In this document: positions 1 to 64,000 of the stretch, one piece after another
How positions within the stretch are numbered: position 1 is the first letter of the stretch
Layout of the letters: the number at the start of each line of letters is the position of its first letter
DNA from: Escherichia phage RB16
Sequence record: NC_014467.1
Length of the DNA: 64,000 nucleotides
Reading direction: 5' to 3' (one strand)
Translations under genes and position numbers: made by a program
Notes under the pieces: generated by a model
Databases searched by the model: none
Told to the model about the DNA's origin: nothing
What the model saw: the letters and a program-made list of their open reading frames with translations, nothing else

Positions 1-175
1 GAAAATCAGAGGTTTCTGGGTATTCCCAATTACCATCATCAGAAACAATAGCACCCACTGATAAACCAGTTTCGGGGTTGCGAGTCAACGCCAGCCCCAG
101 CGGGTGCAATATTTCTTTGTTGATTTTCCAGATCAGCCCCATATCGGACAGGGTGTTGAAATCAACAATTTTCAT
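1..175 (-). CDS. hypothetical protein, 5' part only (runs off window start)
   Basis: ATG at 175-173 immediately after stop of next gene; reverse-strand translation MKIVDFNTLSDMGLIWKINKEILHPLGLALTRNPETGL... continues to position 1. Confidence 0.4.
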   Translation of the reverse strand, partial: MKIVDFNTLSDMGLIWKINKEILHPLGLALTRNPETGLSVGAIVSDDGNWEYPETSDF

Positions 176-176
176 G

Positions 177-563
177 TTATGCCTTTGGGACAACACCGAA
201 TGCCAGAAGACCCATACGATGATCGTTATCTGCCTCTTCACGGAAGAAATAGTATTGTTCATCGGAAATATCGATTACGGTGATACCCTCTTTCAGATAC
301 GGCAACAGATATAACGGGATCAGCATCAAATCAGATTCACTGCTCCATTTACGGAAACCCAGATTTTCCATTTCTTCCCGCGTCAAATCATTAGGATCTA
401 CCGGAAAGAAATTAGGCGATTTCATCAGGCGACCAGGAAGGTCACGAATATTGCTGATTGCGAATTCCGTTCCCCATGAAGTGTATTCAATAGGTTCGGC
501 GGCACGGGTTGCGGTAGCAACGAGAATCATTTGGCACAGTTGAAAAGTATTTGGATTGCTCAT
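177..563 (-). CDS. hypothetical protein (128 aa)
   Basis: ORF track; tightly packed with neighbours (4-nt overlap with NUDIX gene). Confidence 0.5.
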   Translation of the reverse strand: MSNPNTFQLCQMILVATATRAAEPIEYTSWGTEFAISNIRDLPGRLMKSPNFFPVDPNDLTREEMENLGFRKWSSESDLMLIPLYLLPYLKEGITVIDISDEQYYFFREEADNDHRMGLLAFGVVPKA

Positions 564-973
564 GATATAGATCCCACAAGTTTAGTCAGAAGGTGTCCCA
601 TAGTCTTACGCGCATGATCGCGGATCTGGCTATACGGAACATATTTGAAGTCATCCATTTCAGTAATGGTTCGACCGTTTTTAACGAAGGTTGAAGCGCA
701 AACACATTTTTCTGCTTCGGGGTAATTATTACCCACATATACGAATAACACAAGCTCTTTTTTACTCGTATAATCAATCAGACCCAGGCTCAACAGTTCG
801 TGTTGTTCAACTACAACGCCCGTTTCCTCGAAGCATTCACGGATAGCAGCATTGATCGGGGATTCGCCTTTTTCGATATGCCCCTTTGGGATGTCCCAAT
901 GAGGCGTTTCGGTTGCGTGACCCATTAAAACGCTGCCGTTATTCAGAAAGAGAATACCAGCAGACCGTTCCAT
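560..973 (-). CDS. nudE: NUDIX hydrolase (T4 NudE-like)
   Basis: Complete Nudix box GHIEKGESPINAAIRECFEETGV (G-x5-E-x7-REUxEExGU); size 137 aa. Confidence 0.8.
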   Translation of the reverse strand: MERSAGILFLNNGSVLMGHATETPHWDIPKGHIEKGESPINAAIRECFEETGVVVEQHELLSLGLIDYTSKKELVLFVYVGNNYPEAEKCVCASTFVKNGRTITEMDDFKYVPYSQIRDHARKTMGHLLTKLVGSIS

Positions 974-1212
974 TACTGTGCTCCGAACTTGCGATCGTAT
1001 GCTGCCAGCGCTTTATCTGCTGCATCAACAGCCTGTGTGTGCTTGTTGTTTGAACGCTCAGTAAACACTTCGCGGTAAATCGCAGTCCAGAGATTGCGGC
1101 GGGTATGTTCACTTTCTTCGTTGACACGAGAAGCCGCAAAAGCATTATGCTCTTTGATTAGTTGCGCCAGTTGCACATCATGATTGTTTTGTTGAATAGC
1201 TGTAGAAGTCAT
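973..1212 (-). CDS. hypothetical protein (79 aa)
   Basis: ORF track; start/stop coupled to flanking genes. Confidence 0.45.
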   Translation of the reverse strand: MTSTAIQQNNHDVQLAQLIKEHNAFAASRVNEESEHTRRNLWTAIYREVFTERSNNKHTQAVDAADKALAAYDRKFGAQ

Positions 1213-1493
1213 AATTCACCTATTTCTTTCAGTTCAGTTTTCAGTTTTTCGAGAGTTGATTGGTACTGAATGCCGTTTTCTGGGTTTGGCAGACGGGCAT
1301 AATACAGCGTACCAGTTTTGTTTATGTCGGACAACACCTCTTGATCGAGGGTAGCCGGATCAATACCGAAAGCCATTTTAAACATGGTTTCCGCGTCTGG
1401 GGCGAATCCGTGAGAGAATGCAAACCCCAGCTTTTTATCAAACTGCATCAGGGATACTTTATTCACTTTTTCCATAATGTTCTTCGTAGTCAT
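1209..1493 (-). CDS. hypothetical protein (start placed at internal Met, MTTKNIMEKV...)
   Basis: ORF 1209..1595 overlaps next gene; internal ATG at about 1493 or 1475 gives a typical short overlap. Confidence 0.4.
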   Translation of the reverse strand: MTTKNIMEKVNKVSLMQFDKKLGFAFSHGFAPDAETMFKMAFGIDPATLDQEVLSDINKTGTLYYARLPNPENGIQYQSTLEKLKTELKEIGEL

Positions 1494-1761
1494 CGCATTC
1501 AGGGAGATAAGTTTCGCAGAACATGCACAGCGTGAAGAAAGTAGGCTGGCGAATCCCGATATTATCAGGTAAGTACATCCAGAACGTGTTAGCAAACACG
1601 ATGAACGTTTTCAGGTTTTCAACGGTTACGGTACTGACACCATCATAACCGGATTGAGCAATTGCGCGTTCCAGGGGAACGGGGTATTGTTCGCAGTAAT
1701 CGACGTAATGATCGCTTGTTACAAGCGCATTAGCCGCCTTTACGAGATCGATAATTTTCAT
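1459..1761 (-). CDS. hypothetical protein (100 aa)
   Basis: ORF track. Confidence 0.45.
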   Translation of the reverse strand: MKIIDLVKAANALVTSDHYVDYCEQYPVPLERAIAQSGYDGVSTVTVENLKTFIVFANTFWMYLPDNIGIRQPTFFTLCMFCETYLPECDDYEEHYGKSE

Positions 1762-2096
1762 GCTTTTACATATTCCACTTTAACAGGTTTGGCGATAAGG
1801 TGATCTTTGGTGTAACCTTGTCCGTCGCAAACATCACAAACGATTTTGAAATCTTCCATTTGGTCGACCCATCCAGAATCAGGCAATCCAGAAGGGTACG
1901 TGTTGAAGGTTTTAACACTGTATCCTTTCCCATCACACTTAGGGCATTTATACGGGTATTTCGATTTGATCGCACTATACAATTGACCCAGTGTGGTCGA
2001 ATGATCAAAGTGTATAACAAATGCTTCAATGTCAGCAATACGCAGTTCGTTTGGCTTGATCACAGTAAACACATTTGAAGGTATGTTTGAGCGCAT
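1758..2096 (-). CDS. zinc-ribbon protein (CPKCDGKGY ... CDVCDGQGY); start probably the internal Met MRSNIPS, ORF-track alternative start at 2228
   Basis: Two CxxC pairs; upstream part of the 156-aa track ORF is overlapped in another frame by a small hydrophobic ORF. Confidence 0.45.
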   Translation of the reverse strand: MRSNIPSNVFTVIKPNELRIADIEAFVIHFDHSTTLGQLYSAIKSKYPYKCPKCDGKGYSVKTFNTYPSGLPDSGWVDQMEDFKIVCDVCDGQGYTKDHLIAKPVKVEYVKA

Positions 2097-2106
2097 AATA
2101 TATTTC

Positions 2107-2247
2107 TCACTTAAAGAATTTTTTGATGAAAGAGAGGAACAATCCACCACCGAACATGATCCAGTATCCCGCGCCGTCACCGTGAAACAGGACGTAAACC
2201 GCGACACCATAACAAAAGATTTCTGCAATATTCAGTAAGTTTCTCAT
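2107..2247 (-). CDS. small hydrophobic protein (46 aa, MRNLLNIAEIFCYGVAVYVLFHGDGAGYWIMFGGGLFLSFIKKFFK)
   Basis: Hand-translated; GGAGGGAG Shine-Dalgarno about 7 nt upstream of ATG at 2247; single predicted membrane helix; below the ORF-track size cutoff. Confidence 0.35.
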   Translation of the reverse strand: MRNLLNIAEIFCYGVAVYVLFHGDGAGYWIMFGGGLFLSFIKKFFK

Positions 2248-2336
2248 AACTCCCTCCTTTGTCTACACCAGGTATTTTACCAGAAAATAGACTACTGTCA
2301 ACAACAAAGTTTTATCAACCCACTTATCACCAGTCA

Positions 2337-2477
2337 TCAGTAGTCACCCATAGGTTGAGAAGAAGCAACGCTCAATACGCGGAAAGAACATTTGTTCCAT
2401 TCACAATATGCTTTCGCACAGTGAACACTACCTTTCATCACAAACCCGTTTGAGAACACCAACCAGTAAAGTTTCAT
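2337..2477 (-). CDS. small ORF (46 aa, MKLYWLVFSNGFVMKGSVHCAKAYCEW...)
   Basis: Strong SD AAGGAGGT 5 nt before ATG at 2477; the longer track ORF 2337..2600 would span a terminator hairpin. Confidence 0.3.
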   Translation of the reverse strand: MKLYWLVFSNGFVMKGSVHCAKAYCEWNKCSFRVLSVASSQPMGDY

Positions 2478-2513
2478 GATTACCTCCTTTGTTTCGACAC
2501 CCCTAATATAACA

Positions 2514-2545
2514 AAAGCCCTTGCACGAATGCAAGGGCTTTTTCA
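2514..2545. terminator. bidirectional rho-independent terminator hairpin
   Basis: GCCCTTGCA-cgaa-TGCAAGGGC followed by T5 on plus strand and preceded by A-run (T-run on minus strand). Confidence 0.55.
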
Positions 2546-2712
2546 AATATTTTTCAACATGCGTAGTTGAGGTGGACAATCTGGAGAAGCAATCAAACAA
2601 TCCAGGCGAGACATAACGCGACGGTATCCGTCATACTCAAACTTGATTTTAGGCGGTACGTAGTTCACGTTAATTGCGTTGCGCGTGTTAATGTTCGCTT
2701 CGTACTCAGGGA

Positions 2713-3234
2713 TCACGAACTCTCGCCGCGATGTTCGATGTGCTCCGTGATATCCTCAACAGTCTTATCAAGGTCCAGAGATTCAGCATCTTCCTTGATA
2801 ATAGTCAAATCTACAGGCAGTGTCAACAGTCTTTTCACTCCGCTGATATCTTCGATACGAGAATCATACGCAAGGGTAACATGCGGTTTGTAGTTGTCAA
2901 AATCGTAAGTCGCTCCGGCATCCATCGCATCATTGAAACGGCTATGCAGATAATCAGACTCCAGAACACCGACGATAGTGTTACCGTATTTTGTGTCCCA
3001 CTTCTCTACGTCAACCAGTCGGGCAGGTTCAGAGATACCAGAGGCAGGGAACAAATCAACCGTCTTACGGCTATACACAATCGTTGTATGAAGTTTTTCA
3101 GCAGACACCGGATTCTCTACACCCAGAAGTTTTTGCACTTGTGCAAGCGCTTCACAGGAAGCCTGATCGAACTTCGCACACATATAGATCCCCGAATCAA
3201 CTACGGGTTTCGCAACTTCAATAAAACTTTTCAT
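2713..3234 (-). CDS. 57B: gp57B-like protein (assigned by position next to gp57A/gp1)
   Basis: Synteny with T4 57B-57A-1-3 order; size 173 aa; no motif recognised. Confidence 0.45.
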   Translation of the reverse strand: MKSFIEVAKPVVDSGIYMCAKFDQASCEALAQVQKLLGVENPVSAEKLHTTIVYSRKTVDLFPASGISEPARLVDVEKWDTKYGNTIVGVLESDYLHSRFNDAMDAGATYDFDNYKPHVTLAYDSRIEDISGVKRLLTLPVDLTIIKEDAESLDLDKTVEDITEHIEHRGESS

Positions 3235-3247
3235 GTGTACTCCAAAT

Positions 3248-3270
3248 GAAAAAGGGGCCGAAGCCCCTAG
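3248..3270 (-). terminator. rho-independent terminator between gp57A and gp57B
   Basis: Minus strand AGGGGC-ttcg-GCCCCT followed by T5. Confidence 0.5.
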
Positions 3271-3288
3271 TGGTTAAACGCCTAAGCG

Positions 3289-3549
3289 TTAAGCATCTTT
3301 TGTTTCTGCGTCATCGGTTTCATCGGCTTCCGGCAGAAGTGCTTTGATAGCACCCAGCAGAGCATCAGGGGTTACACCCTGGGAACCGTCGATTTCCAGC
3401 AGACCGCAAATTTGACCGACGAGTTGGCGATGGCTTTGCAGTTCCTGATCTTTACCCTGAATGATTTCATTCAGATCGAATACACGGGCTTTCAGGATCA
3501 GTACATCGTTTTGCAGTTGCTGGGTTTGGTTTTGGGTTTGTTCAGTCAT
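3289..3549 (-). CDS. 57A: gp57A tail fibre assembly chaperone
   Basis: 86-aa acidic coiled-coil protein MTEQTQNQTQQLQNDVLILKARV..., same size class and character as T4 gp57A; directly upstream of gene 1. Confidence 0.7.
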   Translation of the reverse strand: MTEQTQNQTQQLQNDVLILKARVFDLNEIIQGKDQELQSHRQLVGQICGLLEIDGSQGVTPDALLGAIKALLPEADETDDAETKDA

Positions 3550-3560
3550 TGTTTACACTC

Positions 3561-4220
3561 TTAAAAGTTAAATACATTCAGTACGTTAGTTTTCAATTCA
3601 CCAAGCGTACCATTATTTAGGATGATAATATCAGTGGGTTGCGGTTTCAAGCCTTTCTCAGTTGAATGACTATCATCTTCCCCCGTATCACGTTCGATGA
3701 ATACAAATTTAGTCCCGAACTTGCTCAGGTATTTATATTCATGTTTTTGTCGAACGTCTGTAATGATAAAGTGATCTTTATCGGATTTCAAGATTTTCTT
3801 CAATACAATGTCAGTCCATACAGAATCGTTCTCATTGCAAACGATGTCAGTACCGAAAACCTGCATCAAACGGCGTATTGTCCAGGGATGTTTGTTTGTT
3901 TGGCAAATTTCATACGCGATGATATCAGCATTATTAAGCCAGTACCCGCGTTTAGTCAACGATTCAATGCCATTAGCAAACACCATACGCGCACATTCGT
4001 TAGACATCAACAGGGGTGCTTCCCGATCCCCTGAATAGAATGGGTTTGTTTTAGAGAGTTCTCGCAGATAGCGATTCCCTGATGCAGACATTCCATTTCT
4101 CAGGATACTCTTTATTTCATCAGCAAGCGCGATTGCTTCAACGTTCTGATAGTTATCCAAAACGAATTGAGAAACGGTGTCTTTACCTGTTCTCTTTTTT
4201 CCGCAAATACCATAAATCAT
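3561..4220 (-). CDS. 1: gp1 deoxynucleoside monophosphate kinase
   Basis: N-terminal GICGKKRTGKDT P-loop and RRLMQVFGTD motif as in T4 gp1; 219 aa. Confidence 0.85.
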   Translation of the reverse strand: MIYGICGKKRTGKDTVSQFVLDNYQNVEAIALADEIKSILRNGMSASGNRYLRELSKTNPFYSGDREAPLLMSNECARMVFANGIESLTKRGYWLNNADIIAYEICQTNKHPWTIRRLMQVFGTDIVCNENDSVWTDIVLKKILKSDKDHFIITDVRQKHEYKYLSKFGTKFVFIERDTGEDDSHSTEKGLKPQPTDIIILNNGTLGELKTNVLNVFNF

Positions 4221-4756
4221 GATTCTTTTTTCCGTGGAGTCGGCACGAGTACCTTTCCGTCTATCTCAATTTCCATATGTGCGAAGTTGAACATAGCCAT
4301 ACAGGAAACGGCTTCATCCGAGTCATTAGTGTACATAAGCTCAAGCTCTCCCAGGTTGGAGGGCCAAGCACCATAAAAGCGAAATGTCGCCACAGTTTTT
4401 GATTGCGAGTTATCCAGGATGTGTAAAGCCATTGCCTGTTGTGGTTCACTCCATCGAATTGAATCGAAGGTGTTAAAATCACAGGTTCCAAGCATCCACA
4501 GGTAAACACCCAGATACGAACGCAATTCTTCATCAACAGCAAAACGGATAGTCAACGGATCGAACTCCATTGCAGATCCAGGGATTTTCCCACGGATCAT
4601 AGGGTTCAATGGTACTTCCGTAATTGGAATGTTGACAGAAGGTAGTGTAACACCCTGAATTTGTAGTTTCAACCCTTTCATATAATCATTATCAGGAATA
4701 TCTAACATAAAGTTAGTTGGTGAAATCTGGTTCAGGATCATAGCAGTAGTGTTCAT
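4217..4756 (-). CDS. 3: gp3 tail completion and sheath stabiliser protein
   Basis: 179 aa, position after gene 1 as in T4 (T4 gp3 is about 176 aa). Confidence 0.65.
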   Translation of the reverse strand: MNTTAMILNQISPTNFMLDIPDNDYMKGLKLQIQGVTLPSVNIPITEVPLNPMIRGKIPGSAMEFDPLTIRFAVDEELRSYLGVYLWMLGTCDFNTFDSIRWSEPQQAMALHILDNSQSKTVATFRFYGAWPSNLGELELMYTNDSDEAVSCMAMFNFAHMEIEIDGKVLVPTPRKKES

Positions 4757-4789
4757 TAATGATCTCCATTTTGTAGATATTTATGTAGA

Positions 4790-4960
4790 CCGTGAGCGAA
4801 GCGAACACACGAACGAAGTGAGTGTTTTTTAACTCAACTACATAATTATATATTTATATTTTATATATAGAGAAAAATGTAGTTTTTGGTATAGTTTTTA
4901 ACCAACTGTAAACTATCCGTCTTCGCTTCGCTTGACGGAACTCGCTTCGCTCGTGATCTT
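4790..4960 (+). repeat. repeat cassette copy A: GC-rich inverted-repeat arms flanking an AT-rich core
   Basis: Arms GAGCGAAGCGA...ACGAACGAAGTGAGTG (4794-4824) and TTCGCTTCGCT...TCGCTTCGCTC (4921-4955); core about 90% identical to copy B at 41798-41966. Confidence 0.8.
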
Positions 4961-4970
4961 GAAAAACTAT

Positions 4971-4999
4971 TTGACCCTTTCAATAAATAGGTATATCAT
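4971..4999 (+). promoter_or_regulatory. sigma70-like early promoter (TTGACC-17-TATCAT) in front of the Ip-like gene; an AATAAATA late-promoter-like motif lies in the spacer
   Basis: Hexamer match and spacing; directly downstream of repeat copy A. Confidence 0.45.
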
Positions 5000-5027
5000 A
5001 CCTATACTTTCAAAAGAGATTGAAAAC

Positions 5028-5813
5028 ATGAAATCATTCAAAGAACTACTGTCTGAATCTGTTCAGACCAAAAAATTTGCTAAAACTGTTGATCTGGTTG
5101 ACCGTGGTAATGCTTCAAAAGGTCAGATCGGTTTCCTGCACTTTGCACACGGTGCTGATTACGATGTGTATGCGCCGGACTCTCACGATCTCGCCTACTT
5201 CGGTAAAGGTGTTGTTCGCCTGAAAGGTAAAACCACTGGTAAAACTCAGGCTGCATATGTTGACTGGGCGAAAGGTACGGTTTCTTTCTATAGCGGCGAT
5301 CCGGCAGATGACCTGAAATTCGACAAGCCAGCGAAATTCAAAGGCGCTTCCCTGTACAAAGAAGCCGAAGAAAATCTGGATCTGTATAATCAGTTAGCGG
5401 AAGACTTCGAAATTGATGTACCGATGGATGAAGCACTGGTGAAAGGTAAGGTGTACAAGCTCCCAAGCAACGATATGCGCTTGCTGTATACCGGACGTAC
5501 CAAAAACAAGCCTACAGGTGAATACGCTGTGTTTACGGTTGTAGATGCCTCCGGTAAGCCTCGTCTGGTATCGGGTAAACGATTTACCCAGGAATACAAA
5601 GGCGATATGCTGTCTAAACTGGTTCTCGCTGAATCGGAAGATCTGAACGAGGCCGCTAAAGGCATTCGCGAAAAAGTTATTGCGGTGTTGGTGAAGCGCG
5701 GGTTTAACGAAAAAGATGCAGAAAAGATGGTTGATAAAAACCTAAAAGATGCGATGAAAGTTCGCCCTGGTGCAACTCCAGGAAAACTAGCGGAAATCGT
5801 GAGCACCTTGTAA
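5028..5813 (+). CDS. internal-protein-like basic protein with capsid-targeting leader (Ip-like)
   Basis: N-terminus MKSFKELLSE matches the T4 internal-protein leader pattern MKTYQEFIAE cleaved by gp21 after L/I-x-E; Lys-rich 262-aa product; strong terminator downstream; ORF track gives a longer ORF from 4932. Confidence 0.6.
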   Translation: MKSFKELLSESVQTKKFAKTVDLVDRGNASKGQIGFLHFAHGADYDVYAPDSHDLAYFGKGVVRLKGKTTGKTQAAYVDWAKGTVSFYSGDPADDLKFDKPAKFKGASLYKEAEENLDLYNQLAEDFEIDVPMDEALVKGKVYKLPSNDMRLLYTGRTKNKPTGEYAVFTVVDASGKPRLVSGKRFTQEYKGDMLSKLVLAESEDLNEAAKGIREKVIAVLVKRGFNEKDAEKMVDKNLKDAMKVRPGATPGKLAEIVSTL

Positions 5814-5817
5814 AAAT

Positions 5818-5848
5818 AAAGCCCCTTCCTTTCGGTTGGGGCTTTTTT
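5818..5848. terminator. bidirectional rho-independent terminator (AAAGCCCC-loop-GGGGCTTT + T7), copy 1
   Basis: Hairpin between convergent Ip-like gene (+) and gp2 (-); near-identical hairpin at 42925-42958. Confidence 0.75.
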
Positions 5849-6702
5849 TAATATCGGTTCCAAACTTTTTTCGCGCTGTATGGTTTTCCTTTCGACTGGA
5901 AAGCCTGTGTAGGCAACCAAACTGCTTTCGCCCAGTCTTTTGGGGCTATCTCTGCAAGAGGTGATCGCAGGTGCGCAGGTAAGTATGCTTTGATCATTTG
6001 ATCTGCACCGCGCATCCCTTTCACGTTGTTCCAGTTGATTTTCAATCTGGTTTTGTTTGAAAGGCGATCTGTTGATCCGTATCCACGTTTCAAAAGTTCT
6101 TCTAAAAACTCTTGACGGGCTTTAGGTGGCGCATAGTGCAAGTTCAAACCGTACAGAACTAAATTACCCGCTTTAGAACGTCCTGAACCCAGGAAGATGA
6201 TTAGCGGGAACCGATCCCAGTATGGTAGGGTATCTTTGTATTTCGCGTCATACACGAACGTATACAATCGCCCTGTTGCTGGTTTCGCTACCCTGTGCGT
6301 TTTGATGCTGGTTTTGATGAAGTCACCAAACCAATCGGTTGAATCCTTTTGACGTTTCGCAGCAGAAACACCCACTGTAATTTTCCGTAAACTATTTCGG
6401 AAGTCGTTGATGATGTCAACTGTATGTTTTTTGCGATAGTCATTGCGTTTTCGTCGGGCTTCGGTTTCTGCTGTACGTCGCGAGATTTCATCATCAATCT
6501 GCTGTTTATAGCGGTGCATAGACTTTGTGAACGTTGCGTATGCAATCCCGTTTTCGTCCGCGAATTTTTTGGCTGTCATGCCTTTTAATTTTGCGCGTCT
6601 GAATTTAACACCCAGTTCAACCCATTCACCAAGTTTTCGCTTCGGTGGCGGTTTCGGCTTATCTTCTTCTGCGATGATCTCAAACTCAAATATAAAACTC
6701 AT
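5848..6702 (-). CDS. 2: gp2 DNA end protector protein
   Basis: 284 aa, position and size as T4 gp2; basic N-terminus. Confidence 0.7.
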   Translation of the reverse strand: MSFIFEFEIIAEEDKPKPPPKRKLGEWVELGVKFRRAKLKGMTAKKFADENGIAYATFTKSMHRYKQQIDDEISRRTAETEARRKRNDYRKKHTVDIINDFRNSLRKITVGVSAAKRQKDSTDWFGDFIKTSIKTHRVAKPATGRLYTFVYDAKYKDTLPYWDRFPLIIFLGSGRSKAGNLVLYGLNLHYAPPKARQEFLEELLKRGYGSTDRLSNKTRLKINWNNVKGMRGADQMIKAYLPAHLRSPLAEIAPKDWAKAVWLPTQAFQSKGKPYSAKKVWNRY

Positions 6703-7388
6703 AATTCCCTCCGTTTACACTTATCACCATGCCAACGTTTAAACATACCCGGCCTGAAACTATTACCGCAGTATTGGCATTCCATTTTCTCTATATTTGA
6801 AACTGCTTCCCTTATGCGTATCTTTTGTTCTTCTGTTCGGGGTTTCCCCTTTCTAGCATCTGCTGATTTTTTTACTGCATCAGGGGGCATAGTTTTTCCT
6901 GAACATGAGATAGAAATTTTTTGTTTATGTTCTTCTGATAGAGATCTCCCTACCTTAGCGTTTCTCATCTTTTCTATAGACTGTTCGTTGAATAGCCCTG
7001 GTCGAGTTTTACCTTTCAATGGATTGACCCACCCATCTTTCATTTTGCGAGATTTACCTATTTTTGCTTTACTCATTTTCTCTCGCGTTTCGCTGGATGC
7101 TGTTGTGTATGATACCCCACCCTCCCCACCAATTTTTAAATTGTATGTGTGTTCCGATAGCACGAACTCGCGATTGACAAGTTCCTTTTCTTTATCATAC
7201 ATTTCAGAAGGGGTGTCAAACACATACAATATACTTTTTGTGAAGTTGTGTATGCCATATTTGGTTTGTGCTTTCAATAAAAGTTTACCAGACCCCATAT
7301 ACGAATCATTCACATCTGTGGTTGCATGTGCGCCGATATAAATTTTATCGTTGATATTGTTTTTAATCTGATAGACTAAATATTTCAT
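6699..7388 (-). CDS. GIY-YIG homing endonuclease (Seg-like) inserted between genes 2 and 4
   Basis: N-terminal KYLVYQIKNNINDKIYIGAHATT GIY-YIG motif; C-terminal CQYCGNSF zinc finger; start chosen at the Met before the motif, which abuts the gp4 stop (7385-7387) in ATGA form. Confidence 0.8.
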   Translation of the reverse strand: MKYLVYQIKNNINDKIYIGAHATTDVNDSYMGSGKLLLKAQTKYGIHNFTKSILYVFDTPSEMYDKEKELVNREFVLSEHTYNLKIGGEGGVSYTTASSETREKMSKAKIGKSRKMKDGWVNPLKGKTRPGLFNEQSIEKMRNAKVGRSLSEEHKQKISISCSGKTMPPDAVKKSADARKGKPRTEEQKIRIREAVSNIEKMECQYCGNSFRPGMFKRWHGDKCKRREL

Positions 7389-7858
7389 TTCTCGTACCCT
7401 TTCCATCCAAAAACACGTTTGAGGGTGTCTTCGGTTATGATCTTGAACTCCCATCCTTTTGCTTTACATGCAGCATTGGCGGCTTTCCATTTGTCTATAT
7501 TTATGGAGTAAACATAGAGAGCATCAACAAATTTCTTTTTGTTGTGAACGTTGTTGTTCGCTGGCTTAGGTGGGGGCAATGTTTCTTTCATCGGTTTGAC
7601 TTCCCATAGGTAGGTCACACCGTTATCCATCTCAACATAAAAATCCATGAAGTAACGCCGTCTTTTACCGTCTGCGTTGCTGAAATAAGGTATCACAACC
7701 TCTTCACTGTTCCAGCGTTTCACATGCGGATTCCTGTCAAGCCAGTTCATTATATATTTTTCCCAGCTTGACCGATACGTTATCTTTCGAGGATCGCCTT
7801 TATATTTTGTTATGTTCTGGGGCATAAAAGACCCCTTGTACGTCTGTCTTCCAGCCAT
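7385..7858 (-). CDS. 4: gp4 head completion protein
   Basis: 157 aa, position relative to genes 2 and 53. Confidence 0.7.
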   Translation of the reverse strand: MAGRQTYKGSFMPQNITKYKGDPRKITYRSSWEKYIMNWLDRNPHVKRWNSEEVVIPYFSNADGKRRRYFMDFYVEMDNGVTYLWEVKPMKETLPPPKPANNNVHNKKKFVDALYVYSINIDKWKAANAACKAKGWEFKIITEDTLKRVFGWKGYEK

Positions 7859-7902
7859 TATAGATCCTAAATATAGTAAACATTAGATAGGGGAAATTAC
7901 AA

Positions 7903-8457
7903 ATGTTATTCTCGTTCTTTCCACCAGTTGATTACAAAGGCACACCGACTACTGATATTTTTCGGGATTATCGTTTTTACTTTAATCGCGTTATCAGAAA
8001 TTATAAGCCACGTACTTATCAACTGACCGGATCACTAAGACCCGAACAATTAGCTGAAACGCTATACGGAAACCAACAATATTATTGGGTTATCCTGATG
8101 CTCAATGATAACTATGACCCGTTTTACGGATGGATTACAGATCAGGAAACCGCTTATCAATGCGCGGTGCAGCGTTATTCAAAAGTAGGTGGTGAACAGG
8201 TTCTTTATCATATGGATGGGAAAAACAACCGATATTACAATCTGGTTGAAGATCCTAACAACCCTGGTCATTGGTATGACAAAGGTGATAAAGATATGCG
8301 GTATTTGCAATATCAAGGAACATTAGTCCCTATTGATATTTATGAAGATGCAGTGTTGAAAAATGAATCAATGCGAACCATCAAAATTATTAACCCTTCG
8401 GATATTCAATCGTTTGTAAGCGATTATATCAAGGAAATGGAAAAGGCGAATCTATGA
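7903..8457 (+). CDS. 53: gp53 baseplate wedge subunit
   Basis: 184 aa, immediately upstream of gp5 with 4-nt overlap. Confidence 0.8.
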   Translation: MLFSFFPPVDYKGTPTTDIFRDYRFYFNRVIRNYKPRTYQLTGSLRPEQLAETLYGNQQYYWVILMLNDNYDPFYGWITDQETAYQCAVQRYSKVGGEQVLYHMDGKNNRYYNLVEDPNNPGHWYDKGDKDMRYLQYQGTLVPIDIYEDAVLKNESMRTIKIINPSDIQSFVSDYIKEMEKANL

Positions 8458-10220
8458 AATTCGGTGGAAATATGCATTCCCCTTTCTTTGAGGGGGTGGT
8501 CGAAAACGTTGATGATCCTCGTCTACTGGGGCGTGTTCAGGTGCGTGTATTTGGTGAGCATCCGGCACAGAAACAAAAATCTGAAACTATCGGTATTCCG
8601 GTTGAGGAATTGCCGTGGATGATGCCTATTCAGGATATTCGCAGCGCCGCTATTTCCGGTGTTGGTTTTTCTCCGACTGGTATTACGCGCGGTAGTTTCG
8701 TTATCGGTTACTGGCGCGATAAATGGCACCAGGACGGCGTTATACTGGGAACCTTTGCTGGTGAGTACCGAGAGAAACCGGACACCCAGAAAGGCTTCTG
8801 TGACCCGTTTGGTGAGTATCCTCGTTATGTAGGTAACGATGTCAACGTACTGGCTCGCGGTGGTGCAGAAGGACGCGGTTCTTCAAGCGTGATTATTCGT
8901 GATGCTAACAGTTCGTTAGCTGTCAATCCAGATGATCGCCCACTTGATGAGATTCCAGAAGATAACCGACCTGATACTGGTGGGTTTACGATAGAAAAAA
9001 TGATCCGTGGTGATGAAGGTATTAGATTGACGTGGTATTATGATGTTAAAGGTTATACCATCGGGATCGGACACTTTTTCTTAACCGCACCACAAGGAAC
9101 AGACCCAGCAGTTGTTAACGCGGCGTTATCTAGACAAATTGGCAGAACGGTTACTGGTGTTCCTGGATCAATCACTGCTGATGAAGCGAGTGTTTTATTT
9201 CAGCAGGATTTAGCTAAAGTTCATAACGATATTCAGAATAATAGCAAAGTTCGGGAAGTGTATGTGACGTTAAACCGTCCTCGTCAAATGGCTATTGAAA
9301 ATATGTGCTTCCAAATGGGCGTTGGCGGTGTCGCCAAATTTACTAATGCTCTGGCTGCTATGAAGCGTCAGGACTGGAAAACCGCTTACAACGAACTGCG
9401 AAACTCTACATGGGCTAACCAGACGCCAGGACGTTCTTCACGCGTATCTAAAATCGTGCTGACGGGCAACCTTGAATCATACGGTGTTCAGGTTCCAGAT
9501 CCAGAAGGACGTTCATTGAGTGCTGCTTATAATGCGGTGGTTCTGCAAACAAGCAACCCAGAAGATCCTTTTGTTCCTGGTGATACCCGCGTAATGTTCG
9601 AGGAACCTAAATCGGCATACGCTGCTGAATATCCATACAACATGGTATTCGAATCCCGTTCTGGACACATTCAGGAATTCGACGACACCCCAGGCTTTGA
9701 GCGTTACAACCGCGTTCACCCAGCAGGATCATACGAAGAAATTCGTCCTGATGGAACCCGTGTTGTTAAAATCGTTGGTGATGATTATCTGATTGTTCAA
9801 CAGGGAAGAAAGGTAAACATCAAAGGTAATTTACAAGTAGTGATCGAAGGTGATGCGTTCATTTACAATATGGGTAACGTTCAACAGACTGTCGATGGAA
9901 ACGTAACTGAGTTCGTGCGCGGTAACGTAAACCAGACTGTCGAGGGTGAATATGTTGGGCGTATCAAAGGTAACGCAGAATTAACCGTCGAAAAAGATGC
10001 TACTGTAAACGTGGATCAGAATTTAATGGCTAACGTTAAACAGAATGCAACTGTTAACGTAACCGAAGATGCAACTGTTACCGCAAAAAATGCGATGATG
10101 GATATTGAACAAGACTTCGATTTAAACGCGAACAATATCACAATGGTTGCCCGACAAAATACACTAATCGATTCCGGTTCTCTGACTAAGATTACTGGCG
10201 GGACAGTCCAGGTAGGTTAA
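8454..10220 (+). CDS. 5: gp5 baseplate hub subunit and tail lysozyme
   Basis: Central T4-lysozyme-like domain (EGIRLTWYYDVKGYTIGIGHF...FQMGVGGVAKFTN...WANQTPGRSSRV) and C-terminal beta-helix repeats (VNQTVEGEYVG, NATVNVTEDATV). Confidence 0.95.
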   Translation: MKFGGNMHSPFFEGVVENVDDPRLLGRVQVRVFGEHPAQKQKSETIGIPVEELPWMMPIQDIRSAAISGVGFSPTGITRGSFVIGYWRDKWHQDGVILGTFAGEYREKPDTQKGFCDPFGEYPRYVGNDVNVLARGGAEGRGSSSVIIRDANSSLAVNPDDRPLDEIPEDNRPDTGGFTIEKMIRGDEGIRLTWYYDVKGYTIGIGHFFLTAPQGTDPAVVNAALSRQIGRTVTGVPGSITADEASVLFQQDLAKVHNDIQNNSKVREVYVTLNRPRQMAIENMCFQMGVGGVAKFTNALAAMKRQDWKTAYNELRNSTWANQTPGRSSRVSKIVLTGNLESYGVQVPDPEGRSLSAAYNAVVLQTSNPEDPFVPGDTRVMFEEPKSAYAAEYPYNMVFESRSGHIQEFDDTPGFERYNRVHPAGSYEEIRPDGTRVVKIVGDDYLIVQQGRKVNIKGNLQVVIEGDAFIYNMGNVQQTVDGNVTEFVRGNVNQTVEGEYVGRIKGNAELTVEKDATVNVDQNLMANVKQNATVNVTEDATVTAKNAMMDIEQDFDLNANNITMVARQNTLIDSGSLTKITGGTVQVG

Positions 10221-10222
10221 TC

Positions 10223-12295
10223 ATGATCATGGATTATGAATCCATCATTGATGGAATTATGCAAGATTTTCAGCATCCATGTGATGCTGAAATACCTGCT
10301 GGATCGTACAGACGTATTATCTGGCAGGGACATACAGAAGACTACCCCGCTGTCGGGGTAGAATGGGATACTGAAATAATTCCGATCGGGGCGCATCTTT
10401 ACACACAATCCCCTTTCGGACAGAAAAGCGATCCGCTTCCGGTAGTTAACTCCCCTGGAACCGATCCAGGAACTGGGGAAGCAACTGGGATTCTTGTAGA
10501 AAAGATAGGTTATTATTTCGCCACACAACAGGAGATTGATGACTATATCACTTCTATCGGGGCAACAAAACTAACTGGTAATGATTGGTACGGCGCGGAT
10601 CTGACAAAAGCAAACCTGTATAAAAACCCTGGGGAACTCGCGATGTATAAGGTCGAGAACTCTGGAGGTTATTTGCTTACTTCTGGCCCACGTTGCGATC
10701 AACGCATCAGACAGGCATATAATGAGGACACAGGCGCGTTTACAAGCATTGATTACTATTGGAATGGTAATCGTATTGCCTACATGAAACACGACGACAC
10801 AGGGGCGCACAATTGCAAATACGTGGGTATGGTGGTTAACACCAACGCCGACACAAGCATTCCCCCTGTACCTCCGGCTATGCCGTCAATTTACGGGGCA
10901 TTGCCTAGCGAAATTTCAATGATGCGCTCCGGTTTGGGTTGTCTTCCTGCAACGGTAGGTTTTGCGTACACGAATATCAGTGATGCAATGCTATCCGCAT
11001 GGAACGAAACGCGCAAGTCGTTTAAGCTCGTGTTTGATATGCTTACGGGTATCACTAAAACGGGTTCCGGTGGTATCTCCACGATGTACGATGGTTTGTC
11101 TATCGCAATGGAGGAAATCACAGCAGGTGCTCTTGCGTTGTCACAGCAAGCATGGCAAGCCGCAATTAAGGTGTTCAAAGATATTATGTCTTCTGCGTTA
11201 AACATCGTAGGTGGTGCGTGGAACATGATAAAGAGTTTTTTACCGACTGTTACGATTCTGGGTGTTTCAATAAACATCTATGATTTGATTTTTGGTGATA
11301 ACTCAGTACAGACACTGAAAGATTCATTCCAAGCGATCATTGATGCTGGTACAGAAACCTATGAGAACGTCATAAACGCAATATACAGCGCTATAGGCAG
11401 TGCATACAATTATACCGTTGAATATGTCAAGGCTGGCGCTCGCGACCTCGTGGATGCTTGCAGTACGCTTTTTGACTGGTGTATTACCATGTTTCAGAAT
11501 GGTTGTGTTGCTCTGGTGGATCTGTACGGACGAATAATGCAAATCTGGGCTATGCCTCCAACGGTTCCAAACCCTTTATGGGCTGCTGTTCTGGCTATCC
11601 GTAACATTATGATGCAAATCAAACCGCTTGATGTGATCCTGGGTGGAAACTTCCCTGGGTTTACGGCAATGGATTTGTACCAAATGGCACAGGAGAAGGT
11701 GAAAGAGTTTATCGATCAGTCGTATGCGCAAATACGCGTGTATTATGATCAGGTTAAGGATCTGTATAACACACTGACTACACAGACACAAGAAAGGGAT
11801 GCGATTAAACGCAAGTTCGATCAATACCTAAACTGGATGTGGGAACCTGTAAAGGAAGCAACGACTGCTGCTTATCAGGCTGCACTTGATGCCGCTAACG
11901 CTGCTGTGAATGCGACTAAGGCCGCATATGAGGGAATCAAAGCACAGATTGCTAATCTGCAAAATGGGATGAAAGACACCTACAGCATGGCAATGGCTGA
12001 ACTCAAGAAACTGCCTGTAATGGCTCAGATTAACCAGTTCTTAGGTTACTGTGGGGTTGCATTCGATGACCTGTTAAAAACGTATGAGAACGCGCTGACG
12101 GGCGCACAATCGCTATATAAAAACTTTGTTGACAGTTCCCGCTCGTTTAAGGACACATGCAAGGTGATTTATAACCAGATTTGTACGCTTGCTCTAAGTA
12201 AGGTAACTCAATACGTAAACAAATTATTGTCATTAATCGGACTCGCGATCACATTCGGTTCAATTAGTGTTTGCGTCCCTATGGTTCAATACTAA
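10223..12295 (+). CDS. large hypothetical protein (690 aa) directly after gp5; candidate spike-tip/baseplate-associated protein
   Basis: Long uninterrupted ORF, start 3 nt after gp5 stop; N-terminal region with His/Cys and P-A-x-G-like repeats, long helical/hydrophobic C-terminal part; no recognisable T4 counterpart. Confidence 0.7.
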   Translation: MIMDYESIIDGIMQDFQHPCDAEIPAGSYRRIIWQGHTEDYPAVGVEWDTEIIPIGAHLYTQSPFGQKSDPLPVVNSPGTDPGTGEATGILVEKIGYYFATQQEIDDYITSIGATKLTGNDWYGADLTKANLYKNPGELAMYKVENSGGYLLTSGPRCDQRIRQAYNEDTGAFTSIDYYWNGNRIAYMKHDDTGAHNCKYVGMVVNTNADTSIPPVPPAMPSIYGALPSEISMMRSGLGCLPATVGFAYTNISDAMLSAWNETRKSFKLVFDMLTGITKTGSGGISTMYDGLSIAMEEITAGALALSQQAWQAAIKVFKDIMSSALNIVGGAWNMIKSFLPTVTILGVSINIYDLIFGDNSVQTLKDSFQAIIDAGTETYENVINAIYSAIGSAYNYTVEYVKAGARDLVDACSTLFDWCITMFQNGCVALVDLYGRIMQIWAMPPTVPNPLWAAVLAIRNIMMQIKPLDVILGGNFPGFTAMDLYQMAQEKVKEFIDQSYAQIRVYYDQVKDLYNTLTTQTQERDAIKRKFDQYLNWMWEPVKEATTAAYQAALDAANAAVNATKAAYEGIKAQIANLQNGMKDTYSMAMAELKKLPVMAQINQFLGYCGVAFDDLLKTYENALTGAQSLYKNFVDSSRSFKDTCKVIYNQICTLALSKVTQYVNKLLSLIGLAITFGSISVCVPMVQY

Positions 12296-12318
12296 ATACC
12301 CGATAACGAGGGGTAATA

Positions 12319-12996
12319 ATGAATTACGATAGGATATATAAAGCTCTTATAGATAAGCGGAGGAAAACTCCGCTTAAAGACGGATATAAGGAACATCATC
12401 ACATCATTCCTAAATCTATGGGCGGTAGTGATGATTTTGATAATATGGTGTATTTGACAGCGAGAGAACATTTCGTTGCGCATCTTTTACTCGCTCGTAT
12501 ACATGGTGGTAAGATGTGGTTTGCTGTTGCTATGATGTGTGGGCGTGGATCAAGTAGCGCGAAAGGCGTTGTCCCTACTTCTCGAATATATGAGTTAGCC
12601 AAAAAACGGGTAGCCAATGAAAGAAGTATATTGTTTTCTGGGAAATTACATCCATTATACGGAAAGCCTTGTACAGAACAACGAAGAAAACGCATAGCTG
12701 AAGGACGTAAAGGGAAAACGCATACTCAGGAAACGAAACAGAAAATGTCTGAATCGAAGAAAGGATATAAACATACTCAGGAGACGAAACAGAAAATGTC
12801 TGAGTCACGGAAGAGACAAACACCTCCTACTCTGGGTAAAAAGTTACCTTCTCCATCAATCGAAAAAAGAAAGAAACTTAGTGAGGCTATTAAAAATCAG
12901 CCAATCATCAAATGTCCATATTGCGGGTTAGAAAGTAACAGCAAAGGAAATATGGTGAGGTTTCATTTCGACAACTGCAAATATAGGAAACCATGA
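12319..12996 (+). CDS. HNH homing endonuclease with tandem NUMOD3-like DNA-binding motifs
   Basis: HNH core EHHHIIPKSMGGSDDFDNMVYLTAREHFVAH; repeats GKTHTQETKQKMSESKKG / YKHTQETKQKMSESRKR; C-terminal CPYCG zinc finger. Confidence 0.85.
   Translation: MNYDRIYKALIDKRRKTPLKDGYKEHHHIIPKSMGGSDDFDNMVYLTAREHFVAHLLLARIHGGKMWFAVAMMCGRGSSSAKGVVPTSRIYELAKKRVANERSILFSGKLHPLYGKPCTEQRRKRIAEGRKGKTHTQETKQKMSESKKGYKHTQETKQKMSESRKRQTPPTLGKKLPSPSIEKRKKLSEAIKNQPIIKCPYCGLESNSKGNMVRFHFDNCKYRKP
12721..12815 (+). repeat. tandem direct repeat (about 51 bp x2) encoding the NUMOD3 motifs
   Basis: CATACTCAGGAAACGAAACAGAAAATGTCTGAATC... repeated with few substitutions. Confidence 0.7.
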
Positions 12997-14909
12997 TGGC
13001 TACAACTCGTAAGCAAATTAATCAGATCCCCGATATCTTTGTCGGGGCTACTTTTGACGAAATCAAATCTGACTTAATCAACTGGCTCCGAGGTCAGGAC
13101 GAATTCAAGGATTATGATTTCTCCGGCTCGCGCATGAACGTACTTGTGGATCTGTTATCATACTGTACACTGTACATTCAGCAAATGAGTAACACCGCAC
13201 TGTTCGAATCGTTTATTCGTACCGCTGCATTGCGTAGTTCTGTTGTCCAACAGGCTCAGGATTTGGGCTATATGCCGGACTCCCGTACCGCTGCAAATAC
13301 TGCGATCCTGATCACTGCGAAGAACCCACTGAACCCGACATCGATCCGTATTCCACGCGGTACGAAATTCATTGGTACAGTGAAAGAAACAAACAGTTTC
13401 CCGTTCGTCGTATCCGATGACGTGGTGATTGTTCGTGATAAAGACAATAACTATGTTTCGATGTTGAACATCGTACAGGGGCGTTTAGTCCGTACCGAAG
13501 TCATCTTTGATGGTTCTACGATCCTGATTCGAGATCCTAACATCGACCGTAGTCAGGTTCGCGTTACTGTCAACGGCGCTCAATGGGATGACTGGACAAA
13601 CGAAAGTATCGTAAACGCAACGGGCGCATCAACAATTTTCTACATGCGTGAAACTGTGGATGGACATACCGAAGTTTACTTTGGTGAAGGTGAAACCAGC
13701 CAACAGGTCGCAGGTGGTGCTCTGACTGCGGATTACATCGGTGGCTTGAAACCTGCAAACGGTTCAACCGTTGTTATTGAATATATTTCAACCAACGGCG
13801 AAGAAGCAAACGGTGCTGAAAACTTTGTCTACGTGGATACGTTGACAAACATTAGCATTACGAATATTGTTGAGAACCCGACTGATTCAGCGGACTATGT
13901 AGGCGCTGATGGTGGTGGTGAACCGGAAGATATCGAACGTATTCGTGAACTCGCGCCTATTATGCGTGAGACACAGCGCCGTTGTGTTACTGCATCGGAT
14001 TATGAATCGTTCCTGTCTCACCGTTTCGGTTCTGTTATTCAGGCGGTTCAGTGCTTTACTGATAAAGAAAAACCTGGCTATGCGTTCATCGCTGTTAAAC
14101 CGAAATCAGGGTTGCGCTTAACCTCTGTTCAAAAAGAGGACATGCAAAACTATCTGGCGAAGTATAACCTGGCGACTATTACGCCGTCTATCCTTGACCC
14201 GAACTACCTGTATATTGTACAAAGCGTTAAAGTAACGTATGATATCAGTAAGTTGATCGAGTCTGAGGAATGGTTGCGTGGTCAAGTAATCAATGAAATT
14301 GACAGATACTACACAGATAACGTTGAAATTTTCAACAAATCTTTCAGTAAATCCAAGATGTTGACTTATGTTGATAACGCGGACGTGTCGATCATTGGTT
14401 CTTCTGCGACTATTCAGCTATTGCGTGAACTGGATAACTATTACAGCGCCCCGATGTCTGGTATTCACTTCTTAAACCAGGTGAAATCACGTTCTGTTGT
14501 TTCGAATGGGTTCAAGTACACAAATGCTGCTGGTGATTCGTATGATGTGCGCTATGCGTCAACAGATATGAACACCACGACCGGACTCGCGAAAATGGTT
14601 ATCGGGCCATTCAAAAACGGTGATATCGGTATCGCAGCCTATACAGGAAACGATTTTGATAAATATCCTGGAGTAACCGATCGTGATAAATATTACGAAG
14701 TCGGCTATGTGGAACATTTTAATGATTTCATTAGTTTCGATCTTGGTGTCCTGAACGTTCCATCCGAGCGATTCAGCGCTGCTTACATCGAACTGACTGG
14801 TACACCTCTGGAAGAGAACATTTTCACCCGTGATGGTTCTCTGATTGTATTTGAAAACGATCTACGTCCTCAATATACAACGTTGACGATGAATCCAATC
14901 AGTCAATAA
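12993..14909 (+). CDS. 6: gp6 baseplate wedge subunit
   Basis: N-terminus IPDIFVGATFDEIKSDLINWLRGQDEFKDYDFSGSRMNVL and internal ADGGGEPEDIERIRE match T4 gp6 as I recall it; 638 aa. Confidence 0.9.
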   Translation: MMATTRKQINQIPDIFVGATFDEIKSDLINWLRGQDEFKDYDFSGSRMNVLVDLLSYCTLYIQQMSNTALFESFIRTAALRSSVVQQAQDLGYMPDSRTAANTAILITAKNPLNPTSIRIPRGTKFIGTVKETNSFPFVVSDDVVIVRDKDNNYVSMLNIVQGRLVRTEVIFDGSTILIRDPNIDRSQVRVTVNGAQWDDWTNESIVNATGASTIFYMRETVDGHTEVYFGEGETSQQVAGGALTADYIGGLKPANGSTVVIEYISTNGEEANGAENFVYVDTLTNISITNIVENPTDSADYVGADGGGEPEDIERIRELAPIMRETQRRCVTASDYESFLSHRFGSVIQAVQCFTDKEKPGYAFIAVKPKSGLRLTSVQKEDMQNYLAKYNLATITPSILDPNYLYIVQSVKVTYDISKLIESEEWLRGQVINEIDRYYTDNVEIFNKSFSKSKMLTYVDNADVSIIGSSATIQLLRELDNYYSAPMSGIHFLNQVKSRSVVSNGFKYTNAAGDSYDVRYASTDMNTTTGLAKMVIGPFKNGDIGIAAYTGNDFDKYPGVTDRDKYYEVGYVEHFNDFISFDLGVLNVPSERFSAAYIELTGTPLEENIFTRDGSLIVFENDLRPQYTTLTMNPISQ

Positions 14910-14914
14910 TTTAC

Positions 14915-14944
14915 AACCCCTGTCATTTGGCAGGGGTTTTTTGT
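14915..14944 (+). terminator. rho-independent terminator after gp6
   Basis: CCCCTG-tcatttgg-CAGGGG followed by T6. Confidence 0.65.
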
Positions 14945-14989
14945 TTGCTAAATATGGGATATAAGTAAAACGCAAATTTGGAGAAACAT

Positions 14990-17900
14990 ATGATTAAAGC
15001 GCCGTCAATTACCAGTTTGCGCGTTGATAAACTGGCTGCTAACTTCGTTTATTTGAAGTGGGATAGCGTCGGCATGGATTTTTACTATGTCGTGGAAATG
15101 GCTGAAACTCGCGGTGCGGGTGGTGCTGTGATTCCAGATGCGGATCTAACATGGTTCCAGTTGGGCTATGCGTATGTGAACGAATGGTTCTCTACTGCTG
15201 TGCAACCGGATAGCTTTTACAAATTCCGTATTAAGGTTACACATCAGGGATTTGAACCGTCTGATTGGGTTTACAGTGATGAACTCTGGACATTCACCCT
15301 TAACGCCTACGCATATTCAACCATGCGCGAATTTACACCAAGTGACGCATTTATAAACGAAAAATTCGCAAAGAACAATCAGAATTACGTGAATTTTAAT
15401 ACAGATGTGGTAATGGCAGCGTTGATGAAAGAAGACTTTGTGTTTTCTCCACTGTACACTGACGTATCCCAGATTAGTGATAAGATTCTTACACAGGAAA
15501 ACTATCACGAGATCCAGGATCACATTGAACACGTTTGTAATGACATTAACAGAACTTTTCTGGTAGCGTCAAACGGTTTGTTATATCTGTTTGAACGTTT
15601 TCAGAACATGGCTAAGGTATCCAATGACAAGGGGCAAACATGGCATTACTACAAGGCGTTTAACGACCGCGTAGGAAACCCCGTATCGCGTTCTGTCGCG
15701 TACCAAAGCACAAACACAACATATGTACTGGGTTACGACCGGATCTTCTACGGGCGCACCTCAACGGATATTCGCTGGTCTGCTGACGATGTGCGATTCT
15801 CTGCTGACGATATCATCTTTGCAAAACTGGGGAACCAGACAGGGTTAGATTTTGATGTTGACTCATACAATACCTTTGCAAAACTTCCTGGTGATGTATC
15901 GAAATATGCAGAAGCAATGGCATGTTCCGACGATTGGCTTTATGTTGCAGCGAAAAACATAGTTCGTCGTATTGCTCTGAAACAAACACCGATCGACACC
16001 GATCCGAGTTCTCCAACTTTTGGGGAAAAGATTTTCGACGAAACAAGCTATACCATTGTTCCAGGCAATGATAAAATTGTTGTTAAGAAAATGGATGTGA
16101 TGGACAGCAAACTTTACGTGCTCGTTACAGGCGAAGTTAAAGTTGCTCTGCAAGATCCAACAAAACCGGAAAACGTAGTTCCTTCTGTTGATTCTGGTGT
16201 GTATCAGTGGCAAGAAGACACTAAAACCTTTGTGCGCCTGTATGGGAACACTGAGGAAGAACGTTTCTTCATTGAACATGAATACACCAATATGTCAACA
16301 AACGGAAAAGAAATTTATATTTCTGTTGCCAACTACAAATACCCAGGAACTTTGCCAGATCCTGAACTGCTGATAACTAATCCTGAATTGGTTGCTGCTG
16401 TTAAGTATGATTTGCGTCCTGGCTATACTGCTAGTCTGTCTATCAACTTTGCTACTATTCGAGCAAATATTGATGATCCGACCGTGTGGAAATTCGGCGC
16501 ACAGGAATACTACAACGAGGCAAATTATAGCTGGTTCTTCCGTGATTCTGTTCGTACATGGATCACGAATGATAACCGTCCGTTGGTTGTGTATCCGAAA
16601 ATTGTATATGAAATGGTAACTGATACCGCTGGACCTTCTTCTACGTTGCGCGTCAACAAAGAGGTGTGGGATCGTGGACATGTTACAATTTACATTAACA
16701 ACATTAAATTTACCGGATTTACCAAATACACTAACGGTGTGTTGTTGTATAAAAGTTCTGGTGAAATTATCGGGTTCTTTGAACTGAGTTACCGCGCTCG
16801 TGATAGCCTTACGATTTTCTGGAAACCAGATAACACATTACTGATTGCGGATCTTATTCAGCAGGAAAGGGAACAACCTTATGTACCGGATTTGTCGCCC
16901 GGTTTGATTGATCCTGATTTAAGCCATATGATTACTCGCTTTGCACCACAAAGCTATCTGGATCAGGAATATTTCGAGAAGTTTGGTGAATATTATTTGC
17001 AGTTCGTTTCGTTGGGTGAAAACACCTACTATAACAAATTGCTGAACCTTATCAGGAACAAATATCCACGCGAGAAGAACTGTGTTGAATATTTGTGGTC
17101 GGAAGTAAACCGACGCAATATCTATCTGGATAAAACGAAGCGTGATCAAGTTGTGCGATTCTTTGAATCCCGTGCGAGTGATTTTTACTCCACGAAAGGT
17201 ATCGAGGCAAGTTATAAATTCCTGTTCAAACTGCTGTACAACGAAGACGTATCCGTAGAAATCGAGAGTTCAAACACTCTGGAATATGATATACTGGTTT
17301 CTTCGACTAACATCAGTCAGGACATTGTAGGGCGCACGATTTATACACCAACAGCAAGAGCAAACGTGACATATATCGAACGTGATTATGAAGACGGGCA
17401 ATTGCGATGGTCTATGACTCTGCATAACGTGATCGGTAACTTCCTTGAAGGACAGGTTGTTAAGTCAGAAAAGACTAATTTCACGGGTAGTATTCTGCGT
17501 GGTGTTCGTGGTAAGCAAATGGCGAACAACTCGATCGACTATTTCAACCGTGGGCGTTCATACTACGTGATGAAAATCCGTTCAAACCTTCCGGCTTCTC
17601 GTTATAAAGATGACGTGTTGCGGTTTGTGCATCCGGTAGGTTTTGGCTTTATCGGGATCACTATGCTGACGGTGTTCATTAACTCCGGTTTGTCGATGAC
17701 CCATAGTGAAACAATCATTGATATCCTCCGAAACTATCGCTTTGATAGCGGATATCCTAAGTATTGGCCCGATCGTGTTGCACGTCTTGACGGTAACGGA
17801 AACCAGACATTTGACCTTGTAACAGGTGAAGCATTATATGAACCACACCCTAAAGCGGGGCAACCGTTCGATGTTCCACCACAATATGACATTGATGAAC

Positions 17901-18073
17901 AACCGTTAAACGGTGTTTTGCCGTCTGCGCGTCGATTCGATCAAAGTCCTCTGTTCGATAGTTCAGCGGTTAAATACTCTCAGTTCCGTAACTTAGTGGA
18001 AAAACGATTGAAAGACGATGCGGGTAATCCTCGTGATCCGAATCCACCGACTCAGAGAAAGGTAGGAAAATAA
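14990..18073 (+). CDS. 7: gp7 baseplate wedge initiator
   Basis: About 1027 aa; start placed at MIKAPSITSLRVDKLAAN after a GGAG SD (track ORF starts 4 codons earlier); N-terminus resembles T4 gp7. Confidence 0.9.
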   Translation: MIKAPSITSLRVDKLAANFVYLKWDSVGMDFYYVVEMAETRGAGGAVIPDADLTWFQLGYAYVNEWFSTAVQPDSFYKFRIKVTHQGFEPSDWVYSDELWTFTLNAYAYSTMREFTPSDAFINEKFAKNNQNYVNFNTDVVMAALMKEDFVFSPLYTDVSQISDKILTQENYHEIQDHIEHVCNDINRTFLVASNGLLYLFERFQNMAKVSNDKGQTWHYYKAFNDRVGNPVSRSVAYQSTNTTYVLGYDRIFYGRTSTDIRWSADDVRFSADDIIFAKLGNQTGLDFDVDSYNTFAKLPGDVSKYAEAMACSDDWLYVAAKNIVRRIALKQTPIDTDPSSPTFGEKIFDETSYTIVPGNDKIVVKKMDVMDSKLYVLVTGEVKVALQDPTKPENVVPSVDSGVYQWQEDTKTFVRLYGNTEEERFFIEHEYTNMSTNGKEIYISVANYKYPGTLPDPELLITNPELVAAVKYDLRPGYTASLSINFATIRANIDDPTVWKFGAQEYYNEANYSWFFRDSVRTWITNDNRPLVVYPKIVYEMVTDTAGPSSTLRVNKEVWDRGHVTIYINNIKFTGFTKYTNGVLLYKSSGEIIGFFELSYRARDSLTIFWKPDNTLLIADLIQQEREQPYVPDLSPGLIDPDLSHMITRFAPQSYLDQEYFEKFGEYYLQFVSLGENTYYNKLLNLIRNKYPREKNCVEYLWSEVNRRNIYLDKTKRDQVVRFFESRASDFYSTKGIEASYKFLFKLLYNEDVSVEIESSNTLEYDILVSSTNISQDIVGRTIYTPTARANVTYIERDYEDGQLRWSMTLHNVIGNFLEGQVVKSEKTNFTGSILRGVRGKQMANNSIDYFNRGRSYYVMKIRSNLPASRYKDDVLRFVHPVGFGFIGITMLTVFINSGLSMTHSETIIDILRNYRFDSGYPKYWPDRVARLDGNGNQTFDLVTGEALYEPHPKAGQPFDVPPQYDIDEQPLNGVLPSARRFDQSPLFDSSAVKYSQFRNLVEKRLKDDAGNPRDPNPPTQRKVGK

Positions 18074-19065
18074 TGGCTCAACAAAACATCTACCGTGCGG
18101 TTGTAACAGGAAAATTCCGCACGGAAAACATGATGAACTTTCGTGATATGATCGGGGATGACCCCGATCACAACTCGATTTATATGTCAATAGGGAGAAC
18201 TGAACAATGGGCTGATAACGAATCAGATCCTGAATTCGCTCCCCCGTATCCAAACGATGATACAGATGGTATTGTTGATATGTGGACGCATATGATCGGG
18301 GCGACAAAAGTTCCTGGCGAAATGATTGATGCAATCGTTCCGCGTAAAGATTGGGGCGACACTCGCTATCCAAACCCTAAAATATTCTATGTGAATGATA
18401 TCGTGGTTGTCAACTCCGCACCTTACAACCGTACTGACTACGGGAAAGGATGGATGATTTACCGCGTTGTAGACGTTCCTGATATTGGTTCTTGTTCTAT
18501 TTCCAGTATCACAGGTAAAGTCGAATGTGTGCGCATTGGTGGTATCTGGACACCGACCCATGAATCTGTTGAACCTCCACGCGGAGAAGCAAACGGAATT
18601 GATATGGGCGACGGGTACAAGTGGGAATATCTTTATACGATCCCGCCTGATGTCGTTATCAACCGATGCACAAACGAACATATCGTTGTTCCGTTCCCTG
18701 ATGAACTGGAAGAAGATCCGGTACGCTGGGGTTATGACAACGTGATCAAATGGTATCCAGATATGTATGATCTGGTGTTCCGTATGAAAGTTCATTCAAT
18801 GCGATTCCGTGCGTATATGGATTCTCTATTTTTCCCACAAGCCTCGCTACCTGGCAACCGTGGATTCCGTCAAATCAGCGTGATTGTTAACCCGCTGTTG
18901 AAAAAGGCGCAACCAACAGACCCAGAAGTGAAAGCAACCGGACAATTCTATACAAAGGATCAATTCGAACTGGATTCTGGACAGATGATCTATATGGAAA
19001 ACAGACAACCGATTATTCGATCCCCAGATCAGACCGAAGAAGTCAGTATTATTTTCGAATTCTAA
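18073..19065 (+). CDS. 8: gp8 baseplate wedge subunit
   Basis: 330 aa, order and size. Confidence 0.85.
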   Translation: MAQQNIYRAVVTGKFRTENMMNFRDMIGDDPDHNSIYMSIGRTEQWADNESDPEFAPPYPNDDTDGIVDMWTHMIGATKVPGEMIDAIVPRKDWGDTRYPNPKIFYVNDIVVVNSAPYNRTDYGKGWMIYRVVDVPDIGSCSISSITGKVECVRIGGIWTPTHESVEPPRGEANGIDMGDGYKWEYLYTIPPDVVINRCTNEHIVVPFPDELEEDPVRWGYDNVIKWYPDMYDLVFRMKVHSMRFRAYMDSLFFPQASLPGNRGFRQISVIVNPLLKKAQPTDPEVKATGQFYTKDQFELDSGQMIYMENRQPIIRSPDQTEEVSIIFEF

Positions 19066-19075
19066 GGAAACCATA

Positions 19076-19939
19076 ATGGCATATCAAACAGGTAAAAAAT
19101 TAATTGACGTGGGGCAGATCGGCAACCCGTCAACTGGTGACCCGCTGTATGACGGCGGTGTTAAACTTAACGAAATCATCACCAACGTGTATAATGCGTT
19201 CGGTGATGTGCGTTTGCTGACTGCAAATGATGGTGTTGGTACAATGCTGCTTCATGCAACTGGATATTTCCAGAAGTTGCCAAGAACGTATTATTCAGCA
19301 AACCCGATCGAACTGGGTTCATTGCATGATATGGATACAGCAACAGGGCCAATTACGGTTGTTCTTCCGTCTGGTAAGGCTGGCGAAGGGTGCTATTTCA
19401 TAAATAGTAACGGTAGTATTTCTGTTGATCGTCCTGTTGTATTTCGTCCTCAAGTTGGCGATAACATCAAAGGGGTTCAGGATCAGCTTTATATCACTTC
19501 TCCTTACACCCAGATTAAATTATGGTGTGTGAAGAAAGAAGGTTCAGTAACCACATGGGATTATTCAGTCGAATCTATGTTCGGATCTAAAACAATGCCC
19601 GTGGATACTACCAAACTAATTTTGAAAGCATCACCGACCGCAATTCCTTTATTCGGTTACAGTGAATTCAGCGGGGCTAAGTTGCTCGTATATGCTGAAA
19701 ATATGACAGGTACAGTCAACAAAATGGCTGAACTTCTCCTGTCTGTGGATCGTATCGCAAGGGGCGTATATTCTACGGAATATGCTGTACTGAAAAATAG
19801 CGATGATGACATGTATTCACTTACTTTCACTGTCGGTGCTGGTGACATTGTATATGCAAACGTCCAATCGGTACTCGAAGATCGAATTAAGTTCTCGATT
19901 AAAGCGGTTGACACCATTAAATCAGGGATCGCAGCATGA
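19076..19939 (+). CDS. 9: gp9 baseplate wedge tail fibre connector
   Basis: 287 aa, order and size. Confidence 0.85.
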   Translation: MAYQTGKKLIDVGQIGNPSTGDPLYDGGVKLNEIITNVYNAFGDVRLLTANDGVGTMLLHATGYFQKLPRTYYSANPIELGSLHDMDTATGPITVVLPSGKAGEGCYFINSNGSISVDRPVVFRPQVGDNIKGVQDQLYITSPYTQIKLWCVKKEGSVTTWDYSVESMFGSKTMPVDTTKLILKASPTAIPLFGYSEFSGAKLLVYAENMTGTVNKMAELLLSVDRIARGVYSTEYAVLKNSDDDMYSLTFTVGAGDIVYANVQSVLEDRIKFSIKAVDTIKSGIAA

Positions 19940-21753
19940 AACAAGAAATTATTATTGGTAACGTGGTTGATGATGGCGCTGGCGATTACTTACGCCGTGG
20001 TGGTCAGAAAACAAACGCTAACTTTACCGAACTATACGAAAAGCTGGGTGATGGGGAGATCCCACACCCAGCGGGTGCATGGAAAACACATTCAGCACCG
20101 ACTCTGAACCCGATTTTCGGTGATTCATGGGCGCTGAATACCAGCAACAACCGTATTACTGTAAACCTCCCTAAAGGCGGCGTAGGCGATTATAACAAGG
20201 TTATTCGTCTGCGTGACGTATGGAGTAAATGGGCTGTAAACAACGTCCGTATTGTTCCTGCAACTGGTGATACCATCAAAGGATCACCAACTTACAAAGA
20301 ACTGTACAAAGATTTCATGGATGTTGAGTTAGTTTATTGTGCGCCTGGTCGTTGGGAATATGTCGAAAACAAACAGGTTGACAAAATCACAACTTCCGAT
20401 CTGGCTACTGTAGCAAAAGAAACATATATTGCTACACAAGGACAGACAGATTTCCCGAATGTGTTTGGCCCTGGTAACTCGTACAACGTCCGTGCTCTGG
20501 AAGTTTACTATCGTGGTAACTTGCTGTACATCGACGACAAAAACGGATTTGTTGAAGCAAACAGCGATTATGGTTCACCTGGTACAAACCCTGGAGAATT
20601 GATTGACCTTGATGGTACTAACATACGCCTTAAACGTCCGTGTAACGCTGGAGACACGCTTCAATTCGTAACCTATATGGATGGTATAGCGACATGGCGA
20701 TCGACGTATGAGGCGCATACTATGCGCGTATACAACACGGGTGATACTGAACTGGTAAGCGTACCTGGTGAAATCTGGGTTGGCAACCTTGCAACCAAAA
20801 AAGAATTTACCACTGCTGAATTCGGGATCAGTTCTCGTGTATTGATTAATCCGAACTCTTTCGAACTGCTGTTGAACGGTCGCCAACTTGTTAAAGCAGG
20901 TGACGCGGATCTTCCTACATTCGTGTGTGAAGGGGCAGAAGGTTATGATGAAGATAGCTGTTTAGCTAACTCCGGTGCGTGGGTTCCTTCTGGACAGGAC
21001 TACAGTTTGATCTTTGTTGATTCCATTGTAACAGGTATCAAATTCAGTCAACCTCTTGAAAGTCGCGATGTTGTTACGATCCGTTGGTTCAATAACGATA
21101 TCGGAACTGTAATGGAATGGGAAGGTGTTGGCGGTATTAAAGAGCATACCGATAAAATCTATCTGAACAACGAAGAAGAGTTAACCCTAGTTGGACGGAT
21201 TGAATATACCGACTATAACAACCCGTCGCAGAAAACGATGCGTAAAATTACGGAACCTTTCAGCGGTCGATTGCTGGATCTGCAAGCGTTTTTTGATGTG
21301 ATTCATCCGATCGGGACGATCTACGAAAACGCGCATAACGACGCAAACCCAGGCGAATACATGGGCTTCGGTATCTGGAAACGGTACGCAGAAGGTCAAT
21401 TTATCGCTGGTTGGACAACTGATGCAGCAGATAGCGATTTTGGTTTAAACAACAACGATTTGGATGGTTCTGGACAGCCTACACACACAGCAGGTGGTTC
21501 TGGTGGTGAACGTGGTTATGAAATTCATCCGATCAACGTTCCACAAATTGAATCAACCGATAAAGTTCTGATTAAGGACGACAACGGGATCATTATCATT
21601 GGTGGCTGTCAGGTTGACCCAGATGCAACAGGGCCAGGATACACTAAATACCGTGAGGATGTATTGAAAGTAAATCAGGGTAACACTACCCCAGATAAAC
21701 TTAAAACGCTCCCTCCGTATATTACTGCACATCGCTGGATAAGGGTAGCATAA
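19936..21753 (+). CDS. 10: gp10 baseplate wedge subunit and tail pin
   Basis: 605 aa, order and size. Confidence 0.85.
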   Translation: MKQEIIIGNVVDDGAGDYLRRGGQKTNANFTELYEKLGDGEIPHPAGAWKTHSAPTLNPIFGDSWALNTSNNRITVNLPKGGVGDYNKVIRLRDVWSKWAVNNVRIVPATGDTIKGSPTYKELYKDFMDVELVYCAPGRWEYVENKQVDKITTSDLATVAKETYIATQGQTDFPNVFGPGNSYNVRALEVYYRGNLLYIDDKNGFVEANSDYGSPGTNPGELIDLDGTNIRLKRPCNAGDTLQFVTYMDGIATWRSTYEAHTMRVYNTGDTELVSVPGEIWVGNLATKKEFTTAEFGISSRVLINPNSFELLLNGRQLVKAGDADLPTFVCEGAEGYDEDSCLANSGAWVPSGQDYSLIFVDSIVTGIKFSQPLESRDVVTIRWFNNDIGTVMEWEGVGGIKEHTDKIYLNNEEELTLVGRIEYTDYNNPSQKTMRKITEPFSGRLLDLQAFFDVIHPIGTIYENAHNDANPGEYMGFGIWKRYAEGQFIAGWTTDAADSDFGLNNNDLDGSGQPTHTAGGSGGERGYEIHPINVPQIESTDKVLIKDDNGIIIIGGCQVDPDATGPGYTKYREDVLKVNQGNTTPDKLKTLPPYITAHRWIRVA

Positions 21754-22415
21754 TGACACAATTTATTTCAAAGACAAGGGAGGGGGCGAAAGTCCCTTCC
21801 CGTGAAGCAGACTTTTTGCAATATGAAATGGGTACTAAAGACCCTCTTATCGGTGGTAAACGTACTATCGGTGGTGCAAACGTCGATCAGCTTCGTAAAG
21901 GGGTAGATTATCCCAACGTGCAATCAGCAATCGATGACCTGTATACTCTGTCTCAACAGATCCCGATCAACGGGGTTATCATGATGACAGAAGACAGTCC
22001 TCCGACCGCTGTTCAGCAGGTAGAGACTATAACTTTTGATGGTACTGTACAAAACACAGATCCAGACCAGACAAAAGCAACAATTCATGTTTATGGATTC
22101 CCGTTCGTGTTCGATAACACAACGAACGCATCAACCGTATGCGAAACAGTCTACAACAAGTTTACTGAATTTGTCAATGACGAAAAATATTTCGATCTGG
22201 TAACTCGCAAGGGCTTGAACGGTGAAATTCTGGAAGTTCGGTTTATTGATTGTGTTCCGCATCCGGTAACAAATACTACTGAAAACGGAATATCTATGGT
22301 AGGAACAATCGATGTACAGGCACGATCTGGTTACGGTACGTGGTCGAAACTGGGTGAGGTGGATCTTGCTGTAACTCCGGCAGTTCCAATTTTCTACTTT
22401 AAACGTATTGCGTAA
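21753..22415 (+). CDS. 11: gp11 baseplate wedge subunit and tail pin
   Basis: 220 aa, order and size. Confidence 0.85.
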   Translation: MTQFISKTREGAKVPSREADFLQYEMGTKDPLIGGKRTIGGANVDQLRKGVDYPNVQSAIDDLYTLSQQIPINGVIMMTEDSPPTAVQQVETITFDGTVQNTDPDQTKATIHVYGFPFVFDNTTNASTVCETVYNKFTEFVNDEKYFDLVTRKGLNGEILEVRFIDCVPHPVTNTTENGISMVGTIDVQARSGYGTWSKLGEVDLAVTPAVPIFYFKRIA

Positions 22416-22424
22416 GGATAACCA

Positions 22425-23816
22425 ATGAGTAACAACACAATTAACCACGTAAGCGATGCGTCCGTTTACGTGACTTTTGATCCGGCAGGTACGCAATGGC
22501 CCTCGACTTTCGTCAACGTACAGCAAGCATTAGCCTCTATAGGCCCGTGGGCGCGTACTGATGTTGGTTTGCCTAACGCGGCTCCTGGTATGCGTGGTAT
22601 TGCTGCTATTGCTACCGAGGCGATGATTGACGCAGGGACAGACAACGAAACGATCGTTACTCCTGCATTGCTGGCATATCGTTTACAAAATCCTCATGCG
22701 TCACAAACCGTTTGGGGATATACCAAATACGCAACTGATGCGGAAGCGGTTGATGTCGCAAACGATCTGGTTTCATTAACTCCGCGTTCGATCAATGTGG
22801 TTTTCAATACCAGACACGCATCAGAAACCGTGTGGGGTTCTTCTAAACTGTCAACGACAGCACAGGCAACAGCGGGTACTGATGATACAACCTCAATGAC
22901 ACCATTGAAGGTAAAACAAGCAATCTCTGCTCTGGTTCCGGTACAATCCAACGCAACAGAAAGCGCGTTCGGTTTGGTTCAGTTGGCTACGGTTTCAGAA
23001 GTCCGCGCGGGTACTATTCGCGACGGTTTCGCAATTTCACCGTATACGTTTATTCGTCTGAATGCAACAGAAAGCGATCTGGGTATTGTTCGCCTAGCAA
23101 GTCAGGCAGAAGTAAACGCAGGAACTGATGATACCAAAGCCGTTACCCCGTTAAAACTGGCTAACCTTAAAGGCTCCGGTGGTTCTTTCGGTTTGGTTAA
23201 ATTATCAACAGAAGTAAACGCAGGGCTGGCTAACACTGCTCTTTCTGCGGGTGCTAACGTAGTACCGAGCAACCGTGACAGCGCTATCACTGGTGGTGCA
23301 TTGTATCAGGGTTCAGTTGCTGCTGCTAATAAATACCAGACACATAGCGATATCGAAGCATCGTTACCGATTGGCTGTATGATGATGGCTGCATTTAACT
23401 CCGATTACGGAAACCTGTGTATTGCCAACGGTCGCGGGATGTATACATACGAATACCCAGAACTGTTTGCACGTATAGGCTATACGTATGGCGGTAGTGG
23501 TAACATCTTTAATCTTCCTGATATGCGCGGCGTAGTTGCTCGCGGATTTGATGCGGGACGTGGTTTAGACCCAGGTCGTGGATTTGGTACATACCAGCAT
23601 CACGAAGTACAGTCTCATGAGCATCCATTGCAGATGATCTATCAGTCTGGTGGTAACTTACCATCATGGCAGTGTGTTTATGAACTGCGTACTGCTGAGA
23701 AGAATGACCAGAAATTATACTGGCCTGATCCATCACTCAGTAAAGCAATGGCTGTAGGCGGTAACGAAACGCGAATGAAGAACCTTGCGGTCAACTATGT
23801 AATTCGAGTACGATAA
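22425..23816 (+). CDS. 12: gp12 short tail fibre protein
   Basis: 463 aa; repetitive SQTVWGYTKYATDAEA / SETVWGSSKLSTTAQA motifs; position before wac. Confidence 0.8.
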   Translation: MSNNTINHVSDASVYVTFDPAGTQWPSTFVNVQQALASIGPWARTDVGLPNAAPGMRGIAAIATEAMIDAGTDNETIVTPALLAYRLQNPHASQTVWGYTKYATDAEAVDVANDLVSLTPRSINVVFNTRHASETVWGSSKLSTTAQATAGTDDTTSMTPLKVKQAISALVPVQSNATESAFGLVQLATVSEVRAGTIRDGFAISPYTFIRLNATESDLGIVRLASQAEVNAGTDDTKAVTPLKLANLKGSGGSFGLVKLSTEVNAGLANTALSAGANVVPSNRDSAITGGALYQGSVAAANKYQTHSDIEASLPIGCMMMAAFNSDYGNLCIANGRGMYTYEYPELFARIGYTYGGSGNIFNLPDMRGVVARGFDAGRGLDPGRGFGTYQHHEVQSHEHPLQMIYQSGGNLPSWQCVYELRTAEKNDQKLYWPDPSLSKAMAVGGNETRMKNLAVNYVIRVR

Positions 23817-23828
23817 AGGGGTTAATCC

Positions 23829-26117
23829 ATGATTTCAAAACTTAACCCGTTACCAAAGATCCCGTTTGTTGATGGTGTCCCTTCGGACACCACACAAACC
23901 CCGATCAACTGGATAATTAACGGCGAAACTCTCGATGGTGCTAAAACCAAAGTCACTAACGAGGGTTCTTTAAACAGGTGCGGTGTTCTGGTACAAAAGA
24001 ACGCGGTGCAATTAGAAACCAACACCATTACACAGACTGCAAAAATCAACGAAGTTATCGATCAGGTTAACCTCATTAGTGAAAACCTCGCGGCTATTTC
24101 TGATGAAAGCGTGATTGACAAACTGGATCAGGTTGTTGCTGATGTAGAAGTGTTGAAAGTTGATATGACTGCGGTTCAAGGTTCTACTGCAAGCAATACC
24201 CTGAAAATCCAGGATCTCGATAAAGAGATCGGGACGTGGGACGCTTCAACAGATCCTAAACACCGTACCATTCGAAAAGATATTATTTTCCTGAAAGGGG
24301 AAATGGGTGCGTACCCTGGGTTTAACGAAAACGGCGACGTAGATCCGACATCAACGGGTTCCGGCATGAAATACAAAATCATGACGAACGCGCAAGCGAT
24401 TTCGATTCATGAAGGACGTATTACGCGCCTTGAAGATGATTGGGCTAACTCAGACGTAGGTCATTTAACTGATGAAGTAACCGATCTGCGTAACGAAATG
24501 GGGCCAAAACATTTAGCGACGTTTGAATCTGTATATGTTCGTCTAAACATTATCGGTACTGAGATCACTGGTATCAATTCCGAACTAACCAGCATCAACC
24601 AATATATCGGTCGTACTGGCACGGGTGGAACTGGTAGTATTTCTGCGCGTATGACTACAGCAGAATCGAATATCGCAACCCTGCAAACACAGATGAATGA
24701 TTCTGCTACTGGTGTATTACCTCGCGTAATTTCTTTGGAAAATGCTGTCGGTAACTCTCAGATCCCTGGTAGTATTCGTTACGACATCAGCGCAATCAAA
24801 CGTGACATCGGTGATATCAACATGATCGTCGGTGAATCAAGCGATGATGGTCTTCGTGGGGAAATGGCTCAGGTTATGACCGATATCGGTACTGATTCAC
24901 AGCCTACGAGCATCAAAGGCCGTTTGCTGAACGTTGAGAACACCCAACGTGACGATCACCAGAAACTGATTGACGTTGAATCTGTTGTTGGTAATACTTC
25001 AAGTGGACTCGTTGCGGCTAATATCGCGATGGGTAAAGCTGTTTACGGTGATGCAACGAGTTCTGATCCATTCCTGAAAGACGGTATTCAGAAAACAGCG
25101 CGTGACAGTAAAGCGGCTATCGGTGTAAACACAACCGGATCGGAAACAGGGATCTATAAACTGATTTCAGATTTGACTGCTCGTGTTGCTGCACTTGAAA
25201 GCGGTACTGGTGGCGAACTTGAACAACGTGTTTCTGATTTGGAAACCAATAAAGCATCGCATCAGGACGTTGCAAACGCATTGGTTCCGTATATTACCGA
25301 AGCGGAAGCAGATGTTAAGTACGAACCGAAGAAAATTCCGTTATCGTTTACGCAAAACCTTGTTAGGCGTGGCGATTATATCGAAGGTGATGACATTTCT
25401 TTCATGGTTACGGTAACAGGTGGTAAACTGCCTTATGTCTACCAGTGGAAGAAAGGAACCGCTGATGTAGGTACTAACGCATCGAGCATTCTGATCCAAA
25501 GCATTACCTCTGCCGACGCTGGCGTGTATAAAGTTGTTGTTACCGATGCAGACAACACCGTAATTACTTCTGACGAAGTGACGGTTGCTGTTTATCCGGT
25601 TCCTCAGTTTGATACTAACCTGGCTGACAAATCGGTGGTTGACGGTGATCCTCTGACTCTGGAAGTTGTATACAGCGGTGGTAAACCTCCGTACACTTAC
25701 GAATGGTTCAAAGATAACTCTGTTATCTCTGGGGAAACATCAGCAACATTTACCAAATCTGCTGTTACAAGCGCTGATGCTGGTGAATACTATGTTTCTG
25801 TAACTGACGCAATGAACAACCAAAACGATTCAGTGAAAGCAACCGTGACTGTAACACCTCGTCCGGCTCTTGCATTCACTACGGATCTGAGTGCTACTAA
25901 ATCATACAGCACAGGTGCTAACATGGATCTTGCTGTTGTCGTGACTGGTGGTAAAACACCATATACGTATAAATGGTTTAAAGACACTGCGGAAATTTCC
26001 GGTCAGACAGGCGCAAGCCTTACCACTGTAGCAGAAGATGGGGTGTATAAAGTCGAAGTGACGGATGCACTAACGACTAAAATAACATCAACTGAATGCA
26101 CGGTAACTGTGGCATAA
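23829..26117 (+). CDS. wac: fibritin (wac) with three C-terminal Ig-like repeats
   Basis: N-terminal LPKIPFVDGVPSD...NWIINGETLDGAKT and segmented coiled coil resemble T4 fibritin; no foldon-like C-terminus, instead three ~90-aa repeats (VTVTGGKLPYVYQWKKG..., VYSGGKPPYTYEWFKD..., VVTGGKTPYTYKWFKD...). Confidence 0.85.
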   Translation: MISKLNPLPKIPFVDGVPSDTTQTPINWIINGETLDGAKTKVTNEGSLNRCGVLVQKNAVQLETNTITQTAKINEVIDQVNLISENLAAISDESVIDKLDQVVADVEVLKVDMTAVQGSTASNTLKIQDLDKEIGTWDASTDPKHRTIRKDIIFLKGEMGAYPGFNENGDVDPTSTGSGMKYKIMTNAQAISIHEGRITRLEDDWANSDVGHLTDEVTDLRNEMGPKHLATFESVYVRLNIIGTEITGINSELTSINQYIGRTGTGGTGSISARMTTAESNIATLQTQMNDSATGVLPRVISLENAVGNSQIPGSIRYDISAIKRDIGDINMIVGESSDDGLRGEMAQVMTDIGTDSQPTSIKGRLLNVENTQRDDHQKLIDVESVVGNTSSGLVAANIAMGKAVYGDATSSDPFLKDGIQKTARDSKAAIGVNTTGSETGIYKLISDLTARVAALESGTGGELEQRVSDLETNKASHQDVANALVPYITEAEADVKYEPKKIPLSFTQNLVRRGDYIEGDDISFMVTVTGGKLPYVYQWKKGTADVGTNASSILIQSITSADAGVYKVVVTDADNTVITSDEVTVAVYPVPQFDTNLADKSVVDGDPLTLEVVYSGGKPPYTYEWFKDNSVISGETSATFTKSAVTSADAGEYYVSVTDAMNNQNDSVKATVTVTPRPALAFTTDLSATKSYSTGANMDLAVVVTGGKTPYTYKWFKDTAEISGQTGASLTTVAEDGVYKVEVTDALTTKITSTECTVTVA

Positions 26118-26121
26118 TTTA

Positions 26122-26147
26122 ACAAGGGGCGCAAGCCCCTTTTGAGG
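26122..26147 (+). terminator. rho-independent terminator after wac
   Basis: AAGGGGC-gcaa-GCCCCTTTT. Confidence 0.6.
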
Positions 26148-26152
26148 ATCAT

Positions 26153-27076
26153 ATGATTACGAACAATCCTGAACAATTGAAGGATGAAATTCTTCGTCGT
26201 CTGGGCGCACCAATCATCAAAATCGAAATCACACAAGACCAGATTTACGATTGCATTCAACGCGCACTGGATCTGTATGCGGAATATCACTACAACGGAA
26301 CAAACAAAAGTTACATTATCCTTACGTTAGGCGAAGACAACCCGCGAAACGTATTTGATTTGAGTAAAGAACATATTTTCGCGGTTACAAAAGTATTGCG
26401 TACAAATATCGGTTCATTGGTTTCTATGGACGGTACAGCGGTTTATCCGTGGTTTACTGATTTCCTGATGGGGCTTACTGGTGGTTCTCTGGGCGGTCGC
26501 TGTGCATCAAGCGTGTACGGTATGAATGCATATGGCGCGGATCTGGGGTATTTTACACAGATGATGTCATATCAACGTTCAATGCAAGAGTTGCTGGCTC
26601 CATTACCTGATTACTGGTACAACGACGACACTGGTCAGTTTTGTGTATGGGGTAAAGTCAACAACGGTGATATTATTGTCATTGAAGTGATGGTAAGATC
26701 CTTTGTCGATGTTCCTAGTGCCGTAGGAAGCGTTGCAGGATACGCTACAGCGGGTTCTAACGCAGTAGAAGACCAATCCATAGCCGACATCTACGATAAC
26801 CCGTATAACGCGGTTGTGGGCGGTGTACGAGCGGGACAGGGTACAACTGTTACTGGTGGAACCTCTGCATATAACAACCGTTGGGTAAAAGACTACTCAA
26901 CCGCGCTGGTAAAAGAAATCAACGGGCAAATTCTGGCTAAGTTTCAGGGTATGCAATTGCCTGGTGGTGTTGCTCCAGATGGAACACGACTGATTCAGGA
27001 AGCGGAAACCAAATTACAAGGATTGCGCGACGAACTGATTTCTATGTCTGACGCAGTTCCTATTATTATGGTGTAG
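26153..27076 (+). CDS. 13: gp13 neck protein
   Basis: 307 aa, order and size. Confidence 0.8.
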   Translation: MITNNPEQLKDEILRRLGAPIIKIEITQDQIYDCIQRALDLYAEYHYNGTNKSYIILTLGEDNPRNVFDLSKEHIFAVTKVLRTNIGSLVSMDGTAVYPWFTDFLMGLTGGSLGGRCASSVYGMNAYGADLGYFTQMMSYQRSMQELLAPLPDYWYNDDTGQFCVWGKVNNGDIIVIEVMVRSFVDVPSAVGSVAGYATAGSNAVEDQSIADIYDNPYNAVVGGVRAGQGTTVTGGTSAYNNRWVKDYSTALVKEINGQILAKFQGMQLPGGVAPDGTRLIQEAETKLQGLRDELISMSDAVPIIMV

Positions 27077-27084
27077 GGGGAATA

Positions 27085-27831
27085 ATGCAAAACTGGGATG
27101 AAAGTTTATTCGCTCAGTTGTCAACGGGGGAGGGAGTCGATCGCAACTTAAAGGATCAAGTCACTAACCCGTATGTAAACTGGTACAAATATAACCCAAC
27201 ACAACAGCTACATGATTCACTTACAGCAGAATCAATCCAGATGAAATCACCTGATATGTATTATGTCAGACGTGAATTTGTGAATATAGATAAAATTCTG
27301 GGTGAAGACCGAGAGTCTAAATTCACGAAATCGTGGAAGATCGCTGCATATATTGAATCATATGCTAACTATGAAGGACAGCGGGACTTCTTTAGAAAAT
27401 TCGGGTTGAGTTCTAACGACGAAATGACGCTGGTACTAAATCCGCGTTTATTTGCACATCAAACTGATGGTGGTATTCCGGTGCTGGGGGATTTGGTTTA
27501 TTTCCCAATGGATAACAGCTTGTTTGAAATTACATGGGTGGAAGCAGATCCGTTCTATCAGTTCGGTGATCGTCCTCAACGTAAAATCAACCTGGCTAAA
27601 TTCATCTACACGGGCGAAGAATTGGCTCCTGAATTGCAGCGAAACGAAGGAATCCATATCGAACCTGATGCAGAACTGGATCTTGAACCTATTCGAAATC
27701 TTGACGGGCTGGCAGATATTAACATTGAACAGTACGAAGAAGACAAAGAATTTGAAAGAGAAGGTGACGAGTTTATCGAATCTTTTGATGTTGTCAACGG
27801 TCGCGGTTCTCCGTTTGCAAGTCTACCATAA
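27085..27831 (+). CDS. 14: gp14 neck protein
   Basis: 248 aa, order and size. Confidence 0.8.
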   Translation: MQNWDESLFAQLSTGEGVDRNLKDQVTNPYVNWYKYNPTQQLHDSLTAESIQMKSPDMYYVRREFVNIDKILGEDRESKFTKSWKIAAYIESYANYEGQRDFFRKFGLSSNDEMTLVLNPRLFAHQTDGGIPVLGDLVYFPMDNSLFEITWVEADPFYQFGDRPQRKINLAKFIYTGEELAPELQRNEGIHIEPDAELDLEPIRNLDGLADINIEQYEEDKEFEREGDEFIESFDVVNGRGSPFASLP

Positions 27832-27888
27832 ATAAGTTAAATGGGTATAGGCGGAAGTCTATACCCTCTTCAAAGAGGGGTTTATGAT

Positions 27889-28614
27889 ATGGTTGCAAAA
27901 ATCTCTATAGAACAACGAGAACATCAATTAAAAGAACGTTGTGCGGAATTAGAACTATCTTTTGATGGATGGGTAGACCAATCAGCGATCACAAAATATT
28001 CAAAGTTTTATGTTGTTTGCAGTAAAGGACATAGAACAGAAAAACAGATCAAACCATTTGTCAACAAAAGTCGTCCAAACGGATGTTATTTGTGTTCTCC
28101 TAAGATGAAAATATCAAAGGAAAACAGAATCGAGGAAATCAAAACTCTTGCAGATTCAATTGGATATACATTCATAGATTTCGTTGGGGTGTATAAAGAT
28201 GCTCACACAAAAATATCAATGGTTTGCGATAAAGGCCATAATTGGGATGTAAGTATAGTTGCTTTTCTCAATCAAGGTCATCGCTGTAAAAAATGCGCAA
28301 CGTCTGGGTTCAATACGAACAAACCAGCATACGTATACGTACAATCACTATCTGGAAAATTTCTGAAATTTGGGATAACCAACAGAACACCAAAGAAAAG
28401 AATGTGTGCGCAATCAAATAAATCCGTTTATAAACACGAACTGGTTTATCAAAAATTATTCGATAAAGGTATTGATGCAATGAGTATTGAACAGAAGATC
28501 AAACAATCTCTTGTTTGTGGCGTAGTTGATAAATCAGATATGATGGATGGATATACAGAAACAACAGATATATCCAATTACGATAAACTGTTGAATATTA
28601 TAGAAGGAGTATAA
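27889..28614 (+). CDS. zinc-ribbon repeat protein with C-terminal GIY-YIG-like segment; putative free-standing endonuclease between genes 14 and 15
   Basis: Two CxKGH...CxxC modules; C-terminal PAYVYVQSLSGKFLKFGITNRTPKKR resembles a GIY-x10-YIG core; start at MVAKISIE with AGAGGGG SD (track ORF starts at 27841). Confidence 0.45.
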   Translation: MVAKISIEQREHQLKERCAELELSFDGWVDQSAITKYSKFYVVCSKGHRTEKQIKPFVNKSRPNGCYLCSPKMKISKENRIEEIKTLADSIGYTFIDFVGVYKDAHTKISMVCDKGHNWDVSIVAFLNQGHRCKKCATSGFNTNKPAYVYVQSLSGKFLKFGITNRTPKKRMCAQSNKSVYKHELVYQKLFDKGIDAMSIEQKIKQSLVCGVVDKSDMMDGYTETTDISNYDKLLNIIEGV

Positions 28615-28616
28615 AA

Positions 28617-29434
28617 TTGTTTGGATACTGGTATAATAGTTCGCTGCGTAACTACATTGTTCTTATGGGACAATTGTTTAACCATGTTCAGGTTAAAAGA
28701 GTACGCGGCGATCAAGAAAAATTTATTAAGGTTCCAATTACCTACGCATCGAAAGAGAAATTTCTTGCTTCCATGAATAAACTCAACTATGCGTATAGTC
28801 AGGAAAACGTAGCAAAGACGGAAACCATTTTACCGCGAATGAACCTATCACTGGTCGATCTGCAATATAACGCAATTCGTAAAACCAGCATAGCGGTCAA
28901 CCAAAAAATGACGCAATTGCAATCACCCCGCAAGACGATCACACAGTTTAACCCTGTGCCTTATCGTTTAATTTTTGAACTGGGTGTGTATACGCGATAT
29001 GAAGACGACATGTTTCAGATCGCAGAACAGATTTTACCGTATTTTCAACCACATTTCAACTGCAAGATTACCGAACTGCATAAGAACGAAATCACAGTTG
29101 ACCGAGACATCAAAATCAGTCTCCAGTCGGTTGCACCAGATACAACGTTTGAGGGCGAAGCATCACAGCGCCGACATGTTGAATGGTCTTTCATGTTCGA
29201 ATTGCAGGGTTATCTGTACCCGCCTGTTACTGACGTTAAGGGCGAAATCAGAACAGTATACACGGATTTCTTTGCCAATATGAACCCATTGGATAAAGAT
29301 AACTTTGAATCCGTTGATAGTCAAGCCGATCCGGTAGATCTGCCTTTGCAGGATTACACGGGCGAAGAATATATTCAGACGTATTCGCACGATAAGCCGA
29401 TCCCGTCTGGTGATGAACCTCCTAAGCCGAGGGA

Positions 29435-29438
<4 letters not shown>
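28617..29438 (+). CDS. 15: gp15 tail sheath stabiliser and completion protein
   Basis: N-terminus MFGYWYNSSLRNY and ...IFELGVYTRYEDDMFQIAEQILPYFQPHF match T4 gp15; 273 aa. Confidence 0.85.
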
Positions 29439-31778
<2,340 letters not shown>

Positions 31779-31796
31779 ATTAGAGGAAATTCTATA

Positions 31797-33788
31797 ATGG
31801 CTTTACAATCTCCAGGTATTGAAACAAAAGAAACATCGGTACAATCTACCGTTGTTCGAAATTCAACTGGTCGCGCTGCCATTGTTGGTAAATTTTCATG
31901 GGGGCCAGCTTATCAGATCCGTCAGATTTCTAACGAAGTCGAACTGGTAAACTATTTTGGTTCCCCAGACAACCTAACCGCTGATTATTTCATGAGTGCT
32001 GTTAACTTCTTGCAGTACGGTAATGATCTCCGTGTGGTTCGTGTTGTCGATAAAGATGCCGCAAAAAACGCAAGCGCAATTTTTAACCAGATCAAAACAA
32101 CCATTGCTTCGCAGGGTTCCAACTACACCGTTGGCGACGTAATTAAGGTAAAATATAGCAACAACGTAGTTGAAGAAAATGGTAAAGTGTCCAAAGTTGA
32201 CAGTAACGGCAAAATCCTTGCGGTAGTCATCCCAAGCGAAAAAATCGTTGCTCGTGCAAAACAAATCGGGACTTATCCAGATATTTCTACTGGCTGGACT
32301 ACTGAAATCGTTTCTCAGTCTTCCGGTGTGTCTGCGTCAATCACGATCGATGGTATCGAAAGCGATTCTGGTATCACTCTGTTGAACCTGGATATTGCTA
32401 AAGAAACCATTCAAGGAACTGCGTTCCAGACACTGACCCAGAAATACCAGATCCCGTCTGTTGTGGCTCTGTATCCTGGCGAACTGGGTTCTACTGTACA
32501 GGTGGAGATTATCTCCAAAGCTGCTTACGATTCTGGCGCTATGATTTCCGGTTTCCCTTCTGGGATCTCCGTTAAAAACAGCGGTCGCTCTGTGATGACT
32601 TATGGTCCACAGACCGAAAACCAGTACGCTTTTGTTGTGCGTCGTGGTGGTATTGTACAAGAATCTTTCATCGTGTCAACAGAAAAAACCGACAAAGATA
32701 TCTACGGCGTAAACATCTATATGGATGACTTTTTCGCTAACGGTGGTTCACAGTACGTATTCGGTACTTCTATGAACTGGCCTAAAGGCTTCTCCGGTAT
32801 TCTAGAATTTGGTGGTGGTTTGTCCTCAAACGACACCGTAGGCGCTGATGAACTGATGACTGGTTGGGATATGTTCGCAGACCGCGAAGCCCTGCACGTT
32901 CCTCTGCTGATTGCTGGTGCTTGCGCTGGTGAAACTGTAGAAGTAATGTCAACCGTTCAGAAACACGTTATCTCGATCGGTGACGAACGTCAGGATTGTA
33001 CTGTGTTTGTATCGCCTCCGCGTTCTCTTCTGGTGAACATTCCTCTTGCTCAGGCAGTGGATAACATCATTGAATGGCGTATGGGATATACAATCAGTGG
33101 TAACACTCCGGTAGACAACAACCTGAACGTAAGTTCAAGCTATGGCTTCCTGGATGGTAACTATAAATATCAGTATGATAAATACAATGACGTGAACCGC
33201 TGGGTTCCGCTGGCAGGTGATATCGCTGGCCTGTGTGTTTACACTGATAGCGTTGCGCAACCGTGGATGTCTCCGGCTGGTTACAACCGTGGTCAGATCC
33301 GTAACTGCATTAAACTGGCTATTGAACCGCGTACTGCACACCGTGACGCGATGTATCAAGTTCAGATTAACCCGGTAACAGGTTTTGCAGGTGGCTCTGG
33401 TTTCGTTCTGTTCGGTGATAAAACACTGACTAATGTTCCGAGTCCGTTCGATCGTATCAACGTTCGTCGCTTGTTCAACATGATCAAGAAAGACATCGGG
33501 GATAACGCGAAATACAAACTGTTTGAAAACAACGACGATTTCACCCGTGCTTCGTTCCGTATGGATACTGGTCAGTACATGACGAATATTCGTGCGCTGG
33601 GTGGTTGCTATGATTACCGTGTAATCTGCGATATCACGAACAACACGCCAGATGTAATCGATCGTAACGAGTTTGTAGCGACTGTTTACGTGAAACCGCC
33701 ACGTTCTATCAACTACATCACTCTGAACTTCGTAGCAACGTCTACAGGCGCAGATTTCGATGAATTGGTAGGGCCACAAGCCGTATAA
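31797..33788 (+). CDS. 18: gp18 tail sheath protein
   Basis: 663 aa, order, size, N-terminus MALQSPGIETKETS typical of gp18. Confidence 0.95.
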   Translation: MALQSPGIETKETSVQSTVVRNSTGRAAIVGKFSWGPAYQIRQISNEVELVNYFGSPDNLTADYFMSAVNFLQYGNDLRVVRVVDKDAAKNASAIFNQIKTTIASQGSNYTVGDVIKVKYSNNVVEENGKVSKVDSNGKILAVVIPSEKIVARAKQIGTYPDISTGWTTEIVSQSSGVSASITIDGIESDSGITLLNLDIAKETIQGTAFQTLTQKYQIPSVVALYPGELGSTVQVEIISKAAYDSGAMISGFPSGISVKNSGRSVMTYGPQTENQYAFVVRRGGIVQESFIVSTEKTDKDIYGVNIYMDDFFANGGSQYVFGTSMNWPKGFSGILEFGGGLSSNDTVGADELMTGWDMFADREALHVPLLIAGACAGETVEVMSTVQKHVISIGDERQDCTVFVSPPRSLLVNIPLAQAVDNIIEWRMGYTISGNTPVDNNLNVSSSYGFLDGNYKYQYDKYNDVNRWVPLAGDIAGLCVYTDSVAQPWMSPAGYNRGQIRNCIKLAIEPRTAHRDAMYQVQINPVTGFAGGSGFVLFGDKTLTNVPSPFDRINVRRLFNMIKKDIGDNAKYKLFENNDDFTRASFRMDTGQYMTNIRALGGCYDYRVICDITNNTPDVIDRNEFVATVYVKPPRSINYITLNFVATSTGADFDELVGPQAV

Positions 33789-33791
33789 GTC

Positions 33792-33811
33792 AAAGGGGCT
33801 TTTCAGCCCCT
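33792..33811 (+). terminator. hairpin after gp18 (weak terminator or RNA-stabilising stem-loop)
   Basis: AAAGGGGCT-tttc-AGCCCCT; no strong T-run. Confidence 0.45.
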
Positions 33812-33818
33812 ATAAATA
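33811..33818 (+). promoter_or_regulatory. T4-type late promoter motif TATAAATA upstream of gp19
   Basis: Exact TATAAATA 15 nt before ATG at 33833. Confidence 0.6.
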
Positions 33819-33832
33819 ATCCGAGGTTAAAA

Positions 33833-34318
33833 ATGCTTACTGACATTTTACGCGCCTTTGAATCCGGTGATTTCGCACGTCCGAACTTGTTCGAAGTAGA
33901 GATCCCGTATCTGGGCAAAAACTTTAAATTCAAATGTAAAGCGGCAACCATGCCAGCGGCTACAGTTGAAAAAGTTCCTGTAGGCTACCAAAACCGCAAA
34001 ATAAACCTTGCTGGTGACCGTACCTATGATGACTGGACAATCACAATCTATAACGATGACGCGCACAATACGAGAAACGCACTGGTAGCATGGTCAAATA
34101 TGCTGCACGGTATGGGTGATCAAATTAGCGGTGATATTCCAGCGAACTACAAAAAAACTGCTACGGTGAAACAGAAAAACCGTAACGAAGAGATAACCGC
34201 AGATCACACCATTCATGGTTTATTCCCAACTAACGTGGGTGAGGTTACTTTAGACTGGGATTCGAATAATGAAGTATCAACTTTCGAGTGTACCTTTGCG
34301 CTGGACTGGTGGGAATAA
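33833..34318 (+). CDS. 19: gp19 tail tube protein
   Basis: 161 aa, order and size. Confidence 0.9.
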   Translation: MLTDILRAFESGDFARPNLFEVEIPYLGKNFKFKCKAATMPAATVEKVPVGYQNRKINLAGDRTYDDWTITIYNDDAHNTRNALVAWSNMLHGMGDQISGDIPANYKKTATVKQKNRNEEITADHTIHGLFPTNVGEVTLDWDSNNEVSTFECTFALDWWE

Positions 34319-34323
34319 AGAGT

Positions 34324-34331
34324 TATAAATA
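34324..34331 (+). promoter_or_regulatory. T4-type late promoter motif TATAAATA upstream of gp20, followed by a hairpin at 34333-34350
   Basis: Exact TATAAATA 42 nt before ATG at 34373. Confidence 0.55.
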
Positions 34332-34372
34332 CAGGGGTAGCAATACCCCTATCATTATTTTTCGGAGTTACT

Positions 34373-35947
34373 ATGAACTTTTTGGGCTTTGGCAATGTAC
34401 TTAGCTTTTTCAAGAATTTCGCCCGTGAGGATGAAATTGAACTTGAACAGCAATTAAAAAATGATACAGGTTCGGTCGCGCCTCCTAAAAATAATGATGG
34501 TGCTTACGAGATCGAAACCGACCTGAATAACCAGAAATATGCTGGCGTATTCCAACAATTTTATTCTGGACAAGATCCAGCGATCCAAAACAAAGAACAA
34601 TTAATTAATACGTATCGCGGTATTATGTCTTATCCAGAAGTTGAAAACGCAGTGTCGGAAATTATCGACGATGCGATCGTTAACGAACAGGGTAAAGATA
34701 TCATCACCCTGGATCTGGCTAAAACGAATTTTAGTAAGGCTATTCAAGATAAGATCGTTGAAGAGTTCGACAACGTTCTAAATATCTATGACTTTGATAA
34801 CATGGGCGCACGTCTGTTCCGTGATTGGTATGTGGATTCCCGTATATACTTCCATAAAATCATGCACAAAGACGAAACCAAAGGTATCCGCGAACTGCGT
34901 CAACTTGACCCGCGTTGCATGGAACTGATCCGAGAATCTATCACAGAAACCCTTGATGGTGGCGTGAAAGTATTCCGGGGTTATCGCGAATTTTTCGTGT
35001 ATAGCGCTCCTAAAGCTGGCTATACATACAACGGACAGATCTACCAGGCAAACCAGAAGATTAAGATCCCGCGCTCCGCTATCGTGTACGCTCATTCCGG
35101 TCTGGAAGATTGCAGCAACAATATTATCGGATATCTTCACCGCGCTGTCAAGCCTGCAAACCAATTGCGTTTGCTTGAAGATGCGATGGTGATCTACCGT
35201 ATTACCCGTGCTCCTGAACGCCGTGTGTTCTATATCGACGTTGGACAGATGGGCGGTAACAAAGCGACTCAGTACGTGAATAACATTGCACAGGGCTTAA
35301 AAAACCGTGTTGTGTATGATGCCCGTACAGGTACTGTTAAAAACCAGCAGAACAACCTGTCAATGACAGAAGATTACTGGTTGATGCGTCGTGACGGTAA
35401 AGCGATTACAGAGGTTTCTACGCTTCCAGGCGGTCAGAACTTCTCTGATATGGATGATATCAAATGGTTTAACCGTAAGCTATATGAAGCCCTGCGTGTG
35501 CCATTAAGCCGTATGCCTCGCGATGACGGGGGTATGCAAATTGGTGGTGGTGGTGAAATCACCCGTGATGAACTCAAATTTAACAAGTTCATACGCACAC
35601 TGCAAATTCAGTTCAGTCCTGTTCTGTCAGATCCGTTAAAAACGAACCTGATTGCGAAAAAAGTCATCACCGAAGATGAATGGGACGAGAACGTTAGCAA
35701 AATTTCGTTTATCTTCCAGCAGGATTCATATTATGCGGAAGTAAAAGACATCGAGATCATGGAACGCCGTCTAACGTTGATGTCTCAGGTCGAGGGTGTA
35801 GTTGGGAAATATGTCTCCCATAAATACATCATGAAAGAGATTCTTCGAATGTCCGACGAGGATATTGACGAACAAGCGAAATTGATCGAAGAAGAATCTA
35901 AAGAAGAACGTTTTAAAAATCCAGAAGCGGAAGAGGAAAACTTTTGA
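34373..35947 (+). CDS. 20: gp20 portal vertex protein
   Basis: 524 aa (same as T4 gp20), order. Confidence 0.95.
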   Translation: MNFLGFGNVLSFFKNFAREDEIELEQQLKNDTGSVAPPKNNDGAYEIETDLNNQKYAGVFQQFYSGQDPAIQNKEQLINTYRGIMSYPEVENAVSEIIDDAIVNEQGKDIITLDLAKTNFSKAIQDKIVEEFDNVLNIYDFDNMGARLFRDWYVDSRIYFHKIMHKDETKGIRELRQLDPRCMELIRESITETLDGGVKVFRGYREFFVYSAPKAGYTYNGQIYQANQKIKIPRSAIVYAHSGLEDCSNNIIGYLHRAVKPANQLRLLEDAMVIYRITRAPERRVFYIDVGQMGGNKATQYVNNIAQGLKNRVVYDARTGTVKNQQNNLSMTEDYWLMRRDGKAITEVSTLPGGQNFSDMDDIKWFNRKLYEALRVPLSRMPRDDGGMQIGGGGEITRDELKFNKFIRTLQIQFSPVLSDPLKTNLIAKKVITEDEWDENVSKISFIFQQDSYYAEVKDIEIMERRLTLMSQVEGVVGKYVSHKYIMKEILRMSDEDIDEQAKLIEEESKEERFKNPEAEEENF

Positions 35948-36192
35948 TGAAAGAATTTATCGAAGCAATCAAAAGCGGCGATCTGGTGGAGGCTAAGAAG
36001 CAATTCTACTCCATCATGGAAGACCGTACCGAAGCCCTTCGCCAAGAAATGCGCGTTGAAATTGCAGAAGCAGTCCGAATCGAAGGTGAAACCGACGAAG
36101 ACGACAGCGACGATGATAAAGACGACAAAGACGGCGAAAAAGGCGAAAAAGACAAAAAGCCGTCTGAAAAAGACGACAAAGCCGACGAATAA
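35944..36192 (+). CDS. 67: gp67 prohead core protein
   Basis: 82-aa highly acidic protein (DEDDSDDDKDDKDGEKGEKDKK) between portal and protease genes. Confidence 0.75.
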   Translation: MMKEFIEAIKSGDLVEAKKQFYSIMEDRTEALRQEMRVEIAEAVRIEGETDEDDSDDDKDDKDGEKGEKDKKPSEKDDKADE

Positions 36193-36204
36193 GAGGTGTA
36201 AATA

Positions 36205-36612
36205 ATGCAACTCGAACTCGAAGATATTAGTACCGAACTTATCGAACCCCATTTAACCGAAGCGAAAGCCCGTGTTGATATTCTGGGGATTGATGAAGGT
36301 ACAATTAAAATTATCGAAAATTTGGCGGTCGATGAACCTCATTTAGCCCTGGCGATGATGTCCATTGTTGAGGGTTTGAGTTTAGATGAAGTCATTGTTA
36401 AACACGTCGATTCTCGCGGTAATGTGGAACGTAAAAAGGACCGCAAAACCCGTGAACGTAACGCGTATCAAACAACTGGTCTTACTAAATCTCAACGTCG
36501 CCAGATCGCGCGTCGTGCGATGAAAACAAAACGTGCGAATCCTTCTATTACAACCCGCGCACAACGCAAGCGCAAAAAAGCGCTCCGTAAACGCGCCGCA
36601 TTAGGGCTATAA
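36205..36612 (+). CDS. 68: gp68 prohead core protein
   Basis: 135 aa, basic C-terminus, position. Confidence 0.75.
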   Translation: MQLELEDISTELIEPHLTEAKARVDILGIDEGTIKIIENLAVDEPHLALAMMSIVEGLSLDEVIVKHVDSRGNVERKKDRKTRERNAYQTTGLTKSQRRQIARRAMKTKRANPSITTRAQRKRKKALRKRAALGL

Positions 36613-36614
36613 AT

Positions 36615-37262
36615 ATGAATGAATCCCAACTCAATGAAAACGGCGATATGCTGCTAATCGAGGAATGGGGTTTACCTTGTGCGGATATTTCCGATTCGAT
36701 TTTAGAATCGGTCGGTGCGTCTAAAGACGGTAAACTTCGGATTGAAGGTATTTTCCTACAGGCTGAAAAAGTAAACCATAATAAACGACTGTACCCGAAA
36801 AAAGTATTAGAAGAAGCAGTAAATGATTATATCAGAACTCAAGTTAATACCCGTCAAGCACTGGGTGAAATGAATCACCCTCCGCGCCCGAATGTGGACC
36901 CGCGAAATGCTTGCATCCTCATTGAAAAAATGTGGTGGAAAGGTAATGACGTTTGGGGCCGTGCGGTTGTTGTCGAAGGTGACAACGCGGATGGTGATAA
37001 ACTTGCGGCGTTAATTCGTGCTGGTTGGGTTCCTGGTGTTTCTTCTCGCGGACTAGGTAAACTTGCCGATTCCGGTAAAGGTTACGGTATCGTACAAGAA
37101 GGGTTTAAATTGGCTGTAGGTGTTGATGTAGTTTGGGGGCCAAGCGCTCCAGATGCTTACGTTAAACCAATAACCGAATCTCAGCAGACGAAACCGCTTG
37201 TTGAGAATATTAGTGCTGATGACGCTTTCAGAAAATTATCTGAACGTTTGAAAGGTCTATAA
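36615..37262 (+). CDS. 21: gp21 prohead core protease
   Basis: 215 aa, order and size, position before scaffold gene. Confidence 0.9.
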   Translation: MNESQLNENGDMLLIEEWGLPCADISDSILESVGASKDGKLRIEGIFLQAEKVNHNKRLYPKKVLEEAVNDYIRTQVNTRQALGEMNHPPRPNVDPRNACILIEKMWWKGNDVWGRAVVVEGDNADGDKLAALIRAGWVPGVSSRGLGKLADSGKGYGIVQEGFKLAVGVDVVWGPSAPDAYVKPITESQQTKPLVENISADDAFRKLSERLKGL

Positions 37263-37265
37263 ATA
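37258..37265 (+). promoter_or_regulatory. T4-type late promoter motif TATAAATA upstream of gp22
   Basis: Exact TATAAATA 27 nt before ATG at 37293. Confidence 0.6.
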
Positions 37266-37292
37266 ATATCATATCAAACAGGAAACTTAGAA

Positions 37293-38084
37293 ATGCTAAA
37301 AGAACAACTGTTGGCAGAAGCCCAGAACCTGGATACTCCAGTTGAGTTAGACAGCATTTTCGAATCAGTTGAACTTTCTGATGAAGTGAAAGCGAATTTC
37401 ACCACTGTATTCGAACAAGCTGTAAAAGCTAACGCTGTAAAACTCGCAGAATCCCATATCAATCAGATCGCGGAACGTTCCGATGAACTGGTTGAAGCCC
37501 AGGTTGCCGAAAAAGCTGGCGCAATCGAAACACAACTGTACGAAGATGCAAATAAATACTTCGACCACATCGCACAAGAATGGCTCTCAGAAAACAAAGA
37601 AGCCGTATCCCGCGATATTAAGGCCGACTTATTCGAATCTCTGGTTGCTGGTATGAAAGAATTGTTCGTTGATCACAACGTAATTATTCCAGAAGCCCAG
37701 GTTGATGTTGTTGCAGAACTCGAAGATGAACTGACCGAAAATCAGCAGGAAGTTAAGCGCCTGTTTGAAGCGAATCAGGCTCAGGCTAAAGAGATCGCCA
37801 ACATGAAACGCGATACAATCGTTTCAGAAAAAACCAAAGATTTAACCGAATCCCAGGTTGAGAAAGTTCAGAACCTGATCGAAGGTTTGGAATATTCCGA
37901 CAAGTTCGAATCCAAACTGACCGCAATTGTCGAAATGGTAGCGACTAAAGCGGAAAAACAGGTTGACGAGAGTACAAATACTCAGACAACCACTAAAGAC
38001 GATTTTGTTCCGGTAAATGAAAATGCTCCGGCAGAGAAATCGAAGATCAATAAATATGTTGAAGCGGCTAAACGCCTTTCCTAA
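37293..38084 (+). CDS. 22: gp22 prohead core scaffold protein
   Basis: 263-aa acidic alpha-helical protein, position before major capsid gene. Confidence 0.85.
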   Translation: MLKEQLLAEAQNLDTPVELDSIFESVELSDEVKANFTTVFEQAVKANAVKLAESHINQIAERSDELVEAQVAEKAGAIETQLYEDANKYFDHIAQEWLSENKEAVSRDIKADLFESLVAGMKELFVDHNVIIPEAQVDVVAELEDELTENQQEVKRLFEANQAQAKEIANMKRDTIVSEKTKDLTESQVEKVQNLIEGLEYSDKFESKLTAIVEMVATKAEKQVDESTNTQTTTKDDFVPVNENAPAEKSKINKYVEAAKRLS

Positions 38085-38105
38085 TCTTTTATAAGGTAAG
38101 AAACA

Positions 38106-39680
38106 ATGTCTAAGAAAAACGAATTGATGGAAAAATGGAACGATCTTCTGGAATCTCAGGAAGGTTTACCGGATATCGCTACCAAATCCAAAAAACAACT
38201 GGTCGCTGCCATTCTGGAAGCACAGGAAAAAGACGCTGAAACCGATCCGGTTTATCGCGACGAAAAAATTGTGGAATCCTTCGGTGGTTTCCTGGCAGAA
38301 GCAGAAATTGCTGGCGATCATAACTATGACCCGACCAACATCGCTTCTGGTAAATCCAGCGGTGCTATCACCAACATCGGTCCTGCTGTAATCGGTATGG
38401 TTCGCCGTGCGATCCCTAACCTGATTGCGTTCGACATTTGCGGTGTTCAGCCTATGACTGGTCCTACTGGTCAGGTGTTCGCTCTCCGTGCTGTCTACGG
38501 TAAAGATCCTCTGGCTGGCGGTACTCCGGCAGATGTTCGTGAAGCATTCCATCCGATGTTTGCCCCGGATACCATGTATTCTGGTGAAGGTGCTCACACT
38601 GCATTCTCGAAAATCACCACTGGTACAGCGATCGCTACTGGCGCTATCGTATACCACATTTTCCAGGAAACTGGTATTGCATACTTCCAGAACGTTACCT
38701 CTGGCAACGTAACTGTAACTGGTGCTGATCCGGCTGCTCTGGATGCTGCTGTAATCGCAGAGAACGAAAAAGGTACTCTGGCTGAAATCTCTGTTGGTAT
38801 GGCTACCAGTGTAGCAGAACTGCAAGAGAACTTCAACGGTTCCAGCTCTAACCCGTGGAACGAAATGGCTTTCCGTATCGACAAACAGGTTATCGAAGCC
38901 CGTAGCCGTCAACTGAAAGCACAGTATTCTGTTGAACTGGCACAGGATCTTCGCGCTGTTCACGGTATGGACGCTGACGCAGAACTGTCTGCAATTCTGG
39001 CAACTGAAATCATGCTGGAAATCAACCGCGAAATCGTTGATCTGATCAACTATACCGCTCAGGTTGGTAAATCTGGTTTCACCCAGACCGTAGGCTCTAA
39101 AGCTGGCTCCTTCGACTTCCAAGATCCGGTAGATATTCGCGGCGCTCGTTGGGCTGGTGAAAGCTACAAGGCTCTGCTGATTCAGATCGACAAAGAAGCG
39201 AACGAAATCGCACGTCAAACAGGCCGTGGTGCTGGTAACTTCATCATCGCTTCCCGTAACGTGGTTTCCGCTCTGGCTCGTATCGACAGCGGCATCACTC
39301 CGGCAAGTCAAGGTCTCCAGAAGACTCTGAACGTTGATACCACGAAAGCAGTATTCGCTGGTGTTCTGGGTGGCACTTACAAAGTGTACATCGACCAGTA
39401 CGCTCGCCAGGATTACTTCACCGTTGGCTTCAAGGGCGACAACGAAATGGATGCTGGTATCTACTACGCGCCATACGTTGCACTGACCCCGCTGCGTGGT
39501 TCTGATCCGAAGAACTTCCAGCCAGTAATGGGCTTCAAAACTCGTTACGGTATCGGTATCAACCCGTTTGCGAACTCTCGCTCTCAGGCTCCGGCAGATC
39601 GTATCACCTCTGGTATGATCAGCAAAGAAATGTGCGGTAAAAACGCATACTTCCGTAAGGTCTGGGTTAAGGGACTTTGA
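38106..39680 (+). CDS. 23: gp23 major capsid protein
   Basis: 524 aa; CGVQPMTGPTGQVFALRAVYGKDP and many other segments match T4 gp23. Confidence 0.97.
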   Translation: MSKKNELMEKWNDLLESQEGLPDIATKSKKQLVAAILEAQEKDAETDPVYRDEKIVESFGGFLAEAEIAGDHNYDPTNIASGKSSGAITNIGPAVIGMVRRAIPNLIAFDICGVQPMTGPTGQVFALRAVYGKDPLAGGTPADVREAFHPMFAPDTMYSGEGAHTAFSKITTGTAIATGAIVYHIFQETGIAYFQNVTSGNVTVTGADPAALDAAVIAENEKGTLAEISVGMATSVAELQENFNGSSSNPWNEMAFRIDKQVIEARSRQLKAQYSVELAQDLRAVHGMDADAELSAILATEIMLEINREIVDLINYTAQVGKSGFTQTVGSKAGSFDFQDPVDIRGARWAGESYKALLIQIDKEANEIARQTGRGAGNFIIASRNVVSALARIDSGITPASQGLQKTLNVDTTKAVFAGVLGGTYKVYIDQYARQDYFTVGFKGDNEMDAGIYYAPYVALTPLRGSDPKNFQPVMGFKTRYGIGINPFANSRSQAPADRITSGMISKEMCGKNAYFRKVWVKGL

Positions 39681-39710
39681 TCCTAAGCTGTTGAAAAACA
39701 ACGACTTTTT

Positions 39711-39736
39711 AAAGGGAACCTTCGGGTTCCCTTTTT
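39711..39736 (+). terminator. rho-independent terminator after gp23
   Basis: AAAGGGAACC-ttcg-GGTTCCCTTTTT. Confidence 0.75.
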
Positions 39737-39741
39737 GTTTA

Positions 39742-39749
39742 TATAAATA
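39742..39749 (+). promoter_or_regulatory. T4-type late promoter motif TATAAATA upstream of the SegD-like gene
   Basis: Exact TATAAATA 24 nt before ATG at 39773. Confidence 0.55.
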
Positions 39750-39772
39750 GTGAAAACATTCGAGGCTATATT

Positions 39773-40411
39773 ATGAAACACATCATTTATAAAATAACAA
39801 ACACCATCAATAACAAAATATATGTTGGTGCTCACTCAACCGAAGATATCAACGATTCATACATGGGTTCCGGTATTGCAATCAAAAAAGCGCAAAAGAA
39901 ATATGGTATGGAACATTTCACAAAAGAAATACTTCATGTATTTGATACCCGTGAAGAAATGTATGAGAAGGAAAGGGAAATAGTTGATATTGAATTCATA
40001 AATCGACCAGATACATATAATGCTGGTATTGGTGGTAAAGGTGCTCCAATGGCGTTGATTGGATGGAGTGATGAACAACGCAAGCTGATTTCCGAAAATA
40101 CTTCGAAAGCTATGCAAACTCCAGAAATGCGCGAACGCCTTTCAAAAATAAAAACAGGGAAGAAGCAATCAGAAGAATCCAACAGGAAGCGTTCAGAGAC
40201 TATCAAAGCTATGTACAAGGGTTCTGCATTCGACAGAACCGGATCTAAGCTCACAGACGCGCACAAGGCCAAAATAAGCCGTTCTGTGTCGATAGATGGA
40301 GTTGTTTACGCAAGCGGTTCCGATGCTTCTAAAGCGTTGGGGCTTTCTCGATCTGGCCTTGATTACCGTTTAAAGAGTGACAAATTTCCTGAATGGAAAT
40401 TCGTTGCATAA
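39773..40411 (+). CDS. segD: GIY-YIG homing endonuclease (SegD-like) between genes 23 and 24
   Basis: N-terminal HIIYKITNTINNKIYVGAHST GIY-YIG motif; same position as T4 segD; clear paralogue of the endonuclease at 6699-7388. Confidence 0.85.
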   Translation: MKHIIYKITNTINNKIYVGAHSTEDINDSYMGSGIAIKKAQKKYGMEHFTKEILHVFDTREEMYEKEREIVDIEFINRPDTYNAGIGGKGAPMALIGWSDEQRKLISENTSKAMQTPEMRERLSKIKTGKKQSEESNRKRSETIKAMYKGSAFDRTGSKLTDAHKAKISRSVSIDGVVYASGSDASKALGLSRSGLDYRLKSDKFPEWKFVA

Positions 40412-40449
40412 ATAAACAATATACTCCCTCTAATTCAGGAACCAAAGAA

Positions 40450-41748
40450 ATGAGTGATAAACACTACACAATTCACAAGTTGATGCGTCAGTCTGCGCTT
40501 CCGTCTGGTAAACGCGAAAAGGTTATCAACGAAGCAACAGGCACGACCGATATCAACGTACAGAACACGCGCCCAGAACTGGTTTCTTTGACTCGCGCTG
40601 TGAACAACCTGATCTATCATGAACTGGTTGCTGTACAAGAAACGGATTTACCAGTAGCTACCCTTTTCGGTGTTCGTTATCGCAACCCTAATGGGGACAT
40701 GACTTTCTCCAGCGCTGCAACCTATTCAGGCCGCATATCTGGACGTACAGACATCGACGATATCGATCTGGCTAAGGCATACGTCAAAGGCGATTTATTC
40801 AAGCACGATGTCACTGACGTTGTGTATGAGGTCATCGAACCTGTAAAGCTAAACGCGCTGGATACTGATAAAGACACCGCAATCATGAAAGCTGTGTTCC
40901 AAAGTAAAATTCGTTTGGTTAGCGAAGCCGCAGACACTTCAAAATATGAAACCAGTGAAGATATCGCATCAACCTCTTTCCAGATGGATCGTTGGAACAT
41001 TCCGGTTCGTTCACGTAAGTTTAAAACTGAAATGACCGTGGAATTGATGCAGGATCTGGAAGCAAACCAGTTTGAAGCCGATGGGGTAATTGAAGATATC
41101 CTGGGTACGGTTGCAAGCGAAGAAGTCAACAAAGATATTATTCAGACGCTGATCACCGTTTCCAAACGATATAACGTTGATGGTGTAGTTGTCGATGGTA
41201 TTTTTGACGGTACAACCACATACACTGCGAAGGATGCTCCAGCATTGGGCCGCATACTCTATCAATTAGCGTGCGAAATGGGCCAAGAAATGAATAGAAC
41301 GACTTCATTTGATGCAACCTACGTCCTCGCTAGTGCTCGCGTTGTAGGCGTTCTGGCTGCGTCTGGTTGGATGACCGAAACCGACGAACAACACCCGCTG
41401 GCAACTGGTAAACTTCAAAACGGTTATTATGTCTATACCGACACGAATACACCGTTTGATTATCTGCTTACCGGATGCAAATACGATCTGGGTGATATGG
41501 ATCACGTAGGTTCTCTGTTCTTCACTCCGTACACCGAAGCGGATGATGCAGGTTCAATCAAGGTATCCGTAGATCCTGCATCACTGCAACCGAAAGTTGC
41601 TATTCTGATGCGTTACGGTTTATCTGTGAACCCATACACAACGGAATCCGACTCTGAACGGTTGACCAAAGGCGATGACTGGTCGAATCTGGCTGGTAAA
41701 TCCAAACTCAGTCAAATCGTAGGTATTAAATTACCTAAGCTGGGTTAA
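40450..41748 (+). CDS. 24: gp24 head vertex protein
   Basis: About 432 aa; start at MSDKHYTIHKL after SD (track ORF begins at 40393 inside the endonuclease gene); 7/8 late-promoter-like CATAAATA at 40407. Confidence 0.9.
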   Translation: MSDKHYTIHKLMRQSALPSGKREKVINEATGTTDINVQNTRPELVSLTRAVNNLIYHELVAVQETDLPVATLFGVRYRNPNGDMTFSSAATYSGRISGRTDIDDIDLAKAYVKGDLFKHDVTDVVYEVIEPVKLNALDTDKDTAIMKAVFQSKIRLVSEAADTSKYETSEDIASTSFQMDRWNIPVRSRKFKTEMTVELMQDLEANQFEADGVIEDILGTVASEEVNKDIIQTLITVSKRYNVDGVVVDGIFDGTTTYTAKDAPALGRILYQLACEMGQEMNRTTSFDATYVLASARVVGVLAASGWMTETDEQHPLATGKLQNGYYVYTDTNTPFDYLLTGCKYDLGDMDHVGSLFFTPYTEADDAGSIKVSVDPASLQPKVAILMRYGLSVNPYTTESDSERLTKGDDWSNLAGKSKLSQIVGIKLPKLG

Positions 41749-41797
41749 TCAAGTTTTGAGAAGACCATTATAATAACAAAGATCAAGAAGGTCAAAC

Positions 41798-41966
41798 GAG
41801 CGAAGCGAGTTTTCACGAACGAAGTGAGTGATGGGTACTACTAACTACATAATTATATTTTTATATTTTATATATAGAGAAAAATGTAGTTTTTGGTATG
41901 TTTTTTAACCAGATGTAAACTAACATTCATTCGCTTCGCTCATTCATGTACTCACTTCGTTCGTAG
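41798..41966 (+). repeat. repeat cassette copy B (same element as 4790-4960)
   Basis: Arms GAGCGAAGCGA...ACGAACGAAGTGAGTG and TCGCTTCGCTC...ACTCACTTCGTTCGT flank the shared AT-rich core. Confidence 0.8.
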
Positions 41967-41968
41967 AT

Positions 41969-41996
41969 TTGACTTCTTGATCATGATGGTTATAAT
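41969..41996 (+). promoter_or_regulatory. strong sigma70-like promoter TTGACT-16-TATAAT upstream of uvsY
   Basis: Consensus-like hexamers, 24 nt before uvsY ATG. Confidence 0.6.
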
Positions 41997-42019
41997 ACTA
42001 CTTTGTTTTGAGGTGATTC

Positions 42020-42442
42020 ATGGCTGAACTAAAACTTGAAGATTTACAGGCTGAACTCGAAAAGGATATGTTGATCGACCCTCTGAAACTACAGAGTGAA
42101 TCAGCAGACATTCCTAAGATTTGGTCTAAGTGGCTTCGATATCATTCGAATGCTAAGAAAAAACTGATCCAGCTACAGGCCAGGAAAGAAGCAGAAGTGA
42201 AAGAACGTCTTCTGTATTACACTGGACGGCATGAGACTGAAATGACTGATGTCATTTACACAGGTTCAGGTGAAATTAAGATTGCGATCAATGGCGATCC
42301 GAAAATTGTTGAGGTTAACAAACTGATTCAGTATTTCGAACTGATTGCAGAATTCACCAGTAAGGCGCTGGACATTGTTAAGAACAAAGGATATTCTATC
42401 AAAAATATGTTGGAAATCCGAAAACTTGAGAGTGGTGCATAA
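42020..42442 (+). CDS. uvsY: UvsY recombination mediator protein
   Basis: 140 aa; LEDLQAELEKDMLIDPLKLQSE...WSKWLRYHSNAKKKL...ERLLYYTGR pattern matches T4 UvsY as I recall it. Confidence 0.85.
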   Translation: MAELKLEDLQAELEKDMLIDPLKLQSESADIPKIWSKWLRYHSNAKKKLIQLQARKEAEVKERLLYYTGRHETEMTDVIYTGSGEIKIAINGDPKIVEVNKLIQYFELIAEFTSKALDIVKNKGYSIKNMLEIRKLESGA

Positions 42443-42443
42443 A

Positions 42444-42623
42444 ATGTCAGAACAAGAAGACTGCAAATGTGTGGTTTGTAAAAATCCGATTCCTACTGCA
42501 ACTGGGTTTGTAACTGAATCTGGTCGTGTGTGTGGTGTGATTTGTGCTCAGTATTTGATTGAGCGTAACAAAACCGGATTGAATGAAGCCGACGATCTGA
42601 ACGAAGTTCAAATGTTGTTGTAG
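42444..42623 (+). CDS. small Cys-rich protein (59 aa), uvsY.-2-like by position
   Basis: MSEQEDCKCVVCKNP...CGVICAQ; start abuts uvsY stop; track ORF 42345..42623 extends into uvsY. Confidence 0.5.
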   Translation: MSEQEDCKCVVCKNPIPTATGFVTESGRVCGVICAQYLIERNKTGLNEADDLNEVQMLL

Positions 42624-42639
42624 GTGGAATATGAGCAAA

Positions 42640-42920
42640 GTTGATTCGGGATGTTTCGAAGACGAACACCCAGATTTTTAGGGTAGGTAAAAAGTTGCCA
42701 TAGGCAAGACAAATCAAACTATAGGACAAACTTACGGATAGCCTAACGCCGAGGTGAGAACGTTAACTTTTGTCCGAGGCGGGTTTGAGTTCGAAACGCA
42801 AGGATCGGACGCTCTAAATACTGGTGTACCCCTTGTGGGGCTTGGCTGGCTGATTAATCAGCTTACGCAGTTTAGAATAGCGGTGTCGTCACCGCGTTAA
42901 AAATCAACTATGCTTCAAAA
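42640..42920 (+). ncRNA. candidate structured non-coding region (function unknown)
   Basis: About 280 bp without plausible ORF on the plus strand, several hairpins and a perfect 14-bp palindrome GCTGATTAATCAGC; ends at a strong terminator. Confidence 0.25.
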
Positions 42921-42924
42921 TTAA

Positions 42925-42958
42925 AGCCCCTTCCTTTCGGTTGGGGCTTCTTTTTTAG
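42925..42958. terminator. bidirectional rho-independent terminator, copy 2 of the hairpin at 5818-5848
   Basis: AAAGCCCCTTCCTTTCGGTTGGGGCTT followed by T-run; between convergent plus-strand region and uvsW.1. Confidence 0.75.
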
Positions 42959-43185
42959 AACTTCTCTTCTTCTCCGGTTTCAAGTTCGGCTTTGAGTTCT
43001 TCACGCCGTCCCTTGATCGCGTCACGCATTGAAATGTCATCGGATGCTGCAACTTCAACTTCCTTGACCCGCGTATTGTAATATTTTTCCAACTCTTTCA
43101 AACCGTCCAATGTACGGCACGAAGCAACTTTATTCATGAAATCATCAATTGCGGCTTCGTTAACGAATTCAGTAAAACTTTTCAT
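42955..43185 (-). CDS. uvsW.1: UvsW.1-like small protein
   Basis: 76 aa, directly downstream of uvsW on the same strand (T4 UvsW.1 is about this size). Confidence 0.6.
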   Translation of the reverse strand: MKSFTEFVNEAAIDDFMNKVASCRTLDGLKELEKYYNTRVKEVEVAASDDISMRDAIKGRREELKAELETGEEEKF

Positions 43186-43194
43186 CTTAACCTC

Positions 43195-44694
43195 TTAAAT
43201 TTCTACCTGTTTGATCACGTAGTCGAATCGTTCTTCATTGTAGATCCGCACACGTTCCATAGCATGTTTCATGCCGTAGTTAGTTGCACTATATTTATTT
43301 TTGGCTGTCTTCGACTTCGCCAGCGTTGCCAGGTTATCGACGATATCCCATACAGTTGCAAGCGCTTTCGAACCATGCTTACGCAACACGCGCCCGATCG
43401 ACTGCTTAACAACAACGGCAGATTTGCAAGGGTGTGCAAAAATGATGTGATGCAGGTTCTTGATTGAAATACCTGTACTCAGTACCCCGATCGAACCGAT
43501 TACAATCAAACCCTTTGTTGATTCCGCAATCTTTTTCATTTCGTTGCGGTCGTCAATGTCCGTATCGCCGTTGATCAATACAACGTTGTCATAAACCTTG
43601 CTTAACTTCTCGTACAGCCATTTTCCGTGTTCTTTATACCGGAACATCACGAATGTGTTTTCGTTCTTCTCACGGGCTAATTTAAGCGCTAATTTTAGAA
43701 TCCATGCGTTGCGCCGTGTATGGCTTGTAACGTATTTGATTTCAGTCTGGTAGTCTGCACCCTTCAATTTCTTGATCTCTTCTTCTTTGTACCGAAGGAA
43801 GATTGTGTTAATTTTCAGGTTGGTGACTTGTCCATCATCCATCAAACGACGCGTATCAACTGGTTTAAAGACTTTACCGAACGCACCGATGTATTGCATC
43901 ATGTTCGTTTTCCCTTCTTTCAGGGAACCGGATAAACCCAGTTTGAAAATGCACTGATCCATTGTGTCGATAATCTTTTTGATGCTCAACCCTGTTGATA
44001 GGTGGCATTCATCAACCATCAGGCACATGAACTGCTGGAACCACTCAGCAGGCATTTTAACCGCTGATTGCCAGGTTGAAACATAGATTAGCGCGTTGCT
44101 GTTCTTAGCAGTACCGGAACGAATACCCAACATTGCCGATTTCGGAAACAGTCGATAGTTTGCGATGTCCTCAATCATTTGGTCAACCAGCGCCGTAGTT
44201 GGAACGATAATCAGCACTTTTCCGCTGTAATGTTCCAGACACCAACGGGAGATAAGACCCTGAATTAGAGATTTACCCGCTGACGTTGGCAGGTTCAGAA
44301 CTCCTCGACGGTTTTTGATACCGTGGAATACGGATTCGCGCTGATACCAGTAAGGATCGATCTGTTTGTCACCGTCATAAACTGGATGCTCGTTAACCCA
44401 CTTGTCAAAATCTTCTTGCGTGATATCCTCTGTCTCGTGGATCTTCGGATCTACCCAGATTGAATAACCGCGTGATTCTGCGAATTTTGTTACCAGATAG
44501 GCTAACCCATACGGGAGTTTTCCGTTGTAGTCCATCAGGTAAATGTACCCGTTCCATCCACCATATTTGTATTTGGCTTGATACTGATAGCCTGGAGGCT
44601 GGAATGAAAAATAGTCACGAAGTTCATAGACAATGTTTGCTTCTGCCTGAATCTGTACGTGGCTTGTGTTTAAAAATTTGACTTCAATATCCAC
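43195..44694 (-). CDS. uvsW: UvsW RNA-DNA and DNA-DNA helicase
   Basis: 499 aa; Walker A LPTSAGKSL, DECH box MVDECH, SF2 helicase C-terminal motifs. Confidence 0.85.
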   Translation of the reverse strand: MDIEVKFLNTSHVQIQAEANIVYELRDYFSFQPPGYQYQAKYKYGGWNGYIYLMDYNGKLPYGLAYLVTKFAESRGYSIWVDPKIHETEDITQEDFDKWVNEHPVYDGDKQIDPYWYQRESVFHGIKNRRGVLNLPTSAGKSLIQGLISRWCLEHYSGKVLIIVPTTALVDQMIEDIANYRLFPKSAMLGIRSGTAKNSNALIYVSTWQSAVKMPAEWFQQFMCLMVDECHLSTGLSIKKIIDTMDQCIFKLGLSGSLKEGKTNMMQYIGAFGKVFKPVDTRRLMDDGQVTNLKINTIFLRYKEEEIKKLKGADYQTEIKYVTSHTRRNAWILKLALKLAREKNENTFVMFRYKEHGKWLYEKLSKVYDNVVLINGDTDIDDRNEMKKIAESTKGLIVIGSIGVLSTGISIKNLHHIIFAHPCKSAVVVKQSIGRVLRKHGSKALATVWDIVDNLATLAKSKTAKNKYSATNYGMKHAMERVRIYNEERFDYVIKQVEI

Positions 44695-44765
44695 TATGAT
44701 TACCCTATGTACAAAGTATATAGGTATTTATTGCCTAAATATTGAATAAACACTGGAGATAGACA

Positions 44766-45422
44766 ATGAAAATTGATTACGAATTGGTAGAAGGGTTCCG
44801 TGCTCTGCCTACTAAAGAACAGAAAGGCGCACTGGCTGACTACGCTCAAAGCACCTTCGAAGTAAAACTGAACAAACAAAAATCATTCGATAACATGCTG
44901 GCTGATCTGGAAGCTGCTGTACCAGCGGAAGAAAAACCGGAACTGTTGATTGATTCCCCAGAACCAGAAATAGTTTCGTACACTGGTAGCTCTATGATGG
45001 ATGAACCTGTTGTTAACGCTCCGAACATTCCTGATGTGGTTGTCGATGTGTCGCAGGACTTTATGAATTACGTCAAAGAAGTTGCGCCGGAAGTGGCTGA
45101 CCAGATTCAATTAGTACCTGATGTTGTAGAAGCTCCTGTAACCGCTTCTGACGAGTCCAAAGCTGATACGGCATGGTTGGATGGTTTTAGTCCTACCATC
45201 GTTCTGATGGGGCGTAGCGCTCGTTCTAACGGCTATTATACGTGTCCCTGGTGGATCTATGATTGGATTAAGAAAAATCCAGATTGGTACAAAGATCCTG
45301 ACCAATGTCCACACTACAGCGCACGGGATACCCTGAAATCGCTGGTGTACTACATCAAGCGTGATGGTCAAGTTACTGTGCGTGAAACTCGCAACAGCAG
45401 TTTCGACACCTTCAAGTTTTAG
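44766..45422 (+). CDS. hypothetical protein (218 aa) with C-terminal CPWWIYDWIKKNPDWY motif
   Basis: ORF track; shares the PWWIYD-x-I...DW motif with the ORF at 46477. Confidence 0.55.
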   Translation: MKIDYELVEGFRALPTKEQKGALADYAQSTFEVKLNKQKSFDNMLADLEAAVPAEEKPELLIDSPEPEIVSYTGSSMMDEPVVNAPNIPDVVVDVSQDFMNYVKEVAPEVADQIQLVPDVVEAPVTASDESKADTAWLDGFSPTIVLMGRSARSNGYYTCPWWIYDWIKKNPDWYKDPDQCPHYSARDTLKSLVYYIKRDGQVTVRETRNSSFDTFKF

Positions 45423-45442
45423 CACTTTTTGCTAAAATCTGG

Positions 45443-45471
45443 TTGACTCATACCCCGCTTTAAAGTATATT
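45443..45471 (+). promoter_or_regulatory. sigma70-like promoter candidate (TTGACT-17-TATATT)
   Basis: Hexamer match upstream of the gene at 45522. Confidence 0.35.
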
Positions 45472-45521
45472 TGTACTCGAAGGCGGGGGAAAGGCTCTCG
45501 CAGTGAAAGAAGGAAAGCAAA

Positions 45522-45839
45522 ATGAAAAACGAAATGATGAAAAATGCTTATTATCCGGTTCTGTTTGTTTGGGGCGGGGAAAAAGTTAAAACTATCGTTA
45601 ATTCACAAGCTCCGTATTACACTGTTGGTGAAGCACTTCGTCATGCCGCCGAAGCTGATTATCCGGTATCATTTGAACCTGGTTATGCTCGTTGGAATGG
45701 TTCTAAATGGGTTGCTGATAGCTGGGACAACTACGAAGAATCAAGAATGGAACATGATCCTGATTATGTTTCTCGCCAGATGGAAGCGCACATGATTGCA
45801 GACCGTCGCCTCGATAACGAAGCTCGCGGGTTCTGGTAA
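45522..45839 (+). CDS. hypothetical protein (105 aa)
   Basis: ORF track; AGGA SD; terminator downstream. Confidence 0.5.
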   Translation: MKNEMMKNAYYPVLFVWGGEKVKTIVNSQAPYYTVGEALRHAAEADYPVSFEPGYARWNGSKWVADSWDNYEESRMEHDPDYVSRQMEAHMIADRRLDNEARGFW

Positions 45840-45844
45840 AATTT

Positions 45845-45868
45845 AAGGGGGCGAAAGCCTCCTTTTTT
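45845..45868 (+). terminator. rho-independent terminator (GNRA-loop hairpin + T6)
   Basis: AAGGGGGC-gaaa-GCCTCCTTTTTT. Confidence 0.55.
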
Positions 45869-45879
45869 ATAGGTGAAGA

Positions 45880-46449
45880 ATGAACAAATTAAACCATGAA
45901 TGTCTGAAAGATTTGTCAGATGGTAAAGAAATCGAGAACGTTATATTCCTCGATATTGACGGCGTGTTAAATAATATGCGCTCTATGAAATTCGGTGAAC
46001 ATATGGACATCGAATGTGCGCGACATCTACGCCGGATCGTCAACCATGCAAATTGTGATATCGTTGTTTCTTCAACGTGGCGCATGGGGAACACGACACA
46101 CACCCTACGCGAAATCCTGTACCCCTGGGGATTGTATCGCGTTATAGGCCGAACCTGTAGCAACATGGTTGGTAATCGTGTGCGTGGTGATGAAATAAAG
46201 GCGTGGATCGATACGTTCGGATGTAAGAACTATATGATCCTTGATGATGATTGTGATATGTTGCCAGAACAAAAAGATCACTTCGTCAGAACAGATCCTG
46301 AAATCGGGCTTACCGAAGAACAATCAACCTTTGCGATCCGCAATATATTTGGAGTAACAACCCCGTTTTGTCCTGAATGCAACGGCTACGGGCGCGTGAA
46401 CCAATACGATAAATGCGGTAGCTGTAACGGTAAAATATTGCGTCTATAA
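45880..46449 (+). CDS. HAD-like phosphatase-fold protein with C-terminal zinc ribbon
   Basis: VIFLDIDGVLNN (HAD motif I DxDGV) near N-terminus; C-terminal CPECNGYG...CGSCNGK. Confidence 0.55.
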   Translation: MNKLNHECLKDLSDGKEIENVIFLDIDGVLNNMRSMKFGEHMDIECARHLRRIVNHANCDIVVSSTWRMGNTTHTLREILYPWGLYRVIGRTCSNMVGNRVRGDEIKAWIDTFGCKNYMILDDDCDMLPEQKDHFVRTDPEIGLTEEQSTFAIRNIFGVTTPFCPECNGYGRVNQYDKCGSCNGKILRL

Positions 46450-46452
46450 ATA
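46445..46452 (+). promoter_or_regulatory. T4-type late promoter motif TATAAATA upstream of the Ig-like domain gene
   Basis: Exact TATAAATA 25 nt before ATG at 46477. Confidence 0.5.
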
Positions 46453-46476
46453 CAGAAAAACTAAGAGGTTTCAATA

Positions 46477-46980
46477 ATGGCTACTGAAAAATGGACTACG
46501 GTTCACCCTATCCCGTGGCGTAACACCAGCTTTACCTATCTTCCGTGGTGGATCTATGATATCATTGTTGCTGCTAATACGGCAGGTGGAGATTGGCGTG
46601 ATTACGCAGAAGAAAAATATGCGAAAGAATTCGACACGCTGAAACAAGCATATATCGACTATACCGATGTTGATTTCATCGAATCTCGCAACGGCTACCT
46701 GTACAAACTCAGTGATTTTACTCCGGCTGATCCGGTTGTTACTATCACCCCGAAAACTGCCCCTGCTGATTTTAAAGTAGGCGATCCTGACCTTGCTGCA
46801 ACCGATCTGTTTACTATCGATCCGAGCGGTACGGCTATGACTCTGACTGTGGATTCCTCTGGTCATGCGTCGATCGTTGGCGGTAAACTCCACGCTGTAA
46901 GCGCTGGTGATGTTGTTGTAACTGCGACCTCCGGTTCTGTTACTGCAAACCTGACTGTAAATGTTAAAGTTGCTCCATAA
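46477..46980 (+). CDS. protein with N-terminal PWWIYD motif and C-terminal bacterial Ig-like (Big_2-type) domain; possible virion decoration protein
   Basis: C-terminal DPSGTAMTLTVDSSGHASIVGGKLHAVSAGDVVVTATSGSVTANLTVNVKV typical of Ig-like beta-sandwich; late promoter motif upstream. Confidence 0.6.
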   Translation: MATEKWTTVHPIPWRNTSFTYLPWWIYDIIVAANTAGGDWRDYAEEKYAKEFDTLKQAYIDYTDVDFIESRNGYLYKLSDFTPADPVVTITPKTAPADFKVGDPDLAATDLFTIDPSGTAMTLTVDSSGHASIVGGKLHAVSAGDVVVTATSGSVTANLTVNVKVAP

Positions 46981-46995
46981 CTAAGAAGGTAAAAC

Positions 46996-47496
46996 ATGCT
47001 TCTATTCGAATTCAATGATGTATTCTCGAAGTTTAGTGATGCAATTCAGGCAAAATTCGGCAAACGTCCCGAAAACATGACAGAAACAGAATACAATACT
47101 GCTGTTTCGTCCCTGGTTCGTACAGATTTCTATGAAAAGCTGGCGATCGAGGTTTTGGGCTGGGATATGATGAAATGGGGTATGACTTATCGCGATCGCG
47201 AAGTCGGTTTTATTCTCGTCAACGAGGTTAAAAGCCCGTTGTGGGTGAATAACCAAAAAATTGCATACATGGATAAAGTGTGTGCGGAAATGGGTATTGT
47301 ACGTCTGGATTTCTGGATGTGTAAAGATCTGAATGAACTGAAAGGCCATGCTTATCGATGCCCTCTGATTTCTCGCAACGAGAAACATCGTCAAGCATGG
47401 GATAGCGCTGGCAAGTATCGCAGTGTATATCTGAATGATGACATGAACATCACTATCCAGGATGTGAACCGCGCCTTTGCGGATTACACACCATAA
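46996..47496 (+). CDS. hypothetical protein (166 aa)
   Basis: ORF track; terminator downstream. Confidence 0.5.
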   Translation: MLLFEFNDVFSKFSDAIQAKFGKRPENMTETEYNTAVSSLVRTDFYEKLAIEVLGWDMMKWGMTYRDREVGFILVNEVKSPLWVNNQKIAYMDKVCAEMGIVRLDFWMCKDLNELKGHAYRCPLISRNEKHRQAWDSAGKYRSVYLNDDMNITIQDVNRAFADYTP

Positions 47497-47499
47497 ACA

Positions 47500-47532
47500 A
47501 AAAAGGGAACCGCAATGGTTCCCTTTCTTTTT
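47500..47532. terminator. bidirectional rho-independent terminator between convergent genes
   Basis: AAAGGGAACC-gcaa-TGGTTCCCTTTCTTTTT. Confidence 0.7.
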
Positions 47533-47974
47533 ACAGCTTTCTAACTTCTTTCAACGCTTCTTCTTTGCTACCAACGAAGAGGATCGCTTTTCCTCCCGCT
47601 TTCCTGAAAGGTAATACTGCTTTCGCTCTGTCATCGAACAGTACACCCTGACTTGCATAGGCTGCTTTTTCGCCGCTGCTTTTGGTGTAGTGGAATTCAG
47701 GCAGATACCCAAACAGTTTAACAAGCGCTTTACGTTTTTGTTCTGCAACTTTTTCGGAATTGTATTTACCGACACTGGTCAAGATCGCAACCTCGCCTAA
47801 TGTTCTCATATGACAGAACAGCGCAACACCCTCTTCAATCGGTTTTAAATTTTCGTAGAAGTCGGTTTTAGATATTGCCTCTTTTGCCTTTTTGAGTTCA
47901 TCCTCTGGCATTCTTGCCGGATCACCATACATCGGTATGAAAGAACCTTCCCAATCGAACAGTACACCATCCAT
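47531..47974 (-). CDS. HAD-superfamily 5'(3')-deoxyribonucleotidase-like protein; N-terminus apparently truncated by a frameshift
   Basis: Begins MDGVLFDWEG; in-frame upstream codons read N-F-F-F-D before the ATG (47975-47989); upstream ATG at 47993 is in another frame across a T6 run. Confidence 0.55.
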   Translation of the reverse strand: MDGVLFDWEGSFIPMYGDPARMPEDELKKAKEAISKTDFYENLKPIEEGVALFCHMRTLGEVAILTSVGKYNSEKVAEQKRKALVKLFGYLPEFHYTKSSGEKAAYASQGVLFDDRAKAVLPFRKAGGKAILFVGSKEEALKEVRKL

Positions 47975-48042
47975 ATCAAAGAAAAAATTTCATATCAATT
48001 CCTCGCTTTGTGTGTGCATCATATTCATATATGTTCTCATTG

Positions 48043-48876
48043 TCAACCCCATGTGTCTGTTTTAGGTGCGTATGCTGCAACTTTAGCCACTAATTCCTTA
48101 TCAAGCTGATCGATAGATTTCTGTGCTTTGCCTTTTGCCTTAACTTTGATGTAGTTAGACTTGACAACGAACATACCGCCTTTGTCAGATTTCTTGATTT
48201 CGCTATCGATACCAACTTTGTTAAAGCTGATCCAGATATCACCATCCATGTATTGTTTCAGTGAATCACCCATGTTCAGGATCTTAGCCATAGTAAGCGC
48301 TGCTCCTTCGTGGGTATCCATAAGGATCTCTTTAGGAACCACACGGTCACGTTTCAGGTTCTGCTGCATAGCAATATGAACATCGTTCATTACCCAAACG
48401 ATATGGATGTTTTCTTTATGATATCCCAGCGTTTCAACGTCACGGGCAATGCTTGCCAGCTTGCTCATGCTTTTTAGGGTAACGTCGAAAATCAGGTTTG
48501 GTTTGCGGTCTTCTGGTGCTGCTGCAATACCAGCATAAACACGCGCCTGGTTTTTGTTGGATACGTTGAAAACGTCTGCGATCACATGATGCAGGGTTGC
48601 CACGTTATCCGGGTTTTTCAAGTTCATGGTTTTAACATCATGACCAGTTTTAGCTTTGATTTCTGCCGCCAGTTTGGTGCTACCCATTACCAGCTTTTTC
48701 AGTGCGTCAACGTCCAGTGTGATTCCTTCGATACCTAACAGTTTTTCGAGGGTAAAACCTTTACCGGAACCCGCACCGCCAGCCAGGATCACAACCTGAC
48801 CAAATTTAGGATATGCCTTGCCGCCAAACGTAATCAACGCTTCGTCAAGGGATACAAAGTCTTTGAATGATTTCAT
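48043..48876 (-). CDS. P-loop-like nucleotide-binding protein (277 aa), possible kinase
   Basis: Glycine-rich VVILAGGAGSGKGF near N-terminus (atypical Walker A, no S/T after Lys). Confidence 0.5.
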   Translation of the reverse strand: MKSFKDFVSLDEALITFGGKAYPKFGQVVILAGGAGSGKGFTLEKLLGIEGITLDVDALKKLVMGSTKLAAEIKAKTGHDVKTMNLKNPDNVATLHHVIADVFNVSNKNQARVYAGIAAAPEDRKPNLIFDVTLKSMSKLASIARDVETLGYHKENIHIVWVMNDVHIAMQQNLKRDRVVPKEILMDTHEGAALTMAKILNMGDSLKQYMDGDIWISFNKVGIDSEIKKSDKGGMFVVKSNYIKVKAKGKAQKSIDQLDKELVAKVAAYAPKTDTWG

Positions 48877-48908
48877 CTTAGAACTCCAGGGTTATTTTAA
48901 TATATTTA

Positions 48909-48938
48909 TTGACACCGTTTATTGGTTGGGTTTATAGT
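48909..48938 (+). promoter_or_regulatory. sigma70-like promoter candidate (TTGACA-18-TATAGT)
   Basis: Hexamer match upstream of the gene at 48989. Confidence 0.35.
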
Positions 48939-48988
48939 GAAGTTGTTCGACGGATAGGCCGGAAGAACTTTAACCATAAGGTAAAATC

Positions 48989-64000: not shown

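What the first reader, a model, noticed from the sequence alone, without database searches (positions are those of the whole stretch)
25341..26117. Fibritin ends in three Ig-like repeats instead of a foldon
The N-terminal two thirds resemble T4 fibritin (conserved N-terminus and segmented coiled coil), but the last ~255 residues are three ~90-aa repeats with the signatures GG(K)xPYxYxW(F)K and SADAGxYxVxVTD, typical of Ig-like beta-sandwich domains. No C-terminal trimerising foldon like that of T4 is visible. This suggests the whiskers display adhesion-type Ig domains, perhaps taking over part of the role of Hoc, which I could not find in this window.
Basis: partly seen in the sequence, partly recalled or inferred. 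Interest (0 to 1): 0.5.

Follow-up and report, generated by a model that had tools for sequence, protein, structure and literature searches.

The report
RB43-type fibritin tipped with Ig domains
The neck-whisker protein of this RB43-like T4-type phage does end in three immunoglobulin-like domains instead of the T4 foldon, but this was published for phage RB43 in 2005 and 2013, so the finding is correct but not new.

Summary
The ORF at 23829..26117 (+, 762 aa) is the wac (fibritin) gene of an RB43-like Pseudotevenvirus. It is 99.5% identical in DNA to RB43 wac and lies between gene 12 and gene 13. Residues 9-456 are collinear with T4 fibritin. Residues 502-762 are three tandem I-set Ig-like domains of 86-88 aa, supported by Pfam, a confident AlphaFold2 model and Foldseek matches to titin and RB49 Hoc. 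No T4 foldon is detectable in the protein or anywhere else in the window. Only a short conserved motif, PYITEAEADVKYEPK, sits where the foldon would begin.

This is already known. Letarov & Krisch (2013, citing Letarov et al. 2005) describe three Ig-like domains on RB43 fibritin, one on KP15 fibritin, foldon-independent folding, and the same accessory-adhesin idea.

A Hoc homologue is present at 46477..46980.

New here, from relatives rather than the window: the Ig array ranges from 0 to 5 domains of at least four types, in different orders. One pair of fibritins differs at only 9 of the 676 shared residues yet differs by one whole domain. This points to an accessory module that is still being reshuffled. 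Its function remains untested.

The parts
23829..26117 (+). wac gene: fibritin (neck collar and whisker protein), 762 aa plus stop codon
   Evidence: ORF. 99.5% nt identity to RB43 wac (AY266305, NC_007023) and 99.7% to Citrobacter phage vB_Cfr_Xman. PHROG 1056 'fibritin neck whisker', E 2.6e-184. Differs at 2 residues from the database representative P0001.
23829..24026 (+). N-terminal neck-attachment domain (residues 1-66)
   Evidence: Residues 9-66 match the solved T4 fibritin N-terminal fragments 1ox3 and 2ibl (E 2e-7) and full-length T4 fibritin. The attachment role is taken from T4 literature (PMC3797505).
24027..25196 (+). Segmented coiled-coil rod collinear with T4 fibritin (residues 67-456)
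   Evidence: phmmer alignment of residues 9-456 to T4 7-454, E 8.8e-47. Pfam Fibritin_C over residues 373-489, E 5e-23.
25197..25286 (+). Gly-rich loop plus extra helical segments (residues 457-486) with no T4 counterpart; part of it is absent from some relatives
   Evidence: Junction alignment: P0038 lacks residues 459-473, and P0045 and P0050 have shorter versions. AF2 predicts helices here with low confidence, pLDDT about 60.
25287..25331 (+). Conserved rod-end motif PYITEAEADVKYEPK (residues 487-501), at the position where the T4 foldon begins
   Evidence: The pattern Y[IY][TK]..[ED][AS]D.[KR][YF]..K is kept in all 13 RB43- and KP15-type fibritins in which a pattern search found the motif and which were then aligned. 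These include the variant without Ig domains, which ends 2 residues after it. A profile of this region aligns T4 GYIPEAPRD to PYITEVEAD at 7.0 bits, above all 1000 shuffles (max 6.6). The foldon alone is not significant.
25332..25595 (+). Ig-like domain 1 (residues 502-589), type R1
   Evidence: HMM boundaries. Pfam SprB repeat motif at residues 527-544 and Ig_3. AF2 pLDDT above 90.
25596..25856 (+). Ig-like domain 2 (residues 590-676), type R2
   Evidence: HMM boundaries. Best Pfam stretches for Ig_3, I-set and Ig_2 fall at residues 592-673. Matches the T5-type decoration protein Ig domain 5lxk at E 6e-14.
25857..26114 (+). Ig-like domain 3 (residues 677-762), type R3; C-terminus of the protein
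   Evidence: HMM boundaries. Matches PDB 9occ 'putative neck whiskers protein gp24' residues 152-237, E 1.5e-9. AF2 pLDDT 93-97.
22425..23816 (+). Upstream neighbour: gene 12 (short tail fibre), fixing the locus as gp12-wac-gp13
   Evidence: Pfam Collar domain; RB43 annotation.
26153..27076 (+). Downstream neighbour: gene 13 (neck protein). Only 35 nt separate it from wac, so there is no room for a separate foldon or chaperone ORF
   Evidence: ORF list; RB43 annotation; the gp13 Pfam family is recorded for the homologous loci L003 and L004.

Best explanation
This is the RB43-type fibritin (Wac).

Shown here: the chain has a T4-like N-terminal domain, a segmented helical rod collinear with T4 fibritin to residue 456, about 45 further rod-end residues ending in a conserved motif, and then three tandem I-set Ig-like domains in place of the T4 foldon.

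Inferred from T4: the N-terminal domain anchors the protein on the gp13/gp14 neck, and the rod is a parallel trimeric coiled coil forming collar and whisker fibres. Each fibre would then end in three flexible strings of three Ig domains. If the T4 number of 12 fibres holds, about 108 Ig domains surround the neck.

Inferred function, probability about 0.5: the Ig strings act as low-affinity, high-avidity accessory adhesins. They would hold the virion near carbohydrate-rich surfaces such as the host envelope or mucus before the long tail fibres engage, as proposed for Hoc and for RB43 fibritin in the literature.

Inferred for assembly: the Ig domains are not the trimerisation device. Chain registration must come from the rod and its conserved end motif, because a natural variant ends right after that motif.
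For: Identity:
- DNA identity to RB43 wac is 99.5%.
- The locus is gp12-wac-gp13.
- Residues 9-456 are collinear with T4 fibritin.

Ig domains:
- Pfam Ig_3, I-set and Ig_2 score above their cut-offs.
- The three units are 40-48% identical to the first.
- The AF2 model has pLDDT 93-98 over residues 500-762.
- Foldseek returns titin, sidekick and RB49 Hoc three-Ig fragments at E 1e-15 to 1e-17.

No foldon.

Accessory, modular nature:
- Homologous fibritins carry 0, 1, 2, 3, 4 or 5 such domains.
- The domains fall into at least four types in varying order: R1-R2-R3, R1-R2-R3-R4, R1-R2-R4-R3, R1-R2, R3-R4, R3, R1, R1-R4.
- P0008 (three domains) and P0030 (two domains) differ at only 9 of 676 shared residues, and P0030 ends exactly at a domain boundary.
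- The 0-domain and 5-domain variants lie in intact gp12-wac-gp13 loci.
- Varying Ig number is also a feature of the Hoc-like decoration protein of Felixounavirus phages; T4 Hoc itself carries a string of three variable Ig-like domains (PMC10385173 abstract).

Literature: three Ig-like domains on RB43 fibritin and the adhesin proposal appear in PMC3797505. Fibritin is listed among Ig-bearing myovirus proteins in PMC7563437.
Against: - No binding or adsorption data exist for these domains, and none could be produced here.
- The trimeric state and the stoichiometry are carried over from T4 and were not tested. Only single-chain prediction was available.
[quoted passage not shown] This may mean the Ig region helps RB43 fibritin fold.
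- The variant without Ig domains is a metagenome assembly. Its rod (residues 1-440) is only 60% identical to this one, so it may fold differently.
- In T4 the fibritin tip binds the long tail fibres, so the Ig tip here could serve that role instead.
Confidence: 0.6

Rival explanations
1. The Ig domains are the docking site for the long tail fibres. They would functionally replace the foldon-proximal site that in T4 holds the fibres in the 'up' position and helps attach them during assembly.
For: In T4 a small sequence in the C-terminal part of fibritin interacts with the knee of the long tail fibre (PMC3797505). Collar and whisker fibres both contact the long tail fibres (PMC12609058). The Ig array occupies that distal position.
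Against: The terminal domain differs among close relatives (R3, R4, R2, R1 or none) and the number ranges from 0 to 5. That is hard to reconcile with a specific interface to a conserved partner, unless the conserved rod-end motif is the real docking site. Co-variation with tail-fibre genes was not tested.
Confidence: 0.2
2. The Ig region is mainly a folding or registration aid. It would initiate or stabilise trimerisation of the rod in the absence of a foldon.
For: PMC3797505 reports that only T4 and JS98 fibritins fold using foldon motifs alone, and that the others, RB43 included, need extra sequence in the expanded C-terminal domain or a downstream gene. No foldon and no downstream chaperone ORF exist here; the gap to gene 13 is 35 nt.
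Against: A complete fibritin gene without any Ig domain exists in the same locus. Domain number and order are free to vary. In the single-chain AF2 model the domains come out as separate beta-sandwiches like the tandem Ig fragments of titin and Hoc; the matched Hoc is a monomeric capsid-decoration protein (background knowledge, not tested here).
Confidence: 0.15
3. One reading: the whisker Ig domains take over part of the role of a missing Hoc.
For: The Ig domains match Hoc-like PHROG families and the RB49 Hoc structure. The Hoc homologue in this window is short, 167 aa against 376 aa for T4 Hoc, and has room for at most one extra domain.
Against: Hoc is not missing. ORF 46477..46980 carries the Hoc capsid-binding domain with the ESRNG motif and its own late promoter.
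Confidence: 0.05

Closest known systems
Fibritin (Wac) of phage RB43 (GenBank AY266305; YP_239189; Letarov et al. 2005, as cited in Letarov & Krisch 2013)
   Same: Essentially the same gene: 99.5% nt identity over all 2289 nt, the same length and the same locus. It is described in print as carrying 3 Ig-like domains and folding without a T4 foldon.
   Different: Only a few substitutions. The window is slightly closer to Citrobacter phages vB_Cfr_Xman and CfP1, at 99.6-99.7%.
T4 fibritin (PDB 2bsg, 3j2o, 1aa0-type fragments)
   Same: N-terminal neck-binding domain and segmented coiled-coil rod, collinear over residues 9-456 (E 8.8e-47). Same gene position.
   Different: T4 ends in the 27-30 aa foldon (beta-hairpin with Trp). 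Here that is absent, replaced by about 45 extra rod residues and three Ig-like domains.
KP15/Slopekvirus-type and other RB43-type fibritins
   Same: Same rod, same rod-end motif and the same kind of Ig-like domain.
   Different: They carry one domain (KP15, 583 aa) or two (Kp_GWPR59, JC221). Four (851-853 aa), five (941 aa) and none (493 aa) occur in metagenomic relatives. Domain types and order differ.
Hoc of T4 and RB49 (PDB 3shs, 5vf3)
   Same: A string of I-set Ig-like domains exposed on the virion. The fold matches at E 3.3e-15 and Hoc-like PHROG families hit at E 1e-43 to 1e-58. Both have a proposed role in weak surface adhesion.
   Different: Hoc is a monomer anchored on capsid hexamers by a capsid-binding domain with the ESRNG motif. 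Wac showed no match to that domain: its PDB matches to Hoc chains lie only in the Ig region. Wac is anchored on the neck through a coiled-coil rod. The window has its own separate Hoc homologue.
Collar and whisker complexes of Vibrio phage XM1 (gp40) and Felixounavirus Bas63 or Sf14
   Same: Neck appendages that combine Ig-like domains with fibrous whiskers (PMC12609058).
   Different: There the Ig-like domain forms the collar ring at the neck-proximal end. Here the Ig domains are at the distal tip. No sequence relationship was tested.
PDB 9occ 'putative neck whiskers protein gp24', 9ncf_S 'immunoglobulin-like domain protein', 9c2d_S 'tail protein'
   Same: The closest solved phage proteins by sequence to the Ig region (E 1.5e-9, 1.8e-40 and 7.7e-29).
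   Different: They match only the Ig-like domains. I could not identify their source phages or their contexts with the tools used.

Membership tests
T4-type fibritin (Wac) | Conserved ~50-aa N-terminal neck-binding domain | tested here: met
   Residues 9-66 align to T4 fibritin and to the solved N-terminal fragments 1ox3 and 2ibl.
T4-type fibritin (Wac) | Long segmented coiled-coil rod collinear with T4 | tested here: met
   Residues 9-456 align to T4 7-454, E 8.8e-47. Pfam Fibritin_C scores 81.5 bits against a cut-off of 21.
T4-type fibritin (Wac) | Gene located between gene 12 and gene 13 | tested here: met
   the same holds in relatives L003 and L004.
T4-type fibritin (Wac) | C-terminal foldon (a feature of the T4/JS98 subtype only) | tested here: not met
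   No significant similarity to the foldon and no Trp in residues 206-539. The protein is therefore a fibritin of a non-T4 C-terminal type.
T4-type fibritin (Wac) | Parallel homotrimer | not testable with these tools
   Only single-chain prediction is available. RB43 fibritin was among those analysed biochemically by Letarov and co-workers, and the fibritin homologues are described as trimeric (PMC3797505).
RB43-type fibritin (classification of Letarov & Krisch 2013) | C-terminal module made of Ig-like domains (3 in RB43) | tested here: met
   Three domains at residues 502-589, 590-676 and 677-762; 99.5% nt identity to RB43 wac.
I-set / Ig_3 immunoglobulin-like domains | Profile match above the curated threshold | tested here: met
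   Ig_3 73.4 bits (cut-off 30), I-set 49.5 (23.7), Ig_2 50.4 (27).
I-set / Ig_3 immunoglobulin-like domains | Beta-sandwich fold | tested here: met
   AF2 pLDDT 93-98 with all-beta secondary structure. Foldseek probability 1.00 to titin, sidekick, Robo and Hoc Ig fragments.
I-set / Ig_3 immunoglobulin-like domains | Core Trp on one strand and the D.G.Y.[CV] motif | tested here: met
   W540, W626 and W716, plus DAGVYKV, DAGEYYV and EDGVYKV. The canonical Cys pair is absent; the whole protein has only C51 and C757.
Hoc (capsid decoration protein) | Capsid-binding domain with the conserved ESRNG motif | tested here: not met
   In Wac only the Ig region matches Hoc chains. The capsid-binding domain with ESRNG is found instead in the separate ORF 46477..46980.

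The most novel reading that the evidence does not exclude
The Ig array at the whisker tip is an actively reshuffled cassette system. Relatives carry 0 to 5 domains of at least four types in different orders. One pair of fibritins differs at only 9 of the 676 shared residues yet differs by a whole domain, cut cleanly at the TVTV strand that ends each unit. The published view is that the fibritin C-terminal module has shown no recent mobility, so this would qualify that view for the RB43 type. It would also imply ongoing selection on the reach, valency or specificity of a neck-borne adhesin, which natural phage pairs could test.
Probability: 0.45. Interest if true: 0.4.

Novelty: already known. 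Interest (0 to 1): 0.15.

Why it matters
For the window itself it matters little. The gene is the published RB43-type wac, and both its Ig-like C-terminus and the adhesin hypothesis are in the literature and in database annotation.

What remains open is function. No experiment I could find tests whether the whisker Ig domains bind anything, how an RB43-type rod trimerises without a foldon, or what holds the long tail fibres in these phages.

The natural series of fibritins with 0 to 5 domains found here includes near-isogenic pairs of isolated phages: P0008 (found in a 179,181-bp assembly, and at 83% identity to this Wac like Cronobacter phage Invicta's P0010) and P0030 (Klebsiella phage Kp_GWPR59). 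These offer a cheap way to test those questions. They are also relevant to phage-therapy candidates against Klebsiella, Enterobacter, Cronobacter and Citrobacter, which make up most of this group.

Tried and rejected
- Letarov et al. 2005 (J Bacteriol 187:1055, PMC545706) could not be read; it is not held. Its content is cited second-hand from PMC3797505.
- Foldon remnant. Direct Smith-Waterman of the foldon is not significant. A profile of the rod end scores the T4 C-terminal 72-mer just above all 1000 shuffles and aligns GYIPEAPRD to PYITEVEAD. The foldon alone and the 46-mer tail are not significant. I treat this as a hint of a retained N-terminal arm, not as a foldon.
- DNA-level repeats within 25200-26117: only three short two-copy matches of 15-17 nt. 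The triplication is old, and DNA repeat tools do not detect it.
- The sigma-70 promoter and terminator scan around wac gave counts no higher than in shuffled sequence. No TATAAATA late-promoter box lies directly upstream of wac. The gene is probably read through from upstream baseplate genes (inference).
- Pfam finds nothing in the Hoc-like ORF, or only a chance-level hit in its C-terminal half. Single-sequence AlphaFold2 of that ORF was unusable, with mean pLDDT 41. Whether its C-terminal ~85 residues are Ig-like is therefore unresolved.
- Other Ig domains of this kind in the window: none.
- I rejected a hidden extra domain or chaperone ORF after wac. The gap to gene 13 is 35 nt.
Full report
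**What is there**

The finding lies in the 3' third of a 2289-nt ORF, 23829..26117 on the + strand, encoding 762 aa. Upstream are gene 11 (21753..22415, Pfam GP11) and gene 12 (22425..23816, tail collar domain). Downstream are gene 13 (26153..27076) and gene 14 (27085..27831, T4 neck protein). This is the T4 order 11-12-wac-13-14.

Megablast puts the ORF at 99.7% identity to Citrobacter phage vB_Cfr_Xman and at 99.5% to wac of RB43, across all 2289 nt. About fifty further Pseudotevenvirus genomes from Enterobacter, Cronobacter, Citrobacter and Klebsiella match at 80-88%. The RB43 record annotates the gene as 'fibritin neck whisker' between genes 12 and 13. The translated protein differs at two residues from the representative of a database cluster named 'fibritin neck whisker'.

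**Check of the observation**

- *T4-like part.* Residues 9-456 align without large gaps to T4 fibritin residues 7-454 (E 8.8e-47). The N-terminal ~60 residues also match the solved T4 N-terminal fragments. Pfam Fibritin_C covers residues 373-489.
- *The three repeats.* The last 261 residues divide into three units: 502-589, 590-676 and 677-762. They are 40-48% identical to the first unit, with 26 invariant columns.
- *Pfam.* Ig_3, I-set and Ig_2 all score well above their curated cut-offs. The GGKxPYxYxW motif is also picked up as a SprB repeat.
- *Structure.* An AlphaFold2 model of residues 440-762, built with a 27-sequence alignment, has pLDDT 93-98 over residues 500-762 and shows three all-beta domains. 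Residues 440-499 are helical at low confidence. Foldseek against the PDB returns three-Ig fragments of titin, PTP-delta, sidekick and Robo, and the three N-terminal domains of RB49 Hoc (3SHS, E 3.3e-15).

The fold is Ig-like, and no conventional foldon was found.

**The foldon question**

The alignment to T4 stops two or three residues before the foldon. The foldon 27-mer gives a local score of 23 against this protein, and 69% of shuffled foldons reach that score. The only Trp residues beyond position 205 are the three core Trp residues of the Ig domains. A phmmer search with the T4 C-terminal 46-mer against all six frames of the window found nothing. The gap to gene 13 is 35 nt, so no separate foldon or chaperone gene follows.

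At the foldon's position there is instead:
- a Gly-rich loop;
- extra helical segments;
- a motif, PYITEAEADVKYEPK (residues 487-501). It is conserved in all 13 RB43- and KP15-type fibritins in which a pattern search found it and which were then aligned.

A profile of this region scores the T4 C-terminal 72-mer at 7.0 bits, above all 1000 shuffles (maximum 6.6), and aligns T4 GYIPEAPRD with PYITEVEAD. The foldon alone is not significant. I take this as a weak hint that the extended N-terminal arm of the foldon has a counterpart here. The trimerising beta-hairpin has none.

**Already known**

Letarov & Krisch (2013, PMC3797505) make the following statements:
[quoted passage not shown] 2005)'.
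- Only T4 and JS98 fibritins fold using foldon motifs alone.

A later paper lists fibritin among the Ig-bearing proteins of contractile-tailed phages, citing Fraser et al. 2006 (PMC7563437). I could not read the 2005 paper itself.

**The Hoc premise is wrong**

ORF 46477..46980 (+, 167 aa) matches PHROG 11091 'Hoc-like head decoration' end to end with E 1e-112. Its residues 8-76 align to residues 293-362 of T4 Hoc, the capsid-binding domain, with E 9.9e-10. The alignment includes the ESRNG motif that Fokine et al. describe as highly conserved (PMC10385173). A late-promoter box, TATAAATA, lies at 46445-46452, 25 nt upstream of the start. In the RB43 reference record this gene is split into two short ORFs, 237w and 238w, both annotated Hoc-like. 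That split may be why it is easy to miss.

**What relatives add**

Among the fibritin homologues found, an HMM of the repeat counts 0, 1, 2, 3, 4 or 5 domains. Protein lengths step accordingly: 493; 571-587; 663-679; 759-770; 851-853; 941 aa.

The domains fall into at least four types, which occur in different combinations:

| Architecture | Example |
|---|---|
| R1-R2-R3 | this window |
| R1-R2-R3-R4 | P0002 |
| R1-R2-R4-R3 | P0006 |
| R1-R2 | P0030 |
| R3-R4 | P0037 |
| R3 | P0038 |
| R1 (diverged, 45-52% identity to R1) | KP15 type |
| R1-R4 (R1 diverged, 54%) | Yersinia phage JC221 |
| none | P0050 |

P0008 (three domains; it comes from an assembled 179,181-bp contig and, like Cronobacter phage Invicta's P0010, is 83% identical to this Wac) and P0030 (two domains; Klebsiella phage Kp_GWPR59) differ at only 9 of the 676 shared residues. 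P0030 ends '...TVTVTVA' exactly at the R2/R3 boundary. That looks like a clean, recent loss or gain of one unit at the TVTV strand that ends every unit.

The 0-domain and 5-domain genes both lie in intact gp12-wac-gp13 loci (L003 and L004). The 0-domain protein ends two residues after the conserved rod-end motif. At the DNA level the three units in the window share no long repeats, so the triplication itself is old.

The closest relatives of the Ig region outside fibritins are Ig-repeat proteins of other phages. The best is the 'tail protein' of the T4-like phage EcS1, at 41% identity.

**How it most likely works**

Shown here: the domain architecture, the absence of a foldon, and the variability of the Ig array among relatives.

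Inferred from T4: the N-terminus attaches to the gp13/gp14 neck, and the rod is a parallel trimer. The fibres alternate as collar and whiskers (PMC12609058). With the T4 number of 12 fibres (background knowledge, not tested here), about 108 Ig domains would surround the neck.

Inferred function, about 0.5: the domains act as weak accessory adhesins that work through multivalent binding, in the manner proposed for Hoc. The free variation in number, type, order and terminal unit among close relatives fits this. It is the pattern seen in Hoc-like decoration proteins. It fits poorly with a precise interface to a conserved partner.

The variant without Ig domains argues that the domains are not needed for assembly. 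The conserved rod-end motif is then the best candidate for chain registration or for tail-fibre contact.

Rivals:
- Tail-fibre docking by the Ig tip (about 0.2).
- A folding-aid role for the Ig region (about 0.15). This is kept alive by the published statement that non-T4 fibritins need extra C-terminal sequence to fold.
- Replacement of Hoc (about 0.05).

**Verdict**

The feature is already known, so interest is low. The only fresh element is the extent and recency of Ig-cassette reshuffling among relatives. This qualifies the published statement of 'absence of recent mobility' for this C-terminal module and provides natural material for the missing functional tests.

Noticed in passing
window 46477-46980 (+); late-promoter box at 46445-46452: Short Hoc homologue (167 aa) with an inverted layout. 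The capsid-binding domain with the ESRNG motif is at the N-terminus (residues 8-76 match T4 Hoc 293-362). A beta-rich tail of about 85 aa follows, where T4 Hoc has three Ig domains before the capsid-binding domain. In the RB43 reference record this gene is split into two small ORFs (237w, 238w). The fold of the C-terminal half is unresolved (Pfam found nothing; single-sequence AF2 gave pLDDT 41).
   Followed up: partly
window 44766-45422 (+): The Inh homologue (minor head protein, protease inhibitor; PHROG 1051) also matches, at residues 152-210, the same capsid-binding segment of a Hoc-like profile (phrog_1149 positions 1074-1134, E 5.8e-6). This suggests Inh and Hoc share a capsid-binding module.
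   Followed up: no
window 27841-28614 (+), between gene 14 and gene 15: A 257-aa ORF with two CapR-homology or treble-clef zinc-finger stretches (Pfam CapR, E 6.5e-18). It occupies the slot where RB43 is annotated with a 204-aa mobE homing endonuclease. It is probably a different mobile insertion at the same site.
   Followed up: no
L003 4001-5482; L004 3001-5826; proteins P0002, P0006, P0030, P0037, P0038, P0045: Fibritins of related phages carry 0 to 5 Ig-like domains of at least four types in varying order. P0008 and P0030 differ at 9 of 676 shared residues plus one whole domain, with the breakpoint at the TVTV strand that ends each unit.
   Followed up: yes
window, whole: The T4 late-promoter box TATAAATA occurs 9 times against 2.6 expected. 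Seven are on the + strand, and six of those cluster at 33.1-39.8 kb ahead of the tail, portal and head genes. None lies directly upstream of wac.
   Followed up: partly
window 25287-25331 (Wac residues 487-501): The rod-end motif Y[IY][TK]..[ED][AS]D.[KR][YF]..K is conserved in all 13 RB43- and KP15-type fibritins in which it was found and aligned, and is the C-terminus of the variant without Ig domains. It aligns weakly with the first nine residues of the T4 foldon (GYIPEAPRD). It is a candidate registration or tail-fibre contact element.
   Followed up: partly

What the first reader, a model, noticed from the sequence alone, without database searches (positions are those of the whole stretch)
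27889..28614. Zinc-ribbon repeat gene with GIY-YIG-like tail inserted between gp14 and gp15
T4 has gp15 directly after gp14. Here a 241-aa protein with two CxKGH...CxxC modules and a C-terminal YVYVQSLSGKFLKFGITNRTPKKR segment is inserted. This may be a divergent GIY-YIG-type endonuclease with the catalytic domain at the C-terminus, which would be an unusual arrangement, or a different zinc-binding nucleic-acid-binding protein.
Basis: inference. Interest (0 to 1): 0.4.

Follow-up and report, generated by a model that had tools for sequence, protein, structure and literature searches.

The report
Free-standing zinc-finger homing endonuclease gene
The gene between the neck gene 14 and the tail gene 15 of this T4-like phage is a selfish "homing endonuclease" gene of a described phage family (zinc-finger DNA-binding repeats plus a C-terminal GIY-YIG-type nuclease); it is ordinary for such phages, but it gives a clean natural example of the gene spreading between phages.

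Summary
Window 27889-28614 (+) is an intact 241-aa ORF between gp14 and gp15 of an RB43/Lw1-like Pseudotevenvirus. It has two C-x3-H...C-x2-C modules and a C-terminal YVYV...KFGITN...R...GYTE domain.

The modules are CapR-homology zinc fingers (Pfam PF21817, E 5e-18). The C-terminal 104 residues have no direct Pfam hit. Homologues of that domain hit MUG113, T5orf172 and GIY-YIG on the same residues. A confident model (pLDDT 95) matches phage proteins named GIY-YIG or T5orf172. Tyr150, Arg171 and Glu224 are invariant or nearly so.

This architecture is the norm for the published T5orf172 family of phage homing endonucleases, so the C-terminal nuclease position is not unusual.

Population evidence supports mobility. 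The site is empty in GAP161 and CfP1 and holds an unrelated HNH "mobE" gene in RB43. The gene is 99.2-99.7% identical in phages whose flanks are 77-91% identical. JC03 differs from its near-identical relative GAP161 by the gene plus a 70-105 bp co-converted tract in gene 15. In the window the gene marks a switch from CfP1-like to Lw1-like sequence. dN/dS is about 0.06-0.09.

Verdict: a new member of a known kind, of low to moderate interest. Nuclease activity and target site are inferred, not shown.

The parts
27889..28614 (+). Homing endonuclease ORF, 241 aa plus stop
   Evidence: ORF list and sequence. PHROG 681 'endonuclease', E 1.5e-62. Copies 98-99.6% identical, annotated endonuclease or putative GIY-YIG nuclease, in Lw1, leE, JC03, Cronuts, phi1_146010/15 and UPEC03.
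27889..28104 (+). Zinc module 1 (residues 1-72): helix, three strands, short helix; ligands C44, H48, C66, C69
   Evidence: Pfam CapR homology domain, two stretches. AF2 secondary structure H7-20, E23-28, E39-44, E49-53, H54-58. Internal repeat with module 2, E 6e-07.
28105..28299 (+). Zinc module 2 (residues 73-137): ligands C113, H117, C133, C136
   Evidence: Best CapR stretch covers residues 84-137, E 5e-18; DUF4379 treble-clef match is weak. C113 and C136 are invariant, and C66, C69 and C133 nearly invariant, across homologues.
28300..28611 (+). C-terminal GIY-YIG-superfamily (T5orf172/MUG113-like) nuclease-type domain, residues 138-241. Proposed catalytic residues: Y150, K160-F161-G162, R171, E224.
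   Evidence: No direct Pfam hit. 622 cluster representatives match at E <= 1e-3. 52 of 117 homologues hit MUG113, 22 T5orf172 and 1 GIY-YIG, on the same residues. AF2 pLDDT 95.4, beta-beta-alpha-beta-alpha-(beta)-alpha. BFVD matches reach E 3e-12 and include proteins named GIY-YIG or T5 Orf172. Invariant residues.
27867..28613 (+). Inserted cassette relative to empty-site phages (leader, ORF, and the new Shine-Dalgarno GAAGGAG for gene 15)
   Evidence: Junction alignments against GAP161 and CfP1 (empty) and RB43, YI837 and phi1_146002 (mobE).
27843..27866 (+). Hairpin GGGTATAGGC-GGAA-GTCTATACCC, present in occupied and empty sites; the cassette starts immediately after it
   Evidence: RNA fold z = -4.7 for 27815-27900. 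Conserved in all eight aligned sequences, without covariation.
27867..27880 (+). Small hairpin CUCUU-CAA-AGAGG that covers the HEG Shine-Dalgarno; part of a ~26-nt leader shared with the unrelated mobE cassette
   Evidence: A regulatory role is inferred only.
27829..27836 (+). CATAAATA: 7 of 8 match to the T4 late-promoter consensus TATAAATA, overlapping the gp14 stop codon
   Evidence: Read from the sequence. Exact TATAAATA is enriched in the window (9 found, 2.6 expected) but none lies here. Inference only.
28617..28722 (+). Co-conversion tract in the 5' end of gene 15 (certain to 28685; ends before 28723). Gene 15 starts with TTG here and with ATG in empty-site phages.
   Evidence: Over this tract JC03, leE, Cronuts and phi1_146010 carry the window/Lw1 sequence. 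From 28723 onward they follow GAP161.
28652..28685 (+). Candidate target/immunity patch: 13 of 34 positions differ between HEG+ and HEG- alleles, 12 of them synonymous (one Ala-to-Gln replacement accounts for the rest)
   Evidence: It is the single most divergent 34-nt window between JC03 and GAP161 (13 mismatches, at most 5 elsewhere). It is in the top ~1% of windows between Lw1 and GAP161.
27811..27819 (.). Left mosaic breakpoint. Upstream sequence is 99.3-100% CfP1/Miller/RB43-like back to about 15.5 kb. Downstream of the HEG it is 99-100% Lw1-like to about 38 kb.
27085..27831 (+). gp14 neck protein (upstream neighbour)
   Evidence: PF11649, E 8.5e-86.
28617..29438 (+). gp15 tail sheath stabiliser (downstream neighbour; start codon 3 nt after the HEG stop)
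   Evidence: PF16724, E 1.7e-97.

Best explanation
The ORF is a free-standing homing endonuclease gene (HEG) of the phage family that joins N-terminal CapR-type zinc-finger DNA-binding repeats to a C-terminal T5orf172/MUG113-like nuclease domain of the GIY-YIG superfamily.

Proposed mechanism:
- During mixed infection with a related phage lacking the gene, the two zinc modules bind a long asymmetric site at the gp14/gp15 junction of the HEG-less genome. The most likely site is within the first ~70-105 bp of gene 15, around 28652-28685.
- The tethered nuclease domain cuts nearby, using Arg171 and a metal bound by Glu224, with Tyr150.
- T4-type recombinational repair copies the HEG and adjacent gene 15 sequence from the HEG+ genome into the break.
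- The HEG+ genome is protected by the mostly synonymous differences in that patch.
- Expression is probably from the late transcript that also serves gene 15, and is limited by a hairpin over the ribosome-binding site.

Shown here: the domain content, the fold class, the presence/absence polymorphism, horizontal spread with a co-conversion tract, the position at a recombination boundary, and purifying selection.

Inferred: nuclease activity, the cleavage site, the immunity mechanism and the regulation.
For: Domains: two CapR-homology stretches, E 5e-18; an internal repeat; PHROG 681 'endonuclease', E 1.5e-62.

Nuclease domain:
- phmmer of residues 138-241 finds 622 cluster representatives, almost always at the C-terminus of 250-620 aa proteins.
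- 52 of 117 homologues hit MUG113, 22 hit T5orf172 and 1 hits GIY-YIG.
- In P0099 these hits exceed Pfam's gathering scores on the residues that align to this domain at E 3e-10.
- The AF2 domain model has pLDDT 95.4 and pTM 0.86, with beta-beta-alpha-beta-alpha topology.
- Foldseek against viral models gives E down to 3e-12, including 'GIY-YIG domain-containing protein' (E 1.6e-8, TM 0.89), 'Homing endonuclease' and 'T5 Orf172 ... domain-containing protein' (E 2e-6).
- The best PDB hits are 1ywl and 1zg2 (UPF0213) and Slx1 (TM 0.39-0.56 on the query; E-values not significant). That these are GIY-YIG folds is from my own knowledge.
- Across homologues, K160, G162, E201 and G221 are invariant, and Y150, T164, R171 and T223-E224-T225 are invariant or nearly so.

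Literature: the T5orf172 domain of ICP1 Odn cleaves DNA in vitro, and E180A, aligned to the I-TevI catalytic Glu, abolishes cleavage (PMC8263062). The CapR cysteines are required for DNA binding (PMC8096241). 200 of 229 T5orf172 HEGs carry CapR, DUF723 or DUF4379 fingers, and such HEGs sit at boundaries of genetic exchange (PMC10448857).

Mobility:
- The site is empty in GAP161, CfP1 and others, holds mobE in RB43, Miller and YI837, and holds a remnant in phi1_146002.
- HEG nucleotide identity is 99.2-99.7% where the flanks are 77-91%.
- JC03 versus GAP161 (98.6% identical overall in the compared region) shows the insertion plus a tract at 28617-28685.
- The window switches from CfP1-like to Lw1-like sequence at the HEG.
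- Orthologues lie at the same site in the more distant contigs L018 and L019, with dN/dS about 0.06 and 0.09, including the nuclease domain.
Against: - The protein itself hits no Pfam or NCBIfam GIY-YIG, T5orf172 or MUG113 model, even at E 10, and no PDB sequence.
- The second Tyr of the GIY-YIG motif is Phe here (K-F-G).
- All HEG+ Cronobacter and Klebsiella phages share one tract endpoint, so they may descend from a single transfer event.
- The 'immune' gene 15 variant also occurs in mobE-bearing RB43, so it may simply be the donor lineage's allele.
- The RNA hairpins show no covariation.
- No cleavage was observed.
Confidence: 0.8

Rival explanations
1. A domesticated or nuclease-dead derivative: a sequence-specific DNA-binding regulator. 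Examples of this kind are the satellite repressor CapR, or I-TevI acting as an autorepressor. It would tune late transcription at the gp14/gp15 junction without cutting DNA.
For: CapR-type fingers alone can act as a promoter-binding repressor (PMC8096241). The nuclease domain falls below all Pfam thresholds. The gene lies next to a late-promoter-like CATAAATA and a conserved hairpin. The distant orthologue L018 looks vertically inherited with its flanks.
Against: The presumed catalytic Arg and Glu and the whole C-terminal domain are conserved under dN/dS of about 0.07. The gene is dispensable, being absent from near-identical phages. Recent spread with a co-conversion tract is what DNA breakage predicts.
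Confidence: 0.1
2. An active nuclease whose main role is not homing. It could be a weapon against competing phages, satellites or host DNA (as with ICP1 Odn), or a nickase, that merely happens to sit in a hotspot for insertions.
For: T5orf172 nucleases have been co-opted against satellites (PMC8263062). The gp14/gp15 spacer accepts unrelated cassettes (mobE) and shares a leader with them.
Against: Orthologues at 73-99% identity all sit at exactly the same site. The co-converted tract adjoins the gene. The protein has no hit in PADLOC. Marker exclusion by a homing enzyme would look the same, so this overlaps with the main explanation.
Confidence: 0.07
3. A neck or tail assembly accessory protein, as its position in the structural operon might suggest.
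For: Only its position between gp14 and gp15.
Against: It is absent from most members of the genus, including a phage otherwise 98.6% identical over the compared region. Homologues sit in unrelated contexts, for example T5.141 between the tail chaperone and the tape-measure gene. The domain content is that of a DNA-binding protein plus nuclease.
Confidence: 0.01

Closest known systems
T5orf172-family phage homing endonucleases with CapR/DUF723/DUF4379 zinc-finger repeats (ICP1 Gp165, Gp174 and others; Barth et al. 2023, PMC10448857; Netter et al. 2021, PMC8096241)
   Same: The order of domains matches: repeated zinc-finger DNA-binding modules followed by a C-terminal GIY-YIG-superfamily nuclease domain. 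The gene stands free next to essential structural and packaging genes, is variably present among relatives, and sits at a boundary of genetic exchange.
   Different: The nuclease domain of this protein does not reach the T5orf172 or MUG113 HMMs, which is the criterion those authors used. It belongs to a divergent KFGITN...DGYTET clade. The first ligand pair of its fingers is C-x3-H, not the CxxC...CxC described for CapR. No member of this clade has been assayed.
Escherichia phage T5 gene T5.141 and RB49 ORF238c/239c-like proteins
   Same: 36% identity over the full length (E 7e-36). The architecture is the same (two CapR stretches plus the same C-terminal domain), and the gene is also wedged into a structural operon.
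   Different: The host phage family and the insertion site differ (between the tail assembly chaperone and the tape-measure gene). These proteins are also uncharacterised.
ICP1 Odn (Gp88), the only T5orf172 nuclease with biochemical data cited here (PMC8263062)
   Same: A C-terminal T5orf172-type domain retaining the Arg and Glu. Specificity is provided by a separate N-terminal DNA-binding domain.
   Different: Odn uses a RepA_N domain and targets a satellite replication origin; it is a domesticated defence nuclease, not a homing element. Its similarity to this protein was not measured directly here.
Classical GIY-YIG homing endonucleases (I-TevI, T4 Seg proteins). Two such genes lie in this window at 39773-40411 and 6699-7454.
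   Same: The same superfamily fold and catalytic logic, a 'beads on a string' modular design, a free-standing gene in T4-like phages, and homing with co-conversion of flanking markers.
   Different: The domain order is reversed (their catalytic domain is N-terminal). They use NUMOD3 or helix-turn-helix DNA-binding modules rather than tandem zinc fingers. There is no PF01541 hit here, and the second motif Tyr is Phe.
MobE-type HNH/NUMOD3 endonuclease of RB43, Miller and YI837
   Same: It occupies exactly the same insertion point after the same hairpin. It shares a ~26-nt leader, including its ATG.
   Different: The protein is unrelated (NUMOD3 hit in the RB43 copy; 52% nucleotide identity, which is background).

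Membership tests
CapR-finger / T5orf172-type phage homing endonucleases (PMC10448857) | One or more CapR, DUF723 or DUF4379 zinc-finger DNA-binding domains | tested here: met
   PF21817 CapR, E 5.2e-18, 65 bits against a cut-off of 24.2, two stretches; DUF4379 is below threshold.
CapR-finger / T5orf172-type phage homing endonucleases (PMC10448857) | T5orf172 (PF10544) or MUG113 (PF13455) domain detected by HMM at E <= 0.001 | tested here: not met
   No hit for the whole protein or for the isolated domain, even at E 10. It is linked only through homologues (52 of 117 hit MUG113, 22 of 117 hit T5orf172; P0099 is above the gathering scores on the aligned residues) and through the predicted fold.
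CapR-finger / T5orf172-type phage homing endonucleases (PMC10448857) | Nuclease domain at one terminus (C-terminal in the ICP1 examples) | tested here: met
   The domain is residues 138-241 of 241. In 125 homologues it ends a median of 6 residues from the C-terminus.
GIY-YIG superfamily | Three-stranded sheet with flanking helices (beta-beta-alpha-beta-alpha-alpha core) | tested here: inconclusive
GIY-YIG superfamily | Conserved Tyr (GIY), Tyr/Gly (YIG), Arg in helix 1, and a metal-binding Glu | tested here: inconclusive
   Y150, G162, R171 and E224 are invariant or nearly invariant and lie in the expected secondary-structure elements. The second Tyr is Phe161. Equivalence to I-TevI residues is inferred, not aligned (one search gave no alignment).
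GIY-YIG superfamily | Metal-dependent DNA cleavage | not testable with these tools
   Needs a nuclease assay. Shown only for the T5orf172 protein Odn (PMC8263062).
Canonical GIY-YIG homing endonucleases (I-TevI/Seg, PF01541) | PF01541 match with an N-terminal catalytic domain and a C-terminal DNA-binding domain | tested here: not met
   No PF01541 hit, and the domain order is reversed. The window's true Seg-like genes do hit PF01541 at their N-termini.
Homing endonuclease gene (functional class) | Presence/absence polymorphism at a fixed site among close relatives | tested here: met
   8 of 68 matching records carry the gene. The others have an empty site, mobE or a remnant. JC03(+) and GAP161(0) belong to the same species.
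Homing endonuclease gene (functional class) | The gene is more conserved than its flanks, and flanking markers are co-converted | tested here: met
   99.2-99.7% identity against 77-91% for the flanks. A tract at 28617-28685 was transferred with the gene.
Homing endonuclease gene (functional class) | The enzyme cleaves the HEG-less allele, and the gene is inherited at more than the input ratio in crosses | not testable with these tools
   Needs biochemistry and phage crosses.
CapR repressor of the V. cholerae PLE satellite | DNA-binding fingers only, with no nuclease domain; encoded by a satellite | tested here: not met
   This protein has a conserved C-terminal nuclease-type domain and is phage-encoded.

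The most novel reading that the evidence does not exclude
Two things could be new. First, the C-terminal KFGITN...R...DGYTET domain may define a large clade of the GIY-YIG superfamily that has no model of its own. It has 622 clusters at 50% identity, and this protein is invisible to Pfam and NCBIfam. The clade may differ in chemistry from T5orf172 or I-TevI, for example by having Phe in place of the second motif Tyr and an invariant Glu201. Second, the gp14/gp15 spacer may act as a landing pad where unrelated endonuclease genes (HNH MobE-type and this one) replace one another by recombination within a shared ~26-nt leader. That would be cassette exchange between homing endonucleases, not independent invasions.
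Probability: 0.35. Interest if true: 0.4.

Novelty: new member of a known kind. Interest (0 to 1): 0.25.

Why it matters
For annotation, the gene should be called a putative homing endonuclease (CapR-type zinc fingers plus a GIY-YIG-superfamily nuclease), not a structural protein or a hypothetical one.

For biology, the locus is a compact natural experiment:
- The same site is seen in four states: empty, HNH-occupied, remnant and zinc-finger/GIY-YIG-occupied.
- One pair of near-identical phages differs only by the gene plus a ~70-105 bp tract, which narrows the likely cleavage site to a few dozen bases of gene 15.
- The window genome has its parental switch point exactly at the gene.

This supports the published view that such nucleases mark boundaries of genetic exchange in phages. 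It also gives a tractable E. coli, Cronobacter or Citrobacter phage system for the first biochemical test of this clade. Modular zinc-finger nucleases with long natural targets are also of some interest as engineering scaffolds.

Tried and rejected
- Direct HMM searches of the whole protein and of the isolated C-terminal domain against Pfam (E up to 10), NCBIfam (E up to 10) and PADLOC found nothing for the nuclease domain.
- A PDB sequence search found no hit at E 10.
The sequence is unverified, so this is a weak negative.
- Foldseek of the full-length three-domain model against the PDB returned only spurious beta-alpha-beta matches. The isolated domain model was used instead.
- A consensus RNA fold of the leader found no compensatory changes, because the sequences are too similar. 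The hairpins therefore remain predictions.
- No sigma-70-type promoter lies on the + strand near the gene, and there is no exact TATAAATA there.
- The upstream ATG at 27841 (257-aa ORF, used in the phi1_146010 annotation) was rejected as the start. It has no Shine-Dalgarno sequence, and the extension is not conserved in L018.
- The structural-protein reading was rejected because the gene is dispensable in close relatives.
Full report

Yes. The mechanical ORF list gives 27841-28614 (+). The in-frame ATG at 27889 gives 241 aa plus a stop codon.

The 27889 start is preceded by GAGGGG. It is the start annotated in Lw1, JC03, leE and Cronuts. In a distant orthologue (L018) the equivalent codon is a GTG behind AAGGAG, and the upstream extension is not conserved.

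The two modules are C44-x3-H48...C66-x2-C69 and C113-x3-H117...C133-x2-C136. The two halves align as an internal repeat (E 6e-07). The quoted C-terminal string is residues 148-171.

The neighbours are gp14 (PF11649, E 8.5e-86) and gp15 (PF16724, E 1.7e-97).

**2. What genome is this?**

The region is 97.4% identical to Escherichia phage Lw1. It matches 68 records of the RB43-like genus Pseudotevenvirus.

Eight records (six phages) carry the same gene at 98-99.6% protein identity. Their annotations are 'hypothetical protein', 'endonuclease', 'putative endonuclease' or 'putative GIY-YIG nuclease family protein'. A seventh phage, UPEC03, also carries it at 98.3%, but its record ends inside the query region, so it falls below the 80% coverage count.

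**3. Domain content**

*N-terminal half.* It matches the Pfam 'CapR homology domain' twice (E 5e-18) and weakly matches the treble-clef DUF4379. PHROG 681 'endonuclease' matches the full length (E 1.5e-62).

*C-terminal domain, direct searches.* The C-terminal 104 residues have no direct hit in Pfam, NCBIfam, PADLOC or PDB sequences.

*C-terminal domain, homologues.* A full HMMER scan of 1.8 billion cluster representatives with this domain alone found 622 clusters at E <= 1e-3. The domain is almost always at the extreme C-terminus of 250-620 aa proteins (median 6 residues to the end). Of 117 such homologues:
- 74 hit CapR, 48 hit DUF4379 and 39 hit DUF723.
- 52 hit MUG113, 22 hit T5orf172 and 1 hits GIY-YIG.

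Those nuclease-family hits fall on the residues that align to this domain. In P0099 they exceed Pfam's gathering scores (MUG113 26.4 bits, T5orf172 21.5 bits), and P0099 matches this domain at E 3e-10.

*Predicted structure.* AlphaFold2 on a 45-sequence alignment of the isolated domain gave pLDDT 95.4 and pTM 0.86. The order of elements is E-E-H-E-H-(E)-H, as expected for a GIY-YIG core.

Foldseek against predicted viral structures gave 90 hits at E <= 1e-3. They include 'GIY-YIG domain-containing protein' (K64-1, E 1.6e-8, TM 0.89), 'Homing endonuclease' (phage UB) and 'Bacteriophage T5 Orf172 DNA-binding domain-containing protein' (E 2e-6, TM 0.75).

Against solved structures, the two top hits were 1ywl and 1zg2 (UPF0213), with Slx1 at rank 12. 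From my own knowledge these are GIY-YIG folds. TM on the query was 0.39-0.56 and the E-values were not significant.

*Conserved residues.* K160, G162, E201 and G221 are invariant across homologues. Y150, T164, R171 and T223-E224-T225 are invariant or nearly so.

I read Y150 as the 'GIY' tyrosine, K-F-G as the 'YIG' equivalent, R171 as the helix-1 arginine and E224 as the metal-binding glutamate. This assignment is inferred from position in the predicted secondary structure, not from a validated alignment.

**4. Comparison with the literature**

- Netter et al. (PMC8096241) showed that the satellite repressor CapR resembles the N-terminal domains of ICP1 proteins. [quoted passage not shown] They also showed that the CapR cysteines are needed for DNA binding.
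- Barth et al. 2021 (PMC8263062) showed that the T5orf172 protein Odn cleaves DNA in vitro. E180A, the counterpart of the I-TevI catalytic Glu, abolishes the activity. They note that T5orf172 keeps the Arg and Glu but lacks the helix-1 His/Tyr.
- Barth et al. 2023 (PMC10448857) found that 200 of 229 T5orf172 HEGs carry CapR, DUF723 or DUF4379 fingers, often repeated. They also found that such HEGs cluster next to essential genes and occupy boundaries of genetic exchange.

It is unusual only against I-TevI/Seg enzymes, two of which lie elsewhere in this window with N-terminal PF01541 domains.

**5. Evidence that the gene moves**

*(a) The site is polymorphic.*
- It is empty in GAP161, CfP1, IME-CF2 and many others, with a 58-79 nt spacer.
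- It holds a 204-aa 'mobE' HNH-type gene in RB43, Miller and YI837 (NUMOD3 hit for the RB43 copy).
- It holds a remnant in phi1_146002.

*(b) The cassette has sharp junctions.* It begins immediately after a conserved hairpin (...CTATACCC, 27866). It ends at the stop codon 3 nt before the gene 15 start.

*(c) The gene is far more conserved than its flanks.* The table gives nucleotide identity to the window.

| Segment | JC03, leE, Cronuts, phi1_146010 |
|---|---|
| HEG | 99.2-99.7% |
| wac region | 77-78% |
| gp13 | 86-87% |
| gp14 | 90-91% |
| gp16 | 81-82% |

*(d) One near-identical pair isolates the event.* JC03 and GAP161 are 98.6% identical over the compared region. They differ by the gene plus a block at 28617-28685, where JC03 and the other HEG+ Cronobacter and Klebsiella phages carry the window/Lw1 allele. 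From 28723 onward they revert to the GAP161 allele.

The 34-nt window 28652-28685 holds 13 mismatches, with a maximum of 5 anywhere else between these two phages. It is within the top ~1% of windows between Lw1 and GAP161. All the changes but those making one Ala/Gln replacement are synonymous.

*(e) The window genome switches parent at the gene.*
- About 12 kb to the left (~15.5 kb to 27811) is 99.3-100% identical to CfP1, Miller and RB43.
- About 10 kb to the right (to ~38 kb) is 99-100% identical to Lw1, but only 86-96% identical to CfP1.

*(f) Orthologues sit at the same site in more distant phages.* L019 is 93% identical and L018 is 73% identical at protein level, and both lie at the same gp14/gp15 site of T4-like metagenomic contigs. 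dN/dS is about 0.09 and 0.06. For L018 dS is saturated, so that value is approximate. The nuclease domain shows the same constraint (about 0.07).

The gene is therefore both long-lived under purifying selection and recently transferred horizontally.

**6. Likely mechanism**

Inferred steps:
1. The tandem zinc modules bind a long site in the HEG-less gp14/gp15 junction.
2. The tethered GIY-YIG-type domain cuts nearby.
3. Recombinational repair copies the cassette together with the first 70-105 bp of gene 15.

A co-conversion tract must span from the insertion point to the break. That places the likely cleavage site inside gene 15 nucleotides 1-105. The dense patch at 28652-28685 is the best candidate for the recognition and immunity determinant.

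There is a caveat. RB43 (mobE+) also carries this allele, and YI837 (mobE+) does not. The patch may therefore just be the donor lineage's allele.

**7. Expression (inference only)**

- The gp14 stop codon overlaps CATAAATA, a 7 of 8 match to the T4 late-promoter consensus. No exact match lies there, and there is no sigma-70-type site on the + strand.
- The leader folds into the conserved 10-bp hairpin followed by a 5-6 bp hairpin that covers the Shine-Dalgarno sequence (z = -4.7 for 27815-27900). No covariation is available to support the fold.
- The cassette supplies a new Shine-Dalgarno (GAAGGAG) for gene 15. The gene 15 start codon is TTG here and ATG in empty-site phages.

**8. Rivals**

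- A nuclease-dead regulator is disfavoured by conservation of the catalytic-type residues, by dispensability and by the co-conversion signature.
- A non-homing weapon nuclease cannot be excluded, but it overlaps with homing-associated marker exclusion.
- A structural role is excluded by absence from near-identical phages.

**9. Verdict**

This is an uncharacterised member of a described family, already carried and loosely annotated in several GenBank phages. It is a new member of a known kind, of low to moderate interest.

Two points may go beyond the ordinary:
- The nuclease domain is invisible to current curated models despite a large clade of relatives.
- It shares an insertion point and a ~26-nt leader with the unrelated mobE cassette, which suggests that one cassette replaced the other.

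Noticed in passing
window 39773-40411 (+): A 212-aa classical GIY-YIG homing endonuclease lies between the major capsid gene (gp23) and gp24. It has an N-terminal PF01541 domain and an I-TevI-type DNA-binding domain (PF20987, E 1.7e-27). It is absent at the collinear position of both CfP1 and Lw1. The window switches from CfP1-like to Lw1-like sequence across it.
   Followed up: partly
window 6699-7454 (-): A 251-aa Seg-like GIY-YIG/NUMOD3 endonuclease lies next to gp2 (DNA end protector). It is absent at the collinear position of CfP1 and Lw1, and the nearest-relative identity switches here from Lw1-like to CfP1-like.
   Followed up: partly
window 12319-12996 (+): A 225-aa HNH plus NUMOD3 endonuclease lies just upstream of the gp6 baseplate gene. 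It is absent at the collinear position of CfP1 and Lw1. The 64-kb window therefore holds at least four free-standing endonuclease genes.
   Followed up: partly
window 1-50000: The genome is a patchwork of near-identical (99-100%) blocks from CfP1/Miller-like and Lw1-like parents. Roughly: 2-6.7 kb Lw1-like; 15.5-27.8 kb CfP1-like; 27.8-38 kb Lw1-like; 38-39.7 kb CfP1-like; 40.4-42 kb Lw1-like. Three of the switch points (6.7, 27.8 and 39.7 kb) coincide with endonuclease genes; the switches near 15.5 and 38 kb do not.
   Followed up: partly
window 27867-27891; L004/L005/L007 about 1385-1410: The unrelated mobE cassette and this cassette share a ~26-nt leader, TCTTCRAAGAGGRKTTTATGATAT. The mobE ATG corresponds to window 27884, which here is out of frame and opens an 8-codon ORF that overlaps the real start at 27889.
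   Followed up: partly
window 28617; L004 about 2026: The gene 15 start codon differs with the state of the site. It is ATG in empty-site phages and in L018, TTG in Lw1-type HEG+ phages, and apparently ATT in RB43. The RB43 record instead annotates a shorter gene 15 from a downstream ATG.
   Followed up: no
L002 2501-3253 (phage T5, T5.141): A 36%-identical homologue with the same architecture sits between the T5 tail assembly chaperone and tape-measure genes, directly after an annotated terminator.
   Followed up: partly
window 27815-27833 with 27880-27898: The predicted fold includes a long-range pairing between the last codons of gp14 and the HEG start region, in addition to the two local hairpins. 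It would occlude the start codon only in read-through transcripts from upstream. There is no covariation to support it.
   Followed up: no

What the first reader, a model, noticed from the sequence alone, without database searches (positions are those of the whole stretch)
41749..44694. Synteny break after gene 24: uvsY and uvsW are adjacent and convergent, and T4 neighbours are missing
In T4 as I recall it, gene 24 is followed by rnlB, hoc, inh and segE before uvsW and uvsY, and uvsY is followed by baseplate hub genes 25-29, 48 and 54. Here uvsY follows gene 24 directly on the same strand, uvsW.1 and uvsW are convergent to it, rnlB is 9 kb further on, and no hub genes follow. The rearrangement boundary coincides with repeat cassette copy B.
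Basis: partly seen in the sequence, partly recalled or inferred. Interest (0 to 1): 0.4.

Follow-up and report, generated by a model that had tools for sequence, protein, structure and literature searches.

The report
Known RB43-type gene order, hairpin cassette
The odd gene order after head gene 24 is the normal, already published layout of RB43/RB16-type phages (one flipped block of the T4 map, with the baseplate-hub genes parked elsewhere). The repeat at its edge is built from unusually conserved DNA mini-hairpins that deserve their own study.

Summary
The window is phage RB16 or a near-identical Pseudotevenvirus.

The arrangement is real but ordinary:
- It is collinear in about 60 sequenced phages and is annotated the same way in RB43.
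- It is published as the "RB43-type topology" (Nolan 2006; Petrov 2010).
- Compared with T4, the block rnlB-hoc-inh-uvsW-uvsY is inverted as a unit. inh, hoc and rnlB are therefore present, not missing.
- uvsW and uvsY are adjacent and convergent in T4 too.
- The hub genes 25-29/48/54 lie about 72 kb away in RB43, outside this window.

The boundary does coincide with a repeat cassette, which has three same-orientation copies per genome, next to genes 3, uvsY and 55. I found no sign that it caused the inversion: there is no inverted partner at the other breakpoint, and a Klebsiella relative has the same order without the cassette.

The cassette itself is the interesting part. Two pairs of mini-hairpins (variable stem, tandem G·A, GAA triloop, i.e. 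d(GCGAAGC)-type) flank an AT-rich core that Nolan et al. scored as a late promoter. Strong sigma-70-type promoters sit beside it.

The same double hairpin, with covarying stems, occurs in unrelated phages, bacteria and archaea. In distant T4-like contigs it sits at gp3|uvsY and uvsW|55 junctions. Its function is unknown.

The parts
38106..39680 (+). gene 23 (major head protein)
   Evidence: tblastn with T4 gp23, 70.5% identity. Same position as RB43 gene 23.
39773..40411 (+). seg-like GIY-YIG homing endonuclease gene between genes 23 and 24
   Evidence: Pfam GIY-YIG and I-TevI DNA-binding domain; PHROG homing endonuclease. Present in IME-CF2, absent from RB43. Resembles T4 segD and segE.
40393..41748 (+). 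gene 24 (head vertex protein). The ORF runs from the first ATG; the true start is probably near 40450.
   Evidence: Pfam Gp23 family E=6e-91. T4 gp24 aligns to 40507-41742. IME-CF2 annotation.
41767..41795 (-). Outward-facing sigma-70-type promoter-like site (TTGACC-17-TATAAT, 11 of 12 matches) reading antisense into gene 24
   Evidence: Consensus scan. Function not shown.
41794..41831 (+). Left pair of mini-hairpins of cassette copy B (AAAC-GA-GC-GAA-GC-GA-GTTT and TCAC-GA-AC-GAA-GT-GA-GTGA). The GAA form is on the + strand.
   Evidence: Sequence; inverted-repeat analysis; outer-stem covariation across 118-122 distinct instances.
41843..41922 (+). 80-nt AT-rich conserved core of the cassette, 94% identical to window 4836-4915. 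It corresponds to the RB43 site scored as late promoter Pl:138424.
   Evidence: Nolan 2006 Additional File 5.
41928..41965 (-). Right pair of mini-hairpins of cassette copy B. The GAA form is on the - strand.
41969..41996 (+). sigma-70-type promoter-like site (TTGACT-16-TATAAT, 11 of 12 matches) 24 nt upstream of the uvsY start codon
   Evidence: Consensus scan. Function not shown.
42020..42442 (+). uvsY (recombination mediator)
   Evidence: Pfam UvsY E=2.5e-36; PHROG 231.
42444..42623 (+). uvsY.-2 homologue (DUF2685)
   Evidence: Pfam DUF2685; PHROG 1043; T4 uvsY.-2 tblastn hit.
42650..42845 (.). Conserved non-coding segment in the uvsY.-2 to uvsW.1 spacer
   Evidence: 97-99% identical in phages whose flanking genes are about 86% identical. 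No Rfam or tRNA match. Fold z-score about -2.3.
42917..42954 (.). Bidirectional terminator-like hairpin between the convergent units, 95% identical to 5812-5849
   Evidence: TransTerm terminator 'ORF231w-><-uvsW.1' in RB43 (Nolan 2006 supplement).
42955..43185 (-). uvsW.1
   Evidence: Pfam UvsW-1 E=1e-17.
43195..44694 (-). uvsW helicase
   Evidence: Pfam UvsW_N, ResIII and Helicase_C. T4 uvsW 52% identity.
44766..45422 (+). inh (inhibitor of prohead protease)
   Evidence: PHROG 1051 E=2e-69. T4 inh tblastn hit.
46477..46980 (+). Short hoc-like gene
   Evidence: PHROG 11091. Partial T4 hoc hit.
51610..52653 (+). rnlB (RNA ligase 2), the far end of the inverted block
   Evidence: Pfam RNA_ligase and T4_Rnl2_C. 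T4 rnlB 44% identity.
4757..5027 (+). Cassette copy A, between gene 3 (-) and the ORF200w homologue (+)
5028..5849 (+). ORF200w homologue (261 aa, function unknown) plus a terminator twin of 42917-42954
   Evidence: PHROG 7322.

Best explanation
The window comes from phage RB16 or a near-identical Pseudotevenvirus, and 41749-44694 shows the ordinary 'RB43-type' genome topology.

Relative to T4 and RB49-type phages, two things differ. The whole block lying between gene 24 and gene 25 (rnlB/DprA ... hoc, inh, uvsW, uvsW.1, uvsY.-2, uvsY) is present but inverted. The baseplate-hub cluster (25, 26, 51, 27, 28, 29, 48, 54) sits elsewhere in the genome, at 59-66 kb in RB43.

uvsY is therefore the first gene after the late head operon. 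It forms a small transcription unit of its own. The 271-bp cassette supplies a strong sigma-70-type promoter and a predicted late promoter, and a shared bidirectional terminator closes the unit against the convergent uvsW.1-uvsW unit.

Shown: gene identities, the order, the inversion pattern, and conservation across the genus. Inferred: promoter and terminator function, and the evolutionary direction of the inversion.
For: - Identity of the phage: 100% identity over 6001 bp to a 176,788-bp IMG/VR genome. RB16 is listed at 176,789 bp (PMC2993671).
- Same order annotated in RB43 and IME-CF2.
- 60 phage records are collinear over at least 80% of the 6-kb query.
- T4 genes map to the window in exactly reversed order with flipped strands: rnlB to 51.6 kb(+), hoc to 46.5(+), inh to 44.8(+), uvsW to 44.7-43.0(-), uvsY.-2 to 42.5(+), uvsY to 42.0(+). 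There are no hub-gene hits.
- T4 and Krischvirus GEC-3S share the other orientation.
- RB43 hub genes are at 59,152-66,308.
- Promoter-like sites with 11 of 12 matches.
- Late-promoter predictions at all three RB43 cassette cores, and a predicted terminator between ORF231w and uvsW.1.
Against: - The single-inversion description is only the minimal one. Genes to the right of rnlB (dam, nrdC, 49, nrdD ...) are also reoriented relative to T4, so several events are needed for the whole topology.
- The ancestral state is unresolved. A cyanophage has uvsY co-oriented downstream of the head genes, as here, but with uvsW co-directional.
- Promoter and terminator roles rest on consensus matches and published predictions, not on transcript data.
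- Nolan's early-promoter table lists no site in the 1383xx-1386xx range that I searched, i.e. at the uvsY cassette.
Confidence: 0.92

Rival explanations
1. The repeat cassette caused the rearrangement: homologous recombination between cassette copies inverted or moved the block, as proposed for PeSL cassettes in RB49-type phages.
For: - Cassette copy B fills the left breakpoint exactly.
- All three RB43 copies lie at junctions that differ from T4: 24|uvsY, 3|ORF200w and rnh|55.
- Modules A and B share both the cassette and a 95%-identical terminator.
- PeSL-mediated shuffling is documented in other T4-like phages (PMC2839356, PMC4122927).
Against: - All copies are in the same orientation. Direct repeats give deletions or circles, not inversions.
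- There is no cassette or box near the other breakpoint, the rnlB/DprA side at 52-54 kb.
- A Klebsiella relative (RCIP0052) has the same gene order with an unrelated AT-rich spacer at 24|uvsY, so order and cassette are separable.
- More than half of RB43 junctions differ from T4 anyway (118 of 292 ORFs are T4-like), so the coincidence is weak.
Confidence: 0.1
2. The cassette upstream of uvsY is a replication origin, the RB43-group counterpart of T4 oriF (ori-uvsY). It would have an AT-rich unwinding core bracketed by strand-specific stable DNA mini-hairpins, with an adjacent promoter to supply a primer transcript.
For: - T4 oriF lies at the uvsY promoter.
- The other two copies lie within about 2-3 kb of the positions equivalent to T4 oriE and oriG.
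- The core is about 85% A+T.
- d(GCGAAGC)-type mini-hairpins are reported at the G4 origin, RSF1010 ssiA and N4 promoters (PMC13037366).
- In one unrelated phage contig the double hairpin sits between a RecE-like exonuclease gene and a primase-helicase gene.
- T4 oriG has a GAA-triloop hairpin about 20 nt upstream of its Mot box.
Against: - There are no replication data.
- RB43 lacks MotA and middle promoters (PMC1524935), so the T4 mechanism cannot be simply transferred.
- Positional matches for copies A and C are loose.
- The T4 oriG hairpin is a single case inside a coding region.
- The core is equally well explained as a late promoter.
- Nearest-neighbour folding gives no stability signal.
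Confidence: 0.15
3. The unusual order is an assembly or orientation artefact of this one sequence.
For: None found.
Against: The same order occurs in about 60 independently sequenced genomes obtained by Sanger, 454 and Illumina, including RB43, RB16, Lw1, Miller, CfP1 and IME-CF2.
Confidence: 0.01

Closest known systems
RB43-type genome topology (Pseudotevenvirus RB43/RB16; also KP15-type Klebsiella phages)
   Same: Nucleotide identity of 89-100%. Identical gene order and strands from gene 20 to gene 49. Hub genes are elsewhere. The same cassette and terminator are present.
   Different: Only small indels. There is a seg-like homing endonuclease gene between 23 and 24 that RB43 lacks, and the uvsY.-2 to uvsW.1 spacer has a different, mosaic content.
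T4 / RB49-type order (24, rnlB, hoc, inh, segE, uvsW >< uvsY, 25, 26, 51, 27-29, 48, 54)
   Same: The same genes are present. uvsW and uvsY are adjacent and convergent in both. inh sits next to uvsW and hoc next to inh.
   Different: The whole block is inverted relative to gene 24. The hub cluster is detached and internally rearranged: 27(-), 28, 29, 48, 54, 51, 26, 25 in RB43. uvsY.-1, 24.2, 24.3 and segE are absent.
PeSL cassettes (promoter-early stem-loop) of RB49/phi1, T4/PST and KVP40/nt-1
   Same: A short conserved intergenic regulatory repeat with a strong sigma-70-type promoter at the edge of a gene module. The repeats bracket modules that differ between phages (PMC2839356, PMC4122927).
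   Different: - Only three copies per genome, in core regions rather than hyperplastic regions.
- About 165 bp long.
- No terminator-type G+C stem with a T run beside the promoter.
- Built instead from four GAA-triloop/tandem-G·A mini-hairpins around a late-promoter-like core.
- The PeSL papers do not mention RB43 or RB16.
T4 oriF (ori-uvsY)
   Same: It lies immediately upstream of uvsY, with a promoter reading into uvsY.
   Different: T4 oriF needs a MotA-dependent middle promoter and a downstream unwinding element (my own knowledge of the Kreuzer laboratory's work). RB43-type phages have no motA. No sequence similarity was found: T4 is absent from the cassette hits.
Mini-hairpin DNA d(GCGAAGC) and hairpin-type initiation sites (G4 origin, RSF1010 ssiA, N4 virion-RNAP promoters)
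   Same: Each box contains GCGAAGC or its covariant ACGAAGT, i.e. a C-G-closed GAA triloop on a 2-bp stem. Here it is extended by tandem G·A pairs in the Y-GA-R context and by a covarying outer stem (PMC13037366).
   Different: No known cognate protein. No virion RNA polymerase is annotated in RB43. The boxes come in tandem pairs and inverted pairs. Orientation relative to genes is not fixed.

Membership tests
RB43-type (Pseudotevenvirus) genome arrangement | High nucleotide identity to RB43/RB16-group genomes | tested here: met
   94% to IME-CF2, 93.7% to RB43, and 100% to a 176,788-bp IMG/VR genome.
RB43-type (Pseudotevenvirus) genome arrangement | Order 23, 24, uvsY, uvsY.-2 >< uvsW.1, uvsW, inh, hoc ... 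rnlB on these strands | tested here: met
RB43-type (Pseudotevenvirus) genome arrangement | Baseplate-hub cluster not adjacent to uvsY | tested here: met
   No hub-gene hits in the window. The RB43 hub genes are at 59-66 kb. The rest of this genome was not available to me.
T4-type order | rnlB follows gene 24, and uvsY abuts gene 25 | tested here: not met
PeSL regulatory cassette | Strong sigma-70-like early promoter | tested here: met
   TTGACT-16-TATAAT and TTGACC-17-TATAAT in copy B; TTGACC-17-TATCAT in copy A. These are consensus matches only.
PeSL regulatory cassette | Terminator stem-loop directly coupled to the promoter | tested here: not met
   The terminator scan lists no such site in 41749-42019. 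The hairpins are 2-4-bp mini-hairpins without T runs.
PeSL regulatory cassette | Many copies clustered in hyperplastic regions | tested here: not met
   Three copies per genome, next to core genes 3, uvsY and 55.
T4 oriF-type origin | MotA-dependent middle promoter | tested here: not met
   No motA and no middle-promoter consensus in RB43 (PMC1524935). The promoter here is -35/-10 type.
T4 oriF-type origin | Origin activity (R-loop, initiation of DNA synthesis) | not testable with these tools
   Needs replication mapping.
Mini-hairpin DNA (GCGNAGC class) | Sequence GCGAAGC, or a covariant with a C-G-closed GAA loop | tested here: met
   Eight boxes in the window.
Mini-hairpin DNA (GCGNAGC class) | Hairpin actually forms, supported by conservation of pairing | tested here: met
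   Outer-stem Watson-Crick pairing is 84% and 70% (hairpin 1) and 85% and 58% (hairpin 2), against 27-39% in shuffles. All four pair types occur. Energy models give no signal. Formation in vivo is untested.
N4-type hairpin promoter | Virion RNA polymerase encoded by the phage | tested here: not met
   No such gene appears in the complete RB43 annotation. This was judged by annotation only.
Any Rfam RNA family | Covariance-model match | tested here: not met
   No match in the window, at gathering scores over the whole window or at E<=1 over 41700-43000. No match covers the motif in 12 other loci at E<=0.1.

The most novel reading that the evidence does not exclude
The repeat at the rearrangement boundary is built from a previously undescribed, cross-domain conserved DNA element. 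The element is a tandem pair of mini-hairpins, each with a variable 2-4-bp stem, tandem sheared G·A pairs, an R-Y and a C-G pair, and a GAA triloop.

In T4-superfamily phages of several distant lineages the element marks the borders of the uvsY-uvsW-55-47-46 cluster and gene 3. It also occurs, often in many copies, in unrelated phages, bacteria and archaea.

On this reading it acts at the DNA level as a structure-specific signal, for example as a replication or transcription initiation site or as a boundary element. In the RB43 group, two inverted pairs bracket a late promoter or unwinding core.
Probability: 0.3. Interest if true: 0.7.

Novelty: already known. Interest (0 to 1): 0.2.

Why it matters
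The synteny break itself does not matter beyond correct bookkeeping. It identifies the window as an RB43/RB16-type phage and shows that a T4-based gene map must be inverted here.

What could matter is the cassette. A 24-nt double mini-hairpin is conserved to the letter, with covarying stems, in phages, bacteria and archaea. It sits repeatedly at the edges of the recombination and late-sigma gene cluster of T4-like phages. I found no description of it in Rfam or in the searchable literature.

If it is a structure-specific DNA signal, it would give a concrete, testable candidate for how MotA-less T4-like phages start replication or switch transcription. It would also be a natural role for the 'extraordinarily stable' d(GCGAAGC) hairpin.

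Tried and rejected
- Rfam at gathering scores on the whole window, at E<=1 on 41700-43000, and at E<=0.1 on 12 other motif loci. Nothing covered the motif; the only hits were an unrelated group II intron and a 6S RNA nearby.
- tRNA/tmRNA scan: none.
- Nearest-neighbour DNA folding of the box pairs gave z-scores of about 0, so energy models do not see these hairpins. One attempt failed on a length limit.
- RNA folding of the uvsY.-2 to uvsW.1 spacer gave only z of about -2.3, including the terminator.
- Literature searches by sequence string (GAGCGAAGCGA, ACGAAGTGAG, CGAAGCGA) returned only primers and irrelevant papers.
- A search for RB43 origin literature was uninformative.
- PeSL identity was rejected: the architecture differs and RB43/RB16 are not mentioned in those papers.
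- Hammerhead, K-turn, mini-ykkC, boxB, attC, REP/RAYT and IS200/IS605 ends were considered from memory. I dropped them because defining features are absent (a bulge, conserved core nucleotides, extrahelical bases) or because Rfam found nothing.
- A short-peptide reading of the boxes was rejected because the frames are inconsistent between copies.
- The partial repeat at 32080-32112 lies inside gene 18 by position and was treated as chance.
- Cyanophage S-RIM2 has the gp3-uvsY-uvsW-55 order but no boxes.
Full report
**What the window is**

A 6-kb query around the finding matches 173 phage records. The best are Citrobacter phage IME-CF2 (94%) and RB43 (93.7%), both Pseudotevenvirus, and 60 records are collinear over at least 80% of the query. 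The same 6 kb is 100% identical to an IMG/VR genome of 176,788 bp. Petrov et al. list RB16 at 176,789 bp (PMC2993671). The window is therefore RB16 or something nearly identical.

**Checking the observation**

ORF listing and family searches confirm every gene call.

| Gene | Coordinates | Strand | Evidence |
|---|---|---|---|
| gene 24 | ends at 41748 | + | Pfam Gp23 family, E=6e-91 |
| uvsY | 42020-42442 | + | Pfam UvsY, E=2.5e-36 |
| uvsY.-2 | 42444-42623 | + | DUF2685 |
| uvsW.1 | 42955-43185 | - | Pfam UvsW-1 |
| uvsW | 43195-44694 | - | UvsW_N, ResIII, Helicase_C |
| inh | 44766-45422 | + | PHROG 1051 |
| hoc-like (short) | 46477-46980 | + | PHROG 11091 |
| rnlB | 51610-52653 | + | RNA_ligase, T4_Rnl2_C |

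A tblastn of 26 T4 proteins against the window finds no homologue of 25, 26, 51, 27, 28, 29, 48, 54, alt or 30. The literal observations hold: uvsY comes directly after 24 on the same strand, uvsW.1 and uvsW are convergent, rnlB is about 9.6 kb on, and there are no hub genes.

The T4 record reads 24(+), rnlB(-), 24.2(-), 24.3(-), hoc(-), inh(-), segE(+), uvsW(+), uvsY.-2(-), uvsY.-1(-), uvsY(-), 25(-), 26(-), 51(+), 27-29, 48, 54(+). So uvsW and uvsY are adjacent and convergent in T4 as well.

The T4 neighbours are not missing here. The tblastn table shows them in exactly reversed order with every strand flipped:

| T4 gene | Window position (kb) and strand |
|---|---|
| rnlB | 51.6 (+) |
| hoc | 46.5 (+) |
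| inh | 44.8 (+) |
| uvsW | 44.7-43.0 (-) |
| uvsY.-2 | 42.5 (+) |
| uvsY | 42.0 (+) |

That is the signature of an inversion of the whole block between gene 24 and gene 25. Only segE, 24.2, 24.3 and uvsY.-1 have no counterpart.

**The arrangement is standard and published**

- RB43 and IME-CF2 are annotated with the same order.
- A more distant Klebsiella phage, RCIP0052, has it too.
- In RB43 the hub cluster lies at 59,152-66,308 as 27(-), 28, 29, 48, 54, 51, 26, 25. That is about 72 kb upstream of uvsY and outside the part of the genome this window covers.
- Nolan et al. [quoted passage not shown]
- Petrov et al. 2010 describe a "unique genome topology" for RB16 and RB43 that is also seen in KP15 (PMC2993671).
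- The Lw1 genome note calls it the RB43-like genome organisation (PMC3861415).

**Direction of the change**

- Krischvirus GEC-3S shares the T4 orientation: 24 | DprA-like ... hoc, inh, uvsW, uvsW.1 >< uvsY.-2, uvsY, 25, 26, 51, 27 ... 54, alt.
- A KVP40-type Vibrio phage keeps the convergent uvsY/uvsW pair with other flanks.
- Cyanophage S-RIM2 has 23 ... gp3, uvsY, uvsW, 55, 47, 46, all on one strand.

I cannot say which state is ancestral. Genes to the right of rnlB are also reoriented relative to T4, so the full topology needs more than one event.

**The boundary cassette**

The 271-bp spacer 41749-42019 is one copy of a repeat.

Copies and distribution:
- RB43 has three copies, all in the same orientation: 24|uvsY, 3|ORF200w and rnh|55.
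- RB16, CfP1 and two metagenomic relatives also show three same-orientation copies; Lw1 showed two exact core matches, and its third copy was recovered with the box pattern.
- 62 phage records carry the cassette, with 2-4 places each (mostly 3).
- The window holds copy A (4757-5027) and copy B.

Anatomy of copy B:
- An outward promoter-like site on the minus strand (TTGACC-17-TATAAT, 41795-41767).
- Two boxes on the plus strand (41794-41831).
- An 80-nt AT-rich core (41843-41922), 94% identical to copy A.
- The two boxes inverted (41928-41965).
- A plus-strand promoter-like site (TTGACT-16-TATAAT, 41969-41996) 24 nt before the uvsY ATG.

Nolan et al.'s supplementary tables score late promoters at RB43 32617(+), 103713(+) and 138424(+). 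These are the cores of the three cassettes. The tables also list an early promoter to the right of cassette A and a bidirectional terminator between ORF231w and uvsW.1. Modules A and B also end in terminators that are 95% identical.

The most conservative reading is a composite regulatory cassette. It would give uvsY, ORF200w and gene 55 their own early and late promoters at borders between transcription units. This is inferred from consensus matches and published predictions, not from transcript data.

**Did the cassette cause the inversion?**

I think not.
- The copies are direct, not inverted.
- No box occurs near the other breakpoint.
- RCIP0052 has the same order with an unrelated AT-rich spacer carrying five TAGATCA motifs.

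**What the boxes are**

Each box reads N2-4 GA RC GAA GY GA N'2-4. It is a GAA triloop closed by C-G, then an R-Y pair, then tandem G·A/A·G in the Y-GA-R context, then a variable outer stem. Its centre is d(GCGAAGC) or the covariant ACGAAGT. This is the "extraordinarily stable mini-hairpin" reviewed by Hirao (PMC13037366), who notes its occurrence at the G4 origin, RSF1010 ssiA and N4 virion-RNA-polymerase promoters.

Between phages, the two box types are swapped between the right-hand positions.

**The double box is far more widespread than the cassette**

The pattern GAGCGAAGCGA-N3-9-CGAACGWAGTGAG has 24 fixed bases. I estimated about 0.01 chance matches in IMG/VR; this is a rough estimate of my own.

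| Collection | Stretches with a match |
|---|---|
| IMG/VR viral contigs | 52 |
| Bacterial and archaeal genomes | 39 |

- About half of the IMG/VR stretches are in unrelated contigs with 27-70% G+C.
- The genome hits include 16 copies in one Coriobacteriaceae MAG, and also Verrucomicrobia, Flavobacteriales, Saccharibacteria, Agrobacterium, haloarchaea, Altarchaeum and Methanosarcinaceae.

**Evidence that the boxes pair**

Positions outside the pattern covary across 118-122 distinct instances.

| Position | Watson-Crick, observed | Watson-Crick, shuffled | Maximum shuffle vs observed count |
|---|---|---|---|
| Hairpin 1, outer pair 1 | 84% | 39% | 67 vs 102 |
| Hairpin 1, outer pair 2 | 70% | 27% | 56 vs 86 |
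| Hairpin 2, outer pair 2 | 85% | 34% | 56 vs 100 |
| Hairpin 2, outer pair 3 | 58% | 25% | 49 vs 69 |

- All four pair types occur.
- The position 5' of GA has a strong pyrimidine preference.
- G·T combinations are no more frequent than expected among non-pairs (7 of 20, against 34% expected). This fits a DNA hairpin better than an RNA helix.
- Standard energy models give no signal. Hirao's review says the stability of this motif is not captured by such models.

**Context of the motif**

- About 90% of instances in loci with at most 50% G+C are intergenic.
- The GAA strand is more often the sense strand of co-directional neighbours, 22 against 8.
- Both orientations occur.

**Association with the T4 superfamily**

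In distant T4-like contigs the element sits at these junctions:

| Junction | Loci |
|---|---|
| gp3 \| uvsY | L042, L063 |
| uvsW(-x) \| 55 | L025/L122, L041, L160, L198 |
| gp3 \| gene 1 | L050 |
| just after gp46 | L111 |

In several of them two box pairs in inverted orientation flank 60-110 nt, as in RB16. In the cyanophage-type order gp3, uvsY, uvsW, 55, 47 and 46 are contiguous. The three RB43-group cassettes adjoin exactly genes 3, uvsY and 55. This points to an old link between the element and the borders of this cluster. The cultured cyanophage S-RIM2 lacks the boxes.

**Function of the hairpin element is unknown**

- An origin role is attractive. T4 oriF is at the uvsY promoter. One unrelated phage has the element between an exonuclease gene and a primase-helicase gene. 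T4 oriG has a GAA-triloop hairpin just upstream of its Mot box.
- That case rests on loose positional matches and single examples. The core is equally well explained as a late promoter. I rate the origin idea at about 0.15.
- I found no description of the motif in Rfam, in the PeSL papers or by sequence-string searches.
- These searches cover only open-access text, so prior description cannot be excluded.

**Verdict**

The finding as posed is real but ordinary and already known: it is the RB43-type topology, best described as an inverted rnlB-uvsY block with the hub cluster relocated. Interest in it is low. The boundary cassette, and above all its cross-domain double mini-hairpin, is the part worth a separate look.

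Noticed in passing
window 41794-41831, 41928-41965, 4793-4830, 4917-4957; loci L024-L225: The double mini-hairpin GAGCGAAGCGA-N3-9-CGAACGWAGTGAG is conserved to the letter, with covarying outer stems, in unrelated phages, bacteria and archaea. One Coriobacteriaceae MAG has 16 copies, each capping a different long stem. There is no Rfam or literature match.
   Followed up: partly
window 42650-42845 (and 42826-42916): Non-coding segments between uvsY.-2 and the terminator are 97-99% identical in phages whose flanking genes are only about 86% identical. They are distributed in a mosaic pattern among relatives. This could be a small RNA or a mobile mini-module. There is no Rfam or tRNA match.
   Followed up: partly
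window 5812-5849 and 42917-42954: The two terminator hairpins are 95% identical. Each closes a module that begins with a cassette copy: cassette A with ORF200w, and cassette B with uvsY and uvsY.-2.
   Followed up: partly
window 39773-40411: A seg-like GIY-YIG homing endonuclease gene lies between genes 23 and 24 and overlaps the first ATG of the gene 24 ORF. It is present in IME-CF2 and others but absent from RB43, Lw1 and Miller. T4 has segD at the same junction on the opposite strand.
   Followed up: partly
L023 (T4 153061-153073, minus strand): The hairpin TACAC-GAA-GTGTA lies about 20 nt upstream of the Mot box of the T4 ori(34)/oriG middle promoter. It is the only C-G-closed GAA-triloop hairpin with a perfect stem of at least 5 bp in the 56 kb of T4 that I held.
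   Followed up: partly
L009 8691-8994 (Klebsiella phage RCIP0052, 24|uvsY spacer): The gene order is the same, but the spacer is an unrelated 300-bp stretch of about 85% A+T with five TAGATCA (GATC-containing) repeats.
   Followed up: no
L010 about 8850-8880 (Vibrio phage phi-ST2, upstream of uvsY): A single L1-like box (ACGCGAAGCGAAAAAC) sits just after a terminator and upstream of uvsY in a KVP40-type phage.
   Followed up: no
L081 56-133 and 204-233 (Prosthecobacter MAG): A group II intron domain V/VI match (Rfam RF00029) ends about 70 nt upstream of the double hairpin. The same flank recurs in several Verrucomicrobia loci.
   Followed up: no
window 12709-12810: A tandem duplication of a 51-nt unit at 80% identity, with a third weak copy at 29997.
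   Followed up: no
window 38166-39701 (minus strand): A 511-codon ORF runs antisense to almost the whole of gene 23. It is probably a by-product of codon usage.
   Followed up: no
window 46477-46980: The hoc-like gene is only 167 aa, against 376 aa in T4. RB43 annotates it in two pieces.
   Followed up: no

What the first reader, a model, noticed from the sequence alone, without database searches (positions are those of the whole stretch)
41798..41996. Repeat cassette copy B lies upstream of uvsY: possible origin-like region
Copy B sits between the late structural block (gp24 stop) and uvsY and carries a near-consensus promoter (TTGACT-16-TATAAT). In T4 one replication origin (oriF) maps to the uvsY region and consists of a promoter plus an unwinding element (from memory). 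The AT-rich core here, flanked by GC-rich inverted repeats, could play that role, so the element may be an origin as well as a promoter.
Basis: inference. Interest (0 to 1): 0.5.

Follow-up and report, generated by a model that had tools for sequence, protein, structure and literature searches.

The report
Hairpin-flanked AT-rich repeat beside uvsY
A conserved, unannotated 180-base DNA element (an extremely AT-rich core between small hairpin-forming motifs, sitting between back-to-back early promoters) occurs three times in every RB43-like phage genome; it is a credible but unproven candidate for the still-unknown replication origins of these T4 relatives.

Summary
The window is an RB16/Lw1-like Pseudotevenvirus. 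Copy B (41794-41965) has two GNA-triloop mini-hairpin motifs on the top strand, an 80-nt core at 12-15% GC, and two motifs on the bottom strand. In the core, an 8-bp stem covaries around an invariant A/T sequence. The element lies between two outward-facing near-consensus sigma-70 promoters. One drives uvsY.

There are three copies per genome in one orientation, at gp3|gp2, gp24|uvsY and rnh|gp55. About 60 genomes keep them, and they are more conserved than synonymous sites. These loci lie at or within 2-3.5 kb of the equivalents of T4 oriE, oriF and oriG.

It is not a T4 oriF-type origin: there is no MotA box, and the AT core lies upstream of both promoters. The arm motif also occurs as a high-copy hairpin repeat in unrelated bacteria and viruses, with no Rfam family.

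Best reading, about 0.4: a DNA-level, supercoil-responsive unwinding element that serves as an origin. Rivals are a promoter insulator or topological module, and a domesticated REP-like repeat.

The parts
41767..41795 (-). Leftward 'orphan' early promoter P_L: -35 TTGACC (41795-41790), 17-nt spacer, -10 TATAAT (41772-41767). It fires antisense into the 3' end of gene 24.
   Evidence: 11/12 match. The GGTCAA and ATTATA blocks are retained in 10 Pseudotevenvirus genomes, and a TTGATC/TATAAT equivalent is present in Yersinia phage JC221. This flank is 87-94% identical to relatives, against 59-70% at synonymous sites. The only minus-strand ORFs downstream are 30-31 aa, start with TTG, and I saw no Shine-Dalgarno sequence.
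41794..41812 (+). Arm hairpin L1: AAAC-GAGCGAAGCGA-GTTT. It contains the mini-hairpin GCGAAGC.
   Evidence: Flank covariation across 201 non-redundant instances. The stability of GCGNAGC mini-hairpins is described in PMC13037366.
41813..41831 (+). Arm hairpin L2: TCAC-GAACGAAGTGA-GTGA. The outer loop-closing pair is A:T instead of G:C.
   Evidence: This arm is 100% identical to leB and ECW2. In Phynn the same position is GACAC-GACCGAAGGGA-GTGTC, with a C:G pair.
41843..41891 (.). Core stem-loop: AACTACAT (41843-41850), a 33-nt near-invariant A/T sequence (41851-41883), and ATGTAGTT (41884-41891).
   Evidence: 95.3% of cells paired, 6 of 8 pairs changed on both sides, covariation score 0.559 against 0.183 in shuffles (0/500). 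There are four stem types.
41892..41922 (.). 3' part of the repeated core, with a conserved TTTTTAACCA block. No function is assigned.
41929..41943 (-). Arm hairpin R1. The motif GAGCGAAGCGA is on the minus strand (plus strand TCGCTTCGCTC, 41931-41941).
   Evidence: In copy A the equivalent motif is enclosed by CCGTC/GACGG, in JC221 by CCGT/ACGG and in POP12 by TTCATC/GATGAA. In Phynn it is replaced by CCGGC-TTC-GCCGG.
41949..41965 (-). Arm hairpin R2. The motif GAACGAAGTGA is on the minus strand (plus strand TCACTTCGTTC, 41952-41962), with TAC/GTA flanks.
   Evidence: In copy C this position is ACGC-TTC-GCGT, and in JC221 it is ATGACC-TTCG-GGTCAT.
41969..41996 (+). Rightward early promoter of uvsY: TTGACT-16-TATAAT. 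It is followed by a GAGGTG ribosome-binding site and the ATG at 42020.
   Evidence: Invariant TTTGAC and TATAAT blocks.
42020..42442 (+). The uvsY gene, first gene of the cassette that the element precedes.
42917..42954 (.). GC-rich hairpin plus T-run terminator that closes the uvsY cassette. It is 95% identical to the one that closes the copy-A cassette.
   Evidence: family D1.
4794..4952 (.). Copy A of the element: L1 4794-4804, L2 4811-4821, core 4836-4915 (stem 4836-4843 with 4877-4884), R1 4923-4933 inside the CCGTC/GACGG stem 4917-4938, R2 4942-4952. It lies between the gp3 start (4756, minus strand) and a plus-strand gene.
4971..4999 (+). Rightward promoter after copy A, TTGACC-17-TATCAT. 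It drives ORF 5028-5813 (phrog_7322, unknown function), which ends at terminator 5812-5849.

Best explanation
Copy B is one of three copies per genome of a structured, non-coding DNA element that acts at the DNA level. Each copy sits in the untranscribed gap upstream of strong, outward-facing sigma-70 early promoters.

Proposed mechanism (inferred):
1. Outward transcription drives negative supercoiling into the gap.
2. The 12-15% GC core melts. Its covarying 8-bp inverted repeat, and the GNA-triloop mini-hairpins on either side, fold within single strands and hold the bubble open.
3. The mini-hairpins lie on the top strand to the left and on the bottom strand to the right. These are the leading-strand templates for forks leaving the core.
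4. The opened site serves as an entry point for the phage replisome, that is, as a replication origin or initiation zone. Primers would come either from the outward transcripts or from priming next to the hairpins. The gene-less antisense promoter P_L at copy B is a candidate source, like the antisense primer RNAs noted for T4 oriE and oriG.

Shown: the anatomy, the three-copy distribution, purifying selection, covariation of the local hairpins and the core stem, the promoters as consensus matches, and the positional correspondence with T4 origins. Inferred: melting, hairpin extrusion and any role in replication.
For: (1) A real, selected element. Three copies in one orientation occur in about 60 Pseudotevenvirus genomes, and related copies occur in JC221, Phynn and POP12. 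Arms are 80-100% and core 70-100% identical to relatives, where synonymous sites are 51-70%.

(2) Structure rather than sequence is conserved in the stems. The core stem is 95% paired, with 6 of 8 pairs doubly changed. Arm-hairpin flanks covary, with 0-1 of 2000 shuffles reaching the observed value for flank pairs 0-3. Variants keep a C:G-closed GNA loop: GAGCGTAGCGA, GACCGAAGGGA, CCGGC-GAA-GCCGG and ACGC-GAA-GCGT.

(3) DNA rather than RNA. G:T is not commoner than A:C in the stems. No promoter reads into the element except read-through from gene 24. There is no Rfam match. GCGNAGC is the extraordinarily stable DNA mini-hairpin found at the G4, St-1 and alpha-3 primase sites, in RSF1010 ssiA, and in N4 hairpin promoters (PMC13037366).

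(4) Origin-like context. The core is 12-15% GC. Divergent near-consensus promoters flank copies B and C. P_L is conserved but has no gene.

(5) Position.
- Copy B abuts the uvsY promoter, which is T4 oriF.
- Copy C abuts rnh; T4 oriG is 2.2 kb from rnh.
- Copy A is at gp3|gp2; T4 oriE is 3.3 kb away.
- The A-to-B distance is 37.0 kb, against 36.0 kb from T4 oriE to oriF.
- T4's most active origins lie at transcription-divergence points in late-gene regions (PMC3016281).

(6) Relatives keep other origin-like DNA at the same loci. POP12 has seven 21-bp AT-rich tandem repeats plus hairpin motifs upstream of uvsY. Slopekvirus has 220-300 bp of AT-rich AGATC-repeat DNA at both gp24|uvsY and rnh|55. 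Distant marine T4-likes carry hairpin pairs next to uvsY, gp55 and gp1/gp3.

(7) There are only three copies among the genome's many early promoters, a number typical of origins. The folded single strands have z-scores of -3.9 and -3.7.
Against: - There are no replication data of any kind.
- The defining oriF/oriG features are absent: no MotA box, and the AT core is upstream rather than downstream of the promoters.
- No adjacent initiator gene was found. The gene after copy A is phrog_7322 of unknown function, and its N-terminus resembles a T4 internal-protein targeting sequence (the resemblance is from memory).
- The arm motif is a high-copy repeat in unrelated bacteria, with dozens per genome in Herbidospora and a Coriobacteriaceae MAG. 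It therefore cannot be origin-specific.
- The positional match with T4 origins is confounded. The same sites are the few transcription-unit boundaries where any non-coding insert is tolerated.
- Copy A has no leftward sigma-70 promoter.
- A 20-nt invariant stretch inside the AT core is more than a pure unwinding element would need. It suggests a specific, unidentified binding partner.
- GC skew shows nothing beyond transcription direction.
Confidence: 0.4

Rival explanations
1. A promoter-associated regulatory or topological module, an elaborate relative of PeSL cassettes. The hairpin arms and AT core insulate or tune a few strong early promoters embedded among late genes. They could block read-through, absorb the negative supercoils of divergent transcription, or bind a regulator on the invariant core. 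The repeated element and shared terminator would also serve as recombination handles for cassette shuffling. Replication is not involved.
For: - Every copy is followed within 5-45 nt by a near-consensus early promoter, a ribosome-binding site and a gene.
- Cassettes A and B share both the 5' element and the 3' terminator.
- The copy-A cassette is an insertion between gp3 and gp2 relative to T4.
- PeSLs are defined as a stem-loop just upstream of a sigma-70-like early promoter with an AT-rich stretch (PMC4122927).
- The invariant 20-nt core sequence suggests a sequence-specific partner.
Against: - There are only three copies, although the genome has many early promoters.
- The copies lie at conserved core-gene junctions, not in hyperplastic regions.
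- The hairpins lack U-tracts, and no terminator-like site is scored in them.
- The distance and helical phase between arms and promoters vary: roughly -46, -59 and -74 for R2.
- The promoters match 10-11 of 12 consensus positions and should not need activation.
- The same motif is present in unrelated bacteria.
Confidence: 0.28
2. A REP/BIME- or MITE-like selfish palindromic repeat. It inserted into the few permissive intergenic gaps of an ancestor of the RB43 group, is homogenised by gene conversion, and has little or no function for the phage.
For: - The arm motif pair is a high-copy interspersed repeat in many bacterial phyla and unrelated viruses, often at the apex of long palindromes.
- The architecture of inverted hairpin units around a central motif recalls E. 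coli BIME-1 (from memory).
- The core stem type is usually the same in all copies of one genome, indicating concerted evolution. ECW2 is mixed, with type 3 in copy B and type 2 in copy A.
- Slopekvirus lacks the element at the same loci.
Against: - The copy number is fixed at three. No insertion polymorphism was seen in about 60 genomes, apart from one partial deletion in phage Margaery.
- No target-site duplication is visible.
- Conservation is well above synonymous sites, including in JC221 and Phynn.
- Compensatory changes keep the stems.
- Headful-limited T4-like genomes rarely keep about 0.5 kb of useless DNA.
- Distant T4-likes carry hairpin pairs at the same three gene neighbourhoods.
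Confidence: 0.15
3. An RNA-level element. The core stem-loop with its conserved 33-nt loop would be a small or antisense RNA, or an mRNA 3'/5' structure. The arm hairpins would be RNA stabilisers or processing signals.
For: - A covarying stem around a conserved loop is typical of regulatory RNAs.
- At copy B the late gene 23-24 transcript must read through the element, because no terminator follows gp24.
- JC221 and contig L022 replace R2 by C(UUCG)G-type hairpins on the plus strand.
Against: - No promoter or terminator brackets the core on either strand.
- At copies A and C the upstream plus strand is antisense to gp3 and to rnh.
- The right arms carry the GNA motif on the opposite strand to the left arms, so no single transcript contains all four in the GNA sense.
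- There is no excess of G:U over A:C.
- There is no Rfam hit.
- The U-run after the stem is not conserved between stem types.
Confidence: 0.07
4. The literal first-reader model: a T4 oriF-type R-loop origin, in which the uvsY promoter transcript hybridises in the AT-rich repeat core.
For: Same gene neighbourhood as T4 oriF. Strong promoter.
Against: The core lies upstream of the uvsY promoter, and also upstream of P_L, so neither transcript crosses it. The promoter has TTGACT at -35 and no MotA box. T4 oriF requires the DUE downstream of a MotA promoter. The sequence downstream of each promoter is only moderately AT-rich, at 30-40% GC.
Confidence: 0.05

Closest known systems
T4 oriF (ori-uvsY) and oriG (ori-34) R-loop origins
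   Same: Both lie immediately at the uvsY promoter, and a sister copy lies beside rnh. Both have an A+T-rich segment associated with a strong non-late promoter, and both sit at transcription-divergence points bordering late genes.
   Different: The promoter is not MotA-dependent. The AT core is upstream of the promoters and untranscribed. The palindromic hairpin arms and a sequence-invariant core are absent from T4, and no GNA-hairpin pairs occur in the T4 origin regions. The three sites share one repeated sequence, whereas T4 origins share no motif.
T4 oriE
   Same: [quoted passage not shown] Copy B has an early-type promoter firing antisense into late gene 24. Copy A lies 3.3 kb from the oriE-equivalent position.
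   Different: [quoted passage not shown] No such iterons occur in the window, and repE homologues were not looked for.
PeSL (promoter-early stem-loop) cassettes of T4-type phages
   Same: Both are composites of hairpin(s), an AT-rich stretch, a near-consensus sigma-70 early promoter, a ribosome-binding site and a start codon. Both are repeated sequences that could mediate cassette exchange.
   Different: PeSL stem-loops are terminators, are numerous, and cluster in hyperplastic regions. Here there are three copies at conserved junctions, four non-terminator mini-hairpins on both strands, and a conserved 80-nt core.
Single-strand initiation (ssi) hairpins: G4/St-1/alpha-3 complementary-strand origins and RSF1010 oriV ssiA/ssiB
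   Same: GNA/GNNA mini-hairpin sequences at priming sites (GCGAAAGC, GCGTTAGC, CCGAAGG). In RSF1010 there is one hairpin signal on each strand beside an AT-rich opening region.
   Different: Those are recognised by DnaG or RepB' primase. T4-type primase gp61 is known (from memory) to need only GTT/GCT. There is no evidence of priming here, and the motif carries extra tandem G.A positions (GA-GC-GNA-GC-GA).
E. coli REP/BIME elements (BIME-1/RIP)
   Same: Small imperfect-palindrome units in inverted orientation around a central motif. They are extragenic, and the hairpin unit is a high-copy repeat in some bacteria (the BIME architecture is from memory).
   Different: The copy number in the phage is low and fixed. 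I recognised no IHF consensus in the core. RAYT association was not examined. The motif sequence is shared across phyla, unlike species-specific REPs.
Phage N4 virion-RNAP hairpin promoters
   Same: A DNA hairpin with a purine-centred 3-nt loop, extruded from supercoiled DNA on the template strand.
   Different: N4 hairpins sit at -17 to -5 of the start site and need N4 vRNAP. T4-type phages use host RNAP, and here the hairpins are 40-90 nt upstream of sigma-70 promoters.

Membership tests
T4 oriF/oriG-type R-loop origin | MotA-dependent middle-mode promoter (MotA box TGCTT near -30 plus a sigma-70 -10) | tested here: not met
   The uvsY promoter is TTGACT-16-TATAAT with a canonical -35. No TGCTT occurs in 41749-42019. 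Definition from PMC3016281.
T4 oriF/oriG-type R-loop origin | A+T-rich unwinding element immediately downstream of the promoter, crossed by its transcript | tested here: not met
   The repeated AT core 41843-41922 lies upstream of both flanking promoters. The sequence downstream of P_R and P_L is 30-40% GC, only modestly below the 43% average.
T4 oriF/oriG-type R-loop origin | Persistent R-loop, and autonomous replication of an origin plasmid in infected cells | not testable with these tools
   Needs wet-lab assays (describes them).
T4 oriF/oriG-type R-loop origin | Location at the uvsY promoter / next to rnh and gene 34 | tested here: met
   Copy B ends 4 nt before the -35 of the uvsY promoter. 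The T4 record places oriF at the uvsY start. Copy C abuts rnh, and T4 oriG is 2.2 kb from rnh.
T4 oriE-type origin | Early-mode promoter whose transcript is antisense to a late gene | tested here: met
   P_L at 41795-41767 is an 11/12 consensus match pointing into gene 24, and it is conserved. This rests on consensus only; transcription has not been shown.
T4 oriE-type origin | [quoted passage not shown] | tested here: not met
   No such array occurs near either copy. The relative POP12 does have seven 21-bp repeats upstream of uvsY.
PeSL cassette | Near-consensus sigma-70 early promoter with ribosome-binding site and start codon at the 3' end | tested here: met
PeSL cassette | Stem-loop acting as a transcription terminator just upstream of the promoter | tested here: inconclusive
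   Hairpins R1 and R2 lie just upstream, but they have no T-run and none is scored as terminator-like.
PeSL cassette | Many copies, concentrated in hyperplastic regions and next to indels | tested here: not met
   There are three copies at conserved core-gene junctions in about 60 genomes. Only the copy-A cassette is an insertion relative to T4.
Mini-hairpin DNA (GCGNAGC / GCGNNAGC) | Sequence with a C:G-closed GNA loop and a 2-bp G/C stem | tested here: met
   GCGAAGC is in L1 and R1. L2 and R2 are ACGAAGT (A:T outer pair). Relatives show GCGTAGC, CCGAAGG and GC-GAA-GC within perfect stems. Definition from PMC13037366.
Mini-hairpin DNA (GCGNAGC / GCGNNAGC) | Actual formation and unusual thermal stability in single-stranded DNA | not testable with these tools
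   The ViennaRNA DNA fold prefers the long-range L2:R2 duplex. Comparative data favour local hairpins.
ssi-type priming signals (G4 ori-c, RSF1010 ssiA/ssiB) | Hairpin signals on opposite strands beside an opening region | tested here: met
   GNA motifs are on the plus strand to the left and on the minus strand to the right of the core in all copies.
ssi-type priming signals (G4 ori-c, RSF1010 ssiA/ssiB) | Recognition by a primase and primer synthesis at the site | not testable with these tools
   No data.
MITE / selfish palindromic repeat | Terminal inverted repeats with target-site duplication | tested here: not met
   Arms are inverted, but no direct duplication flanks copies A, B or C. At copy B the palindrome continues into both promoters.
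MITE / selfish palindromic repeat | Presence/absence polymorphism and variable copy number among close relatives | tested here: not met
   All three loci are occupied in essentially all of about 60 genomes.
REP/BIME | High-copy extragenic imperfect palindromes, with inverted pairs around a central motif | tested here: inconclusive
   The hairpin unit is high-copy in several bacterial genomes. In the phage there are only 12 units in 3 elements. Association with RAYT, gyrase or IHF was not tested.

The most novel reading that the evidence does not exclude
The three elements are the replication origins of RB43-type phages and represent a new, structure-based origin design. An AT-rich core opens under the supercoiling produced by divergent transcription. 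Pairs of GA-GC-GNA-GC-GA mini-hairpins on the two leading-strand templates act as single-strand signals, either excluding gp32/SSB or recruiting the helicase loader or primase. The same double-hairpin unit, which I found as an apparently undescribed interspersed repeat across many bacterial phyla and unrelated viruses, would then be a general single-stranded-DNA signal rather than a lineage-specific sequence.
Probability: 0.15. Interest if true: 0.85.

Novelty: new variant of a known kind. Interest (0 to 1): 0.6.

Why it matters
Replication origins have been mapped only in T4 itself. They share no motif, and the review literature lists how oriE, oriA and oriC work as open questions. For the large RB43/Pseudotevenvirus group, which includes many therapeutic Klebsiella, Enterobacter, Cronobacter and Citrobacter phages, nothing is known.

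A single conserved 180-bp sequence at three positions that parallel T4 oriE, oriF and oriG gives a sharp, cheap test by marker-frequency sequencing and plasmid assays. If positive, it would provide the first sequence-defined origin family in T4-like phages, and one that works without MotA. If negative, the element still has to be explained: it is a selected, structured DNA module between divergent promoters. Separately, the arm motif appears to be a widespread, uncatalogued hairpin repeat in bacteria and viruses.

Tried and rejected
- Rfam scans of the locus, of distant phage loci and of bacterial loci gave no family. The only hit was a chance rliE match at E=1.
- Core as a late promoter: late promoters in the window are TATAAATA, 7-49 nt upstream of late genes. 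The core has an exact TATAAATA only in some copy-A variants, and the gp3 promoter lies outside the element. Rejected.
- Core as a sigma-70 promoter: only a 9/12 match in copy A, and it is not conserved. Rejected.
- One large cruciform from long-range arm pairing is predicted by folding. However, the arm order is non-nested in this phage. L2:R1 and L2:R2 complementarity is lost in Phynn and in copy C, while local hairpins persist. This model is demoted.
- Neighbouring initiator gene: the ORF after copy A is phrog_7322, with no Pfam or PDB match, and its N-terminus resembles an internal head protein. No support.
- GC skew follows transcription only.
- A search of IMG/VR with the invariant core sequence found the RB43-group contigs already fetched plus 24 new stretches, none with arm motifs (23 complete; L158 cut off at the locus start), taken as chance AT-rich matches.
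- Literature searches for the element, the motif strings, RB43-group origins and transcriptomes returned nothing relevant.
- IHF and MotA consensus sequences were looked for by eye and not found.
Full report
**What the window is.** The region matches RB43-group phages (genus Pseudotevenvirus). It is 98% identical to Escherichia phage Lw1 across 41700-42100. Both repeat copies are identical to a 176,788-bp IMG/VR contig (loci L036 and L037), whose size fits phage RB16 (176,789 bp in PMC2993671). Gene order around the finding is gp23, a GIY-YIG-like ORF, gp24 (40393-41748), a 271-bp spacer, uvsY (42020-42442), small ORFs, a terminator, then uvsW.1 and uvsW on the opposite strand.

**Checking the observation.** The TTGACT-16-TATAAT promoter lies at 41969-41996 (11/12). 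The 80-nt core 41843-41922 is 94% identical to 4836-4915 and is 12-15% GC in a 43% GC genome. GC-richer inverted motifs flank the core. The 11-mer GARCGAAGYGA occurs four times in each copy and, apart from one single-mismatch hit, nowhere else in 64 kb.

**Finer anatomy.**
- The arms are four instances of one motif. Two are on the plus strand to the left (41798, 41817) and two are on the minus strand to the right (41931, 41952).
- The motif is C-GA-GC-GNA-GC-GA-G. It has a C:G-closed GNA triloop with a 2-bp stem, two positions that could form tandem G.A pairs, and then short flanks of variable sequence that are complementary to each other.
- In this phage and Lw1 the two variants (GAGCGAAGCGA and GAACGAAGTGA) occur in the same left-to-right order on both sides. 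The arms are therefore not nested. In most relatives they are nested.
- The variants differ by a compensatory change of the outer loop-closing pair, G:C to A:T. Pantoea phage Phynn has C:G there (GACCGAAGGGA). The loop N varies between A and T.
- In several copies the whole motif is replaced by a perfect hairpin that keeps only the C-GAA-G apex. Examples are CCGGC-GAA-GCCGG in Phynn, ACGC-GAA-GCGT in copy C, and GACC-GAA-GGTC in JC221, each read on the GNA strand.
- Across 201 non-redundant instances from all fetched loci, the flanks pair far more often than re-dealt flanks do. Observed against shuffled fractions are 0.80 v 0.52, 0.58 v 0.28, 0.35 v 0.25 and 0.34 v 0.25 for the first four positions. 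At most 1 of 2000 shuffles reached the observed value.
- G:T is not commoner than A:C, so nothing points to RNA.
- Folding the whole element predicts a long L2:R2 duplex with z of about -3.8. For copy B of most relatives, the predicted palindrome runs from one -35 box to the other. That long-range complementarity is not kept in copy C or in Phynn, whereas the local hairpins are. I therefore take local hairpins as the conserved feature.

**The core.** An 8-bp inverted repeat (AACTACAT at 41843-41850 and ATGTAGTT at 41884-41891) encloses 33 nt. The sequence ATATTTTATATATAGAGAAAA within it is essentially invariant from RB16 to JC221 and Phynn. The stem exists in four sequence types:
- AACTACA / TGTAGTT
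- ATGTACTGT / ACAGTACAT
- ATGTCTA / TAGACAT
- ATGTCCAC / GTGGACAT

Over 16 distinct sequences, 95.3% of cells pair and 6 of 8 pairs change on both sides. The covariation score is 0.559 against 0.183 in shuffles (0/500), and slid registers collapse to 20-52% pairing. Two caveats apply. The types represent few independent events, and the copies within one genome usually share a type, indicating concerted evolution. The left half-stem is also often preceded by a partial direct copy of itself. That could equally mean three short binding sites for an unknown protein.

**Promoters.** Besides the uvsY promoter, the scan found TTGACC-17-TATAAT on the minus strand at 41795-41767. It abuts L1 and points leftward into the 3' end of gene 24. 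Its hexamers are conserved in ten genomes and in JC221. The flank that contains it is 87-94% identical to relatives, where synonymous sites are 59-70%. No plausible ORF follows it. Copy B therefore sits between back-to-back promoters, one of which has no gene.

**Copy number and distribution.**
- Searching IMG/VR with the arm pair revealed a third copy (C) in Lw1, RB16, RB43 and CfP1.
- Copy C lies between rnh (minus strand) and gene 55 (plus strand). It too is bracketed by divergent near-consensus promoters: TTGACT-17-TATAAT toward rnh and TTGAAA-17-TATAAT toward gene 55.
- Copy A lies between gp3 (minus strand) and a plus-strand gene of unknown function, followed by gp2. It has only the rightward promoter.
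- All three copies have the same orientation. In Lw1 they lie at about 31.7, 100.7 and 135.7 kb.
- About 60 sequenced genomes hold all three.
- More distant phages also hold copies. JC221 has three places. Phynn has five places, one of them at the gp3|gp2 locus with the same downstream gene. POP12 has right-arm modules at rnh|55 and upstream of uvsY.
- Against relatives, the arms are 80-100% identical, the core 70-100% and the promoters 67-87%. Third codon positions of the flanking gp24 and uvsY are 51-70% identical, except for the close relative Miller. The element is under purifying selection.

**Comparison with T4 origins.** The review of T4 initiation defines oriF and oriG as about 100 bp containing a MotA-dependent middle promoter and a downstream A+T-rich unwinding element, in which the transcript forms the priming R-loop. 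It states that T4 origins share no motif, and that oriE has 12-nt iterons and depends on an early promoter. It also notes that oriE, oriF and oriG sit where transcription switches strand, in regions dominated by late genes (PMC3016281).
- The T4 record places oriF at the start of uvsY, with the uvsY transcript as primer.
- It places oriG 2.1 kb inside gene 34, which adjoins rnh, with a primer antisense to gene 34.
- It places oriE inside gene 5 with a primer antisense to gene 5. That site is 3.3 kb from the gp3|gp2 junction.

The three RB16 copies thus lie at the uvsY promoter, at rnh, and at gp3|gp2. The A-to-B distance of 37.0 kb resembles the 36.0 kb from oriE to oriF. This correspondence is suggestive, but it is confounded: these are also the rare boundaries between transcription units.

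The oriF-type definition itself is not met. The promoter has a canonical -35 and no MotA box, and the AT core is upstream of both promoters. T4 origin regions contain no GNA-hairpin pairs. The gene-less antisense promoter P_L, however, resembles what the T4 record describes for oriE and oriG.

**What related phages have at the same loci.**
- Slopekvirus (84% UvsY identity) lacks the element. At both gp24|uvsY and rnh|55 it has 220-300 bp of extremely AT-rich DNA with (T)AGATC(A) repeats and a palindrome.
- POP12 has seven 21-bp AT-rich tandem repeats, hairpin motifs and the right-arm module upstream of uvsY.
- In distant, apparently marine T4-like contigs, the hairpin pair lies just upstream of gene 55 after uvsY-uvsW (L118), between a gp3-like gene and uvsY (L134), and between gp1 and a gp3-like gene (L131).

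The same gene neighbourhoods thus keep unusual non-coding DNA across the family, with lineage-specific sequence.

- It is a multi-copy repeat in Herbidospora species and in a Coriobacteriaceae MAG, where it sits at the apex of long palindromes.
- It also occurs in Bacteroidales, Acidobacteria (as an 18-nt tandem array) and Prosthecobacter.
- In unrelated phage contigs it is often found near terminase genes or in divergent spacers.
- No Rfam 15 family matches, and I found no paper containing the strings in a relevant context.

GCGNAGC is the 'extraordinarily stable' DNA mini-hairpin. According to a 2026 review it is found at the primase sites of G4, St-1 and alpha-3, in RSF1010 ssiA (CCGAAGG), and in N4 hairpin promoters. 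The review also reports that a DNA fragment carrying two such mini-hairpins binds SSB poorly (PMC13037366). This makes the arms generic structural units, not origin-specific protein sites.

**Interpretation.** The element is real, selected, structured, and most simply read as acting on DNA.
- It is untranscribed except by read-through.
- The hairpin sense is on opposite strands on the two sides.
- There is no wobble signal.

My preferred model is a supercoil-responsive opening site between outward promoters that serves as a replication initiation zone. The hairpins lie on the two leading-strand templates, and the primer could be the P_L or P_R transcripts or primase. I put this at about 0.4.

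A promoter-linked insulating or topological module, a PeSL-like cassette, is nearly as good at 0.28. It is weakened mainly by the copy number of three and by the variable promoter spacing. A domesticated REP-like selfish repeat (0.15) explains the cross-phylum motif, but not the fixed loci, the selection or the invariant core. An RNA role (0.07) lacks promoters and strand logic. The literal oriF analogy (0.05) is contradicted by the geometry.

**Novelty.** None of the records I inspected annotates a feature inside the element, apart from an unspecified 'promoter' feature in CfP1 under the copy-C match, and I found no description in the searchable literature. It is best filed as a new variant of a known kind, either a phage origin or a promoter-associated repeat. 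The double-hairpin motif family is a separate lead that looks uncatalogued.

Noticed in passing
loci L170-L289 (GTDB genomes) and L020-L139 (IMG/VR): The arm motif pair GAGCGAAGCGAR-N3-10-GARCGWAGYGAG is an interspersed, often multi-copy hairpin repeat. It occurs in Herbidospora, a Coriobacteriaceae MAG, Bacteroidales, Acidobacteria and Prosthecobacter, and in crAss-size and other viral contigs. No Rfam family and no literature hit were found.
   Followed up: partly
L131:2520-3100, L134:1110-1860, L022:3800-4430, L112:4905-5215: In distant T4-like contigs the hairpin element is followed by 300-750 nt without ORFs, partly GC-richer and structured-looking. There is no Rfam match at E<=0.01.
   Followed up: partly
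L291:206-333 (Pectobacterium phage POP12, upstream of uvsY): Seven tandem 21-bp AT-rich repeats (iteron-like or bent DNA), followed by hairpin motifs and the same right-arm module found in POP12's rnh|55 spacer.
   Followed up: partly
L290:640-880 and L169:590-870 (Klebsiella phage Matisse, Slopekvirus): Both gp24|uvsY and rnh|55 spacers are about 220-300 bp of very AT-rich DNA with repeated (T)AGATC(A) motifs and a perfect palindrome, CTACAATGATCATTGTAG. They occupy the position of the RB43-type element.
   Followed up: partly
window 39773-40411 (+): A 212-aa ORF with a GIY-YIG-like N-terminus (homing-endonuclease-like) lies between gp23 and gp24 and overlaps the annotated start region of gp24. 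It is absent from Lw1, where gp23 and gp24 are 92 nt apart.
   Followed up: no
window 5028-5813 (+): The gene driven by the copy-A promoter (phrog_7322, no Pfam or PDB match) begins MKSFKELLSE. From memory, this resembles the capsid-targeting sequence of T4 internal head proteins. The cassette is an insertion between gp3 and gp2 relative to T4 and is conserved in Phynn.
   Followed up: partly
window 5812-5849 and 42917-42954: Nearly identical (95%) GC-hairpin terminators close the two cassettes that begin with copies A and B. Each lies between convergent genes, so they are probably bidirectional.
   Followed up: no
window 12709-12810: Two tandem 51-nt units (80% identical) lie inside a coding region of the baseplate gene block.
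   Followed up: no
window 41750-41762 and 42001-42013: GTTTTGAG occurs on the plus strand both just after the gp24 stop and in the uvsY leader, where it overlaps the ribosome-binding site GAGGTG. The predicted P_L transcript would therefore carry CUCAAAAC near its 5' end, complementary to the uvsY ribosome-binding region. This may be coincidence.
   Followed up: no

What the first reader, a model, noticed from the sequence alone, without database searches (positions are those of the whole stretch)
42640..42920. About 280 bp of structured non-coding sequence after uvsY
Between the small Cys-rich ORF and the shared terminator there is no credible ORF on the plus strand, but there are several hairpins (CCCC-ttgt-GGGG, GCGGTG-tcg-tCACCGC), a perfect 14-bp palindrome GCTGATTAATCAGC, and a GTTCGAAAC segment that looks like a tRNA T-loop without a full cloverleaf. 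T4-like phages encode small stable RNAs of unknown function, so this may be an sRNA or a protein-binding site cluster. The palindrome could equally be an operator.
Basis: seen in the sequence. Interest (0 to 1): 0.4.

Follow-up and report, generated by a model that had tools for sequence, protein, structure and literature searches.

The report
New folded RNA module after uvsY
The stretch after uvsY is non-coding, and its first 146 bases fold into a conserved four-armed RNA, absent from the RNA family catalogue, that related T4-like phages and one unrelated bacterium also carry; its function is unknown.

Summary
The important feature was not described. Window 42675-42820 (+ strand) is a 146-nt four-way-junction RNA, which I call module B.

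- **Structure.** B has helices P1-P4, invariant junction strands (UAGGUAA.A and GACAAA), a GCAA tetraloop and a probable pseudoknot.
- **Covariation.** Across 13 sequences from about 8 lineages, 93% of pair cells form standard pairs and 19 of 25 pairs change on both sides. None of 500 shuffles reached the observed values.
- **Strand.** G-U pairs outnumber A-C mismatches 10 to 0, which fixes the uvsY-sense strand.
- **Known families.** It matches no Rfam family, no tRNA, and not T4 rnaC or rnaD. No searched paper contains its sequence.
- **Distribution.** B is present or absent among close relatives. It is one of several exchangeable RNA cassettes between the last small ORF and the bidirectional terminator, always next to a late-promoter-like TAAATA box. 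A near-identical core also lies in the promoter-proximal leader of a NUDIX hydrolase operon in a 25%-GC bacterium.
- **Corrections.** The "T-loop" GTTCGAAAC is one strand of helix P4 and is not conserved. The 14-bp palindrome is not unusual (4.5 expected by chance) and sits in an optional 27-nt cassette. The two small hairpins are conserved 3'-end hairpins.

Function is unknown. I infer a partner-binding accessory RNA.

The parts
42631..42681 (+). 16-codon ORF (MSKVDSGCFEDEHPDF) with a Shine-Dalgarno sequence GGTGGA. It is a deletion derivative of the small ORFs found here in relatives (28 aa in RB43, 45 aa in Lw1/Invicta = phrog_12503). Its UAG stop (42679-42681) lies inside the 5' strand of helix P1 of module B.
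   Evidence: Sequence read; comparison of spacers; phrog_12503 hit for the 45-aa form.
42675..42820 (+). Module B: a 146-nt four-way-junction RNA (new family). It is the only copy in the 64-kb window.
   Evidence: Covariance model R1 scores it 161.5 bits, E 8.5e-40, and finds a single hit in the window. The minimum-free-energy fold gives the same junction in four lineages independently. Covariation is shown. G-U 10 versus A-C 0 fixes the + strand.
42677..42684 (+). P1 5' strand (UUUAGGGU). It pairs with 42811-42818 (GCUCUAAA).
   Evidence: 6 of 7 P1 pairs show changes on both sides across lineages (for example AGGG/CUCU, AGGA/UCCU, GCGG/CCGC, GCUGG/CCAGC, GAGAG/CUCUC).
42685..42694 (+). J1/2 junction strand. 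With U42684 it forms the near-invariant UAGGUAA.A motif.
   Evidence: Invariant columns; rows printed.
42695..42707 (+). P2 hairpin UUGCC-AUA-GGCAA. It is almost invariant; the outer pair changes from U-A to A-U in Slopekvirus and Phynn.
   Evidence: pair 22-34: UA 9, AU 4.
42708..42713 (+). J2/3 junction strand GACAAA, invariant except GACGAA in phage Phynn.
42714..42788 (+). P3, a long variable arm with a conserved base helix. Its apical loop CGCC (42747-42750) can pair with the internal loop GGCG (42778-42781) as a candidate pseudoknot.
   Evidence: The base pairs covary. Pseudoknot partners by lineage are CGCC/GGCG (window), AGCC/GGCU (JC221), UUUGCC/GGCAAA (Slopekvirus) and GCC/GGC (bacterial copy), read. 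The pseudoknot is tentative.
42789..42810 (+). P4: GUUCGA-AA-C[GCAA]G-GA-UCGGAC. The GCAA (GNRA-type) tetraloop is at 42798-42801.
   Evidence: 6 of 7 P4 pairs change on both sides. The pair closing the tetraloop is C-G, A-U or G-C.
42813..42820 (+). TCTAAATA box, 7 of 8 matches to the T4-type late promoter TATAAATA. It overlaps the 3' strand of P1 and lies 5 nt before GTACCCC.
   Evidence: a TAAATA box lies next to B in every phage copy. It is exact TATAAATA in L068, in B-less KP15-like phages, and upstream of B in L028 and Phynn. TATAAATA is enriched in the window, 9 versus 2.6 expected. Promoter activity was not tested.
42826..42844 (+). Module H: hairpin CCCC-UUGU-GGGG in GUACCCCUUGUGGGGCUUG. 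It is the conserved junction between cassettes.
   Evidence: Present in all relatives with a variable loop (UUGU, GAAA, UUUGA, UUCGA). More distant T4-like phages have an equivalent hairpin with a different stem directly before the terminator. It is single copy in the window.
42845..42871 (+). Module E: an optional 27-nt cassette containing the palindrome GCTGATTAATCAGC (42849-42862). As RNA it would form a 5-bp hairpin with a UUAA loop.
   Evidence: Precisely absent in Invicta, CfP1, IME-CF2, EcRAM-01 and KLB25; present and identical in Miller, Citrof4, Taquito and PF-CE2. The palindrome is not beyond chance.
42872..42925 (+). Module F: UUAGAAUA-GCGGUG-UCGU-CACCGC-GUUAAA hairpin (stem 42880-42895) followed by a conserved A/U-rich single-stranded stretch.
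   Evidence: The loop varies (UCGU, GAAGA, ACGA, AACGA) while the stem is kept. In L028/L029/L066 the stem is GUGUG/CACAC with two compensatory pairs and conserved flanks. Fold shown.
42926..42956 (.). Bidirectional intrinsic terminator shared by the uvsY operon (+) and uvsW-uvsW.1 (-).
   Evidence: Hairpin GCCCCUUCC-UUUC-GGUUGGGGC with A-run and U-run flanks. Conserved in 174 phage records. A second copy lies at window 5812-5849.

Best explanation
The spacer between the last small ORF of the uvsY operon and the shared terminator is a stack of RNA-level modules on the uvsY-sense strand.

**Main module (shown).** Module B (42675-42820) is a member of a previously uncatalogued family of compact structured RNAs. 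It has:
- a four-way junction (P1-P4);
- two nearly invariant junction strands;
- an almost invariant P2 hairpin;
- a GCAA tetraloop on P4;
- a probable loop-to-internal-loop pseudoknot in the variable P3 arm.

**Transcription in this phage (inferred from layout).** B is transcribed as the 3' part of the uvsY-operon RNA from the sigma-70-like promoter at 41969-41996. The stop codon of the preceding 16-codon ORF is buried in P1. No terminator lies before 42926.

**Other contexts (shown).**
- In three other phage lineages the same scaffold sits 5 nt after a TATAAATA-type late-promoter box, as the 5' end of a non-coding RNA.
- In one AT-rich bacterium it sits just after a candidate sigma-70-type -10 element (read by eye), as the leader of a NUDIX hydrolase operon.

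**Mechanism (inferred).**
- B is an autonomous, accessory RNA domain that works through its three-dimensional fold by binding a specific partner, either a protein or a small molecule. The conserved P1/P2/P4 core is the recognised scaffold and P3 is a variable plug-in arm.
- It is gained and lost by cassette exchange at short conserved junctions: the TAAATA box and the H hairpin.

**Remaining features.** The H and F hairpins are conserved 3'-end hairpins. E is an optional 27-nt hairpin cassette.
For: **Structure.**
- The four-way junction is the minimum-free-energy fold in four lineages independently.
- On 13 sequences, 93.4% of pair cells are standard pairs, 19 of 25 pairs change on both sides, and 0 of 500 shuffles reach the observed values. 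Versions with the 3' partner slid by 1-3 columns pair in 28-46% of cells (earlier).
- The model recovered untrained lineages: L028 at 62.6 bits, L066 at 60.3 and phage Phynn at 56.3.

**Strand and coding.**
- G-U pairs number 10 and A-C mismatches 0. GCAA is a GNRA loop only on the + strand.
- Every reading frame has stops.

**Specific fold.**
- Junction strands and P2 are invariant.
- The pair closing the tetraloop covaries (C-G, A-U, G-C).
- Pseudoknot partners covary in three lineages.

**Accessory, cassette-like behaviour.**
- Clean empty sites exist in Taquito, IME-CF2, EcRAM-01 and KP15-like phages.
- About 60 of 174 related records carry B.
- Other modules (C, D, E, F, and a tRNA-like gene in Phynn) swap at the same locus.

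**Autonomy.**
- The same core occurs 5 nt after TATAAATA in L028 and Phynn.
- It also occurs in a bacterial leader upstream of a NUDIX gene, on a contig carrying hisS and efflux genes.

**Not a known family.** No paper holds the sequence.
Against: - No expression data were available. Whether B is released as a discrete RNA is unknown.
- No partner has been identified.
- The number of independent lineages is small (about 8), and several rows are near-identical, so cell counts overstate the number of independent events.
- The alignments used for searches were fitted to the model, which favours the structure. One search, on a plain MAFFT alignment, gives the same picture.
- Thermodynamic stability of B alone is only z = -2.3.
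- The bacterial copy lies in an intergenic region that is 100% identical between two strains, so it adds one lineage and no within-lineage evidence of constraint.
- A purely cis role (mRNA end protection or processing) is not excluded.
Confidence: 0.5

Rival explanations
1. B is a cis-acting end-protection or processing element. It would be a stable fold that shields the uvsY-operon mRNA 3' region, or the 5' end of the late RNA or bacterial mRNA, from RNases, or that directs RNase cleavage. It would have no partner beyond the degradation machinery.
For: B always lies at the end of a transcription unit. It comes directly after a stop codon, 105 nt before the terminator, or at the first nucleotides after a promoter box (L028, Phynn and the bacterial copy). 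The neighbouring H and F hairpins are ordinary conserved 3'-end hairpins.
Against: Simple hairpins are enough for protection. Invariant junction strands, an invariant P2, a GNRA tetraloop and a covarying pseudoknot are more than stability requires. Close relatives do without B.
Confidence: 0.17
2. B is a small-molecule aptamer. In the bacterium it would be a riboswitch controlling the NUDIX operon. In phages it would be a sensor or a sponge for a nucleotide-derived metabolite or signal.
For: Its complexity and conservation pattern are typical of aptamers. The bacterial copy lies after a candidate -10 element and 25-30 nt before the Shine-Dalgarno sequence of a NUDIX hydrolase gene, near a microbial-type PARG and a GmrSD gene.
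Against: No expression platform (terminator or anti-Shine-Dalgarno pairing) is visible after P1. Phage copies have no downstream gene to regulate. NUDIX homologues at 50-55% identity lack the element. There is only one bacterial lineage.
Confidence: 0.12
3. B is a new class of self-cleaving ribozyme that cuts the polycistronic RNA into pieces.
For: It occurs in mixed genetic contexts (3' of an ORF, after a promoter, in a bacterial leader), as known self-cleaving ribozymes do in phages (own knowledge). It has a junction core of invariant unpaired nucleotides. It lies in tandem with other structured modules.
Against: It matches no known ribozyme model. No cleavage site can be inferred. Most orphan structured RNAs are not ribozymes (own knowledge).
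Confidence: 0.08
4. B is a processive antitermination RNA, like HK022 put or the Bacillus EAR element. It would modify RNA polymerase so that it reads through downstream hairpins or terminators, here running antisense into uvsW.1 and uvsW.
For: It is promoter-proximal or internal to an operon and upstream of hairpins and terminators in all contexts. It is a cis-acting-sized structured RNA.
Against: It has no similarity to put or EAR (Rfam negative). There is no evidence of read-through. The terminator is strongly conserved and bidirectional.
Confidence: 0.05
5. The features act at the DNA level (an operator at the palindrome, a recombination or origin site), or the spacer is decayed gene remnants without function.
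For: The spacer is a recombination hot spot with indels at short shared sequences. The 16-codon ORF is itself a deletion remnant. The palindrome is perfect.
Against: Compensatory changes and the G-U versus A-C asymmetry show selection on a single-stranded + strand product. The palindrome is within chance expectation and is optional. A near-identical core in an unrelated 25%-GC genome is not expected for junk.
Confidence: 0.04

Closest known systems
Orphan complex-folded bacterial and phage RNA motifs found by comparative genomics (for example raiA, and the riboswitch or ribozyme candidates of the Breaker/Weinberg surveys; own knowledge, with survey papers listed)
   Same: About 150 nt, with a multi-helix junction, invariant junction nucleotides, a GNRA tetraloop and a pseudoknot. 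It is defined by covariation and its function is unknown.
   Different: It matches none of the 4227 Rfam 15 models. It is very rare: T4-like Pseudotevenvirus, Slopekvirus and relatives, plus one bacterial lineage. Its gene context is inconsistent.
T4 stable RNAs rnaC and rnaD (species 1 and 2 RNAs in the tRNA cluster)
   Same: They are small structured RNAs of unknown function encoded by a T4-type phage. In phage Phynn, B shares its spacer with a tRNA-like gene.
   Different: The B model finds no match in the T4 rnaC/rnaD region. rnaC carries a canonical GGTTCGAATCC T-arm and B does not. The genomic locus is different.
tRNA and tRNA-like structures
   Same: Four helices around one junction, and a 7-bp closing helix.
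   Different: B has an 11-nt J1/2, a 3-nt P2 loop, a 75-nt third arm and a 10-nt P4 cap with GCAA. ARAGORN and the Rfam tRNA models are negative. The T-loop-like string is helix sequence that covaries away in homologues.
PeSL cassettes (promoter-early stem-loop) that mediate modular shuffling in T4-type phages (PMC2839356, PMC4122927)
   Same: Short conserved regulatory sequences (here a TAAATA box plus the H stem-loop) flank indels between close relatives and look like exchange points.
   Different: The box here resembles a late promoter, not an early one. The H motif is single copy in the window. The swapped cargo is structured RNA, not ORFs.
Cis-acting polymerase-modifying RNAs (HK022 put, Bacillus EAR) and phi29 pRNA
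   Same: They are phage-encoded or operon-internal structured RNAs that act through their fold. pRNA uses covarying loop-loop pairing (own knowledge), as the candidate P3 pseudoknot might.
   Different: There is no sequence or model similarity.

Membership tests
tRNA / tRNA-like RNA | A cloverleaf detectable by a tRNA finder | tested here: not met
   ARAGORN finds 0 genes in the whole window.
tRNA / tRNA-like RNA | A conserved T-arm (5-bp stem with a 7-nt UUCRANY loop) | tested here: not met
   GTTCGAAAC is the P4 5' strand plus an internal loop. Homologues have GUUUCC, GCGAU, GAACC or GUUCUC with compensating partners.
Any Rfam 15 family (riboswitch, ribozyme, sRNA, group I intron, leader) | A covariance-model score at or near the gathering threshold | tested here: not met
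   The best hits are terminator look-alikes at 17-18 bits against gathering scores of 50-55. Six relatives gave nothing at E<=1. B alone gave nothing relevant.
T4 rnaC / rnaD stable RNAs | Homology of sequence and structure | tested here: not met
   Model R1 finds nothing in T4 66000-76000 except a 6.6-bit chance hit outside rnaC/rnaD.
New 'module B' RNA family (defined here) | P1-P4 four-way junction kept by compensatory changes | tested here: met
   93.4% of cells paired, 19 of 25 pairs changed on both sides, 0 of 500 shuffles reach this. The window copy scores 161.5 bits.
New 'module B' RNA family (defined here) | Core motifs UAGG.AA.A, UGCC-AYA-GGCA, GACAAA, a GCAA-capped P4 and a single G between P4 and P1 | tested here: met
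   All are present at 42684-42713 and 42789-42811.
Riboswitch | A conserved, complex aptamer-like fold | tested here: met
Riboswitch | 5'-leader position with a consistent downstream gene class and an expression platform | tested here: not met
   Only the bacterial lineage has a downstream gene (NUDIX). Phage copies are 3' of ORFs or stand alone. No terminator or anti-Shine-Dalgarno pairing is seen. NUDIX homologues elsewhere lack the element.
Riboswitch | Specific ligand binding | not testable with these tools
   Needs in-line probing or ITC.
Self-cleaving ribozyme | Site-specific self-scission | not testable with these tools
   Needs an in-vitro cleavage assay. No known ribozyme model matches.
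Operator (protein-binding palindrome) | A palindrome beyond chance and conserved as a unit with a cognate regulator | tested here: not met
   One 14-mer palindrome was found against 4.5 expected. It lies in an optional 27-nt indel. No regulator was identified.
PeSL shuffling cassette | A multi-copy early-promoter-plus-stem-loop motif flanking indels | tested here: not met
   It flanks indels, but the H motif is single copy and no sigma-70 promoter lies in the spacer. The adjacent box is late-type.
Bidirectional intrinsic terminator | A G+C-rich hairpin flanked by an A-run and a U-run, at the convergence of two operons | tested here: met
   Located at 42926-42956, conserved in 174 records. The simple scanner did not list it, possibly because of its internal mismatches.
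Hfq-type 3'-UTR-derived sRNA (for the 3' 80 nt: F, A/U stretch, terminator) | A terminator hairpin with U tail preceded by an A/U-rich single strand; Hfq binding and processing | tested here: inconclusive
   The architecture is present and conserved. Binding and processing are not testable here.

The most novel reading that the evidence does not exclude
Module B founds a new class of functional RNA, either a self-cleaving ribozyme or a metabolite- or signal-binding aptamer. T4-like phages would carry it as exchangeable cargo, for example to process a late non-coding RNA or to sense or sequester a nucleotide-derived molecule. A bacterium would have co-opted it as the leader of a NUDIX hydrolase operon lying near PARG and GmrSD genes.
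Probability: 0.2. Interest if true: 0.85.

Novelty: new member of a known kind. Interest (0 to 1): 0.58.

Why it matters
- **New RNA in well-studied phages.** T4-type phages are among the best-studied viruses, yet this locus holds an unannotated RNA with the architecture of a riboswitch or ribozyme: a junction, a GNRA tetraloop, a pseudoknot and invariant core nucleotides.
- **RNA cassettes as accessory cargo.** The uvsY-uvsW.1 spacer exchanges structured RNA cassettes (B, C, D, E and a tRNA-like gene) rather than ORFs. This adds non-coding cargo to the picture of phage accessory hot spots.
- **Clue to function.** The same core occurs in an unrelated bacterial leader upstream of a NUDIX gene.
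- **Annotation.** Several GenBank records place hypothetical ORFs over this RNA (JC221_170; two minus-strand ORFs in Klebsiella phage Roth22), and these should be removed.
- **Testability.** The covariance model and coordinates make the element directly testable.

Tried and rejected
- **tRNA or tmRNA.** ARAGORN was negative.
- **Rfam.** I scanned the region, B alone, and six related loci carrying modules C and D. No real hits appeared.
- **T4 rnaC/rnaD homology.** Rejected.
- **Host mimicry or plasmid origin.** blastn of B against 5,426 E. coli genomes and 72,556 plasmids found no match.
- **Multi-copy element (MITE or PeSL).** There is one B copy and one H copy in 64 kb, and one copy in 20 kb of the bacterial contig. 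The only repeated piece is the terminator.
- **Protein coding.** Stops occur in all frames. The ORFs annotated over B in JC221 and Roth22 are not conserved as ORFs.
- **Minus-strand RNA.** The scanner calls a minus-strand terminator at 42707-42695. This is the reverse complement of P2 plus J1/2. The G-U versus A-C asymmetry and the promoter orientation in L028, Phynn and the bacterium argue for the + strand.
- **Palindrome significance.** Rejected.
- **Wider distribution.**
  - Two pattern scans of 100,044 species genomes gave only a chance hit in a tandem repeat.
  - A relaxed IMG/VR scan gave only known copies plus weak hits at E>0.1.
  - The metagenome scan gave two phage copies and the bacterial copy.
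- **NUDIX association.** Homologues at 50-55% identity lack B.
- **Literature.** No paper contains the core sequence, and searches on uvsY/uvsW non-coding RNA and on Slopekvirus transcriptomes gave nothing relevant.
- **Tool availability.** One look-up of encoding contigs failed twice for lack of capacity before succeeding.
Full report
**Setting.** The window is 98-99% identical to Citrobacter phage Miller, an RB43-like T4-type phage of the genus Pseudotevenvirus (annotation).

The local gene order is:
- a gp24-like gene ending at 41748;
- uvsY at 42020-42442 (phrog_231);
- a 59-aa Cys-rich ORF at 42444-42623 (phrog_1043);
- the spacer under study;
- on the other strand, uvsW.1 (42955-43185, phrog_1143) and uvsW (43195-44694).

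A near-consensus sigma-70-type promoter, TTGACT-16-TATAAT, lies at 41969-41996 ahead of uvsY.

**Checking the observation.**
- CCCC-TTGT-GGGG at 42829-42840;
- GCGGTG-TCGT-CACCGC at 42880-42895;
- the palindrome GCTGATTAATCAGC at 42849-42862;
- GTTCGAAAC at 42789-42797;
- the shared terminator hairpin at 42926-42947.

The region does not code for protein. All six frames across 42660-42840 have stops. The one mechanical ORF, a 48-aa GTG ORF at 42754-42900, is cut short in the JC221 homologue.

Two corrections apply.
- The first 42 nt of the reported interval belong to a 16-codon ORF with a Shine-Dalgarno sequence (42631-42681, MSKVDSGCFEDEHPDF). This is a deletion derivative of a small ORF that is 28 aa in RB43 and 45 aa in Lw1, Invicta and Citrof4 (phrog_12503).
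- The palindrome is the only perfect 14-mer palindrome in the window, but a random sequence of this composition gives 4.5 +/- 2.3. It is not remarkable in itself.

**No known RNA family.**
- ARAGORN finds no tRNA in the window.
- Rfam 15 at E<=10 returns only weak alignments of the terminator hairpin to unrelated leader and sRNA models.
- Rfam finds nothing for B alone.
- Rfam finds nothing in six related loci that carry other modules.

**Comparative anatomy of the spacer.** blastn against 50,697 phage records shows that the 3' end of the spacer is conserved in 174 records, while the rest is a mosaic. I read the spacers of 25 or more relatives. They resolve into discrete modules between the small ORF and the terminator:
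- **B**: about 146 nt, window 42675-42820.
- **H**: the CCCC/GGGG hairpin, present in all relatives.
- **E**: 27 nt containing the palindrome; optional.
- **F**: the GCGGUG/CACCGC hairpin with conserved flanks.
- **C and D**: longer modules absent from the window, found in RB43, Lw1, EC-W2, JC221, Citrof4 and Slopekvirus.

The minimal form (IME-CF2, EcRAM-01) is ORF, TAAATA box, H, F, terminator. More distant T4-like phages have only one hairpin plus the terminator after the Cys-rich ORF.

Close relatives differ by clean presence or absence of modules. For example, Invicta has B but not E, and Taquito has E but not B, although both have the same small ORF.

**Module B is a conserved structured RNA.** Minimum-free-energy folding of four divergent versions independently gives the same four-way junction. 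The parts are:
- P1 closes the element (42677-84 pairs with 42811-18).
- J1/2 is UAGGUAAAAAG.
- P2 is UUGCC-AUA-GGCAA.
- J2/3 is GACAAA.
- P3 is a long variable arm (42714-42788).
- P4 is GUUCGA-AA-C[GCAA]G-GA-UCGGAC (42789-42810).
- A single G joins P4 to the 3' strand of P1.

*Covariation counts.*

| Alignment | Sequences | Cells paired | Pairs changed on both sides | Shuffles reaching observed |
|---|---|---|---|---|
| Plain MAFFT | 8 | 94% | 15 of 25 | 0 of 500 |
| Model-fitted | 13 (about 8 lineages) | 93.4% | 19 of 25 | 0 of 500 |

In the 8-sequence alignment, structures with the 3' partner slid by 1-3 columns pair in only 25-45% of cells.

*Recovery of untrained lineages.* A covariance model built from the 8-sequence alignment finds exactly one copy in the window, at 161.5 bits. 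It recovers lineages it was not trained on: L028 at 62.6 bits, L066 at 60.3 bits and Pantoea phage Phynn at 56.3 bits.

*Where the covariation lies.* P4 is the most informative helix. Six of its seven pairs covary, and the pair closing the GCAA tetraloop is C-G, A-U or G-C.

*Strand.* G-U pairs outnumber A-C mismatches 10 to 0, so the RNA is the uvsY-sense strand.

*Candidate pseudoknot.* A tertiary pairing links the P3 apical loop to a conserved GAGGC internal loop:
- CGCC with GGCG in the window;
- AGCC with GGCU in JC221;
- UUUGCC with GGCAAA in Slopekvirus;
- GCC with GGC in the bacterial copy.

This pairing rests on few lineages and is tentative.

It is replaced in homologues, so the tRNA resemblance is coincidental.

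**Distribution.** B occurs in about 60 of the related phage records:
- the Miller type in Miller, KKP_3664, CfP1, Xman, Lw1, Invicta and iPHaGe-KPN-11i;
- a diverged type in Yersinia phage JC221;
- a type with a very different P3 in many Klebsiella Slopekvirus phages.

KP15-like Slopekvirus phages lack it.

Metagenome and protein-anchored retrieval added L028/L041, L066, L068, L063/64 and phage Phynn.

Pattern scans of 100,044 species-representative genomes found no true copy. E. coli genomes and plasmids have nothing similar.

The one non-phage occurrence is on a 25%-GC contig. The same sequence occurs on a 71-kb contig that carries hisS above the curated cut-off and MacAB/TolC-type efflux genes, so the contig is a bacterial chromosome.

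In the bacterial copy:
- B starts a few nucleotides after a candidate -10 element (TATAAC, read by eye).
- B ends 25-30 nt before the Shine-Dalgarno sequence of a NUDIX hydrolase gene.
- An ankyrin-repeat gene follows the NUDIX gene.
- A microbial-type PARG gene and a GmrSD gene lie nearby.
- Its first 30 core nucleotides are identical to those of JC221.
- Its G+C content (47%) stands out from the host genome.

NUDIX homologues at 50-55% identity lack the element. A second strain has an identical intergenic region, so it adds no independent evidence.

**Two phage arrangements.**
- *Window, JC221 and Slopekvirus types.* The UAG stop of the small ORF lies inside the 5' strand of P1. The 3' strand of P1 overlaps a late-promoter-like box that sits 5-6 nt before the next module. 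The box reads TCTAAATA at 42813-42820 in the window, CATAAATA in JC221, exact TATAAATA in L068 and CCTAAATA in Slopekvirus.
- *L028, L066 and Phynn.* The box is exact TATAAATA in two of the three and lies 5 nt upstream of P1. B would then be the 5' end of a late non-coding RNA that runs to the terminator.

B-less KP15-like phages have exact TATAAATA 6 nt before H. TATAAATA is enriched in the window, 9 versus 2.6 expected, so this phage uses T4-type late promoters.

The locus therefore looks like a small RNA gene region on the uvsY-sense strand. Phynn even has a 69-nt tRNA-like gene there. Promoter activity of the degenerate window box was not tested.

**The other features.**
- **H** keeps its G+C stem while its loop varies. 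It has structural equivalents with different stems in distant T4-like phages.
- **F** keeps its stem with variable loops. In L028, L029 and L066 it has GUGUG/CACAC with two compensatory pairs and conserved flanks. It is followed by a conserved A/U-rich stretch and the terminator, an architecture like the 3' module of Hfq-type sRNAs. That comparison is inference only.
- **E** is invariant where present, so its structure cannot be tested.
- **C**, which is absent from the window, also shows some covariation (8 pairs).

**Interpretation.**

Shown:
- B is a genuine RNA-level element with a specific, probably tertiary-stabilised fold.
- It is single copy and accessory.
- It is exchanged as a cassette.
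- It is portable between very different transcript contexts.

Inferred:
- It acts through its fold by binding a specific partner.
- The P1/P2/P4 core is the recognised scaffold and P3 is a variable arm.
- The sister phages L028 and L029 support this. L029 has only a hairpin resembling the P3 interior where L028 has the full scaffold.

I cannot tell whether the partner is a protein or a small molecule, or whether the RNA is catalytic. Rivals, in order of weight:
1. a cis end-protection or processing element;
2. an aptamer or riboswitch, suggested by the bacterial NUDIX leader but lacking an expression platform and a consistent gene association;
3. a new self-cleaving ribozyme, which mixed contexts and a conserved junction core permit;
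4. a put/EAR-like antitermination RNA;
5. a DNA-level site or junk, contradicted by covariation and strand asymmetry.

**Comparison with known systems.**
- The closest kind is the orphan complex-folded RNA motif found by comparative genomics.
- It is not a tRNA-like RNA, not T4 rnaC or rnaD, and not a PeSL cassette (PMC2839356, PMC4122927).
- The junction box plus H hairpin plays a comparable role to a PeSL as an exchange point.
- No searched paper contains the core sequence.

**Verdict.**
- The element is a new RNA family of unknown function.
- Interest is moderate to fairly high for RNA biologists and phage biologists.
- There is a minority chance that it is a new ribozyme or aptamer class.

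Noticed in passing
window 41767-41996: Nested inverted repeats are centred near 41866, between the gp24-like gene and uvsY: a 24-nt pair at 79% identity, a 14-nt pair, a perfect 15-nt pair, and an inner A/T-rich palindrome. The outer arms carry two near-consensus sigma-70-like promoters pointing in opposite directions: TTGACT-16-TATAAT towards uvsY, and TTGACC-17-TATAAT on the minus strand towards gene 24. In T4 the ori(uvsY) origin sits at the uvsY promoter (own knowledge), so this may be an origin-like or mirrored promoter cassette.
   Followed up: partly
window 5812-5849 versus 42917-42954: The bidirectional terminator sequence is repeated (36/38 identical) about 37 kb away in the same window. 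This explains the 'second place' that blastn found in most related genomes.
   Followed up: partly
L067 2501-2569 (Pantoea phage Phynn MN038175), uvsY-sense strand: A 69-nt tRNA-like gene lies in the same spacer, directly after the Cys-rich ORF and upstream of the small ORFs and module B. ARAGORN calls it tRNA-Ser with anticodon GCT at an unusual position.
   Followed up: no
L002 (RB43), L003 (Lw1), L006 (JC221), L007 (Citrofour), L008/L010 (Slopekvirus) spacers: Two further long non-coding modules occupy this locus in relatives: C (about 135 nt) and D (about 190 nt). C shows 8 pairs with compensatory change. D was not analysed. JC221 and L063 carry B, D and C in tandem, giving a non-coding stretch of 760-830 nt. 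Neither module matches Rfam.
   Followed up: partly
L006 2557-2733 (JC221_170); L008 1163-1252 and 1233-1526 (Roth22): GenBank records annotate minus-strand hypothetical proteins over modules B and C. These ORFs are not conserved as ORFs in the window or in other lineages and are probably spurious.
   Followed up: yes
window 42631-42681 and homologous small ORFs in L002, L005, L008, L009: The small ORFs before B contain one or two copies of an acidic DE(H/R)PD(F/L) motif. Shorter forms (window, CfP1, KLB25) look like deletions between the two copies.
   Followed up: no
L063 889-1614; L009 misc_feature 1474-2672: In some relatives the uvsW/uvsW.1 side is interrupted. A 241-aa ORF with a weak NUMOD3 hit (homing-endonuclease-like) sits between uvsW and uvsW.1 in L063/L064. 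The KLB25 record notes undetermined intron boundaries in uvsW.
   Followed up: no
L057 and L069 (both from sequencing run SRR31968052): A contig of the AT-rich bacterium carrying the B-like leader and a contig of a T4-like phage (whose spacer lacks B) come from the same sample. Co-occurrence could bear on how the element moved between phage and bacterium.
   Followed up: no
whole window: Perfect 14-bp palindromes are under-represented, with 1 observed against 4.5 expected. This fits restriction-site avoidance.
   Followed up: no
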